From IMG/VR virus record IMGVR_UViG_3300030329_006606, positions 1 to 64,000 of that record: a stretch of DNA of 64,000 nucleotides; one strand, written 5' to 3'. Source of the DNA: a virus. This document shows positions 1-64,000 of the stretch, piece after piece. Each line of letters starts with the position of its first letter. Position 1 is the first letter of the stretch. The notes below the pieces were generated by a model. It was not told the origin of the DNA and did no database searches. It saw only the letters and a list, made by a program, of their open reading frames with translations. The translations under genes were made by a program, and so were the position numbers.

Positions 1-435
1 TTATATTTGTAATAATGCTTTTAGCTCCTTCCAAGTGTCATTCGTGCTTCTATCTGTGTTAATTATATGATCTGGTGTTCCTATTTCAAAATCTTCTACG
101 TGGTAATCGGCTTTATTTAATCTATCTGAAACCAATAAAATTTCCCTGACTTGATTATGGTTGTCTTCTTTAAGCTCATTTCTGAATTGGGCGTACGGGT
201 TTACCAAGCTCATTATTACGTGGCCATCAGGGTTGGACTTTTTATTTAAATAAGTAGCCACAGCGTTGGCTGCTCGAATATTTTTTTTGCGGCCACCAAA
301 TCCGTAGTCTGTATTGCAAAAAAAGGATCTAAATTCATCTCCGTCAATAATAAAAGGCGTGCCTAGATGTTCGGACAACATTCTGCCTAATGTAGTTTTT
401 CCCGACTCTGGTTGTCCGTAAAGAGAGTATATCAT
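1..435 (-). CDS. cysC: Adenylylsulfate (APS) kinase-like P-loop kinase
   Basis: GQPESGKTT P-loop, IIDGDEFR motif, RxxNI and SLVNPY segments typical of APS kinases; short phage-type version. Confidence 0.75.
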   Translation of the reverse strand: MIYSLYGQPESGKTTLGRMLSEHLGTPFIIDGDEFRSFFCNTDYGFGGRKKNIRAANAVATYLNKKSNPDGHVIMSLVNPYAQFRNELKEDNHNQVREILLVSDRLNKADYHVEDFEIGTPDHIINTDRSTNDTWKELKALLQI

Positions 436-1292
436 TTAAACCATTCCTTCAATACGTTTGAAGTTACGAATCTTAGATTCTTAAACTCCTTTAAACGCCT
501 TAACGTGTAAGGAAGCCACTGTTCTCCAAACGGTACATATATTCTAACACGATACTGTTTAGAAAGCAAGTCCTTTTGTAAGTCTCTTCGAATTCCATAT
601 AAAAATTCATAATCAAAATATTTCGGTTGCGGGATAAGTTCTTGTATGTCTTCCAGTAGCTCTTCGTCGTGCGTAGCCACCGCAGGTTTGTTGGCTTTTT
701 CTGAATATAGGTGTGCTGCGTGAGCAAAAAAACAAGAACCTATATCAAGGCTATTTTGATAAGCTATTTCTTCGCTCTCTTTATATGCTCCTTTAACTAA
801 CCTAACGGAGACGCCGTTATTAATTAAGATTCTTATATCCTTTTCTGTTCTATATAAATTTGCCTGAACCGCAACACCGACATTTTGGTATTTGTAATTC
901 AAAGACATGGCTTGATTTCTTGTTAGCTCTGTAACTCTTGAGTCTTCCATGTCTAATCTTATTGTGTGACCGTACCTTTTTGCAGCCTTGGCAATTTTAT
1001 CTAAATTTTCATAACAAATTACTGGGTTTATAAGCAAACCTAGTTGCGAAGGCTTAATTGAAATGTCTATTTTTTTGGACCAATAAAAAGAAATAATTTT
1101 TAAATATTGTTTCGTAGCCTTGTTACAGTCTTCCACGTTTGAACTTAATTCTCCAAGGTAATCTATGGAAACGTCAAAGCCTTCGTCCATTAGATTTTTT
1201 ATCTTAGGTTTAGCTGAGTCAAAATCATAACCCGCTATAAACCGTTTGGCCAATGGGTATAGTATCTTCATGTCACCAGTGTCTAGTCCCAC
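432..1292 (-). CDS. Monofunctional proline dehydrogenase
   Basis: RFIAG, DYLGE, SIKPSQLG, RLDMEDS, VRLVKGAY, VATHD, EFLYGIR, RIYVPFG..WLPY.LRRLKE motifs of ProDH; start may be a few codons downstream. Confidence 0.92.
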   Translation of the reverse strand: MGLDTGDMKILYPLAKRFIAGYDFDSAKPKIKNLMDEGFDVSIDYLGELSSNVEDCNKATKQYLKIISFYWSKKIDISIKPSQLGLLINPVICYENLDKIAKAAKRYGHTIRLDMEDSRVTELTRNQAMSLNYKYQNVGVAVQANLYRTEKDIRILINNGVSVRLVKGAYKESEEIAYQNSLDIGSCFFAHAAHLYSEKANKPAVATHDEELLEDIQELIPQPKYFDYEFLYGIRRDLQKDLLSKQYRVRIYVPFGEQWLPYTLRRLKEFKNLRFVTSNVLKEWFK

Positions 1293-1834
1293 AAATTCAA
1301 ATAATACTTACCGTACAAATCTAATCCCTCTTGTACTTTTTTAGCGTGTTCTTCTGCCTCTGACCAATCCCATTTTCTGTCATCGAAAGGTTCATAGGCT
1401 ACAGAGCCATCTTCATACTCAATTCTAGTGTGTCGAGGGTCATAATCGTCTGGCTTCTTAGGGGATGGCTCGTTATCTATATTTTCAAAAGCCCAAATAA
1501 TTTTATTTAATATTTTTTTCCATTCTTCGACTCCCTCTTCTACGTCCTTACCCTCTGATGTAAATTCTGCTGGGCAACCATGTAAATTATCTCTCAACAT
1601 TTTTAGCCTCGGAACAGCCATTTTTGCATTCCAATGAAAATAGTCAAAAGACTCGTAATGCTCGAAGCCCGTGGTTAACCTTTGCCATTTACGCCTAACC
1701 CGATAAGAAAAACTTTGCCACCACCAGCTTGGTTTGTAATAAAACCACCTTTCAAAAAAAGAAATGTTGCCACCGATGTCACTAAACATTCCGGGTACAA
1801 CTTTTTTAGATACTATTTTTCTTTCAGTTTTCAT
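1283..1834 (-). CDS. Hypothetical phage protein
   Basis: 183-aa ORF packed in operon; C-terminal EGLDLYGKYYLNLWD resembles endings of common uncharacterised phage proteins. Confidence 0.7.
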   Translation of the reverse strand: MKTERKIVSKKVVPGMFSDIGGNISFFERWFYYKPSWWWQSFSYRVRRKWQRLTTGFEHYESFDYFHWNAKMAVPRLKMLRDNLHGCPAEFTSEGKDVEEGVEEWKKILNKIIWAFENIDNEPSPKKPDDYDPRHTRIEYEDGSVAYEPFDDRKWDWSEAEEHAKKVQEGLDLYGKYYLNLWD

Positions 1835-2018
1835 TTTCTCTCGCCAATCCTTGCTCTATCCTATCCACGAACCACTTACTTAAACTCTTTTCGTGAACGC
1901 GCTTCTTACCCGTAGCTTTCTTGTAAAGTTCTTTAAAGCTCTCGGAGTATTCCACCTCCCATTCCACGCCACCATCTTCAAGAGGCGTTTCTTTAATTAT
2001 TTCAAAGTATCTATTCAT
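1824..2018 (-). CDS. Hypothetical protein
   Basis: 64-aa ORF filling the gap between neighbours. Confidence 0.6.
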   Translation of the reverse strand: MNRYFEIIKETPLEDGGVEWEVEYSESFKELYKKATGKKRVHEKSLSKWFVDRIEQGLARENEN

Positions 2019-2019
2019 T

Positions 2020-2628
2020 TTAAAATTTCAACTTGCCCTCTAATTTCCAAGAATTGTTTAACTTGTTTCCTAACCAGCGAACCCCTCGGAAAACAAGATT
2101 CACTAACCTATTCCAATACTGACCAAAAAATCTATAACGCCATTTCTGTTGATACTCTTTACGGGCTTTCATCTCCGCATCAATACGAGCACTTTGCTCT
2201 TTTCTTTGTTTATTGGACTCTTCCTTAAACTCTACAAGCTGTACCTCTCCTTCTACTTTTCCATCTTTAATGTGAACTGTATACTCCACCCAAGCATCGT
2301 GTTCGGGATCAATATTTTGAATAAAGTCATAAAAATTAATATAGCCAGTGTGTTCGTATTTAACCCATTCTTCGGATATGGGCTTTAAAGACCACATAGG
2401 ATGCCAAAATCCGCCACTCTCCTTATCTTTCTTTTCTTCTTCAGTTAGCTCTCTATTTTCGTACTCTACTTTTTTCTCGTAGAAGACTCTATCTTTGCCA
2501 ATCTTGTACTCTACAAGGGCATTATCTAAGTCCTTAGTCTGAAATTGCTTTTCATAGCGAAAGTAAGGGATTCTATCTCCCGCTCTTGGTAAGTCCATTT
2601 CGCACTGTATGTAATCAAACATTCCCAT
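2020..2628 (-). CDS. Hypothetical phage protein (MGMFD N-terminus)
   Basis: MGMFDYI...FQTKDLD pattern recurrent in phage hypotheticals. Confidence 0.75.
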   Translation of the reverse strand: MGMFDYIQCEMDLPRAGDRIPYFRYEKQFQTKDLDNALVEYKIGKDRVFYEKKVEYENRELTEEEKKDKESGGFWHPMWSLKPISEEWVKYEHTGYINFYDFIQNIDPEHDAWVEYTVHIKDGKVEGEVQLVEFKEESNKQRKEQSARIDAEMKARKEYQQKWRYRFFGQYWNRLVNLVFRGVRWLGNKLNNSWKLEGKLKF

Positions 2629-2866
2629 TGACCCACTCCGCTAATTCTTTTGCTTCTTCTTTACTTAAAATTAATTGATCATCATAATAATTACCCTTGG
2701 TCAGCGCCATCCAGCATAACTTTAGTCTCATCCACCAAGTTAATTTGACGGGGTGTAAGCCCTCTCGCCAAAAACTAACATAGATTTCTTCTTCGCCATC
2801 AAACTTGGTAAGTAGCATACCTTCGCCGTGACAACTGCATTTAATGAATTTTTCTTGGTCTGCCAT
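2615..2866 (-). CDS. Hypothetical protein with CxC motif
   Basis: 83-aa ORF directly downstream of a TTGACC-N16-TATCAT promoter. Confidence 0.7.
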   Translation of the reverse strand: MADQEKFIKCSCHGEGMLLTKFDGEEEIYVSFWREGLHPVKLTWWMRLKLCWMALTKGNYYDDQLILSKEEAKELAEWVNGNV

Positions 2867-2900
2867 CTCATAGCTAATGATACCCTGTTTTTTTGAAGGG

Positions 2901-3842
2901 TCAAGAATATTCGTGGCTTAATCTGTAAATTAATTCTGCGATGGCAATATCCTCAATTGCTACACCCGTAGAATCAAATACTGATACGCCCTTGTCTAGC
3001 TGCATGGTTTTATGATTCTTGATTAGGTGTTTCATTGAGTTAACATCTAGATGCGGCCATTCGTTATATTGTAATTCACCTGAGTGTGACGCTTGCGTTG
3101 GGTCATCGCATATAATGTTGGCAGAACCGTCGATAACATTAGTCATCAATTCGCGCTTACCAACAGCGTCTGCACCAACCGCATTTACATGACAATTACT
3201 TTTAAGATCAAGTATGTTTAGGTAGCCCTCAGTCGAGGGCGTAAGTGTGGTTATGACATCAGCGTATTTGACTGTGTCTTTAACATTGTCATTATAGCCC
3301 CACGCTTGCGCGATATTCTCTCTCCCGATCCATTTATGAAGTTTTTTCATGGCATCCCTGTTTCGATCATGGATTTCCACGGTCATATTCATATGTCCAA
3401 AGATAGACTCGTAAGCCTCAATGTGATATTTGGCTTGTAGGCCGCAACCTATGAAGGCAAACTCCCGCGCGTCTGGGGCGCAATATTTGGCTGCGATAGC
3501 TGAAGTGGCGGCGGTTCTGTAAGCGGTAAGGGTTGTGCAATCCATGCTCATCAGTGGTTGGCCTGTGAACCTATCGTTTAAGATGAGAGTGCCTATGGTT
3601 GTGGGTAATCCACGTTTGTGGTTTGCGGGAAAAACACCAATCCATTTTATAGCTGAATAGCCTCCCAATACGGCCGGCATTGCCCTGAAATCTCCATCGA
3701 AAGCTTCAGCACTACAGGGGATGTAAATTTTCTCTACCATACCCGCCGTTGAGTCAAGAAATACTGATTCTATGGATTCTAAAACGTCATGCCACCTAAG
3801 GTGTAACAATCCTAAAACTTCTTCGTCTTGTAAATGTTTCAT
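2901..3842 (-). CDS. Ornithine cyclodeaminase / mu-crystallin family protein
   Basis: RAMPA, KWIGVFPAN, LTAYRTAA, FIGCGLQA Rossmann, HVNAVGAD..GKREL, VFDSTGVAIED. Confidence 0.92.
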   Translation of the reverse strand: MKHLQDEEVLGLLHLRWHDVLESIESVFLDSTAGMVEKIYIPCSAEAFDGDFRAMPAVLGGYSAIKWIGVFPANHKRGLPTTIGTLILNDRFTGQPLMSMDCTTLTAYRTAATSAIAAKYCAPDAREFAFIGCGLQAKYHIEAYESIFGHMNMTVEIHDRNRDAMKKLHKWIGRENIAQAWGYNDNVKDTVKYADVITTLTPSTEGYLNILDLKSNCHVNAVGADAVGKRELMTNVIDGSANIICDDPTQASHSGELQYNEWPHLDVNSMKHLIKNHKTMQLDKGVSVFDSTGVAIEDIAIAELIYRLSHEYS

Positions 3843-4843
3843 TTTGTGAAATTTCTTGGCAGCATGTTATAATTAATGCAATTATTTGGCGATACTTTCC
3901 CCATTAAAACATTTTTAGCTGTTAAAGCAGCCTTATGCTTCATCTCCTGAAAGGATTCCATACTGTAAAACCCACAGTGGGGGGTTACTATAAGGTTTGG
4001 GGTTTGCCCCTCCTTCTTCGATTGTAAGGGTTCGTTTTCAATCACATCTAAAGCTGCTCCTGCGATTTTATTCTTTCTCAACGCGCTAAACAAGTCAGCC
4101 TTTTTGATTATTGGCCCCCTCGCTGTGTTAATTATAAAGCAGTTGGCGCGCATTTTATTTAACTGTTTATGGGTAATCATATGATGAGTTTCATCAGTTA
4201 GTGGGCAGTTTATAGAAATAACGTCCATGTTTGAAATTATGTCATTAAAATTTTTGCACCTATTAATGCCTAAAGATTTTTCTACACCGTCAGAAAGATA
4301 AGGGTCGTAAAACCAAACCTCAAATCCAAGAGCCTTAGCTTTTAGAGCAACTGACGTTCCAATTCTACCTAAGCCAATCACGCCGAACATCATCTGATTA
4401 AAGCGCCTGATTTTGTTTTTGTTTTGCACGTCCCATCCTAAATTTTTACAATGTTCGTGATTGGGGATTATCTGGCGGCATAAAGCCAAAGCCAAAGCTA
4501 TAGATTGGTCGGCCACCTCGTCGGTTCCGTAGTCTGGCACGTTATAAACTGGGATATCGCTACATGTCGCTGCAGGTATGTCAACGGTATCGAAGCCCGT
4601 TCCGTTTCTTACGATACATTTGCAATCTTCCAGCTTATGTATGACTTCTTGAGGCATTCTGGTGTTGTGCCACAAGAGAACTGCGTCAGCCTTAAGGAGT
4701 CCCCCTTTCCAGTCATCTTCTGTGTCGCAAAGGAAATACCTCACATGCGCAAGTTCGCCGATAGCTTCTTTTTCTACTTGGCACTTCTTGTCACCCCGAG
4801 GTTCAGGTTTCCAATCTACAACTGCAACTAGTGGTTTTTTCAT
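3839..4843 (-). CDS. D-isomer-specific 2-hydroxyacid dehydrogenase (CtBP-like)
   Basis: RNGTGFD, NVPDYG, GLGRIG, INTARG, AALDV.E.EP, TPHCGFYS. Confidence 0.92.
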   Translation of the reverse strand: MKKPLVAVVDWKPEPRGDKKCQVEKEAIGELAHVRYFLCDTEDDWKGGLLKADAVLLWHNTRMPQEVIHKLEDCKCIVRNGTGFDTVDIPAATCSDIPVYNVPDYGTDEVADQSIALALALCRQIIPNHEHCKNLGWDVQNKNKIRRFNQMMFGVIGLGRIGTSVALKAKALGFEVWFYDPYLSDGVEKSLGINRCKNFNDIISNMDVISINCPLTDETHHMITHKQLNKMRANCFIINTARGPIIKKADLFSALRKNKIAGAALDVIENEPLQSKKEGQTPNLIVTPHCGFYSMESFQEMKHKAALTAKNVLMGKVSPNNCINYNMLPRNFTK

Positions 4844-5448
4844 TCTCCCAACGGGTTTAACAGGCTTGCTGGTAGTTCGTTAATATCAATAACCTCACCA
4901 TTTTCGTCTGTAACAAACCTGAAAGCTATTTTTTCTTGCCCTACTGACTCGAATTGAATTTTCTTAGTTTTAATCTCTTTATAAGGTTTAATTTTTATTA
5001 ATTTTACAGTAGCAACTACAGGCTCCTCATCTCTCTTTGAGTAGACGTGGATGGTGGTGATATTCTCCCCTTTTAACGCCCCCCTGAAAGATACAATCTC
5101 TTCGTGAAACTCAACTAACGCGCCCCTTTGCCCTTCTGGTAGATGATTATTTCTCAAACCTAAAGCATCGTGATCCAAGCTGATTAGGCTGCCTTGGCCT
5201 CCTTCTCTGTTGTTAAAACTTACTGTATGTCCAGAAGCGGCCCGAACGTATAAGTCTAAATCATCACCACTTTCACCATCCCAAGTTAAAATAACTTCAT
5301 ACAGTACGTTGGGAGGTCGCATCTTCGTTTTCTCTTCTTCACTTTTTAGCAAAAAAAGAATAGCTACCAACATCAACAAGCAACAAAAGAGTACGTCAAT
5401 GAAGGGTCTAAAAGTAAAAAACTTTCTATATCCTCTGTTAACAGCCAT
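4840..5448 (-). CDS. ExbD/MotB-like membrane-anchored protein with YfaP/DUF2135-like C-terminal domain
   Basis: N-terminal PFIDVLFCCLLML TM helix with Asp; LTW...DLDLYV...SLDHD...EEI domain; follows an ExbB-like gene. Confidence 0.65.
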   Translation of the reverse strand: MAVNRGYRKFFTFRPFIDVLFCCLLMLVAILFLLKSEEEKTKMRPPNVLYEVILTWDGESGDDLDLYVRAASGHTVSFNNREGGQGSLISLDHDALGLRNNHLPEGQRGALVEFHEEIVSFRGALKGENITTIHVYSKRDEEPVVATVKLIKIKPYKEIKTKKIQFESVGQEKIAFRFVTDENGEVIDINELPASLLNPLGE

Positions 5449-5450
5449 GG

Positions 5451-5936
5451 TTAATCTTCCTCTAATTTAAATTTCAAAATCATTAGTTGCCCCTGTAAGG
5501 GTAAGCTAAAAACTATGCCGCAAATCGTCGTGTAAAACGCTGTGTTTAATCCTTGTTTTAGTCCGGCAACGATTGTGGTTACTTGGGCGTCTGGATCGAG
5601 GTTTGTGGCTGTAGCCACGCACAACCCAAAAACGGTACCAAGCAACCCAAGGGAAAAAAAGTGCTCCGCAGCAAACCAACCTATTTCAGCGCGCCGAGCG
5701 AGGAACTTTTTAGCCTGTCTTTCTTTGCCTTCGGCTACCTTGTCCGACAGGTAACATAGTTTACCCACGAATCCAGAAACCAAAAGGTAAAGCAACATAA
5801 TAACAACGGTCAGGTAACTAACGTCATTCTTTACCATCAACGAGATTGCGCCTTTTGTTTCCGCAAAAAATATGGCTGTTAAAAAAATAGCGTTAAGTAA
5901 AAACCATTTTGTAAATGTAATCATTTTTATTTTCAT
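5451..5936 (-). CDS. MotA/TolQ/ExbB proton-channel family protein
   Basis: Multiple TM helices; LGLLGTV.GL and GLNTAFYTT.CG signatures; start placed at ATGA overlap with upstream stop. Confidence 0.85.
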   Translation of the reverse strand: MKIKMITFTKWFLLNAIFLTAIFFAETKGAISLMVKNDVSYLTVVIMLLYLLVSGFVGKLCYLSDKVAEGKERQAKKFLARRAEIGWFAAEHFFSLGLLGTVFGLCVATATNLDPDAQVTTIVAGLKQGLNTAFYTTICGIVFSLPLQGQLMILKFKLEED

Positions 5937-6331
5937 TTTTCCCAAATTTCCTTTATACTTTGTAAGGGCGTTTCGCCCATGTACCATACTTGGCAGCTAA
6001 ATTTATCTATTTCCGGCCAATCCATGACGTTCTGTATCATAAATATATAATTATCTGATATATTTGTAAATATACACTCTAACCTCGTTATTTTATCCTC
6101 TGTCAGCCTAGCAACTAATTGTGGTTTAATATTGGTTAAACCGCCAATCACTTTTTGACAATATTTTAAACTCGCTTCTGGGTTTTTTGTCATTTTTATC
6201 GACTCTATGTCTGTCCCTTTGGGTGCTACGCCATTAAGCAATAGGAGGTGCACGTATTGGTCATGCAAACTATCTAATTTATTATAGAAGACTTCTTCCG
6301 CTTCTGCACTAAATATGTATTGCTCCGCCAT
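5933..6331 (-). CDS. Hypothetical protein
   Basis: 132-aa ORF coupled to downstream gene. Confidence 0.7.
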   Translation of the reverse strand: MAEQYIFSAEAEEVFYNKLDSLHDQYVHLLLLNGVAPKGTDIESIKMTKNPEASLKYCQKVIGGLTNIKPQLVARLTEDKITRLECIFTNISDNYIFMIQNVMDWPEIDKFSCQVWYMGETPLQSIKEIWEK

Positions 6332-6423
6332 TTAGCTCTATCCAATTTAATCTGTCTCTTGAGTGAAGAGTTCTCATTTTCAAGGCTTCTTATCCTAGAC
6401 TCAAGCTTTAAAATTTTCCACAT
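6274..6423 (-). CDS. Possible small coiled-coil protein
   Basis: MWKILKLESRIRSLENENSSLKRQ heptad pattern fills a gap, but overlaps next gene by 58 nt. Confidence 0.4.
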   Translation of the reverse strand: MWKILKLESRIRSLENENSSLKRQIKLDRAKWRSNTYLVQKRKKSSIIN

Positions 6424-6436
6424 TAGTATGTTTTTT

Positions 6437-7117
6437 TTATTTATTCGCGCACAAAACAAATGCATCTAAATAACCTTTCTCTCTACGCTTTATGGCTCTT
6501 ATTGGTGTTGCGTCATGTAAAAGTTTTTTATCTGCAAGCATAAATAAGTCTCCAGCGGAGAGCGGTTTTGACACAATCGGATTTTCCCTATTTTCTGGAG
6601 AAAATACAAGTAAGTTACCACCTTCGATATTGTACCTATTTATTCCTACCATACATATATAGTCGTATCCATCTCTGTGTATGCCCTCTGGGGAAACTGG
6701 TGTCACAACCCAAGGACCGTTCTTAGTTAATAAATCAGACCTGTCTAGCGTTTGGATTCTCATTTGGTGGATTTCGGCAATTTGGCCGTCTATAAGATTG
6801 TTAGATTCTTTAAATTGAAGACAAATATCTTTAAATCCAGTACTTTGGACGACATTCTCTTCTAAGTCTTCAAATATTCTTATTTTTCCACCTTGGTGGG
6901 GATTTAGCTCCTCTGATTGAATAAATTCTTCGTTTGGTTTAATTTCTAGCTCCACCTCTCTCTTAGCGTTCCAAAACGTGGAGCGAATTTCTACGCGCGA
7001 AAACCTTCTTAATCTATATTTTCCATCTTCATGGTCTGTTTCTGGTAGGTTTTCAAATGAGTCAACTAAGCATTCAACCGACTCTTTATCTAGCTGGTTT
7101 AGCTGTAACAATTTCAT
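6437..7117 (-). CDS. 2OG-Fe(II) dioxygenase (BsmA / isoleucine-dioxygenase-like family)
   Basis: YRLRRFS, F.Q...N...GG..R.F, HQMRI, SPEGIHRDG (HxD), LLHDATPI. Confidence 0.85.
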   Translation of the reverse strand: MKLLQLNQLDKESVECLVDSFENLPETDHEDGKYRLRRFSRVEIRSTFWNAKREVELEIKPNEEFIQSEELNPHQGGKIRIFEDLEENVVQSTGFKDICLQFKESNNLIDGQIAEIHQMRIQTLDRSDLLTKNGPWVVTPVSPEGIHRDGYDYICMVGINRYNIEGGNLLVFSPENRENPIVSKPLSAGDLFMLADKKLLHDATPIRAIKRREKGYLDAFVLCANK

Positions 7118-7175
7118 AACTAAATAAAGTATAACATATTTTGTTTTTAAAGCAAGCTAAAACTTATAATTTATT

Positions 7176-7532
7176 ATGAGTAATTGGGTAGACTTAGCTC
7201 CTGAAATTTGTAGACAAAGAATGGTGATAGAAGGTACTCTGCATAACTCTTTTACACCGAAAGAGATGAAGCAGTACTGCCAAGAAATATCACAGGTTCT
7301 TGATATGACACCGGTATCAACTCCACATTTATCTTTTGAAGAAAAATACGGCTGGTGTTGTTTTATGCACTGGAAGGAATCTGGAATGCATATATATAGT
7401 TGGGAAAATCGTAAGCCACAGTTTTTCTCTATAGATATTTATACGTGTAAAAAGTTCGCGCCTGACCACGCCATGAACTATACGAATGAATTTTTCGGCG
7501 AAAATCTAATCAAGGTCGTCTGGAAAGAATGA
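7176..7532 (+). CDS. Pyruvoyl-dependent SpeD/AdoMetDC-like decarboxylase proenzyme
   Basis: KE|SGMHIYSW self-cleavage site and IDIYTC motif; substrate uncertain. Confidence 0.8.
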   Translation: MSNWVDLAPEICRQRMVIEGTLHNSFTPKEMKQYCQEISQVLDMTPVSTPHLSFEEKYGWCCFMHWKESGMHIYSWENRKPQFFSIDIYTCKKFAPDHAMNYTNEFFGENLIKVVWKE

Positions 7533-7589
7533 TATATCGTCCACCTTGGGTTGTGATTTCTCTCCCGGTTTAAAATCGATATTTTTGGA

Positions 7590-7820
7590 TTAACCACACA
7601 GAACCCAATGTGTCCAGCCATAAATATTAGCAAGAACTAATACAAAAGACATGACTACGGTGGGGTAGGCTTCTTTTTTAATAGAATAAACTCCTACTAG
7701 AGAATTTCCAACCACCCAAATTGGCCAACAATAAACACTCTGGTGCGCGTTAAAAATATACCCAAGCAAAACAAGTGCCGCACCAAGCCATCCCATCCAA
7801 TTTTTTTTCATATATTCCAT
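7590..7820 (-). CDS. Small PnuC-like three-TM membrane protein
   Basis: WPIWVVGN and NIYGW motifs of PnuC half-transporters. Confidence 0.6.
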   Translation of the reverse strand: MEYMKKNWMGWLGAALVLLGYIFNAHQSVYCWPIWVVGNSLVGVYSIKKEAYPTVVMSFVLVLANIYGWTHWVLCG

Positions 7821-8449
7821 TATAACTTCTTGGAGGAGGATGCTGGCGTTAGTAACCTCGCACTTTCTTTATCTTTAAATAGATTTCTTTCTGCACAATA
7901 GTAACATTTAAGTAATTCCTTATTGATACCTAGCTTTTCTCTTATGTTTTGTATCTTGTGGTCCGCGAATTTTCCGAAATCCACTTGGGAAAGATCCGTT
8001 GGGCACCTGCTCCCCGCCATGACGCCCGAGTAAAAAATATAACGTTCTTCCTCTGTAAACTTGTAGCCTTCGGGGTAAAGATATTTACAAACCCACAAAA
8101 ATAAATTACGACGCCATCGACTCATTTTTTTGCCTGACCCCATTGTGTAGCCTATAACAAAGGCTTCGTCTTTAGGCAACAATCCCCTTCCCAAAACTAC
8201 ATGAATGCAATCATGCGTAAATAAGTCTACTGCGCCTGTGAAAAGTTTGGAGGTGAAGTATTTGGGGTTTTCTGTAAGTTTGATTATTAACGGTACATCT
8301 TCTTGGGCTAATTTGAACTCATGCATTCCGTCAAGAACTTTGTAAAGTTTGCTAGAGCCTTTTGATAGGGGGTGATGCCAGTCTGCTGCTAATTGGGCTT
8401 GCTTTTCTTTTTCTTCTTTTTCAAATTGGATGTATTCGTACGGCGTCAT
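7820..8449 (-). CDS. Coq4-like (HDxxH...E) metal-binding protein
   Basis: THDCIHVVLGRGLLPKDEAFVIG matches the HDxxH-x11-E pattern. Confidence 0.55.
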   Translation of the reverse strand: MTPYEYIQFEKEEKEKQAQLAADWHHPLSKGSSKLYKVLDGMHEFKLAQEDVPLIIKLTENPKYFTSKLFTGAVDLFTHDCIHVVLGRGLLPKDEAFVIGYTMGSGKKMSRWRRNLFLWVCKYLYPEGYKFTEEERYIFYSGVMAGSRCPTDLSQVDFGKFADHKIQNIREKLGINKELLKCYYCAERNLFKDKESARLLTPASSSKKL

Positions 8450-8522
8450 GTTGTTATGATAAATATTTTTTTTAAAATATCAAGACTTATTACAAGCCTT
8501 TCTTATTGGTGTAGGCTTTTAT

Positions 8523-8557
8523 AAAAAAACCCACCAATCTACATTATAGACGGGTGG
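8523..8557 (-). terminator. Probable intrinsic terminator
   Basis: CCCACC...GGTGGG hairpin followed by T-run on minus strand, after the 8591 gene. Confidence 0.55.
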
Positions 8558-8590
8558 GCGTGTTTTTATTATGAAACAAGTGTTTTTGTT

Positions 8591-8791
8591 TTACTTCTTT
8601 TTCTTCGTTTCGGATTCAGTTGCTTTTACCTCAGCTTTAACTAGAGGTAGTGTTACACTAGCACCTGATGTTCCCGCATTGGCACCGATAACTGCCGAAT
8701 CGTTAGCCTTTGTACCAAGTGTAACTGTGCTTGAGCAACCTGCGGCAGTAAAAATAAACACTGCCATAATAAATGTAATTAGAGTTTTCAT
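8591..8791 (-). CDS. Small lipoprotein
   Basis: MKTLITFIMAVFIFTAAGC lipobox. Confidence 0.7.
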   Translation of the reverse strand: MKTLITFIMAVFIFTAAGCSSTVTLGTKANDSAVIGANAGTSGASVTLPLVKAEVKATESETKKKK

Positions 8792-8795
8792 TTTA

Positions 8796-9011
8796 TTATT
8801 CTTTGTCTGCAATCTCTGTAACCGACTGGGTTACAGGTGTTTGTTGAGTAGCTTCCATTTGAAGCTTCATAACGTTGAGCATAACGTATCCCGTAAGGCA
8901 AAAGTTTAATGCCAGCAAAATAATACATGCTCTAGCGTAATTGGTCTTAATTGTGGTTTGAGAGGTTTCGCAACTCTCGGTCTCTGTCTGTGTTCGTTTG
9001 TTTTTGTTCAT
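8796..9011 (-). CDS. Small single-TM protein
   Basis: Hydrophobic segment ACIILLALNFCLTGYVML; own TTGACT-N16-TAAACT promoter. Confidence 0.7.
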   Translation of the reverse strand: MNKNKRTQTETESCETSQTTIKTNYARACIILLALNFCLTGYVMLNVMKLQMEATQQTPVTQSVTEIADKE

Positions 9012-9082
9012 ATTTGTGAATGAATATATAGTTTATCGTAACTTTATGAAAAGTCAAATTTTTTTTATATTTAATTAAGTTT

Positions 9083-9169
9083 TGGTAGGGAAGGAGGGAC
9101 TCGAACCCTCATGAGCTAACGCTCGACAGATTTTAAGTCTGTTGTGTATACCAATTCCACCACTTCCCC
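9083..9169 (-). tRNA. tRNA-Leu(TAA)
   Basis: GGGGAAG/CTTCCCT acceptor, ACAGA-CT-TAA-AA-TCTGT anticodon arm, long variable arm, GTTCGAG, encoded CCA. Confidence 0.95.
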
Positions 9170-9171
9170 GA

Positions 9172-9247
9172 TGGTAGGCGATGCAGGGCTCGAACCTACG
9201 ACCTACTGGGTGTAAACCAGTTGCTCTTCCAACTGAGCTAATCGCCC
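9172..9247 (-). tRNA. tRNA-Val(TAC)
   Basis: GGGCGAT/ATCGCCT acceptor, ACTGG-TT-TAC-AC-CCAGT anticodon arm, encoded CCA. Confidence 0.95.
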
Positions 9248-9251
9248 AAAG

Positions 9252-9328
9252 TGGCAGGAAAGCTGGGACTCGAACCCAGAACCTACGGTTTAGAAGACCG
9301 TTGCTCTATCCAATTGAGCTACTTTCCC
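9252..9328 (-). tRNA. tRNA-Arg(TCT)
   Basis: GGGAAAG/CTTTCCT acceptor, ACGGT-CT-TCT-AA-ACCGT anticodon arm, encoded CCA. Confidence 0.95.
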
Positions 9329-9332
9329 AAAA

Positions 9333-9773
9333 TTATTTTTTACGTTTTTTCTTGGGTTTTTTTCTTCTCGCTGGGGGACTATCGTTCCTGATTGAATCAT
9401 CTCTTCTCCAGCCTTGTCTGTATAGTAACGCTGTTACCGTGTTTGCAAATTTATAGACTTCCTTTTCGCTCTTATCCCAAAAGAAGGCATGAGTAAACTC
9501 ATGAATTATCGTGTTTAACTCTGACTTAGGAGTTAAGTAAGGATTGATATATATTCTAGGTAAACCATCACTTGGTCTTACGTCCGGATCATCGCAATAC
9601 CCATCAGCTTTACCAAAGTGGGCTGTGTTTGGTTTCCTAAAATAAACCTCATACTCTACCCCTTTAGTGTTTTTAAATTTGTAGACGTAGGGCCTATCTT
9701 TTCGGCCCCTTATCAACATCTCTCTTCTTTTTCTTTTACGTTTAGGCATTGCGTTTATATTTGTCAATAACAA
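9333..9773 (-). CDS. Small HExxH metallopeptidase-like protein
   Basis: IYINP...LNTIIHEFTHA...E; basic termini; true start probably the ATG at MPKRKR. Confidence 0.7.
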   Translation of the reverse strand: MLLTNINAMPKRKRKRREMLIRGRKDRPYVYKFKNTKGVEYEVYFRKPNTAHFGKADGYCDDPDVRPSDGLPRIYINPYLTPKSELNTIIHEFTHAFFWDKSEKEVYKFANTVTALLYRQGWRRDDSIRNDSPPARRKKPKKKRKK

Positions 9774-10476
9774 ATTCTAATAATTCTATTTTGTTTTTTA
9801 CACCCGCACACCAGTTGGCGTGATGTACAAACAATGGTTGCGGTATGAACATATTCCGCCTTTCTTCTTCATCTTTTTGATCCCACCATTGACCATTTGG
9901 TTCTCGTGGGTTCTTTATTCCATTTATGTATTTACCGTGCGTATAGTATCTCTCTGGTAAAAAATCCCAGTTAATATCATTAGACATTTCCGAAAGTAAA
10001 TCGTTTATTGTACCCTGCTCTGAGGTGTCGAAGGTTACAGACTTCTGCGTTTTATGCGAAGTAAGTCTTCTTTGGATCTCTTCAAAAAAGCTCCTCATTT
10101 TGCTGGTGGATTTTAAAATAAAAAATCCCGCGCCACGACCATTCACTGAGTCAGGATGATCCTTAATAAAAACAACATCCTTATCGCCTAGGCAGTTTAT
10201 TAAATCTTTGTATATTAATCTTTGGTTGTAAAAATATATATCAACATCACAAAATACGCAAATTTCTCCGTCAAACCTTCTCAGGCACTTAGCTATAAAT
10301 TTTTGTTTTTCTATCATTTGGTCTCGCCAGCCGTGAGTAAATAAATATCCACTCCCACATCGCTGTGGTAATTCTTCTACCACTAAGGAGACATTAGCAC
10401 TAAAGGGGAAACTTTTCAAAAAGAATTTATCAAAGAATACCCTATGGCTCTCGCTAAAACACGTACAAAAGTTCAT
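9742..10476 (-). CDS. Nucleotide-diphospho-sugar transferase (GT77-like)
   Basis: FCDVDI DxD, AGFFI, EQ..IN, HHANW..G...KI. Confidence 0.75.
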   Translation of the reverse strand: MNFCTCFSESHRVFFDKFFLKSFPFSANVSLVVEELPQRCGSGYLFTHGWRDQMIEKQKFIAKCLRRFDGEICVFCDVDIYFYNQRLIYKDLINCLGDKDVVFIKDHPDSVNGRGAGFFILKSTSKMRSFFEEIQRRLTSHKTQKSVTFDTSEQGTINDLLSEMSNDINWDFLPERYYTHGKYINGIKNPREPNGQWWDQKDEEERRNMFIPQPLFVHHANWCAGVKNKIELLEFVIDKYKRNA

Positions 10477-10493
10477 AATATATTATGCCTCAG

Positions 10494-11543
10494 TTATTTT
10501 AACATTCTAAGTTTTTGCGACACTTTTACCTTAATGTGGTTCACGTTATGATTTGGGAATTGACTTTCAAATTCAATAAGTTTATTGCGAGCCTTAAAGT
10601 AGGCTTCAAACGATTTTTTTCTAGTCGTAGTCGCTGGGCCTTCAAGTGTCCAACCGTGACGACTAAGCTCTTCGTAGTGCATTCCTTGGCGTACAAGCAT
10701 ATTAATACGGGCTATCGCCATGACAGATTCTGGGGTCTCTTGGTGTTTATCTCGCCTTGTAGCAAAATTGATCTCAGGTATTGGTATATCGTCCACCTTG
10801 GGTGGTATTTCTTTCTCCGGTTTAAAATTGGTTTTTTTGGAACCCCAAAACCGTTCGGCCATTTTATAGCTCCAAGGTGAGTATGACTTTAAGGCTTCCG
10901 CGCCTTTCGGCATTCCCCTTCTGGCTACAAGGGGTCCGGGCACTAGGTATACGGCAGATATTTCAGCAAAATATTCCATGTGGTTTTTACTACCGTAAAG
11001 CCCTAAGAATTTTTTATTCTTTTTTACAGCCAGATCGTAGTAGTTTCTAATTTCGATATCTCTATGTTCATTCATGGCGATATGGTTAAAGTGAGCCATT
11101 TCATGGACAAAATAAAACGTATCAAAAGGAGGATCAAAAAATCTAAAGGTGCGGAAGATCATTATACTCTTACTCATTGAACCGTTGCGGGGGATACGCC
11201 TGTCCCACTTCTCCTGCCCCGCCCTTATATATTCCAATCCGTTAGATGCGTGGGGTTCATTTAAAAAATAAACTTTATATTCTTTTTCAATAAATTTAGA
11301 ATACGTATTCGGCATTACATTCTTCGTTTGAGTGAAGACTCTGTGCGCGTTGGTTATTATTTTCTTTTTTAGGAGGGGTGATTCATTAATCTTCGTCGCT
11401 ACTTCGGGAGATATGTGAACCTCTATTCCTGCTATTTTAACTACCTCAAATCCAGCTTTACCCTGTCTAAGATCGAAAATTATACCTAAAGAGCTTACAG
11501 GGGTCGCTAGGGCGATTAATAGGGATAATATAATGTTCCTCAT
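10494..11543 (-). CDS. Secreted zinc metallopeptidase (gluzincin, lethal-factor/MtfA-like)
   Basis: Signal-peptide-like N-terminus; FVHEMAH plus NHMEYFAE third-ligand motif. Confidence 0.7.
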   Translation of the reverse strand: MRNIILSLLIALATPVSSLGIIFDLRQGKAGFEVVKIAGIEVHISPEVATKINESPLLKKKIITNAHRVFTQTKNVMPNTYSKFIEKEYKVYFLNEPHASNGLEYIRAGQEKWDRRIPRNGSMSKSIMIFRTFRFFDPPFDTFYFVHEMAHFNHIAMNEHRDIEIRNYYDLAVKKNKKFLGLYGSKNHMEYFAEISAVYLVPGPLVARRGMPKGAEALKSYSPWSYKMAERFWGSKKTNFKPEKEIPPKVDDIPIPEINFATRRDKHQETPESVMAIARINMLVRQGMHYEELSRHGWTLEGPATTTRKKSFEAYFKARNKLIEFESQFPNHNVNHIKVKVSQKLRMLK

Positions 11544-11589
11544 ACTACTATTATGAGGGTTTTTTTTGTTAAGTCAAGAGGTTTTTTAA

Positions 11590-12030
11590 TTAAAAAGTCA
11601 ACCAAGCATTCACCGGCATAGAAGTTAATCTCTGTTCTCTGTCTGGGGAATTGCTGTTGAAGTTTGGGTCATAATCTTTGCCACCTTCCTGCTCGTTAAC
11701 TCCAAGTCCTGTAACAGCCCCAGCATCTGAAAGGCTGGCTGCGGGATGGTTAAATTTTACTTTCTCTGGATTGTTTAGGAGTTTCTTTATCTCAGACTTT
11801 AAAGCGTCATTACTAGAAACAAACTCTAAAGCACTCTCATAGGTTTGAACGGCAGCAGCTATTCGTTTCTTTTTTGTGCAGCCGCAGCCGCCAGCGGTAG
11901 CAATGCAAGCCTTACTAAAATCAGATAATGGAGTAAGGTCCAAATCAGAAAGGGAATCTGTGAGTCTTTTTTCGTTTACTCTATAGAAAATCCCAAACTC
12001 GTTCCAATTTTTAAAAATATATTCACTCAT
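11590..12030 (-). CDS. Hypothetical protein (GCGC motif)
   Basis: 146-aa ORF overlapping upstream gene end. Confidence 0.65.
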   Translation of the reverse strand: MSEYIFKNWNEFGIFYRVNEKRLTDSLSDLDLTPLSDFSKACIATAGGCGCTKKKRIAAAVQTYESALEFVSSNDALKSEIKKLLNNPEKVKFNHPAASLSDAGAVTGLGVNEQEGGKDYDPNFNSNSPDREQRLTSMPVNAWLTF

Positions 12031-12373
12031 GACTCTTATTATATAGTGTACACAAAATAAAATAAAGAAAATATGTCATCCATATGTTTAAAATTAATAC
12101 TGTTACATCTTGGTACATATAGTATAACCCCGCATTAATCCAAAATCCAAAGCAAACTGGGCAAGATAGCAGCCTCGTTAGAAAATTGTTATAATCAAAC
12201 ATTAAAAAATCCCAATAAGAATTTGCTGGAAATTTTATAAGATGATCGTCATATTTATCAACAAGAAACAATTTATTCAGTCTAAATAGCCTAATATACT
12301 CCACTAAAACATCTGTTTTATAAAGAAAAAACAAAGATAACGAAGCTAAAACTGAGTAAAATAAGTATTCCAT
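12023..12373 (-). CDS. Membrane protein with CPxCxGFW motif (DUF1360-like)
   Basis: LLSCPVCFGFW and TM segments. Confidence 0.65.
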   Translation of the reverse strand: MEYLFYSVLASLSLFFLYKTDVLVEYIRLFRLNKLFLVDKYDDHLIKFPANSYWDFLMFDYNNFLTRLLSCPVCFGFWINAGLYYMYQDVTVLILNIWMTYFLYFILCTLYNKSHE

Positions 12374-12408
12374 CTTTTGTATATTTTATAATAAATATAT
12401 CTCAAATT

Positions 12409-12828
12409 CTAATAAATTCTAGTTAAAGAAACATTATAAAAATCTAATATCTCAAATGCAGAATCATCTCTCTCATAAAGATCATTATAATAAACTTCTT
12501 TAACTCCGTACGCCGCTATCATTGTGGCACAATACGAGCAGGGTAACAAGGTAACAGCCAGCAACTTAACGTCTCCCTTGTTGCATAAAGAAAGACAGTT
12601 AGCCTCTGCGTGTATCATATATTTGCGACGAGCTTCCCTGTCGAGCCAAAATTGCTGATCGACGTTTTTTCCTGAAGCAAGCCCGTTGTAGCCGACACCT
12701 ACCACCATATTCTGGTGGTTTAAAGCGCAAGCCCCCACCTTTCGGTGAGGGTCTTCGCTTCTAAGGGAGGCTACGGCGGCTATTTGTAACGCATATTCCC
12801 CCCAAGTAGATTTGGGAGACTCGGACAT
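12409..12828 (-). CDS. dCMP deaminase
   Basis: RSED...VGA, GYNG, HAEAN, PCSYC zinc motifs. Confidence 0.93.
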   Translation of the reverse strand: MSESPKSTWGEYALQIAAVASLRSEDPHRKVGACALNHQNMVVGVGYNGLASGKNVDQQFWLDREARRKYMIHAEANCLSLCNKGDVKLLAVTLLPCSYCATMIAAYGVKEVYYNDLYERDDSAFEILDFYNVSLTRIY

Positions 12829-12830
12829 TT

Positions 12831-12911
12831 TTACCCTCTAAATTGGAAAGAGAGATACAATACGCGAAAAACGAAGTACGCGATTCCTAGTGCTATGAAT
12901 AAGTCTACCAT
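12831..12911 (-). CDS. 26-aa single-TM microprotein (not in ORF track)
   Basis: MVDLFIALGIAYFVFRVLYLSFQFRG; ATG overlaps upstream stop and stop lies 2 nt before the dCMP deaminase start. Confidence 0.55.
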   Translation of the reverse strand: MVDLFIALGIAYFVFRVLYLSFQFRG

Positions 12912-13219
12912 TCTTTTTCCTGTTGTTCTTCTGTTAAACCGCTTGGGCACTGTGGTGCTGGGCAGGATTCAACTTGTTGATCACCACGTTCATCTAAGGA
13001 TACCTTAAGGTACTTAACGCGCGGCCTCCCGTTGGGAGATTTTACTTGGCCTACAACCTTTAGCTCCCCAGAATCAACCGCGCTATTTAGTTTGCTGTGG
13101 ATAGTAACTCTAGATACCTTCTTGGTACAAGAGTCTACCACATCCTGAGCGGTGAATACTACGTCTGGCCAGCTAATGTCTACTGGAGGCCTTCCTCTTT
13201 GCTTTTTATTCATGTCCAT
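12905..13219 (-). CDS. Putative winged-HTH DNA-binding protein with AT-hook-like RGRP
   Basis: RGRPP, FTAQDV...VSRVTIHSKL...GRP wing; first gene of leftward unit. Confidence 0.65.
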   Translation of the reverse strand: MDMNKKQRGRPPVDISWPDVVFTAQDVVDSCTKKVSRVTIHSKLNSAVDSGELKVVGQVKSPNGRPRVKYLKVSLDERGDQQVESCPAPQCPSGLTEEQQEKEW

Positions 13220-13296
13220 GTTATTATGTTAAATTAATTTTTTCCGGAGTCAACAGTTTTTTTTGTTTTTTATCAAGTTTTTTTTAATATAGATTT

Positions 13297-13755
13297 ATGA
13301 CAGTACAAGAGGCTTCTGGGAAACTTTACAATTGGTTTTACAATCATGATTCTTTTTGCTTGGATAATGATTTTAATTCGATTATCCCTATGACAGACCT
13401 TCCTGACAGGGATAAGGCGGCACTAGCTATAGCTTTGAAAAAGTTGGAAAGCGGGGGTATGCTCGCTTGCAGTGAAAGGGAAGGCGAAGATAAGAAGACT
13501 CATGATTATTACGTTCTTGAAAGAAGTTTTGATTCTTGGCAGCAAACCGTAGATATAGGGCCAACTAGCGCAAGGTTCATAGCTAACGAGCTTAATTCTT
13601 TTTGCGAATTAATAGAAGATAAAACTGATTGGTGTGATGTAACCTCCATTAGTGAAAAAGACGTAAGAAACTTGGTTCATATTATCGCCTTCTACAAAAA
13701 CAAAATTGAATCTGAGCCGCCGGAACCCCCAAAGGGGCGAAGAAAAAAAAGTTGA
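13297..13755 (+). CDS. Hypothetical protein
   Basis: 152-aa ORF, first rightward gene after the strand switch. Confidence 0.75.
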   Translation: MTVQEASGKLYNWFYNHDSFCLDNDFNSIIPMTDLPDRDKAALAIALKKLESGGMLACSEREGEDKKTHDYYVLERSFDSWQQTVDIGPTSARFIANELNSFCELIEDKTDWCDVTSISEKDVRNLVHIIAFYKNKIESEPPEPPKGRRKKS

Positions 13756-13779
13756 CTTTAATAAAAAAGCCGCTACACT
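13752..13779 (+). promoter_or_regulatory. sigma70-type promoter (TTGACT-N16-TACACT) facing a non-coding region
   Basis: Same geometry as 14 other promoters in the window. Confidence 0.75.
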
Positions 13780-13785
13780 GTTAAA

Positions 13786-14210
13786 TTAGTTCTTTGTTAG
13801 CGGTGAATAGCTTACGAGGGTTAACCTCGTATTAACTCATTAGAGACCACAGGCCCGTAAAAAGACCTTGGCTAAATAGACCTAATAAGTCTACTGTTAT
13901 TTCGGGAAAAAGCGGCAGTTGAAGTCAATGTAAGTAGAAATACTTAAGCTAGAAACTTAATCCTCCCAAGAGGAAAAAGGATAAGCAGTCATAAAGAAAA
14001 GTCCCACCGCCTAAAACAAAAACTACATAGCTTAACGAGTCAGCAAGCGAGACTAAAAGAGGTTAACGCGACGGACTGAAGCGGCTTGGTTAAGAGAAGA
14101 TTATGAATTTACTTCAAGTGGACAGCTATGTTCTTATCTCGAAAGCCTATTCGGCTTTCTCAACCCAGTGGAAAAATTTAAGGATAAGCAGTCACAATGA
14201 AGATTGTTAT
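13786..14210 (+). ncRNA. Candidate large structured non-coding RNA of unknown class
   Basis: 476-nt gap without a long ORF, own promoter, many hairpins, long-range pairings 13797-13805/14005-14014 and 14025-14032/14124-14131, 15-nt direct repeat. Confidence 0.6.
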
Positions 14211-14231
14211 ATTTAAGATTTAATTATTATT

Positions 14232-14870
14232 ATGAAATACATAGGACTATCAGGAGTGGCGGGTGCTGGCAAAGATTTATTCTTTTCTATGCTCTCAGAA
14301 AAAATTCAGTGTCAAAGGTTATCCTTAGCGGATGAACTTAAAGAGGATGTTAAAGACTGGTGTCTTTATAATTATGGTATTGATCCAACGTCATGCTCTA
14401 GAGAAGATAAGGATGTGCTTAGGCCATTCTTAGTTTTTCACGGTATGCAAAAGAGAAATAAATCCGATGGACGCTATTGGATAGACAGACTTCAGTTAAA
14501 AATTAAAGCCCTAGAGCAAAAGGTTAAGAACTCACCGTTTGAAGACATGTATGGTGTTATTACCGACATAAGATACGATGACTACGAATGGGATGAAGTT
14601 GGCTTTCTGAAGAACGAACTCAATGGTTGTTTGGTACACATCTTACAATACGAAGAAGAATCCGATTCGAATGAGGGATGTTTATACAGGCATCCTCGGC
14701 AACCCGCAAACGACGAGGAGGCTCGCAATGATCCCAAGTTAAAAAAGAAAGCTGATTTCAATATTGAATGGAAATTCTTGGAAAACGGTCAAATTGATAA
14801 ACTTACACCACATGTAGACGATTTTGTGGAGTGGTTAAAATCAAAAGATGAAAACGAAACCCCAAAATGA
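14232..14870 (+). CDS. Deoxynucleoside monophosphate kinase-like protein
   Basis: GLSGVAGAGKD P-loop, LADELK, YWI, VITDIRY...EV. Confidence 0.8.
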   Translation: MKYIGLSGVAGAGKDLFFSMLSEKIQCQRLSLADELKEDVKDWCLYNYGIDPTSCSREDKDVLRPFLVFHGMQKRNKSDGRYWIDRLQLKIKALEQKVKNSPFEDMYGVITDIRYDDYEWDEVGFLKNELNGCLVHILQYEEESDSNEGCLYRHPRQPANDEEARNDPKLKKKADFNIEWKFLENGQIDKLTPHVDDFVEWLKSKDENETPK

Positions 14871-15465
14871 CGAAATATTAGTAGAAAACGTCAAAGATAA
14901 AGGCTGTAATGAAAGTTACAAAGAAATACTCCACCGTCACGAGAATTTATTTTATAAAATATGCCAAAAATACATGCCAATTGTTTTATCTAAGGGGTTA
15001 GAAAAGAATGACCTCCTAGAAGACAAGCATTTTGTAGTATTTAAATCTATTAATTCATATCTTCCTAATAAAAATACTAAATTTTCTACATGGTTAGGGA
15101 ACTGCACCAGATACCACTGTTTAAATTTCATAAACTCCAACGGTAAGTACGTTAGCACCGAGGACGAGATAATTAAAAGTAGGATTGATTCAAAAGTTAA
15201 AGAATCTTACGCCGATGAAAGAGATGGAGTAACAAACTCGGAGTATATTTTTAATATTTTATACCAACTGAAAGACAAGCGTATAGCTGAGGTGTTTCGT
15301 TTAAGATATTTTAAAGACTTTGGTGATCAAAAAAAACCAACATGGAGTAGAATTGCTAAAGAAATCAACACGAGCACCCAGACAGCTATCAATTTACACC
15401 ATCGTGGGCAGAAAATCCTAAAAACAAAATTTGTTTCCAAGGAATATATGCCAGATAAAATTTAA
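14848..15465 (+). CDS. Phage sigma70-family sigma factor
   Basis: Region-2 KFSTWL motif and region-4 HTH (RLRYF...TWSRIAKEINTS). Confidence 0.85.
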   Translation: MKTKPQNDEILVENVKDKGCNESYKEILHRHENLFYKICQKYMPIVLSKGLEKNDLLEDKHFVVFKSINSYLPNKNTKFSTWLGNCTRYHCLNFINSNGKYVSTEDEIIKSRIDSKVKESYADERDGVTNSEYIFNILYQLKDKRIAEVFRLRYFKDFGDQKKPTWSRIAKEINTSTQTAINLHHRGQKILKTKFVSKEYMPDKI

Positions 15466-15503
15466 TGCTTGACTTAACTGAAAGGAATGTTATATTCGTA
15501 GGC

Positions 15504-15794
15504 ATGAGTGATAATCAAAAACAACAAACCGACTGGCAGAAAAGGGAGATTGGCGCGCTCTGGAAAAGAGAGAGCCCCAATCAGAAATATTTTTCTGGCC
15601 ATGTAACAGACCCCGATGGGAATCGTACCAAGGTGTTAATCTTCACCAACAAATCTAAGCAAAAAGATAACCAACCCGACTTTCGGGTATACAAGGCGGA
15701 TGATCAACCGCAACAATCAAGAGAATCTGCCACTGCGGCTGTAGCCTCAGAGGAGGTCGTCGATGATACCCAAATGGTAGACGACGTTCTTTAG
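15504..15794 (+). CDS. DUF736-like putative ssDNA-binding protein
   Basis: IGALWK...YFSG...FTN..K...PDFRVY with acidic tail; start placed after promoter at 15469-15496. Confidence 0.65.
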   Translation: MSDNQKQQTDWQKREIGALWKRESPNQKYFSGHVTDPDGNRTKVLIFTNKSKQKDNQPDFRVYKADDQPQQSRESATAAVASEEVVDDTQMVDDVL

Positions 15795-15797
15795 ATT

Positions 15798-16877
15798 ATG
15801 GGCTATGCTACAAATGTACCGATAAATCCTACTTCCTTCGGACAAGTTAGTATATCCATTCTAAGAGAACTATATAACAGGTCTTCAGAGCCGAGCCTCT
15901 TCCCGCTTGGCTCTGTTGACCTTAGTCCTTTTAGGGAGGATAAAGGGTTTACTGAATGGTTAAATGAATGTAAAGGTAAATCATACCTTCATTCTAGAAC
16001 TAACCCGTGCTTTAAGTTGTGGCACCTAAGTGGCGCGCTTGAATCCCCTAGTAAGGATCAAGCCTTAATGACTTTCTATGAGTGCAACCAGCCAACTAAA
16101 CCAGAAATCAACGCAGCACTCAACAACAACTTAATACTAACAAGCAAACACAGCCAAGCCATCTTTGAGTCAGTCGGCGTAAAATCAAACCTAGTACCAC
16201 TAGCTTTTGATGACTTTAGTTTTCATGAAACGAAAAGTAAATACTACGAAGACGATAGAATAGTTTTTAATCTCGCCGGTAAATTCGAGAAACGAAAAAA
16301 CCACGAGAAAATAATTAAAACGTGGGCAAAAAAATTTGGAAACAATAAAAAATACTATCTTCAATGTGCGTTATGGAATCACTTTTTTTCAGAAGAAGAT
16401 AATAAAGCTAATTTTAGAGGGTGCTTAAATGGAAAAAGCTATTTCAACGTACAATTCCTCGCTTACATGCCTGATAACGCTTCCTATAACGACTACCTAA
16501 ACTCCTCTGACATTATACTCTCTATGTCAGGCGGCGAAGGCTGGGGTTTGCCTGAATTTACATCCTTATGCCTAGGAAAGCATGCTGTAGTATTGAATGC
16601 TCACGCGTATAAAGAGTGGGCAACAAACGAAAACTCCGTCCTTGTCGAACCTAGCGGTGAATACGAAGCGTATGATAACCTTTTCTTTAAGAAAGGGGAC
16701 AACTTTAACCAAGGCTCGTTCCAAGACTTTAACGAAGATGATTTTATCTCAGCCTGTGAGGAGGCTATAAAAAGAGTTGAATCTAACAAAGTCAATATCA
16801 AGGGCACCGAATTAAAAGAACAATTTAATTATAAAAATACAGTTGATAAAATTGAATTAGTTCTAGATAATATGTAA
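15798..16877 (+). CDS. Glycosyltransferase (GT-B, GT4-like)
   Basis: GKFEKRKN and EGWGLPEF motifs. Confidence 0.85.
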   Translation: MGYATNVPINPTSFGQVSISILRELYNRSSEPSLFPLGSVDLSPFREDKGFTEWLNECKGKSYLHSRTNPCFKLWHLSGALESPSKDQALMTFYECNQPTKPEINAALNNNLILTSKHSQAIFESVGVKSNLVPLAFDDFSFHETKSKYYEDDRIVFNLAGKFEKRKNHEKIIKTWAKKFGNNKKYYLQCALWNHFFSEEDNKANFRGCLNGKSYFNVQFLAYMPDNASYNDYLNSSDIILSMSGGEGWGLPEFTSLCLGKHAVVLNAHAYKEWATNENSVLVEPSGEYEAYDNLFFKKGDNFNQGSFQDFNEDDFISACEEAIKRVESNKVNIKGTELKEQFNYKNTVDKIELVLDNM

Positions 16878-17218
16878 TGCCATTTTACGAATACAGACAT
16901 CCGGAGACAGGTGAAACCGTAGAAGTATTACAAAGTATGAAACAAGATCATACATTTGTTGACCCTGAAGGTGTCGAATGGCAACGAGTATTCCATGCTC
17001 CAAACGCATCCATCGACACGGAAATGGACCCATTCTCGCAATCCGACTGGGACAAGAGAACAAAAAAACCCGGCATGACCTACGGTGACATGATGGACTT
17101 ATCAAAAGAGATGAGTATTAAGAGGGAAAAATCCGCTGGCCTTGACCCAATCAAACAGAAAGCGGTTAAAAAATATGAAAAGAAATGTAGAAAACCTCAC
17201 CCCAACAAAAGCAAATGA
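16877..17218 (+). CDS. FmdB-like protein lacking zinc cysteines
   Basis: MPFYEY...G...E...M...RVF.AP pattern. Confidence 0.6.
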   Translation: MPFYEYRHPETGETVEVLQSMKQDHTFVDPEGVEWQRVFHAPNASIDTEMDPFSQSDWDKRTKKPGMTYGDMMDLSKEMSIKREKSAGLDPIKQKAVKKYEKKCRKPHPNKSK

Positions 17219-18504
17219 AATTTTCCGTATTCACAATATCTCACGACCTGAAACATTTAGATAGACCACTAAACAGTCTCCTATCTCAAACGTATAAAGA
17301 TTTTGAATGGGTCATATTACTTAACGGCGACGCTGTAGATGAGTCCGAAGATCTTAAAAAAAGACTAGGTCACAAATCTAAAGAGTTTGGTTTAGATTTT
17401 AAAGTTCATGTTTACCCCAAGCAATCAAACATGAATATCGGCGCCCTTAAAAAAGCTTGCTGCACTCTGTCGAGTGGAGAGGTTCTTGTCGAATTAGACC
17501 ACGATGATGCCCTAAGAGAAGATTGCCTCTACAAACTCGCCGCAGCTTTTCAAAACGAGAAGATAGATTTTGTATACAGTGACGATTACTACGTAGACAT
17601 AAGAGGAGGAAAAGAAGATTTTACGAGACCATTTAACGAAGAGTACGGTTGGCGCAACGCTGTAGACTCCCACGGTCGCCAATATTGTTCTGGGTTTGAT
17701 CCATCACCATTATCATTTTCCTTCATATGGTACGCACCCGACCACGTAAGGTCTTGGAGAAAATCTTTTTACCACAAGATAGGAGGGCACAACATAGAGT
17801 TAGATGTCTGTGATGATTATGAATTATGCGCTCGAACTTATATAGAAGGTGAGTGCCTAAGAATACCTGAACCATTATACTTTTACCACCTACACGAAGA
17901 ACAAACTTTCCGCAACGAAAAGAATGAAAGAATACAGCAGCTTACACAACAGCTTCACGATAAATTCATCTATAAAATCGTAGAAAAATGGTGCGACGAA
18001 AACAAGTTATTAAAAGTAGATTTATGCAGTTGTGACAATAAACCAGAGGGATACATAGGCGTAGATAAACGCTCGCTAAATAAAGATGACATCCTTTTTG
18101 ATTTAGATAAAAAAGATTGGCCATTCAAAGATGGCTCCGTTGGACTATTCAGAGCCCAAGACGCAGTAGAACACCTAAAAAACCCAATAAACACCATGTC
18201 AGAAATGTACAGATGCCTCACTGACTTCGGCTGGAGCATGATAGAAGTTCCATCCACCGATGGCCGCGGCGCATTTCAAGACCCAACTCATGTTAGTTTT
18301 TGGAACAGTAACAGTTTCTGGTATTATACCAAAGGACACATGGCGAACTTTATTGGATCACCAGTAGCCTTTAAAGATTACAGGTTACTTAACTATTACC
18401 CATCAGAATGGCATGAAACTCACGATATACCCTACACTAAGGCTCACCTCGTAAAATTACCTTGGGACCAAAATATAATTCCACCCGGCGGTCGCCAAAT
18501 TTAA
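17215..18504 (+). CDS. GT2 glycosyltransferase fused to SAM-methyltransferase-like domain
   Basis: SLLSQTYKDFEW, ELDHDD, DDYEL; C-terminal DAVEHL...EMYR...AFQDPTH. Confidence 0.85.
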   Translation: MKFSVFTISHDLKHLDRPLNSLLSQTYKDFEWVILLNGDAVDESEDLKKRLGHKSKEFGLDFKVHVYPKQSNMNIGALKKACCTLSSGEVLVELDHDDALREDCLYKLAAAFQNEKIDFVYSDDYYVDIRGGKEDFTRPFNEEYGWRNAVDSHGRQYCSGFDPSPLSFSFIWYAPDHVRSWRKSFYHKIGGHNIELDVCDDYELCARTYIEGECLRIPEPLYFYHLHEEQTFRNEKNERIQQLTQQLHDKFIYKIVEKWCDENKLLKVDLCSCDNKPEGYIGVDKRSLNKDDILFDLDKKDWPFKDGSVGLFRAQDAVEHLKNPINTMSEMYRCLTDFGWSMIEVPSTDGRGAFQDPTHVSFWNSNSFWYYTKGHMANFIGSPVAFKDYRLLNYYPSEWHETHDIPYTKAHLVKLPWDQNIIPPGGRQI

Positions 18505-18571
18505 TTTTTTTTCTTTCATTTTTGTAAAGTGCTGGTATTATATATCTACCACACCGAAAGGTTTCAAGAGT

Positions 18572-21040
18572 ATGAGTCTGGAAGTATTGCATGTAAAAAA
18601 AAGAAACGGTAGAATCCAAGAACTAGATATTAATAAAGTTAACCTTTGCGCCCAGCGAGCCTGTGAAGATATTACTGATGTCTCAGCAAGCGAAGTAATC
18701 ATTGACGCCAACGTACAACTTTATGATAAAATTCCAACGAAGGAAATTGATAAAGCTCTCATCATGTCAGCGAGAGCTAAGATAGAAAAGGAACCAAACT
18801 ATTCTTATGTTGCAGCTAAACTTCTTTTAGGAAATGTACACAAAGAAGTGTTCGGGGTAAGCGTTGATAAAGATGCTTTCGATCACCAATACAGACTCTC
18901 TTTTGTAAGAAATATCAAACTACTAGTTAAAGAAGGTGTCCTTAACGAACAACTATTAGATTTTGATTTAAAAATGCTATCAGAAAATCTGTCTCTCGAC
19001 CGCGATTTTAAATTTAAATACCTAGGACTTCAGATCCTCTATGATCGTTACTTTCATAAACTAAACAATAGGAGACTAGAGTCTCCGCAATCTTTCTGGA
19101 TGCGCGTCGCCATGGGGTTATCCATAAACGAAAAAAATAAAAATGAAAAAGCGATTGAATTTTACAATGCACTATCCCAGTTTCATTTATGTTGCTCTAC
19201 GCCCACCCTTTTTAATAGCGGCAGCACCCATAGCCAGCTTAGTTCTTGTTATCTCAACACTTTTGATGACAGCATCGATGGCATATTTGAGGGTGCTTGG
19301 CAAGAAGCTCGAAAATCTAAATACGCTGGAGGACTAGGCTTCGATGTTACAAATTTTCGCTCATCTGGAGCCTACATAAAAGGCACTAACGGAAACTCTA
19401 GCGGCTTAGTACCTTGGCTTAAAATCTACAACGATCTACTCGTCGCCGTAAACCAAGGGGGCAAACGTCCCGGAGCGGGATGCGCATACCTAGAGCCTTG
19501 GCATCTAGATATAGAAGAATTCTTAGATCTGAAAAAAAATACCGGCGAGGAAAGGCGTAGATGCCACGACATAAACACAGCCAACTGGATTCCTGATTTA
19601 TTCTTTCGCTACGTAAAGAACGACGCGGATTGGTATCTTTTTTCTCCATCGGATGTTGACCTCCACAGCGTGTGGGGCGAAGAGTTTGATAAAAAATATA
19701 AAAAATATACGAAGCTAGCTAAAGACGGAAAAATCAAAAACTACAAGGTTGTAAAAGCCAAAACCTTATGGAAAAAGATGTTACGCGTTCTATTTGAAAC
19801 AGGTCACCCATGGATCACCTTCAAGGATAATGCTAACTTCCGATACTCAAATCAACATGAAGGGATAATTAATAGCTCTAACTTATGCACGGAGATTTTT
19901 CTGCACACGAAACCCTCTCAATACAAAAACGGAGAAAAAACCGAAATCGGAGAGACGGCTGTGTGCAACCTTAGCTCCGTTAACCTAAAGGAGCACCTAA
20001 AAGATAACGGTAAGATAGATTTCAAGCTCCTATCTAAAACTATATCCACCCAAATGAGGATGCTAGACAATGTTATCGATTTAAATTTTTACCCCACAAA
20101 AGAAGCTGAAAAATCAAACCTAAAACATCGCCCCGTTGGGGCAGGAACTATGGGTTGGGCAGACGTTTTTCATTCTTATAAAATCAACTTCTCCTCAGAC
20201 GAAGCTGTTAGGATGTCTGACGAGTTATACGAATTTATTTCGTTTCATTGTATCTCTAACTCAAATAAAATAGCCAAAGAAAAAGGTGCGTACAGCACGT
20301 TCGAAGGCTCCCTCTGGAGCCAAGGTATACTCCCAAAAGATACCTACAAAAATCTAATGAATTATATGGGCGAAAAACCAATCAACCACAAACTTAAAAA
20401 GTACTGCCCAGATGTAGATTGGAATTTCCTAAAACAAAGAGTTAAAGAACATGGGATGAGGAACAGCAACACTATGGCAGTGGCCCCCACAGCGACGATT
20501 AGTTACATACAAGGCTGCTCACCATCCGTAGAGCCAGACTTCTCGACGATTTTCGTATACGAGAATAGCTCCGGTAACCTTTTGATCACAAACGAGTGGT
20601 TTGTAAAAGAGTGTAAAGATCTCAACATTTGGGACAATAACTTTATTGAAACATTAAAATCCGTTGACGGAGACGTTAAAAGATTAAATGGCGAACTACC
20701 ACCAGAAATCAAAGAAAGATACAAAACCGCATTTGACCACGACCAATTTATTTTAATCGATTGTGCTGCCGTAAGACAGAAGTGGATTGATATGGGACAA
20801 AGTTTAAACTTGTTTAACAATAAAAGTTCGCTAAAATACTTGAATGATGTATACATGCATGCAAGAGGTCGCGGGCTAAAGAGTACATATTACCTAAGGA
20901 ATAAGAGTGCGAGCCAGATTGAGAAATCAACTCAAAAAAGTAGTGACAACAGTGATAGTGACACAGGTGGTGCTAATGATAATACTGTTGATCCTAAAGC
21001 TTGTTCAATCCTAGACCCAACATGTGAGAGTTGCCAATGA
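18572..21040 (+). CDS. nrdA: Ribonucleotide reductase class I alpha subunit with ATP cone
   Basis: VKKRNG ATP cone, TPTLFN, SSCYL, NQGGKRPG, SNLCTE, APTATIS, KSTYY, C-terminal CxxxxxxCESCQ. Confidence 0.97.
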   Translation: MSLEVLHVKKRNGRIQELDINKVNLCAQRACEDITDVSASEVIIDANVQLYDKIPTKEIDKALIMSARAKIEKEPNYSYVAAKLLLGNVHKEVFGVSVDKDAFDHQYRLSFVRNIKLLVKEGVLNEQLLDFDLKMLSENLSLDRDFKFKYLGLQILYDRYFHKLNNRRLESPQSFWMRVAMGLSINEKNKNEKAIEFYNALSQFHLCCSTPTLFNSGSTHSQLSSCYLNTFDDSIDGIFEGAWQEARKSKYAGGLGFDVTNFRSSGAYIKGTNGNSSGLVPWLKIYNDLLVAVNQGGKRPGAGCAYLEPWHLDIEEFLDLKKNTGEERRRCHDINTANWIPDLFFRYVKNDADWYLFSPSDVDLHSVWGEEFDKKYKKYTKLAKDGKIKNYKVVKAKTLWKKMLRVLFETGHPWITFKDNANFRYSNQHEGIINSSNLCTEIFLHTKPSQYKNGEKTEIGETAVCNLSSVNLKEHLKDNGKIDFKLLSKTISTQMRMLDNVIDLNFYPTKEAEKSNLKHRPVGAGTMGWADVFHSYKINFSSDEAVRMSDELYEFISFHCISNSNKIAKEKGAYSTFEGSLWSQGILPKDTYKNLMNYMGEKPINHKLKKYCPDVDWNFLKQRVKEHGMRNSNTMAVAPTATISYIQGCSPSVEPDFSTIFVYENSSGNLLITNEWFVKECKDLNIWDNNFIETLKSVDGDVKRLNGELPPEIKERYKTAFDHDQFILIDCAAVRQKWIDMGQSLNLFNNKSSLKYLNDVYMHARGRGLKSTYYLRNKSASQIEKSTQKSSDNSDSDTGGANDNTVDPKACSILDPTCESCQ

Positions 21041-21234
21041 ACCTTGACGATCAACTAGAAGCAGTCGCGGACGAAGCGAAAAAAAATGGCCAAAATAATT
21101 TGGCTATAGTTTTATACTGTTACCTTGGGGCAAAAAAAGCTGGCGTAGATGAGCACTTCGCAAACTATTGTAAGGATTGGGCTACACACGCCGCCGAAGA
21201 ATTAAAAAAGATTGAAAACAGGAGGAATAATTAA
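21037..21234 (+). CDS. Hypothetical protein between nrdA and nrdB
   Basis: Overlaps both neighbours' stop/start codons. Confidence 0.7.
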   Translation: MNLDDQLEAVADEAKKNGQNNLAIVLYCYLGAKKAGVDEHFANYCKDWATHAAEELKKIENRRNN

Positions 21235-22244
21235 TGAGTAAAAGCGGTTTATTGTTGGGCGAAGAATGCGCGGGAGTCAATCAGATCCTCCCTCACAAAC
21301 ACCAATTTGCTTGGGACCTTTTCCTAAAGGGTGTAGCGAACAATTGGTCACCAGCGGAAATAAATATGTCAATTGATGTTGATCAATGGAAAAGCGACGA
21401 GCTTACTGAAGATGAAAAGCTTTTAGTTAAAAGATGTCTAGGATTCTTCGCTGGAAGCGAATCATTAGTTGGCAACAATCTGTTACTTAATGTAGCTAAA
21501 TGGGTAACAGACGCTGAATGTAGGCAATATATACTTCGTCAGGCTTATGAAGAATCCTTGCACAACTGGACCGTAGTCACATGCTGCGATACTTACGCTT
21601 TAAAAGTATCTGAGGTTTATGAGGCCTATCTTAATATCCCTTCTATAAAACAAAAAGACGACTTTCTAATGGAGATCACAACTGATACCAATAGAGCAGA
21701 CTTCTCTACAAAAAACGTCGAAGGTAAAAGAGAGTTCTTAAGAAATTTAATTACATACTATATAGTTTGCGAAGGCACGTTCTTTTTTAGCGGGTTTGCA
21801 ATGCTACTAGCCTTAGGTAGACAAAACAAACTGCCCGGCTTATCCGACCAAATTCGCTACACTCTACGAGATGAGAGCTTGCATATAGAATTTGGAACTT
21901 ACTTAATCAATACAATTAAGGAACAATACCCTTCGGTGTGGACGAAGAAATTCGAGCAGGAAACCATTGAGCACATTAAAACAGCCGTAGATCTTGAAAT
22001 ACGGTACGCTCATGACGTACTCCCAAGGGGTATCTTGGGCTTGAATGCTGATATGTTCGTTGATTACATGCAGTATATCGGCAATCGAAGGCTTGAAGGA
22101 ATTGGCATTGACTTCCGTTTCGATAGCGACCAGAATCCATTCCCTTGGTTATCTGAGGTTGTCGATACGGGAGCAATGACCAATTTTTTTGAAAGAAAAG
22201 TTAAAGACTACCAAAATTCAGGAGTGTTAGAGGACGACTTCTAA
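21234..22244 (+). CDS. nrdB: Ribonucleotide reductase beta subunit, class Ic (R2c)-type
   Basis: FFAGSE, EESLH, EG.FFFSGF, RDESLH, NFFE; Val at radical-Tyr position. Confidence 0.95.
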   Translation: MSKSGLLLGEECAGVNQILPHKHQFAWDLFLKGVANNWSPAEINMSIDVDQWKSDELTEDEKLLVKRCLGFFAGSESLVGNNLLLNVAKWVTDAECRQYILRQAYEESLHNWTVVTCCDTYALKVSEVYEAYLNIPSIKQKDDFLMEITTDTNRADFSTKNVEGKREFLRNLITYYIVCEGTFFFSGFAMLLALGRQNKLPGLSDQIRYTLRDESLHIEFGTYLINTIKEQYPSVWTKKFEQETIEHIKTAVDLEIRYAHDVLPRGILGLNADMFVDYMQYIGNRRLEGIGIDFRFDSDQNPFPWLSEVVDTGAMTNFFERKVKDYQNSGVLEDDF

Positions 22245-22789
22245 AATAGAACCCACCCTTTTATATCTTCTATCTTTACCAACCCAAGCCAAGACTCGTT
22301 CCTGTTATCTCCTATAACCCACACATACCCCTCGGGGACCACCCCAACGTCTTGGTCTGTATTTAAGAACAACCACTCACCCCTAGGTTTAAGAGCCTGA
22401 ACTTCCACAGGTTCTGTCCAGTAAGTAATATCCTGATGTGTCCAAGGGTCTGTATATTTTTTATTATTTATAAAAATTCTACCATGTTTTATCCTTACAT
22501 ATTCCCCTTCTACAGCAACAACCCTTTTAATTATAGTTCCTCCATCTTCTTCATCTCCCGCTATTATAACCTGCCCCCGGGCTGGCCTCCAATCTTCACC
22601 TAGAGCTTTAGTTCTATAAATAACAACCAACTCACCATTCTCATAGGTGGGAAGCATACTATCACCAGTAGCTAAATAAAATCTAAACTCAGAATAAAAA
22701 GGGTAAGTCAGAATCAACAATAATAAAGATACTCTAAATATTTTATTATTTAATAATTTACCAATTAATTTCACCGTATGATTAATCAT
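22241..22789 (-). CDS. lepB: Signal peptidase I (S26)
   Basis: TM anchor, GDSMLPT (Ser), IKRVVA (Lys), GDNRNES. Confidence 0.9.
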   Translation of the reverse strand: MINHTVKLIGKLLNNKIFRVSLLLLILTYPFYSEFRFYLATGDSMLPTYENGELVVIYRTKALGEDWRPARGQVIIAGDEEDGGTIIKRVVAVEGEYVRIKHGRIFINNKKYTDPWTHQDITYWTEPVEVQALKPRGEWLFLNTDQDVGVVPEGYVWVIGDNRNESWLGLVKIEDIKGWVLF

Positions 22790-23028
22790 AACAAAATAGC
22801 CAAGTTTATTCCAAGACTTACCCCAAGAATAATAGACAGAACTAATATTATATAGGTCTCAGGTCTAATTACTAAGGATCTTTGAGAGATTCTTTTTTTA
22901 CTAGGCATTTTCATAGAAGTTTTATCTTTTTTATTTCGATAAATCCACCAGTTCCCTTCTTTATCTTGACAAGCCCATTCCTTTTCAATACCTTTCCACC
23001 ATTTTGCATTTTTATGTAGTATTTTCAT
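22786..23028 (-). CDS. Small protein with C-terminal TM helix
   Basis: ATGA-coupled on both sides. Confidence 0.65.
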   Translation of the reverse strand: MKILHKNAKWWKGIEKEWACQDKEGNWWIYRNKKDKTSMKMPSKKRISQRSLVIRPETYIILVLSIILGVSLGINLAILL

Positions 23029-23498
23029 GCTTCGCTCCGACCAGCTAAACTATCCGGATCAACCGGTTGCTGCGGCTGCGGTGGTGCAACCTTGGGGGGC
23101 CACTCACCTAGCTTTTTTAGATACTCCTTTAAGGTGTCTAACATTTGCTGTGCGTAAGATAATCTCGCTGAAAGTTGTCTGATAGCTTCATTAGCTTGCA
23201 TTATGTACAAGTCCCGTCTCTCAATTTCTTCTCTTTGTTTATGGGCTATGTCCGACTGAAAGTCTGCAAACTCTTCAACAGCAGTTAAGTCCTCCATTAA
23301 TTCTTCACTTATTCTTATCAGTTCAGATTGATCCCTAAGATTAGCTATCTCTCTAGAAGTGTACCTCATATCCTGTATAACCATTATAACCATCATTAAG
23401 ATGGCTACGATAGCTCCAGTAAAGATACTATTAAAATTCCTGTTCCCCCAAGTTGAAAGTGCGCCTAATTGCACTCGCAACCAAGATGATATATTCAT
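23025..23498 (-). CDS. Membrane-anchored coiled-coil protein
   Basis: TM (IFTGAIVAILMMVIMVI), long coiled coil, Pro-rich tail; start placed 7 nt after GTGTAAG motif. Confidence 0.7.
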   Translation of the reverse strand: MNISSWLRVQLGALSTWGNRNFNSIFTGAIVAILMMVIMVIQDMRYTSREIANLRDQSELIRISEELMEDLTAVEEFADFQSDIAHKQREEIERRDLYIMQANEAIRQLSARLSYAQQMLDTLKEYLKKLGEWPPKVAPPQPQQPVDPDSLAGRSEA

Positions 23499-23618
23499 AT
23501 AAATACTTACACCCAAAAAGGACATCAGTGAGACATAATGAGTCTCTGAACTGTGACACAAGTAGTGCCAGTATGTCACTATCCCATCAATAAACCTCAG
23601 TTTTCCGGGGTTTTTGGT

Positions 23619-23634
23619 TGGCACGAGGATTGCT
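23619..23634 (+). promoter_or_regulatory. sigma54 (RpoN) -24/-12 promoter
   Basis: TGGCAC-GAGGA-TTGCT exact consensus just upstream of Hsp20 ATG. Confidence 0.85.
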
Positions 23635-23645
23635 TTAATACTTGT

Positions 23646-24023
23646 ATGAATAAAATTATTTTAAAAACACCACTAGGGCTAGTCAACGACTTTGTCAGTG
23701 ACTGGGATAGAGCTTTCTTCAATGAAGATCATTCTTTTTGGCGCAGGAACATCAACAACTCCGTTACATATAAGGAGCACGAAGATAGCTATGAATATTG
23801 GATTAATCTAGCTGGATTCAAAAAGGAAAACATCGAAGCTTCAGTACATGAAGGACTTGTAACCGTCAAAGTAAATAAAGATGAAAACACAGACAACTAT
23901 TCTTTTTATTTAAAAGATGATGCAGACATTTCAACGCTTTCGAGCAAGCTAGAGGACGGACTACTGTCAATCAGCGTCAATAAGGAGGAAAAAGCTAAAG
24001 CAATGAAGATAAAAATAGACTAA
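23646..24023 (+). CDS. Small heat-shock protein Hsp20
   Basis: LAGFKKENI and SKLEDGLLSI alpha-crystallin motifs. Confidence 0.9.
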   Translation: MNKIILKTPLGLVNDFVSDWDRAFFNEDHSFWRRNINNSVTYKEHEDSYEYWINLAGFKKENIEASVHEGLVTVKVNKDENTDNYSFYLKDDADISTLSSKLEDGLLSISVNKEEKAKAMKIKID

Positions 24024-24060
24024 TTTATAAGTTATTTAATAAATTAACTACTTTATATTA

Positions 24061-24067
24061 GTGTAAT
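24061..24067 (+). promoter_or_regulatory. GTGTAA(T) putative phage late-promoter motif (representative copy)
   Basis: Recurs at 24352(+), 23512(-), 48408(-), 53017(-), each shortly upstream of an ATG. Confidence 0.6.
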
Positions 24068-24074
24068 AGTATAT

Positions 24075-24323
24075 ATGGCACGGAAAAAAGTCAAAAAAGC
24101 CAATAACAAATTATCACAACTCTGGTCGTGGCTACAGCTTAAAGGGCTCAACTTATGGAGCCTTCTTAAGCGCCACGCCTCCTGTGAAGATTTATGGAAA
24201 GGGCTAGGCCTTGTTGCTGCTGGCGGACTACTCGTTTTGGGTGGTAGCTTAGAATGCGCGCTTAGCTTTCTCCTTATCGGATGGGGATTAATGGAGTTGG
24301 TTGATCATTTTAGATGGCACTAA
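24075..24323 (+). CDS. Small membrane protein (possible holin-like)
   Basis: Basic N-terminus, two hydrophobic segments. Confidence 0.6.
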   Translation: MARKKVKKANNKLSQLWSWLQLKGLNLWSLLKRHASCEDLWKGLGLVAAGGLLVLGGSLECALSFLLIGWGLMELVDHFRWH

Positions 24324-24365
24324 AAAATTCTTAAGTTTCTTAACTAATTCAGTGTAATAAGGGAT

Positions 24366-24671
24366 ATGGACTACCAAATTCTCGTCAATATCTCTGTGGG
24401 CATTATCACGCTTATGGGCGGCTGGGTATTCAAGATGATACTTGGGCATATAAATGAAATTAAAAAAGAACATAATGAATTAATGAACAAGCATGGGTTA
24501 GATATGGAAAAAGAAGCCCAACGCAACATGGAAATTCTCGAAAAACATAATCAATTAGCTCTTTCTCTACCTGAAAAATACGTGAGTAAGGATGATTTTA
24601 AATTATTCTCAGAAAGAATGAACGATAGATTCGACCGCATAGAGGAAAAGATTGACAATCTAAAAAAATAA
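24366..24671 (+). CDS. TM plus coiled-coil protein (phage lysis-region-like)
   Basis: N-terminal TM; LPEKYVSKDDF...RFDRIEEKID tail. Confidence 0.65.
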   Translation: MDYQILVNISVGIITLMGGWVFKMILGHINEIKKEHNELMNKHGLDMEKEAQRNMEILEKHNQLALSLPEKYVSKDDFKLFSERMNDRFDRIEEKIDNLKK

Positions 24672-24687
24672 CTTACTATATAGGTAA

Positions 24688-26046
24688 GTGCTAAATCTAA
24701 AGAACGTAACCCTAATTGCGGCGGATTGCGTGGACATTGGTAAACTCACAAAAGCTGCCGATATCTGCGAATCTTTCGCCAACTTTGGCGCGGTCAAACT
24801 CCTCACATGTCCATCAAACGGTACTCCAGCGTTAGACTCAAGGATAATTAATATCCGAGATATAAACTCTAAAGAAGAATACGACAAATTCATGATGGAG
24901 GAGATTAATGAATACGTCACTACAGAATACGCGTTAGTATTCCAATCAGACGGCTTCATACTTAACCCAAACGCGTGGGACGAAGAATACCTAAAGTACG
25001 ATTATATAGGAGCACCGTGGGGCTACCCGGGGAACAAAGGAGTCGGTAACGGGGGCTTCAGTTTAAGGAGTAAAAAATTACTAGAAGAATGCGCAAACGC
25101 CACATTCGAAAGAGAGTATGGCGGCTTAGAAAATCAAGAGGACATGCAAATCTGTGTTAAGCACAGAAAATATTTTGAATCGAAAGGTATAAAGTACGCC
25201 CCCAAAGAACTTGCAGCCAAATTTAGCATAGAAGGAAACCCAGAAAACGACAGAATATGGACTCATCAATTTGGCTTTCATGACCTAGAGCAAACAGATA
25301 CTAGTAATTTCATTATCCCAAACAAAGAAGTAAAGTTCAACGTATTCTACAAGTACAGCGATAAGGGTAAAAGCTCTCAAGTAGACAAGAAAACTATCTT
25401 TAAGAACTTTATAAGACTATTCGGATCACAAAACTTACGAGTGCTGCTCGACAACTCCACAAAAGAATCCCTCGAATTTTTTAAAGGGTATTGCCCCGAA
25501 AAAATAATTGAAACTAAACTAGGTAACTCTGCGGCATGCATCCACATATTCGACCAGATAAAAAATCTTGAAGACCACGAAATAGTTTACATATGTGAGG
25601 ATGACTACCTTCACGCAAGCCAACATTGTAAGGCTCTAATCATAGAAGGCTTACATATTTCTGATTACGTAACTCTCTACGATCACGGAGATAAATACAA
25701 TCCACCCCATAACCAGAAAGACCCGACTATCAACCCTCAAGTTTCAGAGGGTGGCGAAATGTCTAGAGTATTACTTACTGGAAACTCCCACTGGAAAACC
25801 ACCAATTCCACCACCATGACTTTCGCCGCAAAAGTAAAAACAATAAAAGAAGACTACAAAATCCTTCGGAAATACTGCGAAGAAAATAAATTACCAAACG
25901 ATATCCCAAATGATTATGAGATGTGGCAAGAACTCATCAAGTCTGGGAGAAAACTTGTAAGCTCCCTACCGGGGAGATCAACCCACCTTTGCCCTAATCA
26001 AAATTATTCACCATTAATCCGTTGGGACATGGTAGCGGAAGCATGA
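24688..26046 (+). CDS. DUF5672-like domain fused to GT-A-like domain
   Basis: FQSDGF, YDYIGAPW, VGNGGFSLRS, ED, FGFH; second domain YICEDDYLH, STTMTFA. Confidence 0.8.
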   Translation: MLNLKNVTLIAADCVDIGKLTKAADICESFANFGAVKLLTCPSNGTPALDSRIINIRDINSKEEYDKFMMEEINEYVTTEYALVFQSDGFILNPNAWDEEYLKYDYIGAPWGYPGNKGVGNGGFSLRSKKLLEECANATFEREYGGLENQEDMQICVKHRKYFESKGIKYAPKELAAKFSIEGNPENDRIWTHQFGFHDLEQTDTSNFIIPNKEVKFNVFYKYSDKGKSSQVDKKTIFKNFIRLFGSQNLRVLLDNSTKESLEFFKGYCPEKIIETKLGNSAACIHIFDQIKNLEDHEIVYICEDDYLHASQHCKALIIEGLHISDYVTLYDHGDKYNPPHNQKDPTINPQVSEGGEMSRVLLTGNSHWKTTNSTTMTFAAKVKTIKEDYKILRKYCEENKLPNDIPNDYEMWQELIKSGRKLVSSLPGRSTHLCPNQNYSPLIRWDMVAEA

Positions 26047-27203
26047 AAAAAGTAATTATAACAGGTGTCACAGGTCAAGACGGAAGCCTGATGGCTGATT
26101 ACTTACTAGGCAACTTTAAAGATGTTCATGTATATGGCGCCGTAAGAAGGCTGAGCGTAAGCAATCACGAAAACATAAAACATTTAAAAGATGAAGAAAG
26201 ATTTGAGACTTTTGATTTCGACTTATCAGACCCTCACTCAATAAGGAATTGCATACAAGAAATTAAGCCAGATTATTTTGTAAATTTCGCAGCACAATCA
26301 TTCGTTGGCGTAAGCTGGGAAATCCCCAGACAAACATTCACAGTTGACGCAGTTGCTGTATTAGACATCCTTGAAGCAATTAGAAAATTCGCACCCGAAT
26401 GCAGGTTTTACAACGCGGGCAGCAGTGAAGAGTTTGGAGACGTTCAATACTCTCCTCAAGATGAAGAGCACCCACTTAGACCAAGGAGCCCCTATGGGGC
26501 CGCAAAAGCTGCAGCCCGACACATAGTAAAGGTATATAGGGAATCATACAACCTATTCGCAATACAAGGCTGGCTATTTAACCACGAAGGTGTTCGCAGG
26601 GGTGAAGAGTTTGTTACGAGAAAAATAACAAAAGGTGTCGCTAGGATTTACAAAGAAGTACACAACCTAGAAAGATGGAAATACCACAACGATGAACCCT
26701 TAAATATAGAACCGATAGTCCTCGGCAACCTAGATACATACAGAGACTGGAGTGACGCCGAAGATTTCGTGCACGGAGTATGGCTCATGCTAAACGCCTC
26801 AGAACCTAAAGAATATGTACTAGCAAGCGGCGAAACTCACTCAATAAGAGAATTCGTAGAAAAAGCGTTTAAACAAGTTCATTTAGCATGCGCTTGGGAC
26901 AACCCAACAGGAGAACCTGACGACGAGGGGTACGACCCCATGGAAGAGAAGTATATATACCTACGGCAGAATCGCAACGAAACAGAATACATTCCGCTAG
27001 TCACGGTTAGCCCACTATTTTACAGGCCCAACGAAGTCAACCTACTACAAGGAGATCCCTCTAAAATAATAAAAGAACTGGAGTACAACAGAAAACCGTC
27101 ACTAGACATGCTTGTTTACTCAATGCTCCACGCAGACCTTAAAGATTACTTCCCCCATGGTATACCAGCATTCAAGCCCGAATTCTACGATGACGGAATA
27201 TAA
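26043..27203 (+). CDS. gmd: GDP-mannose 4,6-dehydratase
   Basis: ITGVTGQDGS, AAQSFV..S, SSEEFG, PRSPYGAAK, LFNHE, FVTRKIT, LGNLD..RDW. Confidence 0.93.
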   Translation: MKKVIITGVTGQDGSLMADYLLGNFKDVHVYGAVRRLSVSNHENIKHLKDEERFETFDFDLSDPHSIRNCIQEIKPDYFVNFAAQSFVGVSWEIPRQTFTVDAVAVLDILEAIRKFAPECRFYNAGSSEEFGDVQYSPQDEEHPLRPRSPYGAAKAAARHIVKVYRESYNLFAIQGWLFNHEGVRRGEEFVTRKITKGVARIYKEVHNLERWKYHNDEPLNIEPIVLGNLDTYRDWSDAEDFVHGVWLMLNASEPKEYVLASGETHSIREFVEKAFKQVHLACAWDNPTGEPDDEGYDPMEEKYIYLRQNRNETEYIPLVTVSPLFYRPNEVNLLQGDPSKIIKELEYNRKPSLDMLVYSMLHADLKDYFPHGIPAFKPEFYDDGI

Positions 27204-27239
27204 GGTTGACTCACTAAAAAACCCTGATACACTATAATA

Positions 27240-27632
27240 GTGGCTTACTCTAACAAGAAAGTAAAAAACAAATTTCAATTTCTTGTATGGAGGTTTCTAG
27301 TGGAACCAGAAAAATGCAGTTGGCCCAAAGAAATTAAGATAGCTAAAACATTATTTTCAAAATACCCAAACTTTATGTTTTGGAAATGGTTAGAGCTAAT
27401 CAATAAACATGGGTATAAATATAAGGTTAATTCCTTAGCGTATTTTTTAACAGAAAAAGGTAAAGTACTAGTGCATAATAAGTATGTGTTTTACAGAAAC
27501 TTTAAAAATACAGGGATATATAATCCCAAAAAAATAAATCTAGAAGACAAGAAGATAGGTAAAGATAAGAAGGTAAATAAAAAATTTAAATTATTTGATT
27601 TTATTCGTTATGGCAAGAAAGAAAAAAACTGA
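27240..27632 (+). CDS. Basic hypothetical protein
   Basis: GTG start 6 nt after TTGACT-N16-TACACT promoter. Confidence 0.7.
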   Translation: MAYSNKKVKNKFQFLVWRFLVEPEKCSWPKEIKIAKTLFSKYPNFMFWKWLELINKHGYKYKVNSLAYFLTEKGKVLVHNKYVFYRNFKNTGIYNPKKINLEDKKIGKDKKVNKKFKLFDFIRYGKKEKN

Positions 27633-28710
27633 TACAGAAGAAGGTAAATCCCCCTTAGGTCAGATACAGACCTACCTAGAGCAAAACAAGGCGGATCATT
27701 ATAACTTTGAAGAAGAAAGAAGTTATGTAGTTTCGAGCGGAAGCTTACTCTTGGATATAGAAATGGGTGGTGGTATTGGCCCCGGGATCATCCGAGCCTC
27801 AGGAATAACAGAGGGAGGTAAAACATCCTGCGCCCTTTCCTTTGCTAAAAATTTCCAGAAGATGGATAATGCTATGGTAGTCTACATTAAATCAGAAGGC
27901 AGACTCTCTCAAGAGATGCTTGAAAGATCTGGTGTAGATACAAACGAAGACAAATGGTTCGTTTATAAAAGTAACGTTTATGAATCGGTTATTAACCTAA
28001 TGAGGGAGTTAGTAAAGAATAATCCTGAGAACTATAAGTATATGTTTATTATAGATTCAATGGATTCCTTGGTTCCAAAAAATGACCTAGAGAAACCACC
28101 CGAAGAAGCAAACAAGGTGGCTGGCGGAGCATTACTTAGCGCAGACTTTCTCCGCAAAATGGCCCTAGGACTAACAACCCGCGGCCACATATGTTATATG
28201 GTGTCACAAGTAAGAAGCAAAGTTTCCATAAACCCTTACGAGAAAGTAGATGCTCGCGTAACAAATGCCTCAGGAGGCAACGCATTACTACACTACAGTG
28301 ACTGGATTATTGAATTTCAAGAAAGACACCTGAAAGATATTATAAGCACCCAACCTCAAGGCAAAGGCGATCTCTTAGGCCACTGGTGTAAGGTTGTATT
28401 TAAAAAGAGCCCGAACGAAAAAACGGGCACCATGGTCAGATACCCTATTAGATATGGCCGAACAGATGGAAAGAGTATATGGGTCGAGTATGAAGTAGTA
28501 GACATGATGTTGCAGTGGGACATGGCCTCAGCCAGAGGAGCGTGGGTTACGATCTCTGACGAAGTGGTAGAAGAAGTGCAAGAAAAAACAGGTCAAGAAT
28601 TTAAAAAACAACACCAAGGTATGGACAACTTCAGGAAATACCTTGAAGAGAACAAGGAGATAGGTAAACATCTTTTTTATAAATTTAGAGATGTTTTGAA
28701 AAAGTCTTAA
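27610..28710 (+). CDS. recA: RecA/UvsX-like recombinase
   Basis: SSGSLLLD, GITEGGKTS Walker A, FIIDS Walker B, SQVR, SGGNALLHY. Confidence 0.88.
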   Translation: MARKKKTDTEEGKSPLGQIQTYLEQNKADHYNFEEERSYVVSSGSLLLDIEMGGGIGPGIIRASGITEGGKTSCALSFAKNFQKMDNAMVVYIKSEGRLSQEMLERSGVDTNEDKWFVYKSNVYESVINLMRELVKNNPENYKYMFIIDSMDSLVPKNDLEKPPEEANKVAGGALLSADFLRKMALGLTTRGHICYMVSQVRSKVSINPYEKVDARVTNASGGNALLHYSDWIIEFQERHLKDIISTQPQGKGDLLGHWCKVVFKKSPNEKTGTMVRYPIRYGRTDGKSIWVEYEVVDMMLQWDMASARGAWVTISDEVVEEVQEKTGQEFKKQHQGMDNFRKYLEENKEIGKHLFYKFRDVLKKS

Positions 28711-28731
28711 TCTATGTGTATAATATTTTAT

Positions 28732-29158
28732 GGGAGCGTACTGGATTCGATTTAGAACCTTACGCCAGATTGCAAGCAGAGGATAATGGTTGGCCTCTTA
28801 AAACATCCATTAAAAAATCCAAATGCCAATGATACCATTGACATGGAGATGGCCCCTTCGCTAGCCGAAGCTGACGCGATCCTCGCTAAGTTCGGTTATG
28901 TTGAAGAGGAAACTCTCCAACTAGCAGCTTAAGTTCTGCTACGTCCTACTCTGGATGCTCGTTAAAGAGATAGGGCGACGACAGCGAGCAAAACACTGGT
29001 TGAGTCTGGTTGAGTCTCCAGTAGTTTAAAAAAAGATAGACCAAACCTTACGTGAAGTCGTCGGCCACGGACACGTATTGAATTAGGCCGACTAAGCTTG
29101 TAGTACATTTGAGCCGATGGCTTTAAAGACGCGGGTTCGACTCCCGCCGCTTCCACCA
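28732..29158 (+). ncRNA. ssrA: tmRNA
   Basis: 5' GGGAGCG..GGATTCGA, 3' GCGGGTTCGACTCCCGC CGCTTCC-ACCA, G3:U70 pair, tag ORF 28825-28932 ending LAA-stop; TTGAAA-N17-TATAAT promoter upstream. Confidence 0.95.
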
Positions 29159-29167
29159 ATTTAAATT

Positions 29168-29689
29168 ATGGCTCATCCACAACAGGCAGAATTCTGCAAT
29201 AAGGTTAAGGCGCTTTTCCCAAACCACTTTACTGGTGTCAACGTCTTAGATTGCGGCTCCCAAGATATTAACGGCAACAACAGATATTTATTTGAAAATT
29301 CTCAATACCTCGGGATAGACTTAGGCGAAGGACGAAACGTAGACGTAGTTTGCCCTATGTCTAAGTTTAAATCTGATTCTGGATATCAGACGATTATTTC
29401 CACAGAAGCTTTTGAACACGACAAAGACTTCGACGCCAGTTTAAAAAATATTTTAAACCTCCTACTTCCCGGGGGCCTATTCCTAATGACTTGCGCTGGC
29501 CACGGTAGACAAGAACATGGCACTCATAGAACCACTGGGTCTGACTCACCATACACCTTAGATTTCTATCAAAACAGATACCCCGAAGACTTCAGTAAAG
29601 CTATTGACCTATACAAAGAATTTAAAAAATTCTCCTTTGAATACAACAGCGAAACCCGAGATTTATATTTTTGGGGATTAAAATACTAG
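29168..29689 (+). CDS. Class I SAM-dependent methyltransferase
   Basis: VLDCGSQDING, GID...G.NVD, EAFEHD, LLPGG. Confidence 0.85.
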   Translation: MAHPQQAEFCNKVKALFPNHFTGVNVLDCGSQDINGNNRYLFENSQYLGIDLGEGRNVDVVCPMSKFKSDSGYQTIISTEAFEHDKDFDASLKNILNLLLPGGLFLMTCAGHGRQEHGTHRTTGSDSPYTLDFYQNRYPEDFSKAIDLYKEFKKFSFEYNSETRDLYFWGLKY

Positions 29690-29695
29690 ATTTGC

Positions 29696-30112
29696 ATGAG
29701 ACTATTCAATATACACGGTCGCGCACAAAACAAGAATGTCGCAAAATACGCAATAGATTGGGATAAAAAATCTAAATCAAAATTGCAGAAAAGCGTTAAA
29801 GACTTCCTGAGACCCTACTGGAAAGCCCACGTGGTATTCGAGGAGTTCCCAGTGTATGGAACTAGATTGAGGGTAGATTTTTTAAATGCAACAAACAAGA
29901 TAGCCATAGAAGTTAACGGCCCACAACACAATGCTTTTCATAAGTTTTTCCACGGTAACTCTAGAGCCAAATACCTTGAATCAATCAAGAGAGATATGCA
30001 AAAAGCTCAATGGTTAACAGATAATAAATTCCACTTAGTGGAGTTAGAGGAAGAAGATATCTTAAATATGTCAAAGAAAACTTTTGAAGAGAAATTTAAG
30101 ATTTCCCTTTAA
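29696..30112 (+). CDS. DUF559/Vsr-like endonuclease
   Basis: LRVDF...IAIEVNGPQH...RD..K. Confidence 0.8.
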   Translation: MRLFNIHGRAQNKNVAKYAIDWDKKSKSKLQKSVKDFLRPYWKAHVVFEEFPVYGTRLRVDFLNATNKIAIEVNGPQHNAFHKFFHGNSRAKYLESIKRDMQKAQWLTDNKFHLVELEEEDILNMSKKTFEEKFKISL

Positions 30113-30154
30113 AGTCTTGACTGAGATAAAAATTCAGCTATACTTTAAAGTAAG

Positions 30155-31639
30155 ATGGACTCAATTTATTCTATACAAGTAGAGAAGCATGTCTTAGGAG
30201 GGCTAATTAAAATTCCAAAATCCTTCGCGGACGTGGAGAAATACATCACGGAAAAAGACTTTGTCAATGAAGTTCATCAAACCGTTTTTCGTGTTCTCCG
30301 AGAAGTTATTTTAGAGAGAGGAACAGTAGACACGGTTATTCTTGCTGAGAAAATAAAAAATATAGGAATATCATTCAAGGATGACATTAATATTTACGAC
30401 TACCTTGAGGCTATTTCTTTCAGCCAGATAACCTACAAAGCAATTATAGAAGCATCTCAAGAATTAAAGAAACTTACTGTACGTAGAGAGCTTTACCATA
30501 AGTGCGACGAAATTAAAAAATTTATCAAAGAGAACGGTGAAGAACAAATTGATGCAATCGTGAGCGAGGTGGACTCCCTGTATGGAGAACAACTCAGAAC
30601 CTATGAGATAGAAGATGAGCCAATCAATATATTCGAAACTATGAGAGACAATGTAGAAGAAAGAGGAAACAACCCACAAGACGACATGGGGATTCAAACC
30701 CCATACCCAGAATTTAACAGATTATATGGTGGCCTTCGCCCCGGCAACCTCTACGCTATAGTAGCTAGACCGGGGCAAGGCAAAACAACTTGGTTAAATG
30801 ACATCTGCTTTAAGACAGCAAAGATGAATAAAATACCCGTTCTCATCTTGGATACAGAGATGAGTTCAATGGATATTCAATCCAGAATAGCCTCGGCACT
30901 CACAGGGGTTCCGCCTTGGTACATAGAAACAGGAAACTGGCGCAAAAATCCAGAGCTTATAGATAAAGTGAGAGAAGGACTGAAAAGCGTTCGCAATGAG
31001 AACCTCCATCACTTTTTCGTTGGTAATAAAAATATAGATCAAATTTGTTCTCTGGTAAGGCGCTGGCACTTGACTCACGTGGGCCGCGGAAACCCATTCG
31101 TGCTTGGTTATGACTATGTTAAGCTTACCGGAGAGAAAGTTGGCAACAACTGGGGAGAACACCAAGCTATCGGTGACAAAATTGACAAGCTCAAGAAACT
31201 GTCAGAAGAGTTACAATGCCCCCTAATCACAGCAATGCAACTAAATAGGTCCGGCGAAAACTTTAACCGCCGCGCGCAAGGTGTGGTGGATGATAGCTCT
31301 GCCATATCTTTGTCAGATAGACTTCAGTGGTTTGCATCATTTGTTGCAATTTTTCGCCGAAAAGTTGTGGAAGAAATCGCTGAGGATGGAGAGCAATTCG
31401 GAACCCATAAGCTCATACCGCTTAAGACTAGGTTCCAAGGTAAAGACGCGGCCGGTCATCATGATATTGTCAGAAGGTTAGGTCAAGACGGAGAAGAACG
31501 TTGGGTGAATAATTATTTAAATTTTAATTGTGAAAACTTTAATGTTCGAGAAATGGGCTCCCTAAGGGATGTAGACGCTAGAGCAAGAGAGCAATATCTA
31601 GTAGAAGGAGAAAATCCACATGACGGAGACGTAATATAA
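30155..31639 (+). CDS. dnaB: Replicative DNA helicase
   Basis: E..VLG N-domain, ARPGQGKT, EMS, DY, QLNR, K.R motifs. Confidence 0.93.
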   Translation: MDSIYSIQVEKHVLGGLIKIPKSFADVEKYITEKDFVNEVHQTVFRVLREVILERGTVDTVILAEKIKNIGISFKDDINIYDYLEAISFSQITYKAIIEASQELKKLTVRRELYHKCDEIKKFIKENGEEQIDAIVSEVDSLYGEQLRTYEIEDEPINIFETMRDNVEERGNNPQDDMGIQTPYPEFNRLYGGLRPGNLYAIVARPGQGKTTWLNDICFKTAKMNKIPVLILDTEMSSMDIQSRIASALTGVPPWYIETGNWRKNPELIDKVREGLKSVRNENLHHFFVGNKNIDQICSLVRRWHLTHVGRGNPFVLGYDYVKLTGEKVGNNWGEHQAIGDKIDKLKKLSEELQCPLITAMQLNRSGENFNRRAQGVVDDSSAISLSDRLQWFASFVAIFRRKVVEEIAEDGEQFGTHKLIPLKTRFQGKDAAGHHDIVRRLGQDGEERWVNNYLNFNCENFNVREMGSLRDVDARAREQYLVEGENPHDGDVI

Positions 31640-31640
31640 A

Positions 31641-32552
31641 ATGGACTACAAAGAAATATTATTAGACATGGGGTATTCGAACATAATCGATAACGGTAGA
31701 GAGTTAAGAACTAAGCCGATCTACCGCGACTCAAGCAGCAATACGGTTCTAAGCATCAGGAAAGACACCGGCCACTTCATTGATTTCAGCAAGCAAATCA
31801 GTGGATCATTCTTAGAACTGGTTAAGATTTCCCAAGGGTTTAAGGATTACAAAGAAGCTCAAAACTATTTAGAAGATAAAGGCAGCGTCACAAGAAAAGT
31901 TATCCGTAAGCCTGAGGTGAAATCCCCAAAAGTTTTTCCCTCGGAATACTTATCAAAACTCCTACCAGATCATAGCTACTGGATTGACAGGGGTATAGAA
32001 AAATCAGTGTTAGAGGAATTCGGCGGCGGCCTTTGTAAGACGGGGAGTATGGAGGGCCGCTACGTATTCCCTATTTTAACCTCCAAGAATGAATTGATAG
32101 GAGTCTCCGGAAGAGACGTGGAAAACAGGGAATCTAAACCAAAGTGGAAACATAAAGGTACTAAAGCTTTCTGGAAATACCCATTACAAATTAATTATAA
32201 GATTCTTAAAGAAAAGAAAGAAATCATACTTATCGAGAGTATCGGTGACGGTCTATCCCTCTGGCAAGCTGGCGTTAAGAATTTTATAGTCACATTCGGT
32301 TTAGATTTAAATACTAATTTAGTTAATTTATTTTTAAAATTAGACCCCAAGAAAATATATATCTCATTCAATAATGATTCAAATAATAATAATGCAGGTA
32401 ATTTAGCAGCAGAAAAAGCAAAGAAAAAATTATGTAAATATTTTGATCATAATCAAATCTCTATTAAATTACCTACAAAGAAAGATTTTGGAGAAATGAG
32501 TATGAAGGAGATAAAAGAATGGCAAATTAATACTTGCCAATCTGTAAAATAA
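31641..32552 (+). CDS. dnaG: DnaG-like primase (TOPRIM)
   Basis: RYVFPI...IGVSGR, KW, LIESIGD, KDFGEM; follows dnaB. Confidence 0.85.
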   Translation: MDYKEILLDMGYSNIIDNGRELRTKPIYRDSSSNTVLSIRKDTGHFIDFSKQISGSFLELVKISQGFKDYKEAQNYLEDKGSVTRKVIRKPEVKSPKVFPSEYLSKLLPDHSYWIDRGIEKSVLEEFGGGLCKTGSMEGRYVFPILTSKNELIGVSGRDVENRESKPKWKHKGTKAFWKYPLQINYKILKEKKEIILIESIGDGLSLWQAGVKNFIVTFGLDLNTNLVNLFLKLDPKKIYISFNNDSNNNNAGNLAAEKAKKKLCKYFDHNQISIKLPTKKDFGEMSMKEIKEWQINTCQSVK

Positions 32553-32570
32553 TAATATAATATTACTAAC

Positions 32571-32735
32571 ATGGCACTCAAAATACAAAAACAAGAACGT
32601 AAAACTGTAGATAAAAAAACTAGACAGGGCTGTAGCAACAACAGCAAAGGTATGAAGAAGTACAGAGGGCAAGGCGGACCAAGAAAAAGATGCCGCCAGT
32701 CTTGTAAGCCCGGAAGACGGGGGGCTAAAAAATGA
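32571..32735 (+). CDS. 54-aa basic protein (not in ORF track)
   Basis: MALKIQ...KKTRQG...KKYRGQG...; promoter upstream; ATGA overlap with next gene. Confidence 0.75.
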   Translation: MALKIQKQERKTVDKKTRQGCSNNSKGMKKYRGQGGPRKRCRQSCKPGRRGAKK

Positions 32736-33286
32736 GGCTAGATCATGTAGCTTACAGAGTTGAGAATAGGTATAGATCCGCTGGATTTTTTACCGAAGCT
32801 TTTGGTTATAAGCTTGGCACAGAATTTCAAATCGAATTTGATGATGGGTCCAAGGCGGACTGTCTAGCTCTTACGCCACCTGAAATAAGGCACCCAGACA
32901 CAATGCTCTGGACTCATCACGCTTTACACCCCGCACCCTACGAGACGATCAACGCAGAATACCATGCCCCACCCGAGATTTTCGTTAGTGATGGCAGCAA
33001 GGGGTCCATCGTGGGCGACTGGGTGGCAGAAAGAGGCGGAGTAGGGGGTATCCATCACATGGCATACCAAGTTGAGGACGTAGCGGCAATCATGAAAGAA
33101 TGGAAAGAAAAAGGGTACGCGGAGTTCTACTCTGAAGAACCTATAACCTGCAAAGATCCGGACTTAACACAGGTCTTCACCAAACCATCAGAACTTACAG
33201 GAGTAATATATGAATTCATTAACAGAGAAGGCGCTGGATTTTGCAAAGACAGCGTTAAGGAACTTATGCAAAGCACTAAGGAATAA
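32732..33286 (+). CDS. VOC-fold protein resembling the catalytic domain of 4-hydroxyphenylpyruvate dioxygenase
   Basis: LDHVA, GGIHHMA, LTQVFTKP...YEFINR..GF: His/His/Glu triad. Confidence 0.8.
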   Translation: MRLDHVAYRVENRYRSAGFFTEAFGYKLGTEFQIEFDDGSKADCLALTPPEIRHPDTMLWTHHALHPAPYETINAEYHAPPEIFVSDGSKGSIVGDWVAERGGVGGIHHMAYQVEDVAAIMKEWKEKGYAEFYSEEPITCKDPDLTQVFTKPSELTGVIYEFINREGAGFCKDSVKELMQSTKE

Positions 33287-33287
33287 T

Positions 33288-34823
33288 ATGAGAGACTTTG
33301 AAGGCAGAAACTACATTAATGGCAAGTGGCAAGCTACTGATGAGATGTATACTAAAATCAACCCTGCCACTGGCAAAGCGCAAGGCGCTTTCCCCTTGAG
33401 TGGACCGATAGAAGTAGAGACAGCTATTGAATCCGCTCGCTCAACTTTTAAAAAATGGAGAAAAGTTAGTAGGTTTGTACGCTCAGACTACATGAACAAA
33501 GTTGCTCAGTTAATTGAGGAAAGGAAAGATTTACTAGCTACAGCGATATCCCTAGAAACAGGTAAAAACTACAACGAAAGCGTGGCTGAAGTCAACGAAG
33601 CACTACACATGGCCCAATTTGCTTTTGGATCAGGAAGATACCCCCACGGCGAAGCGGTATCATCAGAAATACAAGACAAAGATTCTTACATGCTAAGAAA
33701 ACCTAAAGGGGTGATAGCTATCATAACTCCGTTTAATTTTCCCCTCGCAATAGGTATGTTTTGGAATGCTGCTCCAGCGTTAGTAGAAGGAAACACTATA
33801 GTAATCAAACCAAGCGAGGATGCGCCAATGTCAACTCAACTAGCTGTTCAAATCTATGAGGACGCAGGTATCCCAGCCGGTGTTATTAATTTGGTTCACG
33901 GAAAAGGTCACACTGGTGATCTTTTAGCTCGTGGCGAAGTGGATCACATTTGTTTCACTGGTTCCGCTGACGTTGGTCAACACATTCGTAAAGTCGCAGC
34001 CGAGTCTTGGCATAAAACAACCTCTTGTGAACTGGGGAGCAAATCAGCCTGTATTGTCTTTGATGACGTAGAAATTCCTTTAGCTCTAGAAGCCTCAATC
34101 GCTAGTGCGTTTAAATTATCAGGACAAAGATGTGTTTCTTCTGGACGAATCCTAGTACAAAGAACTATCTGCGATGATTTTGCTCGGAGGTTCGCCGATA
34201 AAGCTAGCAAATTAAAGACAGGTAACCCTTTTAAAAAGATCGTAAAGTCAACAGGTATGCCAGAAGCTGTTGCGTGGGATGAACTAGTCCCCGACGAAGA
34301 GATTTATTACGGACCAATCATAAACGAGCAAGGCTACGCAAAAATAAGAGCTTACAATAAAATGGTCAATGATGATAGTCAAGCCGAAGTATTACTTTCC
34401 CCCACTTATACCGGAGAACACGGGGCCTATTACTCAACTCCTATGGTTTATAAAACGGAGTGGCGCGGCCACGATGCACAATACCTACGAAACGAAGTAT
34501 TTGGCCCTCACGTAGCCATAATCCCATTTGATACAATGGAAGACGCGATTCGCATTTATAACGATACCGAATATGGTCTCGCAGTCGGAATCCTAACTAA
34601 TGATTTCAGAAAAGCGCGCGTTATGAGGGACGAGTGTGAGGCTGGTATGATTTACTGGAACGGTGGATCTATAGCAGCCGAGTCACATCTTGCATTTGGT
34701 GGAGTTAAGAAATCAGGAAACGGATTCCCAAGCGCAGCCAGAACTTTTAGAGCCGTAACTCATGAAATTAGCTGGACAGTTAACCACGCAAATGAGCTAA
34801 CGTTTCCTCAAGGAATGAAATGA
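33288..34823 (+). CDS. NAD-dependent aldehyde dehydrogenase
   Basis: ITPFNFP, KPSE, FTGS, ELGSK, SGQRC, EVFGP, FGGVKKSG. Confidence 0.95.
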   Translation: MRDFEGRNYINGKWQATDEMYTKINPATGKAQGAFPLSGPIEVETAIESARSTFKKWRKVSRFVRSDYMNKVAQLIEERKDLLATAISLETGKNYNESVAEVNEALHMAQFAFGSGRYPHGEAVSSEIQDKDSYMLRKPKGVIAIITPFNFPLAIGMFWNAAPALVEGNTIVIKPSEDAPMSTQLAVQIYEDAGIPAGVINLVHGKGHTGDLLARGEVDHICFTGSADVGQHIRKVAAESWHKTTSCELGSKSACIVFDDVEIPLALEASIASAFKLSGQRCVSSGRILVQRTICDDFARRFADKASKLKTGNPFKKIVKSTGMPEAVAWDELVPDEEIYYGPIINEQGYAKIRAYNKMVNDDSQAEVLLSPTYTGEHGAYYSTPMVYKTEWRGHDAQYLRNEVFGPHVAIIPFDTMEDAIRIYNDTEYGLAVGILTNDFRKARVMRDECEAGMIYWNGGSIAAESHLAFGGVKKSGNGFPSAARTFRAVTHEISWTVNHANELTFPQGMK

Positions 34824-36019
34824 TGACAGAGCATATACAACCAGACGAAAGAAAGACTGCTGCTGTTCTTGGAGTAGGCAGAATGGGAACAGTAATTTCA
34901 TACGCGATGAAAGAGCTTGGTTTTTTTGTTGTCGGCGTAGACAACAACGAATCTGCTGCCGTAAACTTTCGAAAACGAATGTCAGCAAACGATGGCACAT
35001 TCTACAGAGTAACTGAATCTGGAACCCTAGATGAAAATGCCATTGCAGCAGGAGTACCCCCAAAAGATTTCAGATATGTTCTCTCTCACGAGAAGCCAGA
35101 TATTGTAATAAGCAGTTTACCCTACCACCAAACCGAAGAAGTCGCTGCGTGGTGTATAGAAAACTCTTTAAGATATTGCGATCTAGGAGGAAGAGTGGAT
35201 GTATCAGAAAGAATCAATAAACTTGCCAATGAAAAAGCTAAGGCTCCCGTAATGACAGATTTAGGGCTTGCCCCGGGTTGGGTCAATATCTTAGCAGAAC
35301 ATGCTTGTAAGGAGATTCACGGCACCCCTGATGAAGTCTTAATGATGGTCGGAGGAATCCCGGGGACACCGAACAATCCCCCGCTTAATTATGCGTGTAC
35401 TTGGTCAACAGACGGGCTGCTTAACGAATACGCAGATGACTGTGAAATACTCTCTGATGGAGAAATAAAAAAAGTAAAAGGCATGGACGGCTTAATTGAC
35501 GTAGAATTCAATAAACTAAAGTTTACAAACTCCTCCCGAAAAATAGAAGCATTCTATACGAGCGGCGGTGCGTCACACACCATTAAAGATATGAAAGAAA
35601 GGGGTGTAAAAAATTGCGCTTATAGAACCATGCGTTGGAAAGGTCATGGAGATATTATAAAACTTTTAATTAGACAATGTGATTTGAGCAGAAAATGCTT
35701 AGAAAAAATATTTGAAAAAGGTTGCCCACACACAGAGGGTGACCCAGACCTAGTCCTCATTAAAGTAAAAGTTACATGCGGTAAACTAGTATGGTCTGAT
35801 GAAATAATTATAGGATATGATTCAGAATTTTCAGCTATGCAAAAGTCCACAGCCTTCTCTATCTCTGCTGTAGCATCTCAAATGGCTGAAGGGATGTATG
35901 ATGGTAAGCTAGATCAACATAGAGATTATTGGACAGAATACCCAAAAGCGTTATCATATAAACATATAAATTACAAAGACTTCAGCGATAGATTAAACAA
36001 GCTAGGAATTCAATTATAA
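34820..36019 (+). CDS. Saccharopine dehydrogenase / lysine 6-dehydrogenase family
   Basis: LGVGRMG, SSLPY, YCDLGG, GLAPG, VGGIP, WS.DGL.NEY, EAFYTSGG, T.R..GH, AMQKSTAF. Confidence 0.88.
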   Translation: MMTEHIQPDERKTAAVLGVGRMGTVISYAMKELGFFVVGVDNNESAAVNFRKRMSANDGTFYRVTESGTLDENAIAAGVPPKDFRYVLSHEKPDIVISSLPYHQTEEVAAWCIENSLRYCDLGGRVDVSERINKLANEKAKAPVMTDLGLAPGWVNILAEHACKEIHGTPDEVLMMVGGIPGTPNNPPLNYACTWSTDGLLNEYADDCEILSDGEIKKVKGMDGLIDVEFNKLKFTNSSRKIEAFYTSGGASHTIKDMKERGVKNCAYRTMRWKGHGDIIKLLIRQCDLSRKCLEKIFEKGCPHTEGDPDLVLIKVKVTCGKLVWSDEIIIGYDSEFSAMQKSTAFSISAVASQMAEGMYDGKLDQHRDYWTEYPKALSYKHINYKDFSDRLNKLGIQL

Positions 36020-36288
36020 TGAACGACATCAAGTTAAACGCCGATATGATTAACTGGTTAGATAAAAATAAATCTGACTATCAAAACATTGCTATCGATA
36101 ACCAAACCTTCCCCTCTGATGCGGTCACAAGGATGAACCAAATAAGCAAATCCCCACACTCAATGGCCGAGCGGCGCCTCTTACTTAAGGCGTTCTGCGA
36201 ACAATTTAATATGCTCCCTTACAGCGAGGGAGTACCAGTAGCAATCAAGATGATTGACCAGTGGCAACATATTAAAAAATATAAATAA
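36019..36288 (+). CDS. Hypothetical protein
   Basis: 89-aa ORF coupled to upstream stop. Confidence 0.7.
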   Translation: MNDIKLNADMINWLDKNKSDYQNIAIDNQTFPSDAVTRMNQISKSPHSMAERRLLLKAFCEQFNMLPYSEGVPVAIKMIDQWQHIKKYK

Positions 36289-36289
36289 T

Positions 36290-37243
36290 ATGCCTGAAAA
36301 TAAAGTACTATCCGCTTCAAGGATTAAAACCTTAGAAGACTGCGCGTGGAAATACTGGTGCAATTACCACCTAAAAGTCCCACAGAAAGGTAATGACGGC
36401 GCAAGCAGAGGAACAGTTTGCCACAGAATCTTTGAGCTTCTGTTGCTTAAAAAAAATAAAAAATATTTCGACGTAATCATAGACCAAAAATCCACAACCG
36501 CAAGTCCGGCTGTGTGCAGGTTAACAAGAATGCTCCTAAAACAAGAAGGTCAAGACGCAGAGTTTTACAACGAAGAAAACTACCAATTATGTCTAGACAT
36601 GATATATGTCGGGCTTAATTTTGATTTCTTCGGAAAAGGCGGAGAACCAGATAAACCGGAAATAAAATTTGTTATAGAAAAAGAAAACCCAGAATACAAG
36701 GTAATGGGCTTCATGGATAAAGTTCTAAAGTTTGATGATAAAATAAAAATAGTAGACTATAAATCAAGCAAGCGCAAATTCTCCAAAGAAGATTTAAAAG
36801 CAAACATGCAAGCCATGGTTTATACTTTAGCAAGCAAAGAGCTATGGCCCAAGAACCTCACGACCCTAGTTGAGTTCGTATTTCTAAAGTTCCCAAAGCA
36901 ACCACTCCAACAGGTGGAAGTGTCAGACGACCAACTCAAAGGATTTGAGCATTACCTAGCCCATATGTACAAAGTTATCAACAACTTTACCGAGGAAATG
37001 GCGAAACAAAACTACGCAAAAGATAAGTACGCAACCAAGTTCTTTTGTCGGTCAGACAAATCGGGGTGGAAATGCCCCTACCTAGAGAAGTTTGATTATT
37101 ATATTCTTCTTAGTGAAGAAGGTAAAATTCTTAAGTCTGCCTTTAAAAAGAAAGACTTGACAGCCTCGGATGGTCAAAAAATAGAGAAAAAAACATACGA
37201 AGGATGCCCCGCTCACACCGCTGACGACCCTTTCGACATTTAG
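36290..37243 (+). CDS. PD-(D/E)XK exonuclease (RecB/AddB-like)
   Basis: LSASRI...C, GTVCH, GFMD...IVDYKS, Q...Y, C-terminal cysteines. Confidence 0.88.
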   Translation: MPENKVLSASRIKTLEDCAWKYWCNYHLKVPQKGNDGASRGTVCHRIFELLLLKKNKKYFDVIIDQKSTTASPAVCRLTRMLLKQEGQDAEFYNEENYQLCLDMIYVGLNFDFFGKGGEPDKPEIKFVIEKENPEYKVMGFMDKVLKFDDKIKIVDYKSSKRKFSKEDLKANMQAMVYTLASKELWPKNLTTLVEFVFLKFPKQPLQQVEVSDDQLKGFEHYLAHMYKVINNFTEEMAKQNYAKDKYATKFFCRSDKSGWKCPYLEKFDYYILLSEEGKILKSAFKKKDLTASDGQKIEKKTYEGCPAHTADDPFDI

Positions 37244-37280
37244 CTCTTGACATTTTTGAAAAATGTCGTACCATTATAGT

Positions 37281-38048
37281 ATGGATAAAGATAATGTGAT
37301 TCCAATCTTTAAATCTCACTACAGCCTAGGTAAATCCATCCTCACGCTAGAGCCTCCGACAGAAGATAAAACGTACCCTAGGTCTTGTTTGTCCATATGT
37401 AAAGACTACGGGATTTCCAAATTTATACTGGTAGATGATAACATGAGCGGGTTCCTTCAAGCTTATGAATCCTCAAAAGAACTAGGGGTTCAATTGATTT
37501 TTGGTGTGAGAATAACTGTATGCGCAGACATGGAAGAGAAGAATCAGGAGTCGTTAAAGACAAACAATAAAGTAGTAATCTTCGCAAAAAACTCAGAAGG
37601 ATACAAGAAATTAATTAAAATTTACACTCTTGCCGCAAGAAAGGGATTCTACTATGAACCGAGAATAGACAGTGCTAATCTAAAGAAACTATGGGATAAT
37701 AATTTAAAATTATGTATTCCCTTTTATGATTCTTTTATACATGCTAATTTAATCAAAAACAGTCTTTGTGTACCGGAATTTGATTTTACTGAATTAACTT
37801 TCTTTTCAGAAGAAAATGAACTACCTTTTAACTCAATAATCCAAAGTGGCATTGAGAAGTTCGTTGGGGCAAAAAAAGATATAATTAAAGTTAAAAGTAT
37901 ATACTACGAAAAGAAGGAGGACTTTAAAGCCTACCTTACATTTAAATGTATCAACAACAGAACCACACTTGACAAACCAAACTTAGACCACATGACCAGT
38001 AACGAGTTCTGTATTGAAAGCTGGAAGGAAGAAAATGGTACCGTTTAG
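37281..38048 (+). CDS. Stand-alone PHP domain of DNA polymerase III alpha
   Basis: KSHYSLGKS, DDNMSG, IFGV, FAKN.EGYK.L.K, GFYYEPRID match the DnaE N-terminus. Confidence 0.85.
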   Translation: MDKDNVIPIFKSHYSLGKSILTLEPPTEDKTYPRSCLSICKDYGISKFILVDDNMSGFLQAYESSKELGVQLIFGVRITVCADMEEKNQESLKTNNKVVIFAKNSEGYKKLIKIYTLAARKGFYYEPRIDSANLKKLWDNNLKLCIPFYDSFIHANLIKNSLCVPEFDFTELTFFSEENELPFNSIIQSGIEKFVGAKKDIIKVKSIYYEKKEDFKAYLTFKCINNRTTLDKPNLDHMTSNEFCIESWKEENGTV

Positions 38049-38397
38049 AGTTAAAAAGGTAGAGAAAACTTGGGGCCACGAACTGTGGCTTGCCAATAAC
38101 GAAACAGAAAATTACTGCGCCAAAATCCTCTTCATCAAAAAGAATAAGAGCACATCAATGCATTACCACGTCAAAAAGCATGAAACAATGCACGTCTTAA
38201 AAGGAACCTTAATGGTAGAAGGACTAGGAGACAGGCATAACTTCGGGCATAAATTTGCAATGATGGCTAAAGAAGGTGAATCTCTAGAAATAGAAAGGGG
38301 CCGAGCCCATAAACTGGTAGCCCACCACGAAGATTTAACTATCATAGAAGCGAGCACATTCCACAGAGATAAAGACAGCTATAGACTACATAAATAA
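38035..38397 (+). CDS. Cupin (sugar isomerase-like)
   Basis: KVEKTWGHE, SMHYHVKKHET, H, EAST..DSYR. Confidence 0.8.
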   Translation: MVPFRVKKVEKTWGHELWLANNETENYCAKILFIKKNKSTSMHYHVKKHETMHVLKGTLMVEGLGDRHNFGHKFAMMAKEGESLEIERGRAHKLVAHHEDLTIIEASTFHRDKDSYRLHK

Positions 38398-38398
38398 C

Positions 38399-39037
38399 AT
38401 GGACGACCATTTACTTAGATTCGACAAAGAAAAAGTTTACTGTTTCATAGATTTTGAAACGGAAAACCTGTGCCTTAATAATTCCCACAATCTACCTTGG
38501 CAAGTAGCAATGATAAAAGCGGTTGACGGTAAAAAGATAGACGAAAAAAATTTTTACGTCAAATGGCCCCGACAAGTTAATGTAAGTAAGGAAGCCGCTA
38601 GAATAACTAGATTCAACTTAAAGAAATACGAAGAAATCGCCGTACCACACGATCAGATTTTCCCCACCGTTGAAGACTGGTTGGACAATTCTGATTATGT
38701 TTTAGGGCATAATATTTTAGGGTTTGATTTATATCTTATAAAAGATTTCTATAAGGAAATGGGTAAGGATTACAAACATTTGGTCGAAAAAATGATTGAT
38801 ACTATGTGTGTAGCTCGTGGTATAAAATACGACGAACGAATCAAAGACGATGAAAATTTCTTAGCATGGCAATACAAAATGTTACACACCCACAGAAAGG
38901 GTGTAAAAACCAACCTAACAGCCCTAGGTAAAGAATTTGACATACAACACAATTACGAAAAGCTTCACAATGCTATTGTAGATTTAGAATTAAACCTTAA
39001 AGTTTGGAATAAATTAAAATGGATGATTGATGTATAG
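38399..39037 (+). CDS. DEDDh 3'-5' exonuclease (DnaQ-like)
   Basis: IDFETE, GHNILGFD, IDT, HNAIVD. Confidence 0.88.
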   Translation: MDDHLLRFDKEKVYCFIDFETENLCLNNSHNLPWQVAMIKAVDGKKIDEKNFYVKWPRQVNVSKEAARITRFNLKKYEEIAVPHDQIFPTVEDWLDNSDYVLGHNILGFDLYLIKDFYKEMGKDYKHLVEKMIDTMCVARGIKYDERIKDDENFLAWQYKMLHTHRKGVKTNLTALGKEFDIQHNYEKLHNAIVDLELNLKVWNKLKWMIDV

Positions 39038-39045
39038 TGTTAGGT

Positions 39046-40665
39046 ATGAATATTCTTGGTATAACCCACCCCATAAGCTTTAATAGTAGTGCTTGCATAA
39101 TCAGAAGCGACGAACTTATTGCTATAGGAGAAGAGGAAAGGTTTAACAGAGTTAAACACGCCCCTAGAATTTTCCCAGAACAATCTGTAAAATTCTGCCT
39201 GAAAAAAGCGAATTTATCACCCGAAGATATTCATATTGTTGCCGTAGGGTTTGGGGATAAAAATTTCTGCGGAGGACCCGGCAGCAAAGAAATGATCAAG
39301 AGAAACTGGGATAAATGTTTGTTTGGTTTGGCTAAGTTAGGGATAGACTCTTGTAAAACTCGTTTTTTCTCCCACCACTTATGTCATATGATGTCTACCT
39401 TTGCTGCGGGAGGACATAAAAACTGGTCAAATATAATGTCTATCGATGGAGCGGGAGATGATTGCTCTGGGTTCATGGCTAATTCCGAGGGGCTTTTTCG
39501 TGACCTAAAAAGTTCTGTTAACTGCTCTGCTAACACCAGATTTCCTAGCTATATAATCCCTTGTGGAGCCTCTTGGGGGCTGCTATGGGAGGATGTCACC
39601 GAGCTTCTTGGTTTTAAAAGACACTCAGGCGAAGGAAAGACAATGGGGCTCGCCTCTTACGGCCAAGAAGATATGAGGTTATTACCACCTCTATTCTCAG
39701 AGAACTACCCAAACACAGAAAGCTTTAGAAATTTTTTCAAAAGCAATGGGTGGATAAATACCCGCGTAGACCCTTTGTCTGATACAGGCAAAAACCTAGC
39801 GCACACCCTGCAACAATATTATAATGAAAAACTAATTTATTATGCCAGAAGGCTGTACGAGAACACGAACTGCAAAAAGTTTTCCCTAGCAGGAGGGTGT
39901 GCGTTAAATTGTACAGCTAATGGAGAACTAGCCAAGCAAGATTTTGTTAAAGAATTATATATCCAACCCTTAAGTCACGACGCTGGAACTTCCGTTGGCG
40001 CAGCGATCATAGCATACTGGGCCGAAAACAACAAGCTTCCTAAGGCAAGAATGCCTCACGCCTACTGGGGCGCAGAATACTCCCACGAAGAAATACTTAG
40101 CGAATTAAATAAACAAAATATTCCCTTTAAAGAACAAGACCCAGCCAAAGCTGCCGCGGAATTGCTCGCGGATAATAAAGTTGTATGCTTTTTTCAAGGT
40201 CGAGCCGAAGTCGGACCGAGAGCTTTAGGAAACAGGAGTATCCTAGCAAACCCAATCTTTAAAGATAACCTAGATAAAGTTAACAAGATCAAAGGAAGAG
40301 AAAGCTGGAGACCTCTTGCGCCCAGCATTTTAGAAGAAAGTTATTTTGACGTAGTTGATGCAAAATTTTTATCCCCTTTTATGCTTATGGCTGCGCCTGT
40401 AAAAGAATATTATATAGAAAAAATTCCAGCAGTAGTTCATGTAGACAACTCGTGCAGACCCCAATCTGTAAACAAAAACACAAATAAAATTTTTCACAAA
40501 ACAATTCTTGAATTTAAAAAAAGAACTGGTATACCTGTAGTATTGAATACAAGTTATAATTTAAGCCACGAACCCATAGTTAATTCACCAAGGGATGCCA
40601 TCAAGACCTTCTTAAGTTCTGATGCAGACGCCTTAGTTATTGGTGATTTTGTTGTAGAAAAATGA
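39046..40665 (+). CDS. O-carbamoyltransferase (NodU/CmcH/TobZ family)
   Basis: EEERFNRVKH, HHLCH, IDGAGD, EGKTMGLA.YG, GGCALN, E.GPRALGNRSILA, RESWRPLAP, HVD...RPQ, LNTSYN. Confidence 0.95.
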   Translation: MNILGITHPISFNSSACIIRSDELIAIGEEERFNRVKHAPRIFPEQSVKFCLKKANLSPEDIHIVAVGFGDKNFCGGPGSKEMIKRNWDKCLFGLAKLGIDSCKTRFFSHHLCHMMSTFAAGGHKNWSNIMSIDGAGDDCSGFMANSEGLFRDLKSSVNCSANTRFPSYIIPCGASWGLLWEDVTELLGFKRHSGEGKTMGLASYGQEDMRLLPPLFSENYPNTESFRNFFKSNGWINTRVDPLSDTGKNLAHTLQQYYNEKLIYYARRLYENTNCKKFSLAGGCALNCTANGELAKQDFVKELYIQPLSHDAGTSVGAAIIAYWAENNKLPKARMPHAYWGAEYSHEEILSELNKQNIPFKEQDPAKAAAELLADNKVVCFFQGRAEVGPRALGNRSILANPIFKDNLDKVNKIKGRESWRPLAPSILEESYFDVVDAKFLSPFMLMAAPVKEYYIEKIPAVVHVDNSCRPQSVNKNTNKIFHKTILEFKKRTGIPVVLNTSYNLSHEPIVNSPRDAIKTFLSSDADALVIGDFVVEK

Positions 40666-43208
40666 ATTTTATGAGCACATTTGAAAAGCTAGAACTCGAT
40701 CTTCATGGAGTAAGATTGCCGTCTTTCTCTATTGAAAATAAATACAAACGCAACCTCAAAGTTAGCGAAGACATCTCCAACGAAGAATTTTTAGACGCGC
40801 TTTGCCAAGCGGGACTTGATAAAGTAACAGCCAACTTAAACGCAAAGAACGCCAAAGCCTACGAAGCTAGACTTAAAAGAGAGCTCGACACCGTAAAGGA
40901 ACTAGGATTCGTCGATTATTTATTGCTAGTTTGGGACGTGATCAACTTTTGCAACGAAAGTAAAATTCCTACCGGCGTTGGTCGCGGAAGCGCCGCTGGC
41001 AGTTTGATTTTGTTTTTGATTGGGGTAACAAAAGTCGACCCTCTTAAATATAATTTATTCTTCGAAAGATTTATCTCTAAGATTAGAGCTAAGAAAAAAG
41101 TAGTAGATGATATAACTTATCTTGACGGATCATTAATGATGGATGTAGATTTAGACATATGCTACTACAACCGCCAAAAAGTTTTAGAATATTTAGAGAA
41201 TAAATTCGAAGGAAAGACTTCTAAAATCCTTACTCTTAACACTCTAAGCACTAAACTGCTCATAAAAGAATGTGGAAAAGTAATTTCTAATAAAAGCGAA
41301 CAAGAAATGAACAAAGTTTCTGCGCTGATACCCAAGGTCTTTGGGCAAATCAAAAGCCTAGAAGAAGCTTACGCAGAGAAAGAAGAGTTTAAAGGGTGGT
41401 GCGACCAGAACAAAGAAATATATGATATAGCCCTAAAACTCAGGGGCTTAAACAAGAATAAAGGAGTTCATCCGTCAGCGGTTTCACTATCCTTCGATAA
41501 AATGGAGGACTCCTGCCCCACAGAATTAACCTCCGATAAGAAGGGGTTCGTTTCCTCTTATGACATGAATTGGGTTTCTATTTTTAATGTTAAATTAGAT
41601 ATTCTTGGGCTTAGAGCCGTGTCGGTTGTCGATGATGTATGTAAAAACGTTGGCATAGAACTTTCTGATATTGACCTTACGGACCCAGCCATATATCAAA
41701 ACTTACAAGACTTACGTACGCCTCATGGCCTGTTCCAAATCGAAGCGGAAACCAATTATAGAGTCTGCCAAAAAGTTAAACCCAAAAACCTAGAAGAACT
41801 TTCCGCCGTTCTCGCGCTTGCTAGACCGGGAGCCTTGCAGTTTGTAGATCAGTACGCCGCTTACGTAAATGAAGATGAGTACGAACCGATCCACCCTTTC
41901 TTCGATGATATATTATCCTCTACGGGGGGCGTTGCTCTTTACCAAGAGCAGTTAATGCAAATGGCGAATAAGGTTGGGTTCACACTCGACGAAGCCGAAA
42001 TTCTCCGCAGAATCGTAGGTAAGAAAAAGATTTCCGAGGTTAAAAAATGGAAAGCTAAAATTAAAAATAAAATTAAAGAGAAAAAACTAGACCCTAATAT
42101 AGCGGATATTCTTTGGAGCATTTTAGAGGACTCTGCTAATTATTCTTTTAATAAATCTCACTCCATATCCTATGGCGCACTGTGTGCAATCACCACTCAC
42201 TTAAAATTTAAGTATCCCCAACAATTTTTCTTAAGCTTACTTCGAATGACTCGCCACGAGCCAGATCCAATTAGTGAGATATCCAAAATTCAAAAAGAAA
42301 TGGATTACTTCGGCACGAAATTGTTACCGCCACATATTGTGAAATCCAAAATGGACTTCGAGATTGAAGGCGAAGATATAAGATTTGGTTTGCTTTCTAT
42401 TAAAGGCATTAGCGATAAAAGTATAGAAAAACTTAGCGATTTCCGCAGCGAATACTCCAACAAATTCGAAGTATTCGAAGGAGCAAAAGAATGCGGACTA
42501 ACCATAGGAGCACTCTCAGCATTAATCCAAGCCGGTACCTTCCAAGGCTTCAAACAATCTCGCAGTAAGATTGTTTATGAAGCTCAACTTTGGAACGTGC
42601 TAACACAGAAGGAGAAAAAAATCGCCATGGAAGTGGCCTCAAAACATGAGTTTGATTTGGTTGAAGTAATTAAAGACTTAGCTTCAAAAAAGGACGAAAA
42701 AGGTAAACCGTTTATTAAAGAGTCGAGAATGCAAACGATCAAAAGAAAATCAGAACCTTATAAGAAAATATATTTTAAGAATAAAGTCTCTGAATCTTTT
42801 GCCAACTGGTATTATGAAAAGAACTTGCTTGGCTACACATACAACAAGGACTTGCGCGACATATTCTCAGACAAAAGAGAAGACTTAATGAGCCTCAGAG
42901 ATATTGAAGGACTACCCACGGACTCAAGGGTTGTTTTTATTGGTACGGTTAGCGAAAAGCCATTTTTTGGTTCATCAAAGAACGGGAATAATTATATGAA
43001 ATTATTCGTCGAGGACGAGACCGCAGCCCTGAAGACCATGATATTCAACAAGAAGCTAGAAACATGCAAAAGCATGAACGACGGTTTCCCAAAAGAAAAA
43101 AGCATCGTCATCGTCAAGGGTACAACCAAAGACGAAGTGCTGTTCGCAGACAGCATCTCCGTACAAAGCAATAAAATTTACACCAAGCTATCAGAACTAA
43201 AAGAGTAA
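40662..43208 (+). CDS. dnaE: DNA polymerase III alpha catalytic part (no PHP domain)
   Basis: GRGSAAGS, FERF, DVDLD, KLDILGL, RPG, YQEQ, YSFNKSH, C-terminal OB fold. Confidence 0.95.
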   Translation: MNFMSTFEKLELDLHGVRLPSFSIENKYKRNLKVSEDISNEEFLDALCQAGLDKVTANLNAKNAKAYEARLKRELDTVKELGFVDYLLLVWDVINFCNESKIPTGVGRGSAAGSLILFLIGVTKVDPLKYNLFFERFISKIRAKKKVVDDITYLDGSLMMDVDLDICYYNRQKVLEYLENKFEGKTSKILTLNTLSTKLLIKECGKVISNKSEQEMNKVSALIPKVFGQIKSLEEAYAEKEEFKGWCDQNKEIYDIALKLRGLNKNKGVHPSAVSLSFDKMEDSCPTELTSDKKGFVSSYDMNWVSIFNVKLDILGLRAVSVVDDVCKNVGIELSDIDLTDPAIYQNLQDLRTPHGLFQIEAETNYRVCQKVKPKNLEELSAVLALARPGALQFVDQYAAYVNEDEYEPIHPFFDDILSSTGGVALYQEQLMQMANKVGFTLDEAEILRRIVGKKKISEVKKWKAKIKNKIKEKKLDPNIADILWSILEDSANYSFNKSHSISYGALCAITTHLKFKYPQQFFLSLLRMTRHEPDPISEISKIQKEMDYFGTKLLPPHIVKSKMDFEIEGEDIRFGLLSIKGISDKSIEKLSDFRSEYSNKFEVFEGAKECGLTIGALSALIQAGTFQGFKQSRSKIVYEAQLWNVLTQKEKKIAMEVASKHEFDLVEVIKDLASKKDEKGKPFIKESRMQTIKRKSEPYKKIYFKNKVSESFANWYYEKNLLGYTYNKDLRDIFSDKREDLMSLRDIEGLPTDSRVVFIGTVSEKPFFGSSKNGNNYMKLFVEDETAALKTMIFNKKLETCKSMNDGFPKEKSIVIVKGTTKDEVLFADSISVQSNKIYTKLSELKE

Positions 43209-43210
43209 AA

Positions 43211-43993
43211 ATGGAAACAAAAAATATACAAATATCGCCCGACGATTTCAAAGGTAAAAGCCTATACGTTGGAACTCCCTGCTTTGGAGGGAACGCTCGT
43301 GTAGAATTCGTTAAGTCCTTATTTGACCTAACACACCTTTGTGCTCAACTCGGTATACCATTCACAATGAATCTACCAAAAGACGAAAGTCTAATTACTA
43401 GAGCTAGAAACAAAATTGTTTCCCAGTATATGTCCACGGAAAAGACGCATTTAATTTTTATTGACGCAGACATTGAATTTAACGCGTTGGATGTCATAAA
43501 ACTACTATATCACGACAAAGATGTTGTTTGTGGAGCATACCCTTTTAAAAATCTTCCGCCAAGTTATGTAGTAAAACCTAAAAAATCCTCAAACGAGGAG
43601 GTGCTTGTCGAGGTTGAATGGACAGGGACAGGATTTATGATGATAAATCGCAATACGTTTTTAAAGCTTTTTGAAAAAAATGAAGATTTAAAGTGTGACC
43701 TAACAAAAGCCCATGCCACTGGCCAAATACAGTACCACCCTAAGCTGGCCGCAGAAAGCGTGGAGATTGAAAAAATTAAAAATAAATATTATTATGATTT
43801 ATTCGGTGTTATGATCGAAGAAAAGGATGGCTGGAGGAACTACCTCTCAGAAGACTATACGTTTTGCAGAAGATGGCAAAAAATTGGTGGTAAAATATAT
43901 GTTGACCCTAGCATTAAGTTAAATCACATAGGCACACACACATACGAAGGCTCCGTTGAAGAATTAAACAAAGTAATAGAACAAAACTCTTGA
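43211..43993 (+). CDS. Phage GT-A-fold glycosyltransferase-like protein
   Basis: ESLITRARN, FIDADI, GTGFM, LSEDY.FC, HIG. Confidence 0.75.
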   Translation: METKNIQISPDDFKGKSLYVGTPCFGGNARVEFVKSLFDLTHLCAQLGIPFTMNLPKDESLITRARNKIVSQYMSTEKTHLIFIDADIEFNALDVIKLLYHDKDVVCGAYPFKNLPPSYVVKPKKSSNEEVLVEVEWTGTGFMMINRNTFLKLFEKNEDLKCDLTKAHATGQIQYHPKLAAESVEIEKIKNKYYYDLFGVMIEEKDGWRNYLSEDYTFCRRWQKIGGKIYVDPSIKLNHIGTHTYEGSVEELNKVIEQNS

Positions 43994-44026
43994 CAATACT
44001 AAAAAACCCCCTATAATAATAACAGT

Positions 44027-44575
44027 ATGATACACTTCTACAAACCAAACGCCAAAGTAACTGGAACCGCTTGTTCTTTTTACTTAAATTACAGAGATAA
44101 CTCCTTTTTCTCTACCTTAATGAAGCAAGCTTCTTGGGATAGCTCTAAGAAGATAGGGAGATTCCATAAGGATAAGCCAGAATTCAAGGTTAATGTGAAA
44201 TACAGCCCCAAAGAAATAGCTGGGTTCATTAACTCAATCGAAAAAAACGAAGAATGCAACGGTTACCACGGCAGCAATCAGATTGTAAAATATAAGTTTG
44301 CTCCCTATTTGAGAGACAACAAACAAATTGGTTTCTCCTACCTAGTAACCAAAGAATCCAAGGAAGATTCCACCAACAAGGTTAGTTTCATTATTGGATT
44401 TGACTACGCTGAGACTCTGCAACTCAGAGAGCATTTGAAATTTTTACTACACGAAAGCTTCAAAATTACCGACGCTAGCCATCAAGCCTCGGTCACAAAG
44501 AAGTCGTTTGTAAACGAAGAGCCTCCGCCTCCCTCGGTTTCGGAAGATCAAGTTGAAGATGACGACCTCTGGTAA
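44027..44575 (+). CDS. Hypothetical protein, possible ssDNA-binding
   Basis: Beta-rich aromatic core, Pro linker and acidic tail ending EDDDLW. Confidence 0.55.
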   Translation: MIHFYKPNAKVTGTACSFYLNYRDNSFFSTLMKQASWDSSKKIGRFHKDKPEFKVNVKYSPKEIAGFINSIEKNEECNGYHGSNQIVKYKFAPYLRDNKQIGFSYLVTKESKEDSTNKVSFIIGFDYAETLQLREHLKFLLHESFKITDASHQASVTKKSFVNEEPPPPSVSEDQVEDDDLW

Positions 44576-46280
44576 AAAAAAGAAGGTTTTATTCCAAACG
44601 GACTTTAGCCTTGCAAAGACTGGCTTTGGCAGAAACGCCAAAGCCGTTCTCAGTTATTTATACAAAACAAATAAATACGATATAGTACATTACTGTGCTG
44701 GGATGAGAGAGAATAACCCAAGCCTTTCTCGTACACCTTGGAAATCTATAGGAGCAATACCTACCGACCCATTTGTGGTAGAAAAAATAGAGCAAGACGA
44801 AGAGGCGATGAAGCTCGCTGTTTACGGAAACTACCGCCTTGACGAAGTAATAAATTCAGAAAAACCAGATATTTATATTGCAGCGCAAGATATTTGGGGT
44901 ATAGATTTTGCCGTAAAGAAGCCTTGGTTTAATAAAATCTCCTCAGTATTTTGGACAACACTAGACTCACTGCCCATATTACCAAGCGCAGTTCAACTTG
45001 GAGATCAAGTCGAAAATTACTGGGTTTGGTCAAGCTTTGCAACTAACGCACTTCATGAGCACGGACATAACCATGTTAAAACGGTTCACGGACCGATAGA
45101 GAGCCAATACTTTTACAGATTCTCAGACGAAAAAAGAGAGTTACGCCGGAAAAGTTTAAACATTCCCCAAGATTCATTTATAATTGGCTTTGTTTTTAGA
45201 AACCAACTTAGAAAATCCGTTCCCAATCTTCTTCAAGGGTATAAGCTGTGGAAAGAAAAGCAAAAACCCGTCAGACCTACGTTCCTATATCTTCACACAG
45301 ACTTTGGCGAGGGCTGGAACATCTTAGAAAGGGCTGATGAATTTGGAGTTTCACACAAAGAAATAATTTGCACTTATGTATGTGACTCCTGTAAAAATTA
45401 CGACGTTGGACAATTCCGTGGATTAGGTGTGGAGTGCCCCTTCTGTGGAGAAAAAAAATCCATGAGCACAATATCTCCACAAAACGCCGTAACAGAAAAA
45501 GAACTGAATGAGATATACAATATAATGGATGTCTACGTACACCCATTTACATCAGGAGGCCAAGAGATCCCCATACAAGAAGCTAAGCTTACAGAGCTTG
45601 TAACATTGGTTACCAATTATAGTTGTGGAGAAGAAATGTGCCAAAAGGATGCGTACTCCATACCGCTAGAGTGGTTTGAATACCGTGAACCCGGAACAGA
45701 GTTCATAAAGGCATCAACTGATCCAGAATCTATAGCTGAAGGATTATTTCTAGCATACTCCATGTCCAAAGACAAAATTAGAGACATGGGAAAAAAAGCT
45801 AGGGATTGGACGTTAGAAAATTATTCTATAGACTCAATAGGGCCAAAGCTCGAAGAGTTTCTAGACGATTGCCCATTCACGAATTATGATTTCCCAGAAA
45901 ACGAAGAGGAAGAAGAAAAGATTAGCATAGAAGATATGCTGTCAGATGATGATAAAGGACGCAGAATCCTTTACGTTATACCAAGAACAGAAAGAGATGT
46001 TTTCCTTTCTACGAGTTTATTCAAATCTATTAAAGAGCAGTACCCAGACCACAATCTTTACGTTGCTACAGAAAAAGCGTTCTTCCCTGTCCTAGACGGG
46101 AACCCCCATGTTCATAGGGTCTTAGAATACTCTCCCCAAATGGACAACCTTTTCTGGTTAGAGGGAAGGGGAGATCACGACGGCTATTTTGAAATAGCCT
46201 TCTTGCCTCATGTTAATACCCAGAGAATGATAACTTTCCCACATAACGGAAAAGATAAGATAGCTTTTAACTTAACATAA
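44559..46280 (+). CDS. GT4-like glycosyltransferase with zinc-ribbon insert and GT9-like C-terminal domain
   Basis: TGFG, RNQLRK, CDSC..CPFC, GGQEIPIQEA, C-terminal DV...T.L...IK..YP...NPHV. Confidence 0.8.
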   Translation: MTTSGKKKKVLFQTDFSLAKTGFGRNAKAVLSYLYKTNKYDIVHYCAGMRENNPSLSRTPWKSIGAIPTDPFVVEKIEQDEEAMKLAVYGNYRLDEVINSEKPDIYIAAQDIWGIDFAVKKPWFNKISSVFWTTLDSLPILPSAVQLGDQVENYWVWSSFATNALHEHGHNHVKTVHGPIESQYFYRFSDEKRELRRKSLNIPQDSFIIGFVFRNQLRKSVPNLLQGYKLWKEKQKPVRPTFLYLHTDFGEGWNILERADEFGVSHKEIICTYVCDSCKNYDVGQFRGLGVECPFCGEKKSMSTISPQNAVTEKELNEIYNIMDVYVHPFTSGGQEIPIQEAKLTELVTLVTNYSCGEEMCQKDAYSIPLEWFEYREPGTEFIKASTDPESIAEGLFLAYSMSKDKIRDMGKKARDWTLENYSIDSIGPKLEEFLDDCPFTNYDFPENEEEEEKISIEDMLSDDDKGRRILYVIPRTERDVFLSTSLFKSIKEQYPDHNLYVATEKAFFPVLDGNPHVHRVLEYSPQMDNLFWLEGRGDHDGYFEIAFLPHVNTQRMITFPHNGKDKIAFNLT

Positions 46281-46281
46281 C

Positions 46282-47436
46282 ATGCACATACTAGAGTCAT
46301 ATGCGCTAAGTAGCGGAGCAAAAATTGATAAACCATACATATATGGTAAATTTTATCCATTACCTTTTGACAAGTACATAGTCCTTGCAAATTTTAGATA
46401 TAAATATTTTCAGGAAGTTATAGATATAATCCACCCGAAGCTCTCTGAAAAAGGTATCCATATTGTACATCTGTCTAACGCTTCTCATAGTTTTAAAAAC
46501 GTGTACAAAGTTTCTGAGTTCGACCCTAATCAGTCAGCTTATATAATTAACAGGAGCTTGGGGTGCGTTGGTGAAAGTAGCTTCTTTACGGATTTGTCAT
46601 CTTTTTATAACAAGAAAACGGTTTGCTTGTACTCAAACACATACATACAAAACGTAAAACCTTACTGGGCGAAAGAGGATGAATTATCAAATATAGAATC
46701 TTACAAAGACGGAAAAAAACCCTCATTCAATACGCAGGAGGACGCAAGCTTAATAAACTCCATTAAACCAGAGCAGATTGCAAAAGAGATACTAGAAAAG
46801 TTTAACCTAACATTTGACTTTCAGTACGAGACGCTATACTTCGGCGAAGGCTACGACCAAAATACCCCTGTTTTTGATGTCATACCTGACGATTATCCGC
46901 CCTTCATTCTAGAGACAAACGAAGCGTCGATAAGGATGGATTTAAATCATGATGAAGACTTCATGCTGAGACAGTGCCAACACATGACCTACGATATTTA
47001 CGCGGACAAGCCCATCTCTAGAGAAGTTTTACTGGCAACCAAACACAACATCCGCGAGTTCTATTATGTGATAAAGTCGGAAGATTACCCAGACTTCGTT
47101 TCTCTCTTAACCAAGCTGGCTATAAATGTAACGCTTATATCATTCCTTAAAGAAGAGGACTTGACCAGTAAAAAGATAAATTATATGGATTACGACCCCA
47201 TTCTCAATTACCAAGTAAAAGAAATGGCGGAGATAGATCAATTAAAAGGAGAAGATTGTGAAAATTTATTTTATATTTCAAATAAAATTATCATAGACAA
47301 AGGAATGCTCTTCCCCAGCGAACACGCTTGGAAAAATAAGATCGCCATCAATTCTTCGCAAGAGATTGTTAGTTTCAAAAATGATCCAGATTTGCTGATA
47401 GATTTACCGTTTCTAAGGGTCTTAAAGAGAACTTAA
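46282..47436 (+). CDS. Hypothetical protein, GT9-like N-terminal half
   Basis: Weak heptosyltransferase-like pattern (YFQEVI..., AYII, INSIKPEQI); follows GT gene. Confidence 0.5.
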   Translation: MHILESYALSSGAKIDKPYIYGKFYPLPFDKYIVLANFRYKYFQEVIDIIHPKLSEKGIHIVHLSNASHSFKNVYKVSEFDPNQSAYIINRSLGCVGESSFFTDLSSFYNKKTVCLYSNTYIQNVKPYWAKEDELSNIESYKDGKKPSFNTQEDASLINSIKPEQIAKEILEKFNLTFDFQYETLYFGEGYDQNTPVFDVIPDDYPPFILETNEASIRMDLNHDEDFMLRQCQHMTYDIYADKPISREVLLATKHNIREFYYVIKSEDYPDFVSLLTKLAINVTLISFLKEEDLTSKKINYMDYDPILNYQVKEMAEIDQLKGEDCENLFYISNKIIIDKGMLFPSEHAWKNKIAINSSQEIVSFKNDPDLLIDLPFLRVLKRT

Positions 47437-47474
47437 TGTCTTGACAATATATAAATATGTCGTATCATTTAAGT

Positions 47475-48185
47475 ATGAGCAAGCTAAAAAAAATCAAAAG
47501 AAACGCTGAAGGTCTCCTGACTGATGTAGATTACAAATTCTCAGAAGAAGGCCTAATTGATTGGCGAAAAATGATAGATAACAAGTGGCTTGTTCCAAAC
47601 AGGCAGCGCACAGAAGAAACGGACGTATCAAAACTAAATGACTATGAACTTATCATTCTCCTAGGAGGCATCAAAGAACTTGCCCAAATCCGCGGCTTTA
47701 CTGACGTAAAATATTCCGTGGTTTCGCCTAGTGCGGATTATGTGGTTGCCACATGCACAATCAGTTGGATTCCTAATTACGAAACCGAAGGAAAAGAAGT
47801 TTCATTTTCTGCAATAGGTGACGCATCCCCACAAAATACCAGTGGCTTTGGCCAAATGTTTTTGGCTGCATGCGCAGAAAATAGATCATTCGTACGTTGT
47901 GTCCGCAATTTTCTAAGAATTAATATCGTAGCTCAAGAAGAATTGGCCAAGATGGTCGCTGGAAAATCTTCCTACACCCCTCCTACTCCAGCGGTTGAAG
48001 AAAACCAGACTTCCCCCAGCTACCTCTTAAAGAAGGTTATGAAGGAAAAGTCGATTACATTTGAATCAGTTAAAAAGAAGCTCGTCAAAGAAAAATTTGA
48101 GGGGCTGGAGAAGATTAAAGGAGTAGACGACATTCCGAAGTTTAAAATGTTTGAACTAATAGAGAGAATTAAGACGATTAAATAG
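47475..48185 (+). CDS. Putative Rad52-like single-strand annealing protein
   Basis: GDA...A.AENRSFVRCVRNFLRI..VAQEE pattern; own promoter. Confidence 0.55.
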   Translation: MSKLKKIKRNAEGLLTDVDYKFSEEGLIDWRKMIDNKWLVPNRQRTEETDVSKLNDYELIILLGGIKELAQIRGFTDVKYSVVSPSADYVVATCTISWIPNYETEGKEVSFSAIGDASPQNTSGFGQMFLAACAENRSFVRCVRNFLRINIVAQEELAKMVAGKSSYTPPTPAVEENQTSPSYLLKKVMKEKSITFESVKKKLVKEKFEGLEKIKGVDDIPKFKMFELIERIKTIK

Positions 48186-48217
48186 GTTTATACCGCAAGA
48201 TGAATAAATATTAATAA

Positions 48218-48391
48218 TTATTTATCAGTAAATTTTTTTTCGAACTCTCTTTTTATGCTGCCTATTACGAAGTGAGCCTTTGTGGCGAATTTCTTTTCTG
48301 ATACGCTCGTACTATTTTTTGCCTGAATAACATATTCCCTGTCTAGGGCTTCTAGGACTTTCATAATTTCATATTCAGACATATACTTCAT
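48218..48391 (-). CDS. 57-aa hypothetical protein (not in ORF track)
   Basis: MKYMSEYEIMKVLEALDREY...; GTGTAAT motif 10 nt upstream. Confidence 0.55.
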   Translation of the reverse strand: MKYMSEYEIMKVLEALDREYVIQAKNSTSVSEKKFATKAHFVIGSIKREFEKKFTDK

Positions 48392-48447
48392 CCTAAAAAT
48401 TATTACACATTTTTTTAATTTTTACTAAACACTATTGTTAAAAAAAG

Positions 48448-48660
48448 TTAAGCTTCTGTAATAACTTCGTACTCTGTTCTTCTGTCTTCTAAAAATCCTT
48501 CGTCATACATATATTGTATTATGTTTGATATATCGTCACGCTCGACTCTTTGTTCTGGATCGTATATGTATATTCTTTTATTTTTCCAACAGCCATTGGG
48601 GTAATGAATGTTGGGTTCTTCCTTGATTTCTACATCCCAATTATATACTTTAAGTTTCAT
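48448..48660 (-). CDS. Hypothetical protein
   Basis: MKLKVYNW...YMYDEGFL; TAATG coupling to upstream giant gene. Confidence 0.65.
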   Translation of the reverse strand: MKLKVYNWDVEIKEEPNIHYPNGCWKNKRIYIYDPEQRVERDDISNIIQYMYDEGFLEDRRTEYEVITEA

Positions 48661-51600
48661 TATTGTGGGCAATCTTCAGCTTCAGCATGTCTCCAATTTG
48701 TGTCGTCCAATCGGTCATTTGTGTCTATGGGGGGATTATTTAAATTGTTGTTAGTTAGAGATACAAAACTCGTCCCTTGGTAACATACGACAGCGCCGAC
48801 ACTGTAACTAGTTACAGAATCCCAAGCATTAACCCCTTCCTCTCCACAGCAAGAATCGTCCGCATCATTTTGGCATGCTCCCGCTGTTTGTCCGGGCATA
48901 CACGTAACTGAAGTATAATCACAACAATCACTTATATTCCATCCGCTCCATAGACAATTATAGAATGTCCAATCACCAGTAGTATCCACCCAAGTTGACC
49001 CCGAAGCATTATATGTAGCCTCTGATATGGGGTAGGCACTAGCACAAACCGTATCTCCACCCGGGATTGTGACCAATCCATGGTTACAAGCTTGATTATT
49101 TAGGCAGCCTACGCTATGATTATCCTTACACTCCTTAGTATAGTAGGTGCAGCCCTCCTCAGGCCAACAAGTTTCCAACCTAAAGTAATCATATCCACTC
49201 GGACAGGATGGATCAGGATCACCGGTACTGTTTGTACAATTAGCGTTCGCTGTAACAGATATCGGACCGTTGTTCGGACAATTGGCCGCAGCGCCAAAAT
49301 TTGCTCCAAGACACATATTTAATCCCACGGGAAACGGGAAGATGGGCGACGTGACGGGGAAAAAAGGCATGTAATCAATGGAGGCCGCCACGTAATTTCC
49401 GTTTGTTATGGCCCAATACTTTTTGACACCAATATCAAGTGACTCAAGCTTAATAGCGCCATTAACCGTACCGTCATGATTCATAAGGTTGAACACCGCT
49501 GGATAAGGCCAGGGGTTTGTGGCGTGGTAACATGGCAAAACCTCGTTTATATAAGTTCCATTATACTGTGAATCTGACCCTGTGAAACCAGAGACATCGA
49601 CACAACACCTATTTGTAGGTTCACCGCTACAATTTGATTGCGAAACTAATGCCGCGTCAAATGCAGCGTCTGCAGGGTTTGGGTTATTTTGCTGACAAAG
49701 ATCTATATAAGTTTCAATCGGCACGCTCCAATTAAATGTACACGGATCACCCGCTTCTATACCTTGGTCCGAAGAATTTGCGCTTATATAGTAACTTCCT
49801 GCGTCCGTGTCACACCTCAGACAACAATCCCCCGGCGGAGCAGTTGTGGTTGTTGAGGTTGTCGTCACCACGACCGGCGGATCACAACACAACACAATAA
49901 ATTCGTTACCACCAGCATAATCATCTTGCTCCGCTGTATTGAAACCAGCGAACGCATTCCAATTAAAAGTTATTACCCCACCCGGGGGCACCTCTTGCCC
50001 GTTAACGGTTATACACCCCGTTTGTCCAGTGTTTGTAAATTTAGCAGTTTTAGTCAGATCTGCGGGGTTAACCTGAGGAGCACAATCAGAGTACTGATTA
50101 TACCAAACTTTGAAAGTTTTATCCTCCGTATAACTACCCGTAGCAATCTCAGGGCTTGGAGGCGCCGCTTCACAATCAGGATGAGCATCTACATTAAGAG
50201 ACATAGCGCCTTCGTTCATGTTGTCCCACCATACTGTAGGATCATTACCCACCTTAACGTATAAATCTAAATCAGGACACCCATTCTGCACCAAAGGGGT
50301 CGGCGTTGTTCCTGTCGTCGTCGTTGTCGGTGCAACAGTCGTAGTAGTTGTTGTCGCTGTTCGATAGCATGGATCACACGGAAAAACAGGGGACACCAAA
50401 CACAAACAGGGGTAGAAACTTGCGTACTCTGGAGCAGTATCCGTGGAGATCCAAACATAATCACCATACGCCGAATCCGTACCCTTGTGTGACGTAATGG
50501 GCGGCGACTGGATCGGATGATTCCAGAACGGATCATTACTGTCTATAACTTTATACGTGGTCACCGATTGTTGCGCCTCCTCCAATGCACAACCCGGAAC
50601 TGAACCAGCGCCGTGTGCATAAAGAATATCACCAGCATTAATACCTTCATTACTATTAAGCCATTTTTTAACGGGTTGGGCCTGCGGCGGACACTGACCG
50701 GGTGGGTAACAGGCACTATTCCCCCATCCCCCTAGCCCCGGAGTCCATGTTTGACTATAACAGTTATTTGCCCCACAACATTCACATGGACAAGGATCTG
50801 GAGTTGTTGTCGTTCCCGCCGCGGTTGTTGTTGTCGTTCCCGCCGCGGTTGTTGTCGTTCCCGCCGCGGTTGTTGTTGTCGGCGCTGCGGTTGTTGTTGT
50901 CGTGGCCCCACCACACTCACAATCATCACCCGCGCCAGTCATATCATTACAACTATTACCCATCCAGTGGTCTTGTATTACATCCGCATTATCACAATCA
51001 AGATTCGTAACGCTTATATTACCAATGCATTGGCCCCCGATCTTTACGCACTCAAAGCAGTCATCGCCGTTGCCGGTATCTTCACACGCACCATGACAGT
51101 CCTCTCCTGTGGTTCCATAATTGTCACAAAAAGTTACTTGCTGTCCATCGCAAACCCTAGTGCCAGAGTATACTCTTTTATGACAACCCTGACGCAGTGC
51201 CGGTGAGCACACTTGAGGACATGAGCCGGTACATAGCGGACACATATATACTTCATGATGGATAAGCCAAGACTGCCCCGTTACTCTTTTGTACCCCCAC
51301 TGCCAACAACATGGGTCGTTTGAAATTGAATTATTTGCAATCCAAGTATCCACCATTCCCTGAATATGATTGACAATCATAGTTTGAGTAGGAAAATTGG
51401 TTATCCCTGCATTATAAAAATGTTGAAGCGTAATAGTTTGGTTATGCCCACAACCGGACCCAGTACTTGAGCCATTCCACCCAGAAGGACAAGACGTCGT
51501 AGTGGTCCCAGAAGCCGTCGTAGTGGTCCCAGAAGCCGTCGTAGTGGTCCCAGAGGAGCAAGCATTACAGTTTGAGTCTACGTCCCAATAACCACCTTGA

Positions 51601-52988
51601 CCAGTAAAAGCTATTTCTTGGGTTACTTCGTAACAACATTGGTGAGCGACCCCAGCAATTTTAATAACGTCACCTATATTTAAATCTATAACCCCAATAA
51701 GGGTGCTGGCGTCTTGTGATAGTTTTCTGTTTGATACTTCCCCGGTCGGGGCGACTCCACTACACGAGAAGCCTTGGTTCGCGCACAACTGTAGACTATA
51801 TCCTTTATAGTTTGGCGCGACCGTTGTCGTCGTTGTTGATGTCGTCGTCGTTGTCGGTGCAACAGTCGTAGTAGTTGTTGCATTGCAGTATGAAATCATT
51901 GGAGCTCTATAATTCTCCAAGCAATCTCTCATTCGGTCCGCTTGACCTTGAGTGAATAACCCCATACAATGATCGGCTGAGTAATCCATGTAGTTCTCCC
52001 ACATGTCATATTCATCTGGATTTTCATGCATGCAACTGTTTGAATTAACCCCCGTATCCGGATCTGCTCCCGGACAATAGAGAGTCCCTAGGGCGGGGTC
52101 ACGCCACGCACCGCAGCCGTCTGTTCCCGCTGTACTAGAACCACACCAAGTATGATCGTAGCCCTGACGAGGTGTGTCCGTAACATAATCATCTTGCTGG
52201 CAATCGCCATCACCCCATATATGTCGTAAATTAAAAAAATGTCCAAGTTCGTGAGTAAGGGTTCTCCCCTCGTCGTAGCCATTTATGCCACCCGCAACAG
52301 TGCCCTTTTTCCAACTTTGAAGATTTATGACCACGCCTTGGATTGGGGCACCCATAGTCGAGTTCTGAGGGTGCCATGATGGAAATGATGCATAACCAAA
52401 AAGAATTGAATTTGGGTTGGCTGGATTATATATTTGCCCAATCCATATATTTAAAACTGTTGTGTTTGATTCGTTAGTGCTTGCTCCACCCACGGGGTCA
52501 CTCCCACCTTGCGAGCTCATTTTAATCTCATCACCTATAGGGTAGCCGGTGATAGGCGCAGAAACATCTGTTCTACCTGTGGACGGATCCCATTCAAGCT
52601 CTATACCTACATCTGCAGCCCTACTAGCCCACCTTGCCGGAATGTCTGCGTTCGTTTTTCTGAAATCTTCATTTACTTTATCTATGCCAGCTTGGATTTC
52701 CGCATCACTCAAGATTCCCGGATTTAAAAGACAAACATGTACATGACAACACACCTTATAAACCGTTTGCTGAGATGAAAATAAACCAAAAATGTCACTT
52801 TCTCTTGCTTCTCTTACTTTTTTAAGTCTTTCTAAGGATTCTAGCTCTTTTTGTATATATAATTGTTTTGATTCTTCTGGGTAGTTTTCGTATATTTTTT
52901 TAATATAAGAAGAGGTCGAGCAACGCCGACCAGTATCGTCTACTGGGTCGTTCCATGGCAAGATTATTTTTGGCTCTTTTTTACTCAT
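48660..52988 (-). CDS. 1442-aa M43 (pappalysin/ulilysin-like) metalloprotease with Cys-rich modules, Thr linkers and C-terminal CBM5/12-like module
   Basis: GRTLTHELGHFFNLRHIWGD, DTP, ENYMDYS Met-turn, FT.GQ..RM; WDSVTSYSVGAVVCYQG. Confidence 0.88.
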   Translation of the reverse strand: MSKKEPKIILPWNDPVDDTGRRCSTSSYIKKIYENYPEESKQLYIQKELESLERLKKVREARESDIFGLFSSQQTVYKVCCHVHVCLLNPGILSDAEIQAGIDKVNEDFRKTNADIPARWASRAADVGIELEWDPSTGRTDVSAPITGYPIGDEIKMSSQGGSDPVGGASTNESNTTVLNIWIGQIYNPANPNSILFGYASFPSWHPQNSTMGAPIQGVVINLQSWKKGTVAGGINGYDEGRTLTHELGHFFNLRHIWGDGDCQQDDYVTDTPRQGYDHTWCGSSTAGTDGCGAWRDPALGTLYCPGADPDTGVNSNSCMHENPDEYDMWENYMDYSADHCMGLFTQGQADRMRDCLENYRAPMISYCNATTTTTVAPTTTTTSTTTTTVAPNYKGYSLQLCANQGFSCSGVAPTGEVSNRKLSQDASTLIGVIDLNIGDVIKIAGVAHQCCYEVTQEIAFTGQGGYWDVDSNCNACSSGTTTTASGTTTTASGTTTTSCPSGWNGSSTGSGCGHNQTITLQHFYNAGITNFPTQTMIVNHIQGMVDTWIANNSISNDPCCWQWGYKRVTGQSWLIHHEVYMCPLCTGSCPQVCSPALRQGCHKRVYSGTRVCDGQQVTFCDNYGTTGEDCHGACEDTGNGDDCFECVKIGGQCIGNISVTNLDCDNADVIQDHWMGNSCNDMTGAGDDCECGGATTTTTAAPTTTTAAGTTTTAAGTTTTTAAGTTTTPDPCPCECCGANNCYSQTWTPGLGGWGNSACYPPGQCPPQAQPVKKWLNSNEGINAGDILYAHGAGSVPGCALEEAQQSVTTYKVIDSNDPFWNHPIQSPPITSHKGTDSAYGDYVWISTDTAPEYASFYPCLCLVSPVFPCDPCYRTATTTTTTVAPTTTTTGTTPTPLVQNGCPDLDLYVKVGNDPTVWWDNMNEGAMSLNVDAHPDCEAAPPSPEIATGSYTEDKTFKVWYNQYSDCAPQVNPADLTKTAKFTNTGQTGCITVNGQEVPPGGVITFNWNAFAGFNTAEQDDYAGGNEFIVLCCDPPVVVTTTSTTTTAPPGDCCLRCDTDAGSYYISANSSDQGIEAGDPCTFNWSVPIETYIDLCQQNNPNPADAAFDAALVSQSNCSGEPTNRCCVDVSGFTGSDSQYNGTYINEVLPCYHATNPWPYPAVFNLMNHDGTVNGAIKLESLDIGVKKYWAITNGNYVAASIDYMPFFPVTSPIFPFPVGLNMCLGANFGAAANCPNNGPISVTANANCTNSTGDPDPSCPSGYDYFRLETCWPEEGCTYYTKECKDNHSVGCLNNQACNHGLVTIPGGDTVCASAYPISEATYNASGSTWVDTTGDWTFYNCLWSGWNISDCCDYTSVTCMPGQTAGACQNDADDSCCGEEGVNAWDSVTSYSVGAVVCYQGTSFVSLTNNNLNNPPIDTNDRLDDTNWRHAEAEDCPQ
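50803..50903. repeat. Coding tandem repeat (TTT(T)AAG linkers)
   Basis: Repeated gttgt(tgt)cgttcccgccgcg units. Confidence 0.85.
51496..51554. repeat. 21-bp tandem repeat gtcgtagtggtcccagaagcc (about 2.8 copies)
   Basis: Seen directly; identical unit at 54525-54587. Confidence 0.9.
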
Positions 52989-53047
52989 TTCTTATATATA
53001 TTCTTCAATAATTACACTTTTTGAATAAATTAAATTACGATGACTCA

Positions 53048-53815
53048 TTATGTAGGCGGCGGAGCAACCGTTGTCGTACAAGGATTACACTCCGGACACT
53101 CTTCATTAGGGTCTACAGGCTCCCTTACATCCTCACAATTACAATCTTCACCATCATCACCACAAGGAGGAATAACTGGTTTAGGGAATGTTGGCGGACA
53201 CGGGGTAGTAGTCGTAGTAGCAGAACATGGCCATTCTAATAAAAATTCAACCGTATAACTACAATCTGGCGGCAACGTAGTCGTAGTTGATGTTGTTCCA
53301 CACGGCCACCCCAAAGAAAACTCAACTGTATAACTACAATCCCCCGGAGGAGTAGTTGTGGTTGTTGAGGTTGTCGTAGTTGGCGGCACGGTGGTAGTGC
53401 TTATTCCACCACAATCACAATTAATGTTGGTTCCACCTAAGGTTACCCATTCGTCATTGAGTCCATCTTCACAATCACCAAATCCTTGCCCATAGTAAGC
53501 CAGACCATAACTGTCTGGGCCCATTAAGTAGTCTAAGCCTTCGCTAATTATTTTAGCACAACAATCAATACCACCACAATACTGACCCCCGGCTGGATCG
53601 TTACCGGAATATGTTATGTACGCATAGGCAGGGTCTTGTGTCCAATTCCCCATCGGGTTGTCGTGACACATCGCACAATAAGCATCGTAAATTTTAACTT
53701 GCGCACCATCGCAACACCTTATGGCGTCGTAATAATGCCAAGGTCCAGAAGGATTATATATATAATGAAGATTTTCTCTTTCTTCACGCTGATTTATGGG
53801 CTTTTTTGGCGGCAT
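53048..53815 (-). CDS. Cys/Thr/Pro-rich protein with duplicated DCSYTVEF.L.WPC module
   Basis: Same composition as neighbours; internal duplication. Confidence 0.75.
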   Translation of the reverse strand: MPPKKPINQREERENLHYIYNPSGPWHYYDAIRCCDGAQVKIYDAYCAMCHDNPMGNWTQDPAYAYITYSGNDPAGGQYCGGIDCCAKIISEGLDYLMGPDSYGLAYYGQGFGDCEDGLNDEWVTLGGTNINCDCGGISTTTVPPTTTTSTTTTTPPGDCSYTVEFSLGWPCGTTSTTTTLPPDCSYTVEFLLEWPCSATTTTTPCPPTFPKPVIPPCGDDGEDCNCEDVREPVDPNEECPECNPCTTTVAPPPT

Positions 53816-53839
53816 TTTTTATTTTCCATTTTATCTTCA

Positions 53840-56800
53840 TTAAAAGCCCTCGTCGTAAGCTCGGCAATCAGCGCAATCACTAAAGCCACCCATGGTTATG
53901 GTACTTGTACCACTCAAGGAAGATGTGCTCAGAATTTCTGCACATACCCAATACCCAGAGCTCGTAGATGACACAAAATCTCCAACGCTGTGGGGGCCGA
54001 TAGCGTTTGCATCGTCCCATATTTCAATGGAGCCCGCCACGCACGAACCATCGTAGACTCGAACTTGATAATTAGGATCGCCTCCGCCCCCGGGGTCTTC
54101 AGTGGTCGTTGTAGAAGGAGGAGCAGACGTAGTCGTTGTTGGCTGCGTGCAGCTTGCGTCATAAGACAAGTTGTTTTGACCTCCCATATACCCATGATTC
54201 CAGCATTCATAACTTACAGTTCCATAGTTTGAACTAACAGTTATTGTTATATCACCATAGAAATATTGATATGAGTTTCCATCAAGGGCGGTTTTTGTCC
54301 CCTGACTAGTTGTACCAGTATAAGATATTTGAGATGTTTTTCCATTGTTCAATATTGCTATCGGATGAGCCGAAGGGACACCTGTCAATACATATGTGCC
54401 AGTAGTCGTTTTATAACTACCATAAGATCCTCCAAAAATATAACTATTAACACCATTAACCGTAGAGAAAGTTACAGCATTAGAAGCAGTTAAACATATA
54501 TTGTTTGGTGCTGCTGTAGTAGTCGTCGTAGTGGTCCCAGAAGCCGTCGTAGTGGTCCCAGAAGCCGTCGTAGTGGTCCCAGAAGCCGTCGTTGTAGTGG
54601 TCCCTGCGGCTGTAGTCGTAGTCGCAGCATTACATTTATCTACAAACCCGACACAGTTATTCTCTCCAGCAATCCAACTTAATACAGTAGTATCATTGTG
54701 GGAATTCATATCGTTACATTGCGCCTCAGTCATCATACCACACCCCAGCGTTTGCGAAGAACCAGCAAGGAAACAACACATACCAACCGGCGCCGTCGTA
54801 GTTGTTCCCGGTGCTGGGGTAGTGCTTGTAGTCGTACCGCCAGCGCAACAGCTTGTTTCCTGAAGGCTTGCTGGCAGGTTGTTTGATACAGGGTCGCAAT
54901 AATCATCCTTACATTCCTGAAGCGTGCTGTAACCAGCTACCTGCCAATTAGGAAGCGTGGACATACCAACTTCAGTGCAAACCTGACACGGTTCAGAAGA
55001 TGCAATTTGCTGTACGGCCACCTCCATCTCAACAAGAGGTTCGCATGATGGGCACCACTCAACCACAATTGGACTACCATCTTCATTAACAAAATTGACC
55101 CCAACCGGCTCAGGCATAAGCCCGCTGTCATAATCTCTTGCCCATACATAAAGGTTGGAATTATCTGCCCCCATCCAGCCAAAAACAGTGTGTTCAACAA
55201 CCCACATACATTCAGTGGTGTTGTTTTGGCCTAACGATGCTTCGGGGCAATTATCTAAATGATAATAAATTGAATGGGTGCCATTTACATCGTTAGAATA
55301 ATAAACCCCATTATATTTGCTCGCGTCAGGTCTAGCGTTACTATCTTTAACGCCAATCACTTGAATACATTTTTTTGGTCTTGGCGCCGGAGTGGTTGCC
55401 ACCGGTAAAGGTAGTGCGATAATATCACAACGCCAGTCTGGAACAAATCCAAATCCAGTCGAGGCCTGAGCCCCACCTACATTTCCCTGCCAAGGCACAT
55501 TTGGGAACGTCAAGGGTCCGCCGACCACGCCTCCGCCCCAAGGATATTTACTGCTCGGTGGACTTGGCCAAGCCGCCGCGCAAGCCTCCTTGATGAGATC
55601 TATATTTCCCACTGTGCAATTTGGTGGTGTAGCTGAATCCATAACTACTCCGCCCGCCGGAACGATCTTACTGCTAATATGCCACACCTTATATTCATGC
55701 TTGATTCCGGCATTGTCCCACCAATCTTCTTTCTTCGCGCATTGAATACAGCACTCTGCATCACCACCGGCAGGAGGATCGCCACAGTCTTTAACGCTGA
55801 CCGCTCCTCCCGTCACCGTTACGTTAGCTGGGGTGGCTTTATTACATTCTTGAATAGCCAAGTTCCAATTTGGATCGCTATTATTCCAATTTTGAAGAGT
55901 AAATTTGGTTGTTATTTTCCATGAAACCATATTTGTTGTTGGGCTTGCGGCGAAACATTCTATACAATGCTCAGGTACGTTGTCACCGCATAACGTTTCA
56001 CAAGCCGCTTTGTTTACATTAGTTATGCCCGCGATCCACTTATTACCCACACCATACCTCTCTTCACATTCCTGCTTGGTTAAAACGACACAATCGCTCA
56101 ACCCGTCCCCTTGTACACCCACTGGCGGTGCGGCGGTAGTAACAGGTTCACAACAAGGAAGCGCCAAGCCGCTAATACAAACAGACGCTTTACATTCTTC
56201 TTTGTTTAGAAAGAGGTCGTTTGGATATTCTTGATCGCATAATTCACACGAAGGCCACCGTTCGGTCCTTAGATTCTCCCCACCGAAACCATTTATTAAA
56301 TGAACCCTAAAAGGATTTTCGCTTTCGTTTTCGTTTTCGTTCGTTCCTCCCCCACAACAACCATTGACCCCGTCACCACAATAAAATTCTTTACATTTTT
56401 CTTCCGATTCCCATCCATTCTGTTGCGCGTTGTCACAGCTAGGACACCTGTTACACGGATTCGCGCTACATACAGCCCCCTGAGTCCATTGAACACCCGC
56501 CTTATCATCTAGACATTCTTTTTGTGTGAGATTATCGTGGCATTCCGCATTTCCATCAACGTCTTCCACGCAGCAAGCACCTCGACCGTTCGTGGTTGGA
56601 GGTAACACCGGCTTACAACACAAGCCCTTTTCAGTTGGCCTCCCTCTATTCGTACAATCTACGTGTTCGCATTTTTTGCCCGCACCTTTCCAATCTACGA
56701 CAAGAATGCCCGGGCTGGCGCCCCAACTCAGACATTGCGCCTGAGTCATTAATCTACAGTCCGGACCAAAGCGCCCAACGGCATGAAAACAGCACGGCCC

Positions 56801-64000: not shown

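What the first reader, a model, noticed from the sequence alone, without database searches (positions are those of the whole stretch)
13752..14231. Promoter-driven ~420-nt highly structured non-coding element of no recognisable class
Seen: the largest unexplained gap in a tightly packed genome. It starts with a TTGACT-N16-TACACT promoter, then a boxA-like GTTCTTTG. Domain 1 is closed by TTAGCGGTG (13797-13805) with CACCGCCTAA (14005-14014, one bulge) and holds hairpins TACGAGG/CCTCGTA (13813-13831), TAGAC/GTCTA, TAAGTA-GAAA-TACTTA (13931-13946, GNRA loop) and TCCTC/GAGGA. Domain 2 is closed by ACATAGCT (14025-14032)/AGCTATGT (14124-14131), followed by GAAAGCC/GGCTTTC. Inference: a large phage ncRNA, or a long regulatory leader for the dNMP kinase-sigma factor operon. 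I cannot match it to RNase P, 6S, SRP or an intron.
Basis: partly seen in the sequence, partly recalled or inferred. Interest (0 to 1): 0.85.

Follow-up and report, generated by a model that had tools for sequence, protein, structure and literature searches.

The report
New large folded phage RNA
The gap holds a real, promoter-driven, roughly 420-base RNA with an intricate conserved fold that matches no catalogued RNA family and sits at the head of a marine phage's early kinase and sigma-factor genes; what it does is still unknown.

Summary
The 476-nt ORF-free gap (13756-14231) is real and is the largest in the window. It encodes a + strand structured RNA of about 420 nt (13788 to about 14209). 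A sigma-70-like promoter ends 4-8 nt before RNA position 1 in 31 of 33 distinct upstream regions. I collected 36 distinct full-length relatives from uncultured phages. The RNA is more conserved than the adjacent kinase gene in 190 of 190 pairs. Covariation is strong: 23 of 101 pairs change on both sides, against 9.8 in shuffles and 1-5 in slid controls. No Rfam family matches.

Its domain-2 closure does not. Its "boxA" is one strand of a long-range helix.

New here: a pseudoknot, two repeats that co-evolve in concert, and a second unrelated ~370-nt RNA. That second RNA replaces this one in relatives: 29 versus 23 of 80 loci, never both.

Function is untested. I put 0.40 on a trans-acting RNA particle and 0.35 on a cis-acting leader. 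The scan found this family before on other DNA (e1-6045179).

The parts
13752..13779 (+). Sigma-70-like promoter TTGACT-N16-TACACT, preceded by an A-rich tract
   Evidence: A TTGnnn-N16-18-TAnnnT promoter ends 4-8 nt before RNA position 1 in 31 of 33 distinct upstream regions of family members. The sequence between the hexamers is not conserved.
13788..14209 (+). Structured RNA ('class I'). Conservation starts sharply at AGTTCTTTG. The 3' limit is approximate: the last block conserved in the close group is GAAGATTGTTA.
   Evidence: Alignments. nhmmer match 13788-14214. Covariation.
13791..13797 (+). It pairs with 14016-14022 (ACAAAAA). P1 is weak in this window (6 bp) and reaches 8-12 bp in relatives.
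   Evidence: Examples: AGTTCTTTATCT/AGGTAAAGAACT (L235) versus AGTTCTTTGTCT/AGACAAAGAACT (L236); TCTTTTTA/TAAAAAGA (L214); GTTCTTTTAA/TTAAAAGAGC (L203).
13800..13805 (+). P2 5' strand GCGGTG. It pairs with CACCGC at 14005-14010 and closes domain 1.
   Evidence: 14 of 14 representatives pair, with 5 strand variants (for example GCAGTG/CACTGC, GCGGCG/CGCCGC, GCGGTA/TACCGC). helix 2.
13810..13813 (+). Pseudoknot 5' strand GCTT. It pairs with AAGC at 13910-13913, inside the loop of hairpin Hd.
   Evidence: 14 of 14 pair, with 4 variants (GCTT/AAGC, GCGC/GCGC, GTGC/GCAC, GCCT/AGGC). Strands were extracted by anchors, not by complementarity.
13814..13830 (+). Hairpin P3, ACGAGG/CCTCGT. It is optional and absent in L214 and L203.
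   Evidence: helix 4: 4 of 6 pairs change on both sides..
13851..13868 (+). Hairpin Ha (AGG/CCT) with the near-invariant loop CCCGTAAAAAG. CCCG (13854-13857) can pair with CGGG (13903-13906).
   Evidence: The only variant, L192, has TCCG with CGGA. The rest are invariant, so this contact is weakly tested.
13868..13928 (+). Helix Hb, TTGGCT (13868-13873) with AGTCAA (13923-13928). It encloses hairpins Hc (TAGAC/GTCTA, 13877-13893) and Hd (CTGTT/GGCAG, 13894-13918).
   Evidence: Hb is complementary in 11 of 14 representatives, with 7 different strand pairs (TTAGCC/GGCTAA, TTAACC/GGTTAA, ACAAAC/GTTTGT, CCAATC/GATTGG, CTAATC/GATTAG and others). The 3 misses are the L235 group, which has an insertion. 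Hc has 6 variants.
13931..13946 (+). Hairpin He, TAAGTA-GAAA-TACTTA. It is variable or optional.
   Evidence: helix 12: 5 of 6 pairs change on both sides. Absent in L214 and L203.
13948..13991 (+). Unit A: 5' strand GCTAG..CTT, small hairpin CCTC/GAGG, A-run, and repeat R1 (AAGGATAAGCAGTCA, 13977-13991).
   Evidence: The direct repeat is shown. The R1 core covaries with the strand just 5' of GAAAC across lineages (read): GCTAG/TAAGC, GTTAG/CTGAC (L191), CCAG/CTGG (L203), TCCTG/TGGGA (L214).
14031..14094 (+). Domain 2: a long hairpin closed by CTTAAC/GTTAAG, with inner helices AGTC/GACT, GCG/CGC and GACT/GGTT, and the conserved bulge GGACTGAAGCGGCTT.
   Evidence: helices 16-18. The closing helix differs in every lineage but stays complementary: CTTTAGC/GCTAAAG (L192), GAGTG/CACTC (L191), AAGAGTTA/TAACTCTT (L235), GGTATTA/TAATAC (L203).
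14095..14118 (+). Variable region between domain 2 and strand S. It is length- and sequence-variable; a hairpin is likely but not resolved.
14121..14193 (+). Unit B: strand S (GACAGCTATGTTCTT, 14121-14135), optional hairpin GAAAGCC/GGCTTTC (14141-14159), A-run, and repeat R2 (AAGGATAAGCAGTC, 14180-14193). S pairs with R2 over 13 bp.
   Evidence: helix 19: 98.9% of cells paired, but 9 of 13 pairs never vary. S is equally complementary to R1, because R1 and R2 are identical.
14232..14870 (+). Next gene downstream: dNMP-kinase-like P-loop protein, followed by a sigma factor at 14848-15465.
   Evidence: phrog_139 at E 1.8e-11. Sigma70_r2 at E 3.7e-06.

Best explanation
Shown: the gap encodes a + strand RNA of about 420 nt from an uncatalogued family.
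- Host-type RNA polymerase would start it at a conserved early promoter.
- It folds into a closed, pseudoknotted domain 1 (helices P1 and P2 enclosing Ha, Hb, Hc and Hd, plus the GCUU/AAGC pseudoknot).
- Domain 1 is followed by a long hairpin (domain 2) and a 3' module (unit B).
- It carries two copies of one 14-15-nt strand (R1, R2), each forming the 3' half of a similar helix. The two copies change together from lineage to lineage.

Inferred (0.40): it is a functional RNA in its own right. It is made early, as the first part of the rightward early transcript, and acts in trans as a folded particle. It presents two like helical modules to one common partner, either a protein dimer or two copies of a host or phage factor. 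That would make it a scaffold or decoy rather than a message.

Inferred: it is freed from the transcript by processing. RNase P would do this where a tRNA abuts its 3' end, as in L191.
For: Real RNA:
- 95.7% of 2817 cells pair. 23 of 101 pairs change on both sides, against 9.8 +/- 1.8 in 500 shuffles (0 of 500 as high) and 1-5 in six slid controls.
- G-U/A-U alternations fit only the + strand.
- Anchor-defined helices keep pairing with 4-7 different strand pairs across 14 representatives.
- The RNA is more conserved than the kinase gene in 190 of 190 pairs. Medians are 76.7% versus 57.1% nucleotide identity.
- Promoter in 31 of 33 upstream regions.

For an autonomous, trans-acting role:
- A second, unrelated ~370-nt RNA occupies the same neighbourhood in 23 of 80 kinase loci, against 29 of 80 for this RNA and 0 with both.
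- The two classes are interleaved on the kinase tree, with at least 3 changes each forced by well-supported branches.
- The second RNA has its own promoter and a terminator-like hairpin. In L198/L003 and L220 it lies on the strand opposite the kinase.
- L192 has a second promoter between this RNA and the kinase.
- In L191 a tRNA-Gly starts directly after the RNA.
- R1 and R2 are identical within each of 6 of the 7 lineages but differ between lineages.
Against: - No terminator follows the RNA in the window or in most relatives. The next gene starts 9-60 nt later on the same strand, so physically it is a leader.
- No transcript ends were seen. The one 100%-identical metatranscriptome contig (13696-14008) starts 93 nt upstream of the predicted start and breaks at A-rich runs.
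- No partner is known.
- That the two RNA classes do the same job is inferred from exclusivity, not shown. Relatedness of the loci inflates that exclusivity.
- The pairing of S with R2 is mostly invariant, so it is barely tested by covariation.
Confidence: 0.4

Rival explanations
1. Cis-acting leader. The RNA works on the transcription complex or transcript that makes it, and sets how much expression reaches the kinase, the sigma factor and later early genes. It could be a promoter-proximal processivity or antitermination RNA, like phage HK022 put or lambda nut (recalled, not read here). Or it could be a switch in which strand S pairs with either R1 or R2.
For: - It always has the same orientation and lies directly upstream of the next early gene: the kinase in the window and the close group, a glycosyltransferase-like ORF in L203, and tRNA-Gly then the kinase in L191.
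- There is no terminator and, in most members, no second promoter before the kinase. The operon must therefore be transcribed through it.
- R1 is identical to R2, and S is complementary to both. That gives a ready pair of mutually exclusive helices and would explain their concerted change.
- In X1 the contig over the RNA has depth 16, against 5.8 for contigs over the kinase and sigma genes. This is weak evidence.
That note is not independent evidence.
Against: - No expression platform was found: no terminator after S:R2 and no sequestered ribosome-binding site.
- The gene that follows is not constant.
- The alternative RNA class can sit on the other strand, with its own terminator.
- 420 nt is several times larger than the antitermination RNAs I recall.
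- In L191 the core of R2 is not complementary to S (read).
Confidence: 0.35
2. Nus-factor boxA site. The 5' GUUCUUUG would recruit NusB/NusE, so that the long untranslated transcript escapes Rho termination, as in rRNA operons.
For: - GTTCTTTGTTA matches 8 of the 10 specified positions of the gamma-proteobacterial consensus GYTCTTTAANA (PMC5725501, passages read). It shares the UCUUUG core with the B. subtilis consensus (PMC13753749, passages read).
- The GUUCUUU core is kept in 6 of 7 lineages.
- It sits at the start of a long untranslated RNA.
Against: - The string is the 5' strand of helix P1, and its variable 3' part covaries with the partner strand.
- Positions 8-9 of the consensus are not met.
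- L191 has GCUUUUU instead.
- A 12-nt site does not explain 420 conserved bases.
- The 8-mer is not enriched in the window: 13 found against 7.6 +/- 2.8 expected, with 6 of 100 shuffles as high.
- The host is unknown.
Confidence: 0.12
3. DNA-level element: a replication origin or a protein-bound control region, with the two 15-bp repeats acting as binding sites.
For: - Two exact 15-bp direct repeats lie 203 bp apart and change together between lineages, as operator or iteron sites would.
- The element lies about 500 bp from the switch between leftward and rightward genes.
- An AT-rich stretch follows it.
Against: - More than 20 base pairs covary in a strand-specific way, with G-U pairs that would be A-C on the other strand.
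- Conservation starts exactly at the predicted transcript start.
- The repeat cores covary with intramolecular partner strands.
- There are only two repeats.
- Cumulative GC skew shows no clear turning point here.
Confidence: 0.05

Closest known systems
Large 'ornate' orphan RNAs of bacteria and phages: GOLLD, ROOL, OLE, raiA
   Same: It is several hundred nucleotides long, with many helices plus pseudoknots and long invariant unpaired stretches. It is carried by phages and in one lineage sits next to a tRNA gene. Its function is unknown. Source: PMC12286853 (search listing and start of abstract only); the rest is recalled.
   Different: There is no sequence or structure match to any of their Rfam models. 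It is smaller than GOLLD and ROOL. It is always at the head of one specific early operon. Nothing tested here bears on multimer formation.
Promoter-proximal antitermination elements of lambdoid phages (HK022 put RNA; lambda nut with boxA) and rRNA-operon boxA
   Same: It comes directly after a strong early promoter, ahead of a long early operon. Its 5' end has a boxA-like core (PMC5725501 and PMC13753749, passages read).
   Different: It is about 420 nt, against tens of nucleotides (recalled). The boxA-like string is base-paired in P1. No read-through of terminators has been shown, and the first + strand terminator-like site is about 7 kb downstream.
Riboswitch and attenuator leaders with mutually exclusive helices
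   Same: It has a highly conserved folded 5' region. It also has a strand (S) that could pair with either of two identical partners (R1, R2).
   Different: No terminator and no hairpin masking a ribosome-binding site follows. The gene that follows is not constant. No ligand is suggested by the context.
The RNA family noted earlier by this scan on another genome (e1-6045179: ~420-nt RNA ahead of tRNA-Gly, early kinase and sigma genes)
   Same: The size, the promoter-driven start and the neighbouring genes all match. My divergent member L191 is followed directly by tRNA-Gly, and the stretch behind that note shares short words with my sequence. It is very probably the same family.
   Different: I could not read that genome's sequence, so identity of family is inferred. 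That note did not mention the alternation with a second RNA class.

Membership tests
Any Rfam 15 family (4227 models) | A covariance-model match at or above the family's gathering score | tested here: not met
   Whole window at gathering score: only the tmRNA and 3 tRNAs, all elsewhere. Region 13650-14350 at E up to 10: three chance-level hits of 11.7-15 bits against cut-offs of 44-94.
Bacterial RNase P RNA (types A and B) | A match to RF00010 or RF00011, including the P4 pseudoknot core | tested here: not met
   Each model was searched alone over the 88.8-kb record at E up to 10, with 0 matches. The control genomes were hit in 11 of 14.
tmRNA | A tRNA-like end pair plus a tag reading frame | tested here: not met
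   ARAGORN and Rfam find the phage's tmRNA at 28732-29158 and nothing at 13752-14231.
Group I or group II intron | A catalytic-core model match and flanking exons of a split gene | tested here: not met
   No intron family among the matches up to E 10. The element lies between complete genes.
Nus-factor boxA site | Match to the published consensus (GYTCTTTAANA in gamma-proteobacteria) | tested here: inconclusive
   8 of the 10 specified positions match. Positions 8 and 9 do not (window sequence against PMC5725501, passages). The host and its own consensus are unknown.
Nus-factor boxA site | The site is accessible as single-stranded RNA | tested here: not met
   The string is the 5' strand of helix P1, with compensatory changes in 5 lineages. 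It could still be free for a time during transcription.
Nus-factor boxA site | NusB-NusE binding and Rho resistance | not testable with these tools
   This needs biochemistry or genetics in the unknown host.
Riboswitch or attenuator leader | An expression platform: an intrinsic terminator or a hairpin masking the ribosome-binding site, next to the conserved fold | tested here: not met
   No + strand terminator-like site in 13200-21000, and none after S:R2. The gene start lies 23 nt beyond the last conserved block in the window.
Replication origin or iteron region | Conservation explained at the DNA level: strand-symmetric, with multiple iterons | tested here: not met
   The covariation is strand-specific with G-U pairs. 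Only two repeats are present.
New family 'class I' (this report; probably the same as e1-6045179) | Promoter-adjacent start AGUUCUUU; P1 and P2 enclosing domain 1; the GCUU/AAGC-type pseudoknot; the loop CCCGUAAAAAG; GGAYUGAA in domain 2; two concerted repeats | tested here: met
   The window matches the family profile over 13788-14214 at E 1.5e-127. All the named features are present.

The most novel reading that the evidence does not exclude
This RNA and the unrelated ~370-nt 'class II' RNA are interchangeable cassettes for one early-infection task, carried out by RNA alone or by an RNA-protein particle. That task could be re-programming or shielding the host's transcription or translation machinery, or blunting a defence system. 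If so, marine phages have invented the same function at least twice in RNA. The paired, co-evolving repeats found in both classes would be the working surface.
Probability: 0.25. Interest if true: 0.9.

Novelty: categorically new. Interest (0 to 1): 0.72.

Why it matters
Large RNAs with intricate conserved folds are rare. The known ones (ribosomal RNA, RNase P, self-splicing introns, tmRNA, riboswitches) each turned out to have a basic job.

Here is one that a whole group of uncultured ocean phages keeps far better than the proteins encoded beside it. It is placed at the very start of their early programme, next to the phage's own sigma factor. Relatives carry a second, unrelated RNA in its place and never both, which gives a natural genetic handle on function.

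The family now has enough diverse members for structure probing, cryo-EM and a proper family model. If it acts on RNA polymerase or the ribosome, it would be a new way for a virus to take over a cell. If it is a leader switch, it would be an unusually large one.

Tried and rejected
**Protein-coding readings.** No ORF appears under code 11, code 4, TAG=Q or TAA=Q. The phage's tRNAs are Leu-taa, Val-tac and Arg-tct, with no suppressor.

**Single-sequence folding.** Not significant: z -1.08 and -1.43.

**Named phage genomes.** blastn 'distant' of 13297-14870 against 50,697 phage records gave no match.

**Genome collection.** A 19-mer gave 5 bacterial loci. None resembles the RNA by blastn at E 1e-5; in nhmmer their best matches are E 0.088 (L160) and 0.39-3.3 (L159, L161-L163). 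They are chance matches, so no host was found.

**Metagenome 19-mer hits.** 3 of 26 (L135, L136, L140) are chance matches inside coding sequence.

**First alifold model.** Its 5'/3' terminal helix (UCUUU/GAAGA) and its AAGU pairing for GCUU were dropped. They were replaced by P1 with the linker and by the GCUU/AAGC pseudoknot.

**Ribosum alifold on the 36-sequence MAFFT alignment.** It mis-paired Hb because the 3' strands were misaligned. I replaced it with anchor-based extraction.

**Shuffle tests for P1 and the domain-2 closure.** These are weak because the strands are A/U-rich. P1 was at most 1 of 2000 only in the L235 group and 29-1423 of 2000 elsewhere; D2a was 11-1603 of 2000. The case for these two helices rests on compensatory changes.

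**Resemblance to the RNase P P4 region.** This was recalled from memory and was not borne out by the models or by the architecture.

**RNA-seq.** One search listed 17 runs, 15 holding part of the stretch. Four were laid, and all are contigs.
- X1 (marine metatranscriptome) has 100%-identical contigs over 13696-14008, 14514-14721 and 14940-15000.
- X2, X3 and X6 hold relatives' copies.
- The contigs include sequence upstream of the predicted start in X1 and X6. They cannot show ends, strand or level, and DNA carry-over is not excluded.
- Stretches without cover mean nothing.

**Literature.** Four searches found no description of this RNA. One search returned only primer noise. PMC10690425 (passages read) lists 8495 phage RNA candidates of 29-151 nt from the same virus collection. 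Pieces of this RNA may be among them.

**Covariance model.** None was built. The RNA exceeds the tool's practical size limit, so I used nhmmer profiles instead.

**Small ORFs of L005.** The 70-aa and 58-aa ORFs I first took as genes have no Pfam or PHROG match. They lie inside the class II RNA.
Full report
**What is there**

The window is the first 64 kb of an 88.8-kb virus record, classed as a provirus and estimated 57% complete. Leftward genes run up to 13219 and rightward genes start at 13297.

Between a 152-aa ORF (13297-13755) and a dNMP-kinase-like gene (14232-14870; phrog_139) lie 476 nt with no ORF of 70 aa or more on either strand. This is the largest such gap in the window. The next largest, 457 nt, is the phage's tmRNA. 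A sigma factor follows the kinase (Sigma70_r2).

**Relatives**

The kinase protein and short conserved DNA words brought in viral and metagenome contigs.
- blastn and an nhmmer profile found the element at 84-90% identity in many of them, giving 28 distinct full-length sequences (alignment A2).
- A profile of ten kinase homologues fetched 80 more loci. nhmmer then found eight much more distant full-length copies: L191, L192, L203, L214, L235, L236, L238 and L242, at 57-75% identity to the window.
- In all, 75 held loci match, with many contigs fetched more than once.
- The runs I laid that hold the element carry marine or seawater labels.
- No named phage matched and no bacterial genome held it. 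The host is unknown.

**It is an RNA on the + strand**

- Conservation begins abruptly at AGTTCTTTG. A TTGnnn-N16-18-TAnnnT promoter, variable between its hexamers, ends 4-8 nt upstream in 31 of 33 distinct upstream regions.
- The RNA is more conserved than the neighbouring kinase gene in 190 of 190 pairs of 20 distinct loci. Median nucleotide identity is 76.7% against 57.1%, and the kinase protein median is 49.1%.
- On A2, with a structure I set by hand, 95.7% of 2817 cells are standard pairs. Twenty-three of 101 pairs change on both sides, against 9.8 +/- 1.8 in shuffles (0 of 500 as high) and 1-5 when partners are slid by 1-3 columns.
- Several pairs alternate between A-U and G-U, or between U-A and U-G (for example 14/14 and 16/12 of 28). 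On the other strand these would be mismatches.
- This window's own sequence does not fold better than shuffles (z -1.08). The case is comparative.

**The fold**

I took strands by their distance from conserved anchors, not by complementarity, in 14 representatives.
- P2 pairs in 14 of 14, with 5 strand variants.
- A pseudoknot between GCUU (after P2) and AAGC (in the loop of hairpin Hd) pairs in 14 of 14, with 4 variants: GCUU/AAGC, GCGC/GCGC, GUGC/GCAC and GCCU/AGGC.
- Helix Hb pairs in 11 of 14, with 7 quite different strand pairs. The three misses are one lineage with an insertion.
- Hc has 6 variants, and Hd changes U-A to C-G or A-U.
L235 and L236, which are close relatives, differ by a compensated change inside 12-bp helices. 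L214, L203 and L191 have their own matched versions. In the window P1 is only 6 bp.
- Domain 2 is a long hairpin. Its closing helix is different in every lineage yet complementary, and within the close group it covaries as C-G 15 / U-A 12 of 28.
- Three hairpins are optional and missing in some lineages.
- A contact CCCG/CGGG between two loops is possible. Only one lineage varies there (UCCG/CGGA).

**The repeats**

AAGGATAAGCAGTCA occurs twice, 203 nt apart.
- Each copy follows a small hairpin and an A-run. Each forms the 3' half of a helix with an upstream strand of similar sequence: unit A at 13948-13991 and unit B at 14121-14193.
- Between lineages the repeat changes, and both copies change alike: GGCAAGCAGUC twice (L126), GGCUGACAGUC twice (L191), GCUGGGAGUC twice (L214) and GCUGGCAGUU twice (the L235 group). 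In L192 the second copy differs from the first by one base (GGCAAGCAGUC then GGCAAGCAGCC). Only L203 has two clearly different copies.
- A loop position in the two small hairpins also changes in step: C/C in 24 and U/U in 4 of 28.
- In unit A the repeat core covaries with its partner (GCUAG/UAAGC, GUUAG/CUGAC, CCAG/CUGG, UCCUG/UGGGA; read). The repeats are therefore RNA helices, not only DNA sites.
- Two independently folding modules would be free to drift apart, and these do not. Either one strand (S) can pair with both copies, which would make a switch, or one partner reads both modules.

**Context**

- The RNA always points the same way as the genes that follow. The kinase follows in the window and the close group. 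In L203 a glycosyltransferase-like ORF starts 9 nt after the second repeat. In L191 a tRNA-Gly starts directly after the RNA.
- There is no terminator-like site after it. In most members I saw no second promoter, though L192 has one.
- Of the 80 kinase loci, 29 have this RNA.
- Looking at the rest, I found that 23 carry a different conserved non-coding element of about 370 nt in the same neighbourhood. It has its own TTGAC promoter and a covarying fold, a C-run/G-run hairpin with a U-rich tail, and again two co-evolving direct repeats. It has no Rfam match at E up to 0.1.
- No locus has both: 0 of 80, and 0 among 75 plus 25 held loci. The window's 88.8-kb record has one copy of the first RNA and none of the second.
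- On a kinase tree of 56 distinct proteins, the first RNA needs 6 changes and the second needs 8. At least 3 of each are forced by well-supported branches. The two have therefore replaced each other repeatedly.
- In L198/L003 and L220 the second RNA lies on the strand opposite the kinase.

**What it is not**

- No Rfam family matches at gathering score or up to E 10.
- The RNase P models searched alone give nothing, while they ring in 11 of 14 control genomes.
- The tmRNA is elsewhere.
- It is not an intron: it lies between whole genes and no model matches.
- It is not a plain boxA site. The string matches 8 of the 10 specified positions of the published gamma-proteobacterial consensus (PMC5725501, passages), but it is base-paired in P1.
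- It is not a classical riboswitch, because it has no expression platform.
- A DNA-level origin or operator reading cannot explain strand-specific covariation.

**How it most likely works**

The RNA, its promoter, its fold and its family are shown. The rest is inferred.

I put 0.40 on an autonomous, trans-acting RNA particle that offers two like modules to one partner. Four things favour this:
- it is interchangeable with an independently transcribed, terminator-bearing RNA that can sit on the other strand;
- a tRNA abuts it in L191;
- L192 has a second promoter;
- it is conserved along its whole length.

I put 0.35 on a cis-acting leader, either an antitermination-type element or an S:R1/S:R2 switch. 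Its fixed place ahead of the early operon and the lack of any terminator favour this.

A Nus-boxA role gets 0.12, and only as an add-on. A DNA-level role gets 0.05.

The RNA-seq contigs show that the phage's early region is present in a marine metatranscriptome. The contig over the RNA has higher depth (16 against 5.8). Contigs cannot give ends, and one starts upstream of the predicted start.

**Novelty**

I found no description in four literature searches.

This scan has met the family before on another genome (e1-6045179), and has met what looks like the second RNA class as well (e1-5725423, e1-5725431). Those notes are unchecked leads.

New in this report:
- the corrected fold, with P1 and the pseudoknot;
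- the concerted evolution of the repeats;
- the mutually exclusive alternation of the two RNA classes.

Noticed in passing
Loci L183 (2118-2496), L190, L194 (2079-2435), L197, L218, L219, L216, L230, L185-L189, L193, L196, L198 (- strand), L200, L215, L217, L220 (- strand), L222, L225, L226: A second, unrelated structured RNA of about 370 nt ('class II'). It has its own TTGAC promoter, a C-run/G-run hairpin with a U-rich tail, and two co-evolving direct repeats. It has no Rfam match at E up to 0.1. It is found in 23 of 80 kinase loci and never together with the window's RNA.
   Followed up: partly
L191 2352-2427: A tRNA-Gly (anticodon GCC) begins directly after the 3' end of the divergent family member in L191, ahead of the kinase gene.
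   Followed up: partly
window 28696-29158: The phage tmRNA (130.7 bits) has a near-consensus promoter, TTGAAA-N17-TATAAT, ending 8 nt before it. That is the same promoter-then-RNA layout as the element studied. ARAGORN reads a 21-residue tag, whereas an earlier first-reader note (e1-6115439) spoke of 35 residues.
   Followed up: no
window 27206-27233: A second promoter has the same hexamers as the RNA's promoter (TTGACT-N16-TACACT), here with a TG extension. This suggests a shared early promoter type.
   Followed up: no
L043 1954-2481 (also L086 820-1344 and L033 2192-2737): Some relatives carry an extra 174-181-aa ORF between the upstream gene and the RNA's promoter. In L043 it has an FKBP-type peptidyl-prolyl isomerase domain (E 2e-10).
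   Followed up: no
window 13220-13296: This is the divergent intergenic region where gene orientation switches from leftward to rightward. It has a - strand promoter-like site, TTGACT-N16-TAACAT, at 13253-13226. Cumulative GC skew shows no clear minimum here.
   Followed up: partly
L199, L201, L208-L211, L213 and others: In my gap count over 64 of the 80 loci, 15 kinase loci have the kinase start overlapping or abutting the upstream ORF (gap of 0 nt or less). Of these, the L199/L201/L208-L211/L213 clade has neither RNA class within 2.5 kb. Whether those phages carry one elsewhere, or a third kind, is open.
   Followed up: no

Follow-up and report, generated by a model that had tools for sequence, protein, structure and literature searches.

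Why would an uncultured marine phage carry a cassette of enzyme genes inside its DNA-replication genes, and what could these enzymes do together? The reading that we favour, with a probability of about 0.5, is that they form an auxiliary metabolic module with which the phage oxidises lysine, beginning at the epsilon end; a literature search found no paper describing such a cassette. In the window (the whole stretch of 64,000 nucleotides analysed here), its genes all lie on the plus strand between a primase gene (31641-32552, Toprim_2 match) and a PD-(D/E)XK nuclease gene (36254-37243; PDDEXK_1, 8.6e-20), and its features are the following.

32534..32561, plus strand: predicted sigma-70-type promoter-like site, TTGCCA-N16-TATAAT, 11/12 positions matched
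32571..32735, plus strand: very basic peptide of 54 aa (open reading frame; homologues in 7 related loci)
32732..33286, plus strand: single-domain VOC protein of 184 aa (Pfam, NCBIfam, structure model, conservation)
33288..34823, plus strand: NAD(P)-dependent aldehyde dehydrogenase (ALDH) of 511 aa (Pfam Aldedh 1.7e-121, start codon, alignment)
34820..36019, plus strand: L-lysine 6-dehydrogenase-like enzyme of the saccharopine dehydrogenase family, 399 aa (Pfam, profile, structure model)
36019..36288, plus strand: open reading frame of 89 aa, sharing 1 nt with the dehydrogenase stop, without a family

The sequence-only reading had described four tightly coupled genes behind one promoter. The coupling is evident from the 4-nt overlaps between the peptide stop and the VOC start and between the ALDH stop and the dehydrogenase start, as well as from the VOC stop at 33286 that abuts the ALDH ATG. 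The count has to be revised, since the overlap of the 89-aa frame with the dehydrogenase gene makes five coupled open reading frames; membership of this last one in the cassette is doubtful; it matched no family and had no relatives in the related loci. The ALDH frame, formerly started at 33210 (33210-34823, the 537-aa maximal frame), was shortened to the ATG at 33288, because alignments to relatives begin at residues 1-5 counted from there. The near-consensus promoter-like site is indeed the best of 36 within 29000-38500 and overlaps the 3' end of the primase gene, but shuffled versions of that region still average 21 such sites, so that a single one is weak evidence by itself. With 9 nt between the -10 box and the peptide ATG, a transcript from this site would be nearly leaderless. 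An RNA-library contig carrying cassette sequence spans 32146, upstream of the site, to 35180; the predicted promoter may not be the only one.

Conservation of the neighbourhood, proposed earlier as a check, was found in related marine viral loci, of which 35 were fetched and 31 were evaluable. The ALDH gene lies directly downstream of the VOC gene in 24 of the 31, the dehydrogenase shares the locus with the VOC gene in 17, and the linkage is retained across loci though gene order differs. In five viral loci and two huge-phage records, the VOC gene occurs with neither ALDH nor dehydrogenase. The basic peptide also belongs to the module: its homologues (43-50 aa) are encoded immediately upstream of the dehydrogenase gene and preserve the core KKTRQGC..S.G.K..RGQGGPRKR. 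Across the 26 codons of this core in aligned homologues, third positions hold 232 of the 299 nucleotide differences, and differing codon pairs are synonymous in 194 cases and non-synonymous in 51. No Pfam, NCBIfam or PHROG family matched the peptide.

The dehydrogenase carries a Sacchrp_dh_C domain (Pfam, 3.5e-21) and a GVGRMG Rossmann motif, with 0 NCBIfam hits. In the VIA comparison its structure model (pLDDT 86.6) was closest to Pyrococcus 3abi (Z 37.5, rmsd 2.3, 334/345 aligned, 23% identity), described as an L-lysine 6-dehydrogenase (PMC10413350), which leads the next family by 6 Z units; the runners-up were the carboxyspermidine dehydrogenase-type 4ina (31.6) and homospermidine synthase (22.1). 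Similarly, Foldseek ranked 3abi (2.4e-24) ahead of saccharopine dehydrogenase (1e-19), CASDH (1e-16) and HSS (1e-9). The family profile matched 3abi over its full length (3.2e-29), and its search of the PDB returned only 3abi and saccharopine reductases, and neither CASDH nor HSS appeared at E <= 1. The original call of a saccharopine/lysine dehydrogenase, which would have suffered had the polyamine enzymes come first, is supported.

The ALDH reached no NCBIfam equivalog (best score 308 bits, cut-off 770) and belongs to an uncurated NAD(P)-dependent subfamily, with Asn150, Glu248 and Cys282 as predicted catalytic residues. The stretch G-Q-R281-C282 is invariant and, in alignments, common to the piperideine-6-carboxylate (P6C) dehydrogenase equivalogs. 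As in aminoadipate-semialdehyde dehydrogenases, the residue immediately before the catalytic Cys is an arginine (Arg281). Arg301 of ALDH7A1, beside its catalytic Cys, is described as forming an ion pair with aminoadipate (PMC11362210). On the P6C dehydrogenase model the phage enzyme scored only 253 bits (cut-off 730), slightly below the alpha-ketoglutaric semialdehyde, aminobutyraldehyde and succinate-semialdehyde dehydrogenase models; the aminobutyraldehyde one was second among all NCBIfam matches (300 bits, cut-off 615).

Outside viruses, two Bacteroidota MAG loci (L049 and L050) encode a VOC orthologue (56-57% identity) and, no more than 3 nt behind it, an ALDH. The latter exceeds the cut-off of the L-piperidine-6-carboxylate dehydrogenase model NF050084 (766.9 bits, cut-off 730) and matches human ALDH7A1 at 7.5e-168. 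The third gene encodes a 445-aa glutamate-forming saccharopine dehydrogenase (human AASS SDH domain, 2.8e-67). This cellular operon independently links the VOC orthologue to true lysine-catabolic enzymes. Neither of its other two enzymes is orthologous to its phage counterpart: the ALDHs are 28% identical, and the dehydrogenase gives no tblastn hit. Because the two loci share their synteny, they represent one evolutionary instance, and a lysine-type operon with VOC was seen in 2 of the 39 cellular loci examined, the remaining contexts being heterogeneous. Among five VOC-bearing genomes, none has an HGLS/DUF1338 gene and four have a P6C dehydrogenase above cut-off. In locus L077, the VOC gene is preceded by a sodium:dicarboxylate symporter gene whose end lies 6 nt away.

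The same enzymes could also be read as polyamine or diamine turnover, in which the dehydrogenase would oxidise the terminal amine of putrescine, cadaverine, agmatine or their kin, the ALDH would form an omega-amino acid such as GABA, and the VOC protein would have a separate role. The amine would come from an AdoMetDC-like pyruvoyl decarboxylase of the phage, whose gene immediately precedes that of the dehydrogenase in 4 of the 17 loci (L011, L017, L019, L030); the window has its own AdoMet_dc gene at 7176-7532 (Pfam, 1.1e-10). Phage AdoMetDC homologues are described as arginine or ornithine decarboxylases, clustering with homospermidine synthase in cells (PMC9992855, PMC10407285), and the rank of the aminobutyraldehyde dehydrogenase model would agree with such a role. 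We nevertheless hold polyamine turnover to be unlikely, given that the dehydrogenase is nearer to LysDH and saccharopine reductases than to CASDH or HSS in both structure and profile, and that the His-Glu-Glu motif described as central to CASDH catalysis (PMC10413350) is absent from its entire sequence. Moreover, Arg281 suggests a carboxylate-bearing aldehyde, the analogous operon in cells encodes a lysine route, and the adjacent VOC gene would be left without explanation.

A route one carbon shorter is quite unlikely as well. The dehydrogenase would then be an ornithine 5-dehydrogenase and the ALDH would convert glutamate semialdehyde/P5C to glutamate, together with proline dehydrogenase and ornithine-cyclodeaminase-family genes. 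The genome does have Pro_dh (432-1292, 2.8e-29) and OCD_Mu_crystall (2901-3842, 4e-60) genes, but they lie 25-32 kb away and are absent from the related loci. The ALDH scored 276 bits on the L-glutamate gamma-semialdehyde dehydrogenase model, and a basic residue precedes the catalytic Cys in ALDH4A1 too (PMC13162559). Against this, the solved structure closest to the phage enzyme belongs to a dehydrogenase of lysine and not of ornithine, and the cellular analogue couples VOC with C6 enzymes. To our knowledge, no ornithine 5-dehydrogenase of the saccharopine dehydrogenase family has been described.

If lysine is the substrate, what would the VOC protein do? It matches Pfam Glyoxalase_4 (28.5 bits, cut-off 27) and Glyoxalase (27.4 bits, cut-off 20.6). 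The tail noticed in its letters, like that of 4-hydroxyphenylpyruvate dioxygenase (HPPD), is genuine, residues 145-181 matching positions 304-342 of 353 in the 4HPPD profile TIGR01263 (E 3.6e-5), for a total of 23.4 bits that is far under the cut-off of 277. The absence of the HPPD N-terminal domain was likewise borne out, model residues 1-184 (pLDDT 76.8) covering only residues 157-344 of hydroxymandelate synthase (HmaS, 2r5v). The catalytic C-terminal domain of HmaS was the top VIA match (Z 16.6, rmsd 2.7, 154 aligned), followed by methylmalonyl-CoA epimerase (Z 12.7-12.8) and rice hydroxyglutarate synthase (HglS/FLO7) 6w1k with 2-oxoadipate (Z 12.1, 155 aligned over chain residues 56-309, 24% identity). 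Extradiol dioxygenases reached Z 8-9.4, well under these three. Aromatic ring cleavage, with a one-domain extradiol dioxygenase opening a catechol and the ALDH oxidising a muconic semialdehyde, is thus very improbable; ALDH scores on the HpaE (286 bits) and 2-hydroxymuconic semialdehyde dehydrogenase (279 bits) models would go with it, but they are far under their cut-offs and matched by many other ALDH models, and the lysine-dehydrogenase-like partner and the cellular operon fit poorly.

Foldseek divided the structural evidence, ranking methylmalonyl-CoA epimerase (1.7e-9) before HmaS (6.3e-8), with epimerases in its top 12 rows. The best sequence matches are epimerases too (TIGR03081, 6.3e-10; 1jc4, 1.3e-7). 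The protein could accordingly be an epimerase- or glyoxalase-like isomerase, acting on an acyl-CoA or a reactive aldehyde adduct near the ALDH step with no oxygenase activity, and Glu82 and His78, near the fourth-ligand position, are conserved in its close family. We consider this quite improbable, since the TIGR03081 score (39.7 bits) is far under its cut-off of 114.95, the HmaS catalytic domain stands 4 Z units above the epimerases in VIA, and the roughly 140-aa epimerases lack both the C-terminal helix and the Q-x-F-T...E-x-I-x-R..GF tail. In addition, His78 (69/93) and Glu82 (84/109) are the least conserved candidate residues in the wider family, counted among the best 150 cluster representatives.

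In the same set, His5 (102/104), Arg9 (102/104), His109 (100/107) and Glu161 (97/100) are nearly constant. The His/His/Glu triad recognised earlier is thus kept across the family, with His5, His108/109 and Glu161 as candidate metal ligands. Arg9, replaced by Ala in aligned methylmalonyl-CoA epimerases, is a candidate for binding a distal carboxylate. It stands four residues past the first His, a spacing identical to that of His70 and Arg74, the pair behind the 2-oxoadipate specificity of HglS. For that enzyme, the ligands His70, His226 and Glu294, the salt bridge of Arg74 with the distal carboxylate of 2-oxoadipate, the inactivity of R74A and the FLO7 counterpart Arg64 are described in PMC7286885. 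Judging from the alignment end-points, Arg9 may be the equivalent of FLO7 Arg64. The strand H5-V-A-Y-R9-V also shares an H-x-A-x-R-V motif with E. coli YdcJ (DUF1338; H68-G-A-I-R72-V). An hhalign comparison of the VOC profile with YdcJ gave no match (probability 3.5%), and the likeness to HglS therefore rests on structure and this short motif.

From the observed folds, conserved residues, gene linkage and cellular analogue operon, we infer every substrate and the step order of the lysine route. The 399-aa enzyme would convert lysine and NAD(P)+ to 2-aminoadipate 6-semialdehyde, equilibrating with piperideine-6-carboxylate, and the ALDH would oxidise the semialdehyde to 2-aminoadipate. A host aminotransferase outside the cassette would then yield 2-oxoadipate; no aminotransferase was found when the cassette and the examined related loci were inspected by eye. 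Finally, the VOC protein, related to the Fe(II) intramolecular 2-oxoacid dioxygenases of the HPPD/HmaS/HglS class but built of a single domain, would decarboxylate and hydroxylate 2-oxoadipate to 2-hydroxyglutarate, feeding 2-oxoglutarate. The compact viral lysine-catabolic route with a minimal dioxygenase put forward by the sequence-only reading is therefore supported by the rank of 3abi, the HmaS and HglS matches and the cellular operon, each of them a test that might have come out against it.

Each enzyme has a known counterpart from which it departs. The dehydrogenase shares whole-length fold and size class with Pyrococcus horikoshii 3ABI, but at 23% identity and with no curated family reached. 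The amine-to-aldehyde-to-acid logic is that of saccharopine dehydrogenase with ALDH7/P6C dehydrogenase, whereas the LysDH-type phage enzyme would need no 2-oxoglutarate or saccharopine and the ALDH, 28% identical to P6C dehydrogenase, comes from another subfamily. The VOC protein resembles the 2-oxoadipate dioxygenase/decarboxylase HglS/FLO7 (PF07063, DUF1338/HGLS) in its VOC-type barrel, His-His-Glu pattern, Arg position and proposed place after 2-aminoadipate, but it has 184 aa against roughly 300-460, an HPPD-like C-terminal tail, and no PF07063 among Pfam hits at E <= 0.01. With HPPD/HmaS it shares the catalytic C-terminal domain, the tail motif and a candidate 2-His-1-Glu site; the whole N-terminal domain is missing, and its context is lysine and not tyrosine catabolism, Arg9 suggesting an acidic, non-aromatic substrate. 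We propose from the structure model that it consists of an HPPD/HmaS-type catalytic domain standing alone and works as a minimal Fe(II) 2-oxoacid dioxygenase; this half-size protein, found almost only in phages, would be a new iron dioxygenase.

The four-gene cassette of this virus lies between a primase and a PD-(D/E)XK nuclease, in a virus record of 88,816 bp that the source classification lists as a provirus and whose completeness is estimated at 57%. We propose, at roughly one chance in three, that its VOC protein founds a new family, borne mainly by phages, of minimal Fe(II) 2-oxoacid dioxygenases with a single domain that would perform the reaction of hydroxyglutarate synthase (HglS; 2-oxoadipate to 2-hydroxyglutarate) outside the HglS family, and that, together with an enzyme of the L-lysine 6-dehydrogenase (LysDH) type and a new ALDH subfamily, it would give abundant marine phages, during infection, a lysine route that leads towards 2-oxoglutarate and yields reducing power, with the basic peptide as a fourth component.

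Features of the cassette and its surroundings (position, strand, feature)
30155-31639, +, DnaB-type helicase of the replication block
31641-32552, +, primase of the replication block
32534-32561, +, promoter-like site TTGCCA-N16-TATAAT
32571-32735, +, basic peptide, 54 aa
32732-33286, +, VOC protein, 184 aa
ATG at 33288, 1 base past the VOC stop, +, ALDH, 511 aa
34820-36019, +, saccharopine-dehydrogenase-family protein (the dehydrogenase), 399 aa
36254-37243, +, PD-(D/E)XK nuclease, 3' of the cassette

The tight coupling of these genes on the plus strand, noticed in the sequence-only reading, was retained, with start/stop overlaps of 4 nt at two junctions, once the ALDH start had been corrected to its present ATG. 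An 89-aa ORF without relatives overlaps the final cassette stop by 1 nt. The single promoter proposed at the same time could not be established. The candidate site matches 11 of 12 positions and is the best in 9.5 kb, a region in which such sites are common (36 found, for a shuffle mean of 21), and a transcript starting from it would be nearly leaderless, the -10 box ending 9 nt 5' of the peptide ATG. The stretch is present, in part or in full, in 20 of 24 public sequencing runs listed, two of the 20 being recorded as RNA. In one RNA library (X6), a contig of 3,035 nt covers 32146-35180 without differences; it thus begins upstream of the promoter-like site, which leaves a single promoter unestablished. 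Its word depth is 49.9, compared to 0.7-6 over the same bins in a DNA-type run of the same sample about seven times larger (X7), figures to be read knowing that RNA libraries can contain DNA, that contigs give neither ends nor levels and that depth cannot rank genes. This is a hint that the cassette is transcribed.

Beyond the nuclease, the plus strand continues with a separate PHP-domain gene, a cupin, an exonuclease, a carbamoyltransferase-like gene and a DNA polymerase III alpha core. The polymerase is therefore split, the PHP-domain gene (37263-38048) being parted from the core (DNA_pol3_alpha, finger, HHH_6; 40662-43208) by the cupin, exonuclease and carbamoyltransferase-like genes. A tmRNA found by ARAGORN (28732-29158, +), with tag peptide EADAILAKFGYVEEETLQLAA, lies just 5' of the replication block, and all four runs mapped show a depth peak at 29005-29605. 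Three tRNA genes (Leu-taa, Val-tac and Arg-tct) are found at 9083-9328.

The VOC protein passes superfamily cut-offs (Glyoxalase_4 PF13669, 28.5 vs 27 bits; Glyoxalase PF00903, 27.4 vs 20.6 bits) and fails both the 4-hydroxyphenylpyruvate dioxygenase (HPPD) equivalog TIGR01263 (23.4 vs 277 bits) and the methylmalonyl-CoA epimerase equivalog TIGR03081 (39.7 vs 114.95 bits). The earlier description of a protein that keeps the HPPD tail and lacks the N-terminal domain is borne out by its length of 184 aa and by the TIGR01263 match, confined to residues 145-181 (profile positions 304-342 of 353). Sequence matches in the PDB reach 1.3e-7 for 1jc4 and 0.011 for HPPD, and likeness to known families is weak at this level. 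Similarly, PF07063 (HglS/DUF1338) was absent among Pfam matches at E <= 0.01, the DUF1338 protein YdcJ of E. coli reached a probability of 3.5% when hhalign compared it with the family alignment, and BFVD returned no match to the predicted model at E <= 0.001. That model (13 sequences, pLDDT 76.8) was compared with known structures, and here the two methods diverged. The best VIA match among 48,161 chains was the catalytic C-terminal domain of hydroxymandelate synthase (HmaS, 2r5v; Z 16.6, rmsd 2.7), residues 1-184 aligning to 157-344 with 154 aligned; BH1468 and epimerases ranked next (Z 12.7-12.8), and the rice hydroxyglutarate synthase FLO7 with 2-oxoadipate gave Z 12.1 (155 aligned, 24% identity). 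On the contrary, Foldseek ranked epimerases first (1.7e-9, vs 6.3e-8 for HmaS), so fold ranking alone is not decisive.

The residues are of further help. Among the 150 best cluster representatives, His5 (102/104), Arg9 (102/104), His108 (98/106), His109 (100/107), Gln147 (97/103), Glu161 (97/100) and Arg165 (88/95) are nearly invariant, and looser conservation is seen at His78 (69/93) and Glu82 (84/109), the residues that a four-ligand site of epimerase or glyoxalase type would require. The resulting pattern is His-His-Glu with an Arg four residues past the first His. In the available part of its description, HglS binds its metal through His70, His226 and Glu294, 2-oxoadipate is held at its distal carboxylate by a salt bridge from Arg74, the R74A variant is inactive, the FLO7 counterpart is Arg64, and triad plus Arg mark the 2-oxoadipate enzymes across DUF1338 (PMC7286885). 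In YdcJ (H68-G-A-I-R72-V), H68, R72, H224 and E292 are the HglS numbers minus two, and the first VOC strand (H5-V-A-Y-R9-V) has the same H-x3-R spacing as both proteins. The VIA alignment begins with model residue 1 on FLO7 residue 56; judging from these end-points, an ungapped first strand would place His5 on residue 60 and Arg9 on Arg64. Epimerases have Ala at the Arg9 position. YdcJ and the VOC protein were also compared in the third metal-strand motif (E-x-x-x-R), which was left unused because its spacing disagrees once YdcJ is numbered against HglS. Separately, an atlas cluster of 226-aa proteins recorded as Nucleocytoviricota, with PF07063 (HGLS) in 100% of members, lies near the VOC protein (language-model score 0.91, 167 shared features), a lead that giant viruses may encode short HglS-type enzymes.

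The cassette is not rare, with 1,613 VOC relatives at E <= 0.001 among 90%-identity protein clusters, nearly all of them marine metagenome sequences without names (10 of 10 representatives checked had none). When 1.84 billion cluster representatives were searched with a profile, only 511 relatives passed the same threshold; the family is thus small and sharply bounded, and not a fringe of the epimerase or HPPD families. Its atlas clusters are 89-100% viral. In phage GenBank the gene was present in 2 of 50,697 records, both huge phages without annotation (LR756511.1 and LR756504.1), neither of which has an ALDH or dehydrogenase within 8 kb of it. These two (L001, L002) and the contigs L031 and L036 (381 and 373 kb) encode the VOC protein alone, at 53-64% identity, with neither partner within 6-8 kb; the enzyme is therefore able to act without them. 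A scan of one genome per species yielded 102 stretches encoding relatives, 80 of which were kept, with about 38 full-length at 48-61% identity. The full-length cellular copies come mostly from Bacteroidota and Planctomycetota MAGs, plus two cultured Prolixibacter species, and in one Bacteroidota order the gene is present in a single genome of 301 sampled, the one on which the sampling was centred. One stretch with the phage-type cassette (L078) probably represents a phage contig that was binned, and some other "cellular" copies may lie in prophages. On a WOR-3 chromosome (L064:8500-9207), the VOC gene follows a 1,559-aa ORF and overlaps the gene 3' of it, whose product has a domain of the S-adenosylmethionine lyase family (4.7e-13).

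The ALDH passes PF00171 (406.5 bits) and is complete, with Asn150, Glu248 and Cys282, which we take to be the catalytic residues of the superfamily, invariant in its alignment. It lies outside the curated subfamilies: the highest NCBIfam score is 308 vs 770 bits, its PHROG is of unknown function, and it fails NF050084, the L-piperidine-6-carboxylate dehydrogenase of ALDH7 type (253.2 vs 730 bits). The segment G-Q-R281-C282 is invariant in four phage ALDHs and three piperideine-6-carboxylate (P6C) dehydrogenases. In published work, the product aminoadipate forms an ion pair with Arg301 of ALDH7A1, the neighbour of the catalytic Cys (PMC11362210), and ALDH4A1 has Lys at that position (PMC13162559). 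Arg281 would therefore fit a carboxylate-bearing aldehyde, whichever it may be. An equivalence of Glu104 with ALDH7A1 Glu121, obtained by offset counting, was dropped for want of an alignment to the human sequence.

Enzymes of the saccharopine dehydrogenase family oxidise a C-N bond to yield an aldehyde and an amine. The cassette member passes Sacchrp_dh_C (PF16653, 76.9 vs 31 bits), just misses Sacchrp_dh_NADP (PF03435, 24.6 vs 25.1 bits) and has 662 relatives in the 90%-identity protein collection. Its model (20-sequence alignment, pLDDT 86.6, pTM 0.88) lies nearest to a lysine dehydrogenase, an enzyme that oxidatively deaminates L-lysine at its epsilon-amino group.

VIA matches of the dehydrogenase model among 48,161 chains
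L-lysine dehydrogenase 3abi: Z 37.5, rmsd 2.3, 334 aligned, 23% identity
4ina: Z 31.6
human AASS saccharopine dehydrogenase domain: Z 29.1
saccharopine reductase: Z 28.3
homospermidine synthase: Z 22.1, 11% identity, lowest of five related families

Foldseek gives the same order (3abi 2.4e-24, homospermidine synthase 1e-9), and the family profile finds 3abi (3.2e-29) and saccharopine reductases, with no chain of carboxyspermidine dehydrogenase (CASDH) or homospermidine synthase (HSS) at E <= 1. HSS proteins are about 470 aa long, and HSS was rejected as an identity for this 399-aa enzyme on its low Z, its Foldseek value and the lack of a profile match. 4ina has been argued to be a CASDH, and BfCASDH has the active-site sequence His228-Glu229-Glu230, in the portion of the work available (PMC10413350). 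CASDH was likewise set aside: no H-E-E tripeptide occurs in the 399 residues, the profile has no match, and 4ina falls behind LysDH (Z 31.6 vs 37.5). Since 3abi is nearest, CASDH and HSS are more distant and H-E-E is absent, the enzyme is placed in the branch that yields aminoadipate semialdehyde from lysine or saccharopine, and we infer that one of these two is its substrate. A polyamine role for the cassette, already named as an alternative in the sequence-only reading, keeps some support from the AdoMetDC-like gene that immediately precedes the dehydrogenase gene in four of 17 related loci; with CASDH and HSS more distant than LysDH, it appears unlikely to us.

The lysine reading is further served by gene linkage. 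A scan of IMG/VR gave 35 loci, among them the near-duplicates L004/L005/L006, L014/L015, L024/L025 and L033/L034, of which 31 are evaluable, the other four ending at or shortly past the VOC gene. Neighbourhood conservation is evident: the ALDH is directly 3' of the VOC gene in 24/31, 2-3.5 kb 5' of it in two, and absent within the locus in five, and 17 loci also include a dehydrogenase gene on the same strand. Gene order varies (VOC-ALDH-dehydrogenase in L018 and L023; AdoMetDC-like-dehydrogenase-VOC-ALDH in L019), ALDH and dehydrogenase may be as much as 3 kb apart, with inserted genes labelled ClpP-like, HAD-like and GlpX-like by eye between them, and the primase context is common to one sub-group of loci only. 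The cassette thus behaves as a unit that is both conserved and mobile among marine phages, and linkage that survives such rearrangement argues for a shared function. In one locus (L030:8814-9530), HAD-like and AdoMetDC-like domains, read by eye, are fused in a 238-aa ORF directly 5' of the dehydrogenase; the HAD-like gene, also read by eye, is separate in L017, L020 and L021. A MotA/ExbB-like membrane protein (PF01618, 3.4e-6) and a family-less 202-aa protein always occur as a pair, within or beside the cluster in nine loci, including L004 (8227-9347), L005, L007 (8449-9523), L008, L010, L011 (4716-5995), L012 and L038; in this genome the pair is displaced 27 kb from the cassette (4840-5987, -).

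A cellular analogue was found among 39 loci examined. Loci L049 and L050, from Bacteroidota MAGs, are syntenic and are counted once; in both, an ALDH gene lies within 3 nt past the end of the VOC gene, and the gene of a 445-aa saccharopine dehydrogenase comes next. The L049 ALDH passes NF050084 (766.9 vs 730 bits) and matches human ALDH7A1 at 7.5e-168, and the dehydrogenase matches the human AASS SDH domain at 2.8e-67; judged from these sequences, the lysine assignment of this operon is firm. Neither enzyme is an orthologue of its phage counterpart, and therefore the association of VOC, ALDH and dehydrogenase arose with different members of the same two superfamilies. The other contexts among the 39 loci showed no common theme, their neighbours including RecA, an MR/MLE enolase-superfamily gene (three loci), a solute-binding protein, phosphomannomutase, an IMPDH-family gene, a deaminase, a SAM-lyase-like gene and a Y-family polymerase. 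Weaker hints are that an HGLS gene was found in none of five VOC-bearing genomes (1 of 14 well-known genomes as control), that four of these five have a P6C dehydrogenase above cut-off, and that in L077 a dicarboxylate symporter gene stops 6 nt 5' of the VOC gene.

The basic peptide had no match in family searches. Six distinct homologues retain the core KKTRQGC..S.G.K..RGQGGPRKR, in which 232 of 299 nucleotide differences fall at third codon positions; core conservation and this bias indicate that the peptide is a real gene. It stands just 5' of the dehydrogenase in seven loci, with one intervening ORF in L021. A complex prediction with the dehydrogenase scored 0.00 against a mark of 0.32, a result neutral on binding.

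The most economical reading of the cassette is a route from lysine to 2-oxoglutarate. The LysDH-like enzyme would convert lysine to aminoadipate semialdehyde, which the ALDH would oxidise to 2-aminoadipate; a host aminotransferase, outside the cassette, would supply 2-oxoadipate, from which the VOC protein would form 2-hydroxyglutarate, and a last dehydrogenase, also outside the cassette, would yield 2-oxoglutarate. A second metabolic cluster lies 25-32 kb away, at 432-7532, and none of its members reaches an NCBIfam cut-off.

Members of the second cluster
432-1292, Pro_dh, proline-dehydrogenase family
2901-3842, OCD/mu-crystallin, ornithine-cyclodeaminase family
3839-4843, D-2-hydroxyacid dehydrogenase (best NCBIfam phosphoglycerate dehydrogenase, 224 vs 454 bits)
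6437-7117, 2OG-Fe_Oxy_2
7176-7532, AdoMetDC-like gene

As a lead only, this cluster could extend a lysine/pipecolate or an ornithine/proline route.

Known auxiliary metabolic genes (AMGs) of phages concern photosynthesis, nucleotides, sulfur, phosphate and polyamines, and full-text searches found no paper on the cassette or on a phage route of lysine catabolism. In the sections available, one study maps more genes of large phages to "lysine degradation" (PMC10732071), and a survey of viral polyamine enzymes mentions lysine 6-dehydrogenase merely as a relative of homospermidine synthase (PMC9992855). The chemistry and the pathway logic are already known; what is new is the single-domain enzyme family and a phage auxiliary metabolism of an undescribed kind. 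If true to its residues, the VOC protein would be smaller than any other known member of the HPPD/HmaS/HglS class and a handy scaffold for enzymology, and the 2-oxoadipate step would have been solved a second time, independently. Current AMG catalogues would then be missing a way in which phage infection rewires the flow of amino-acid carbon and nitrogen in the surface ocean.
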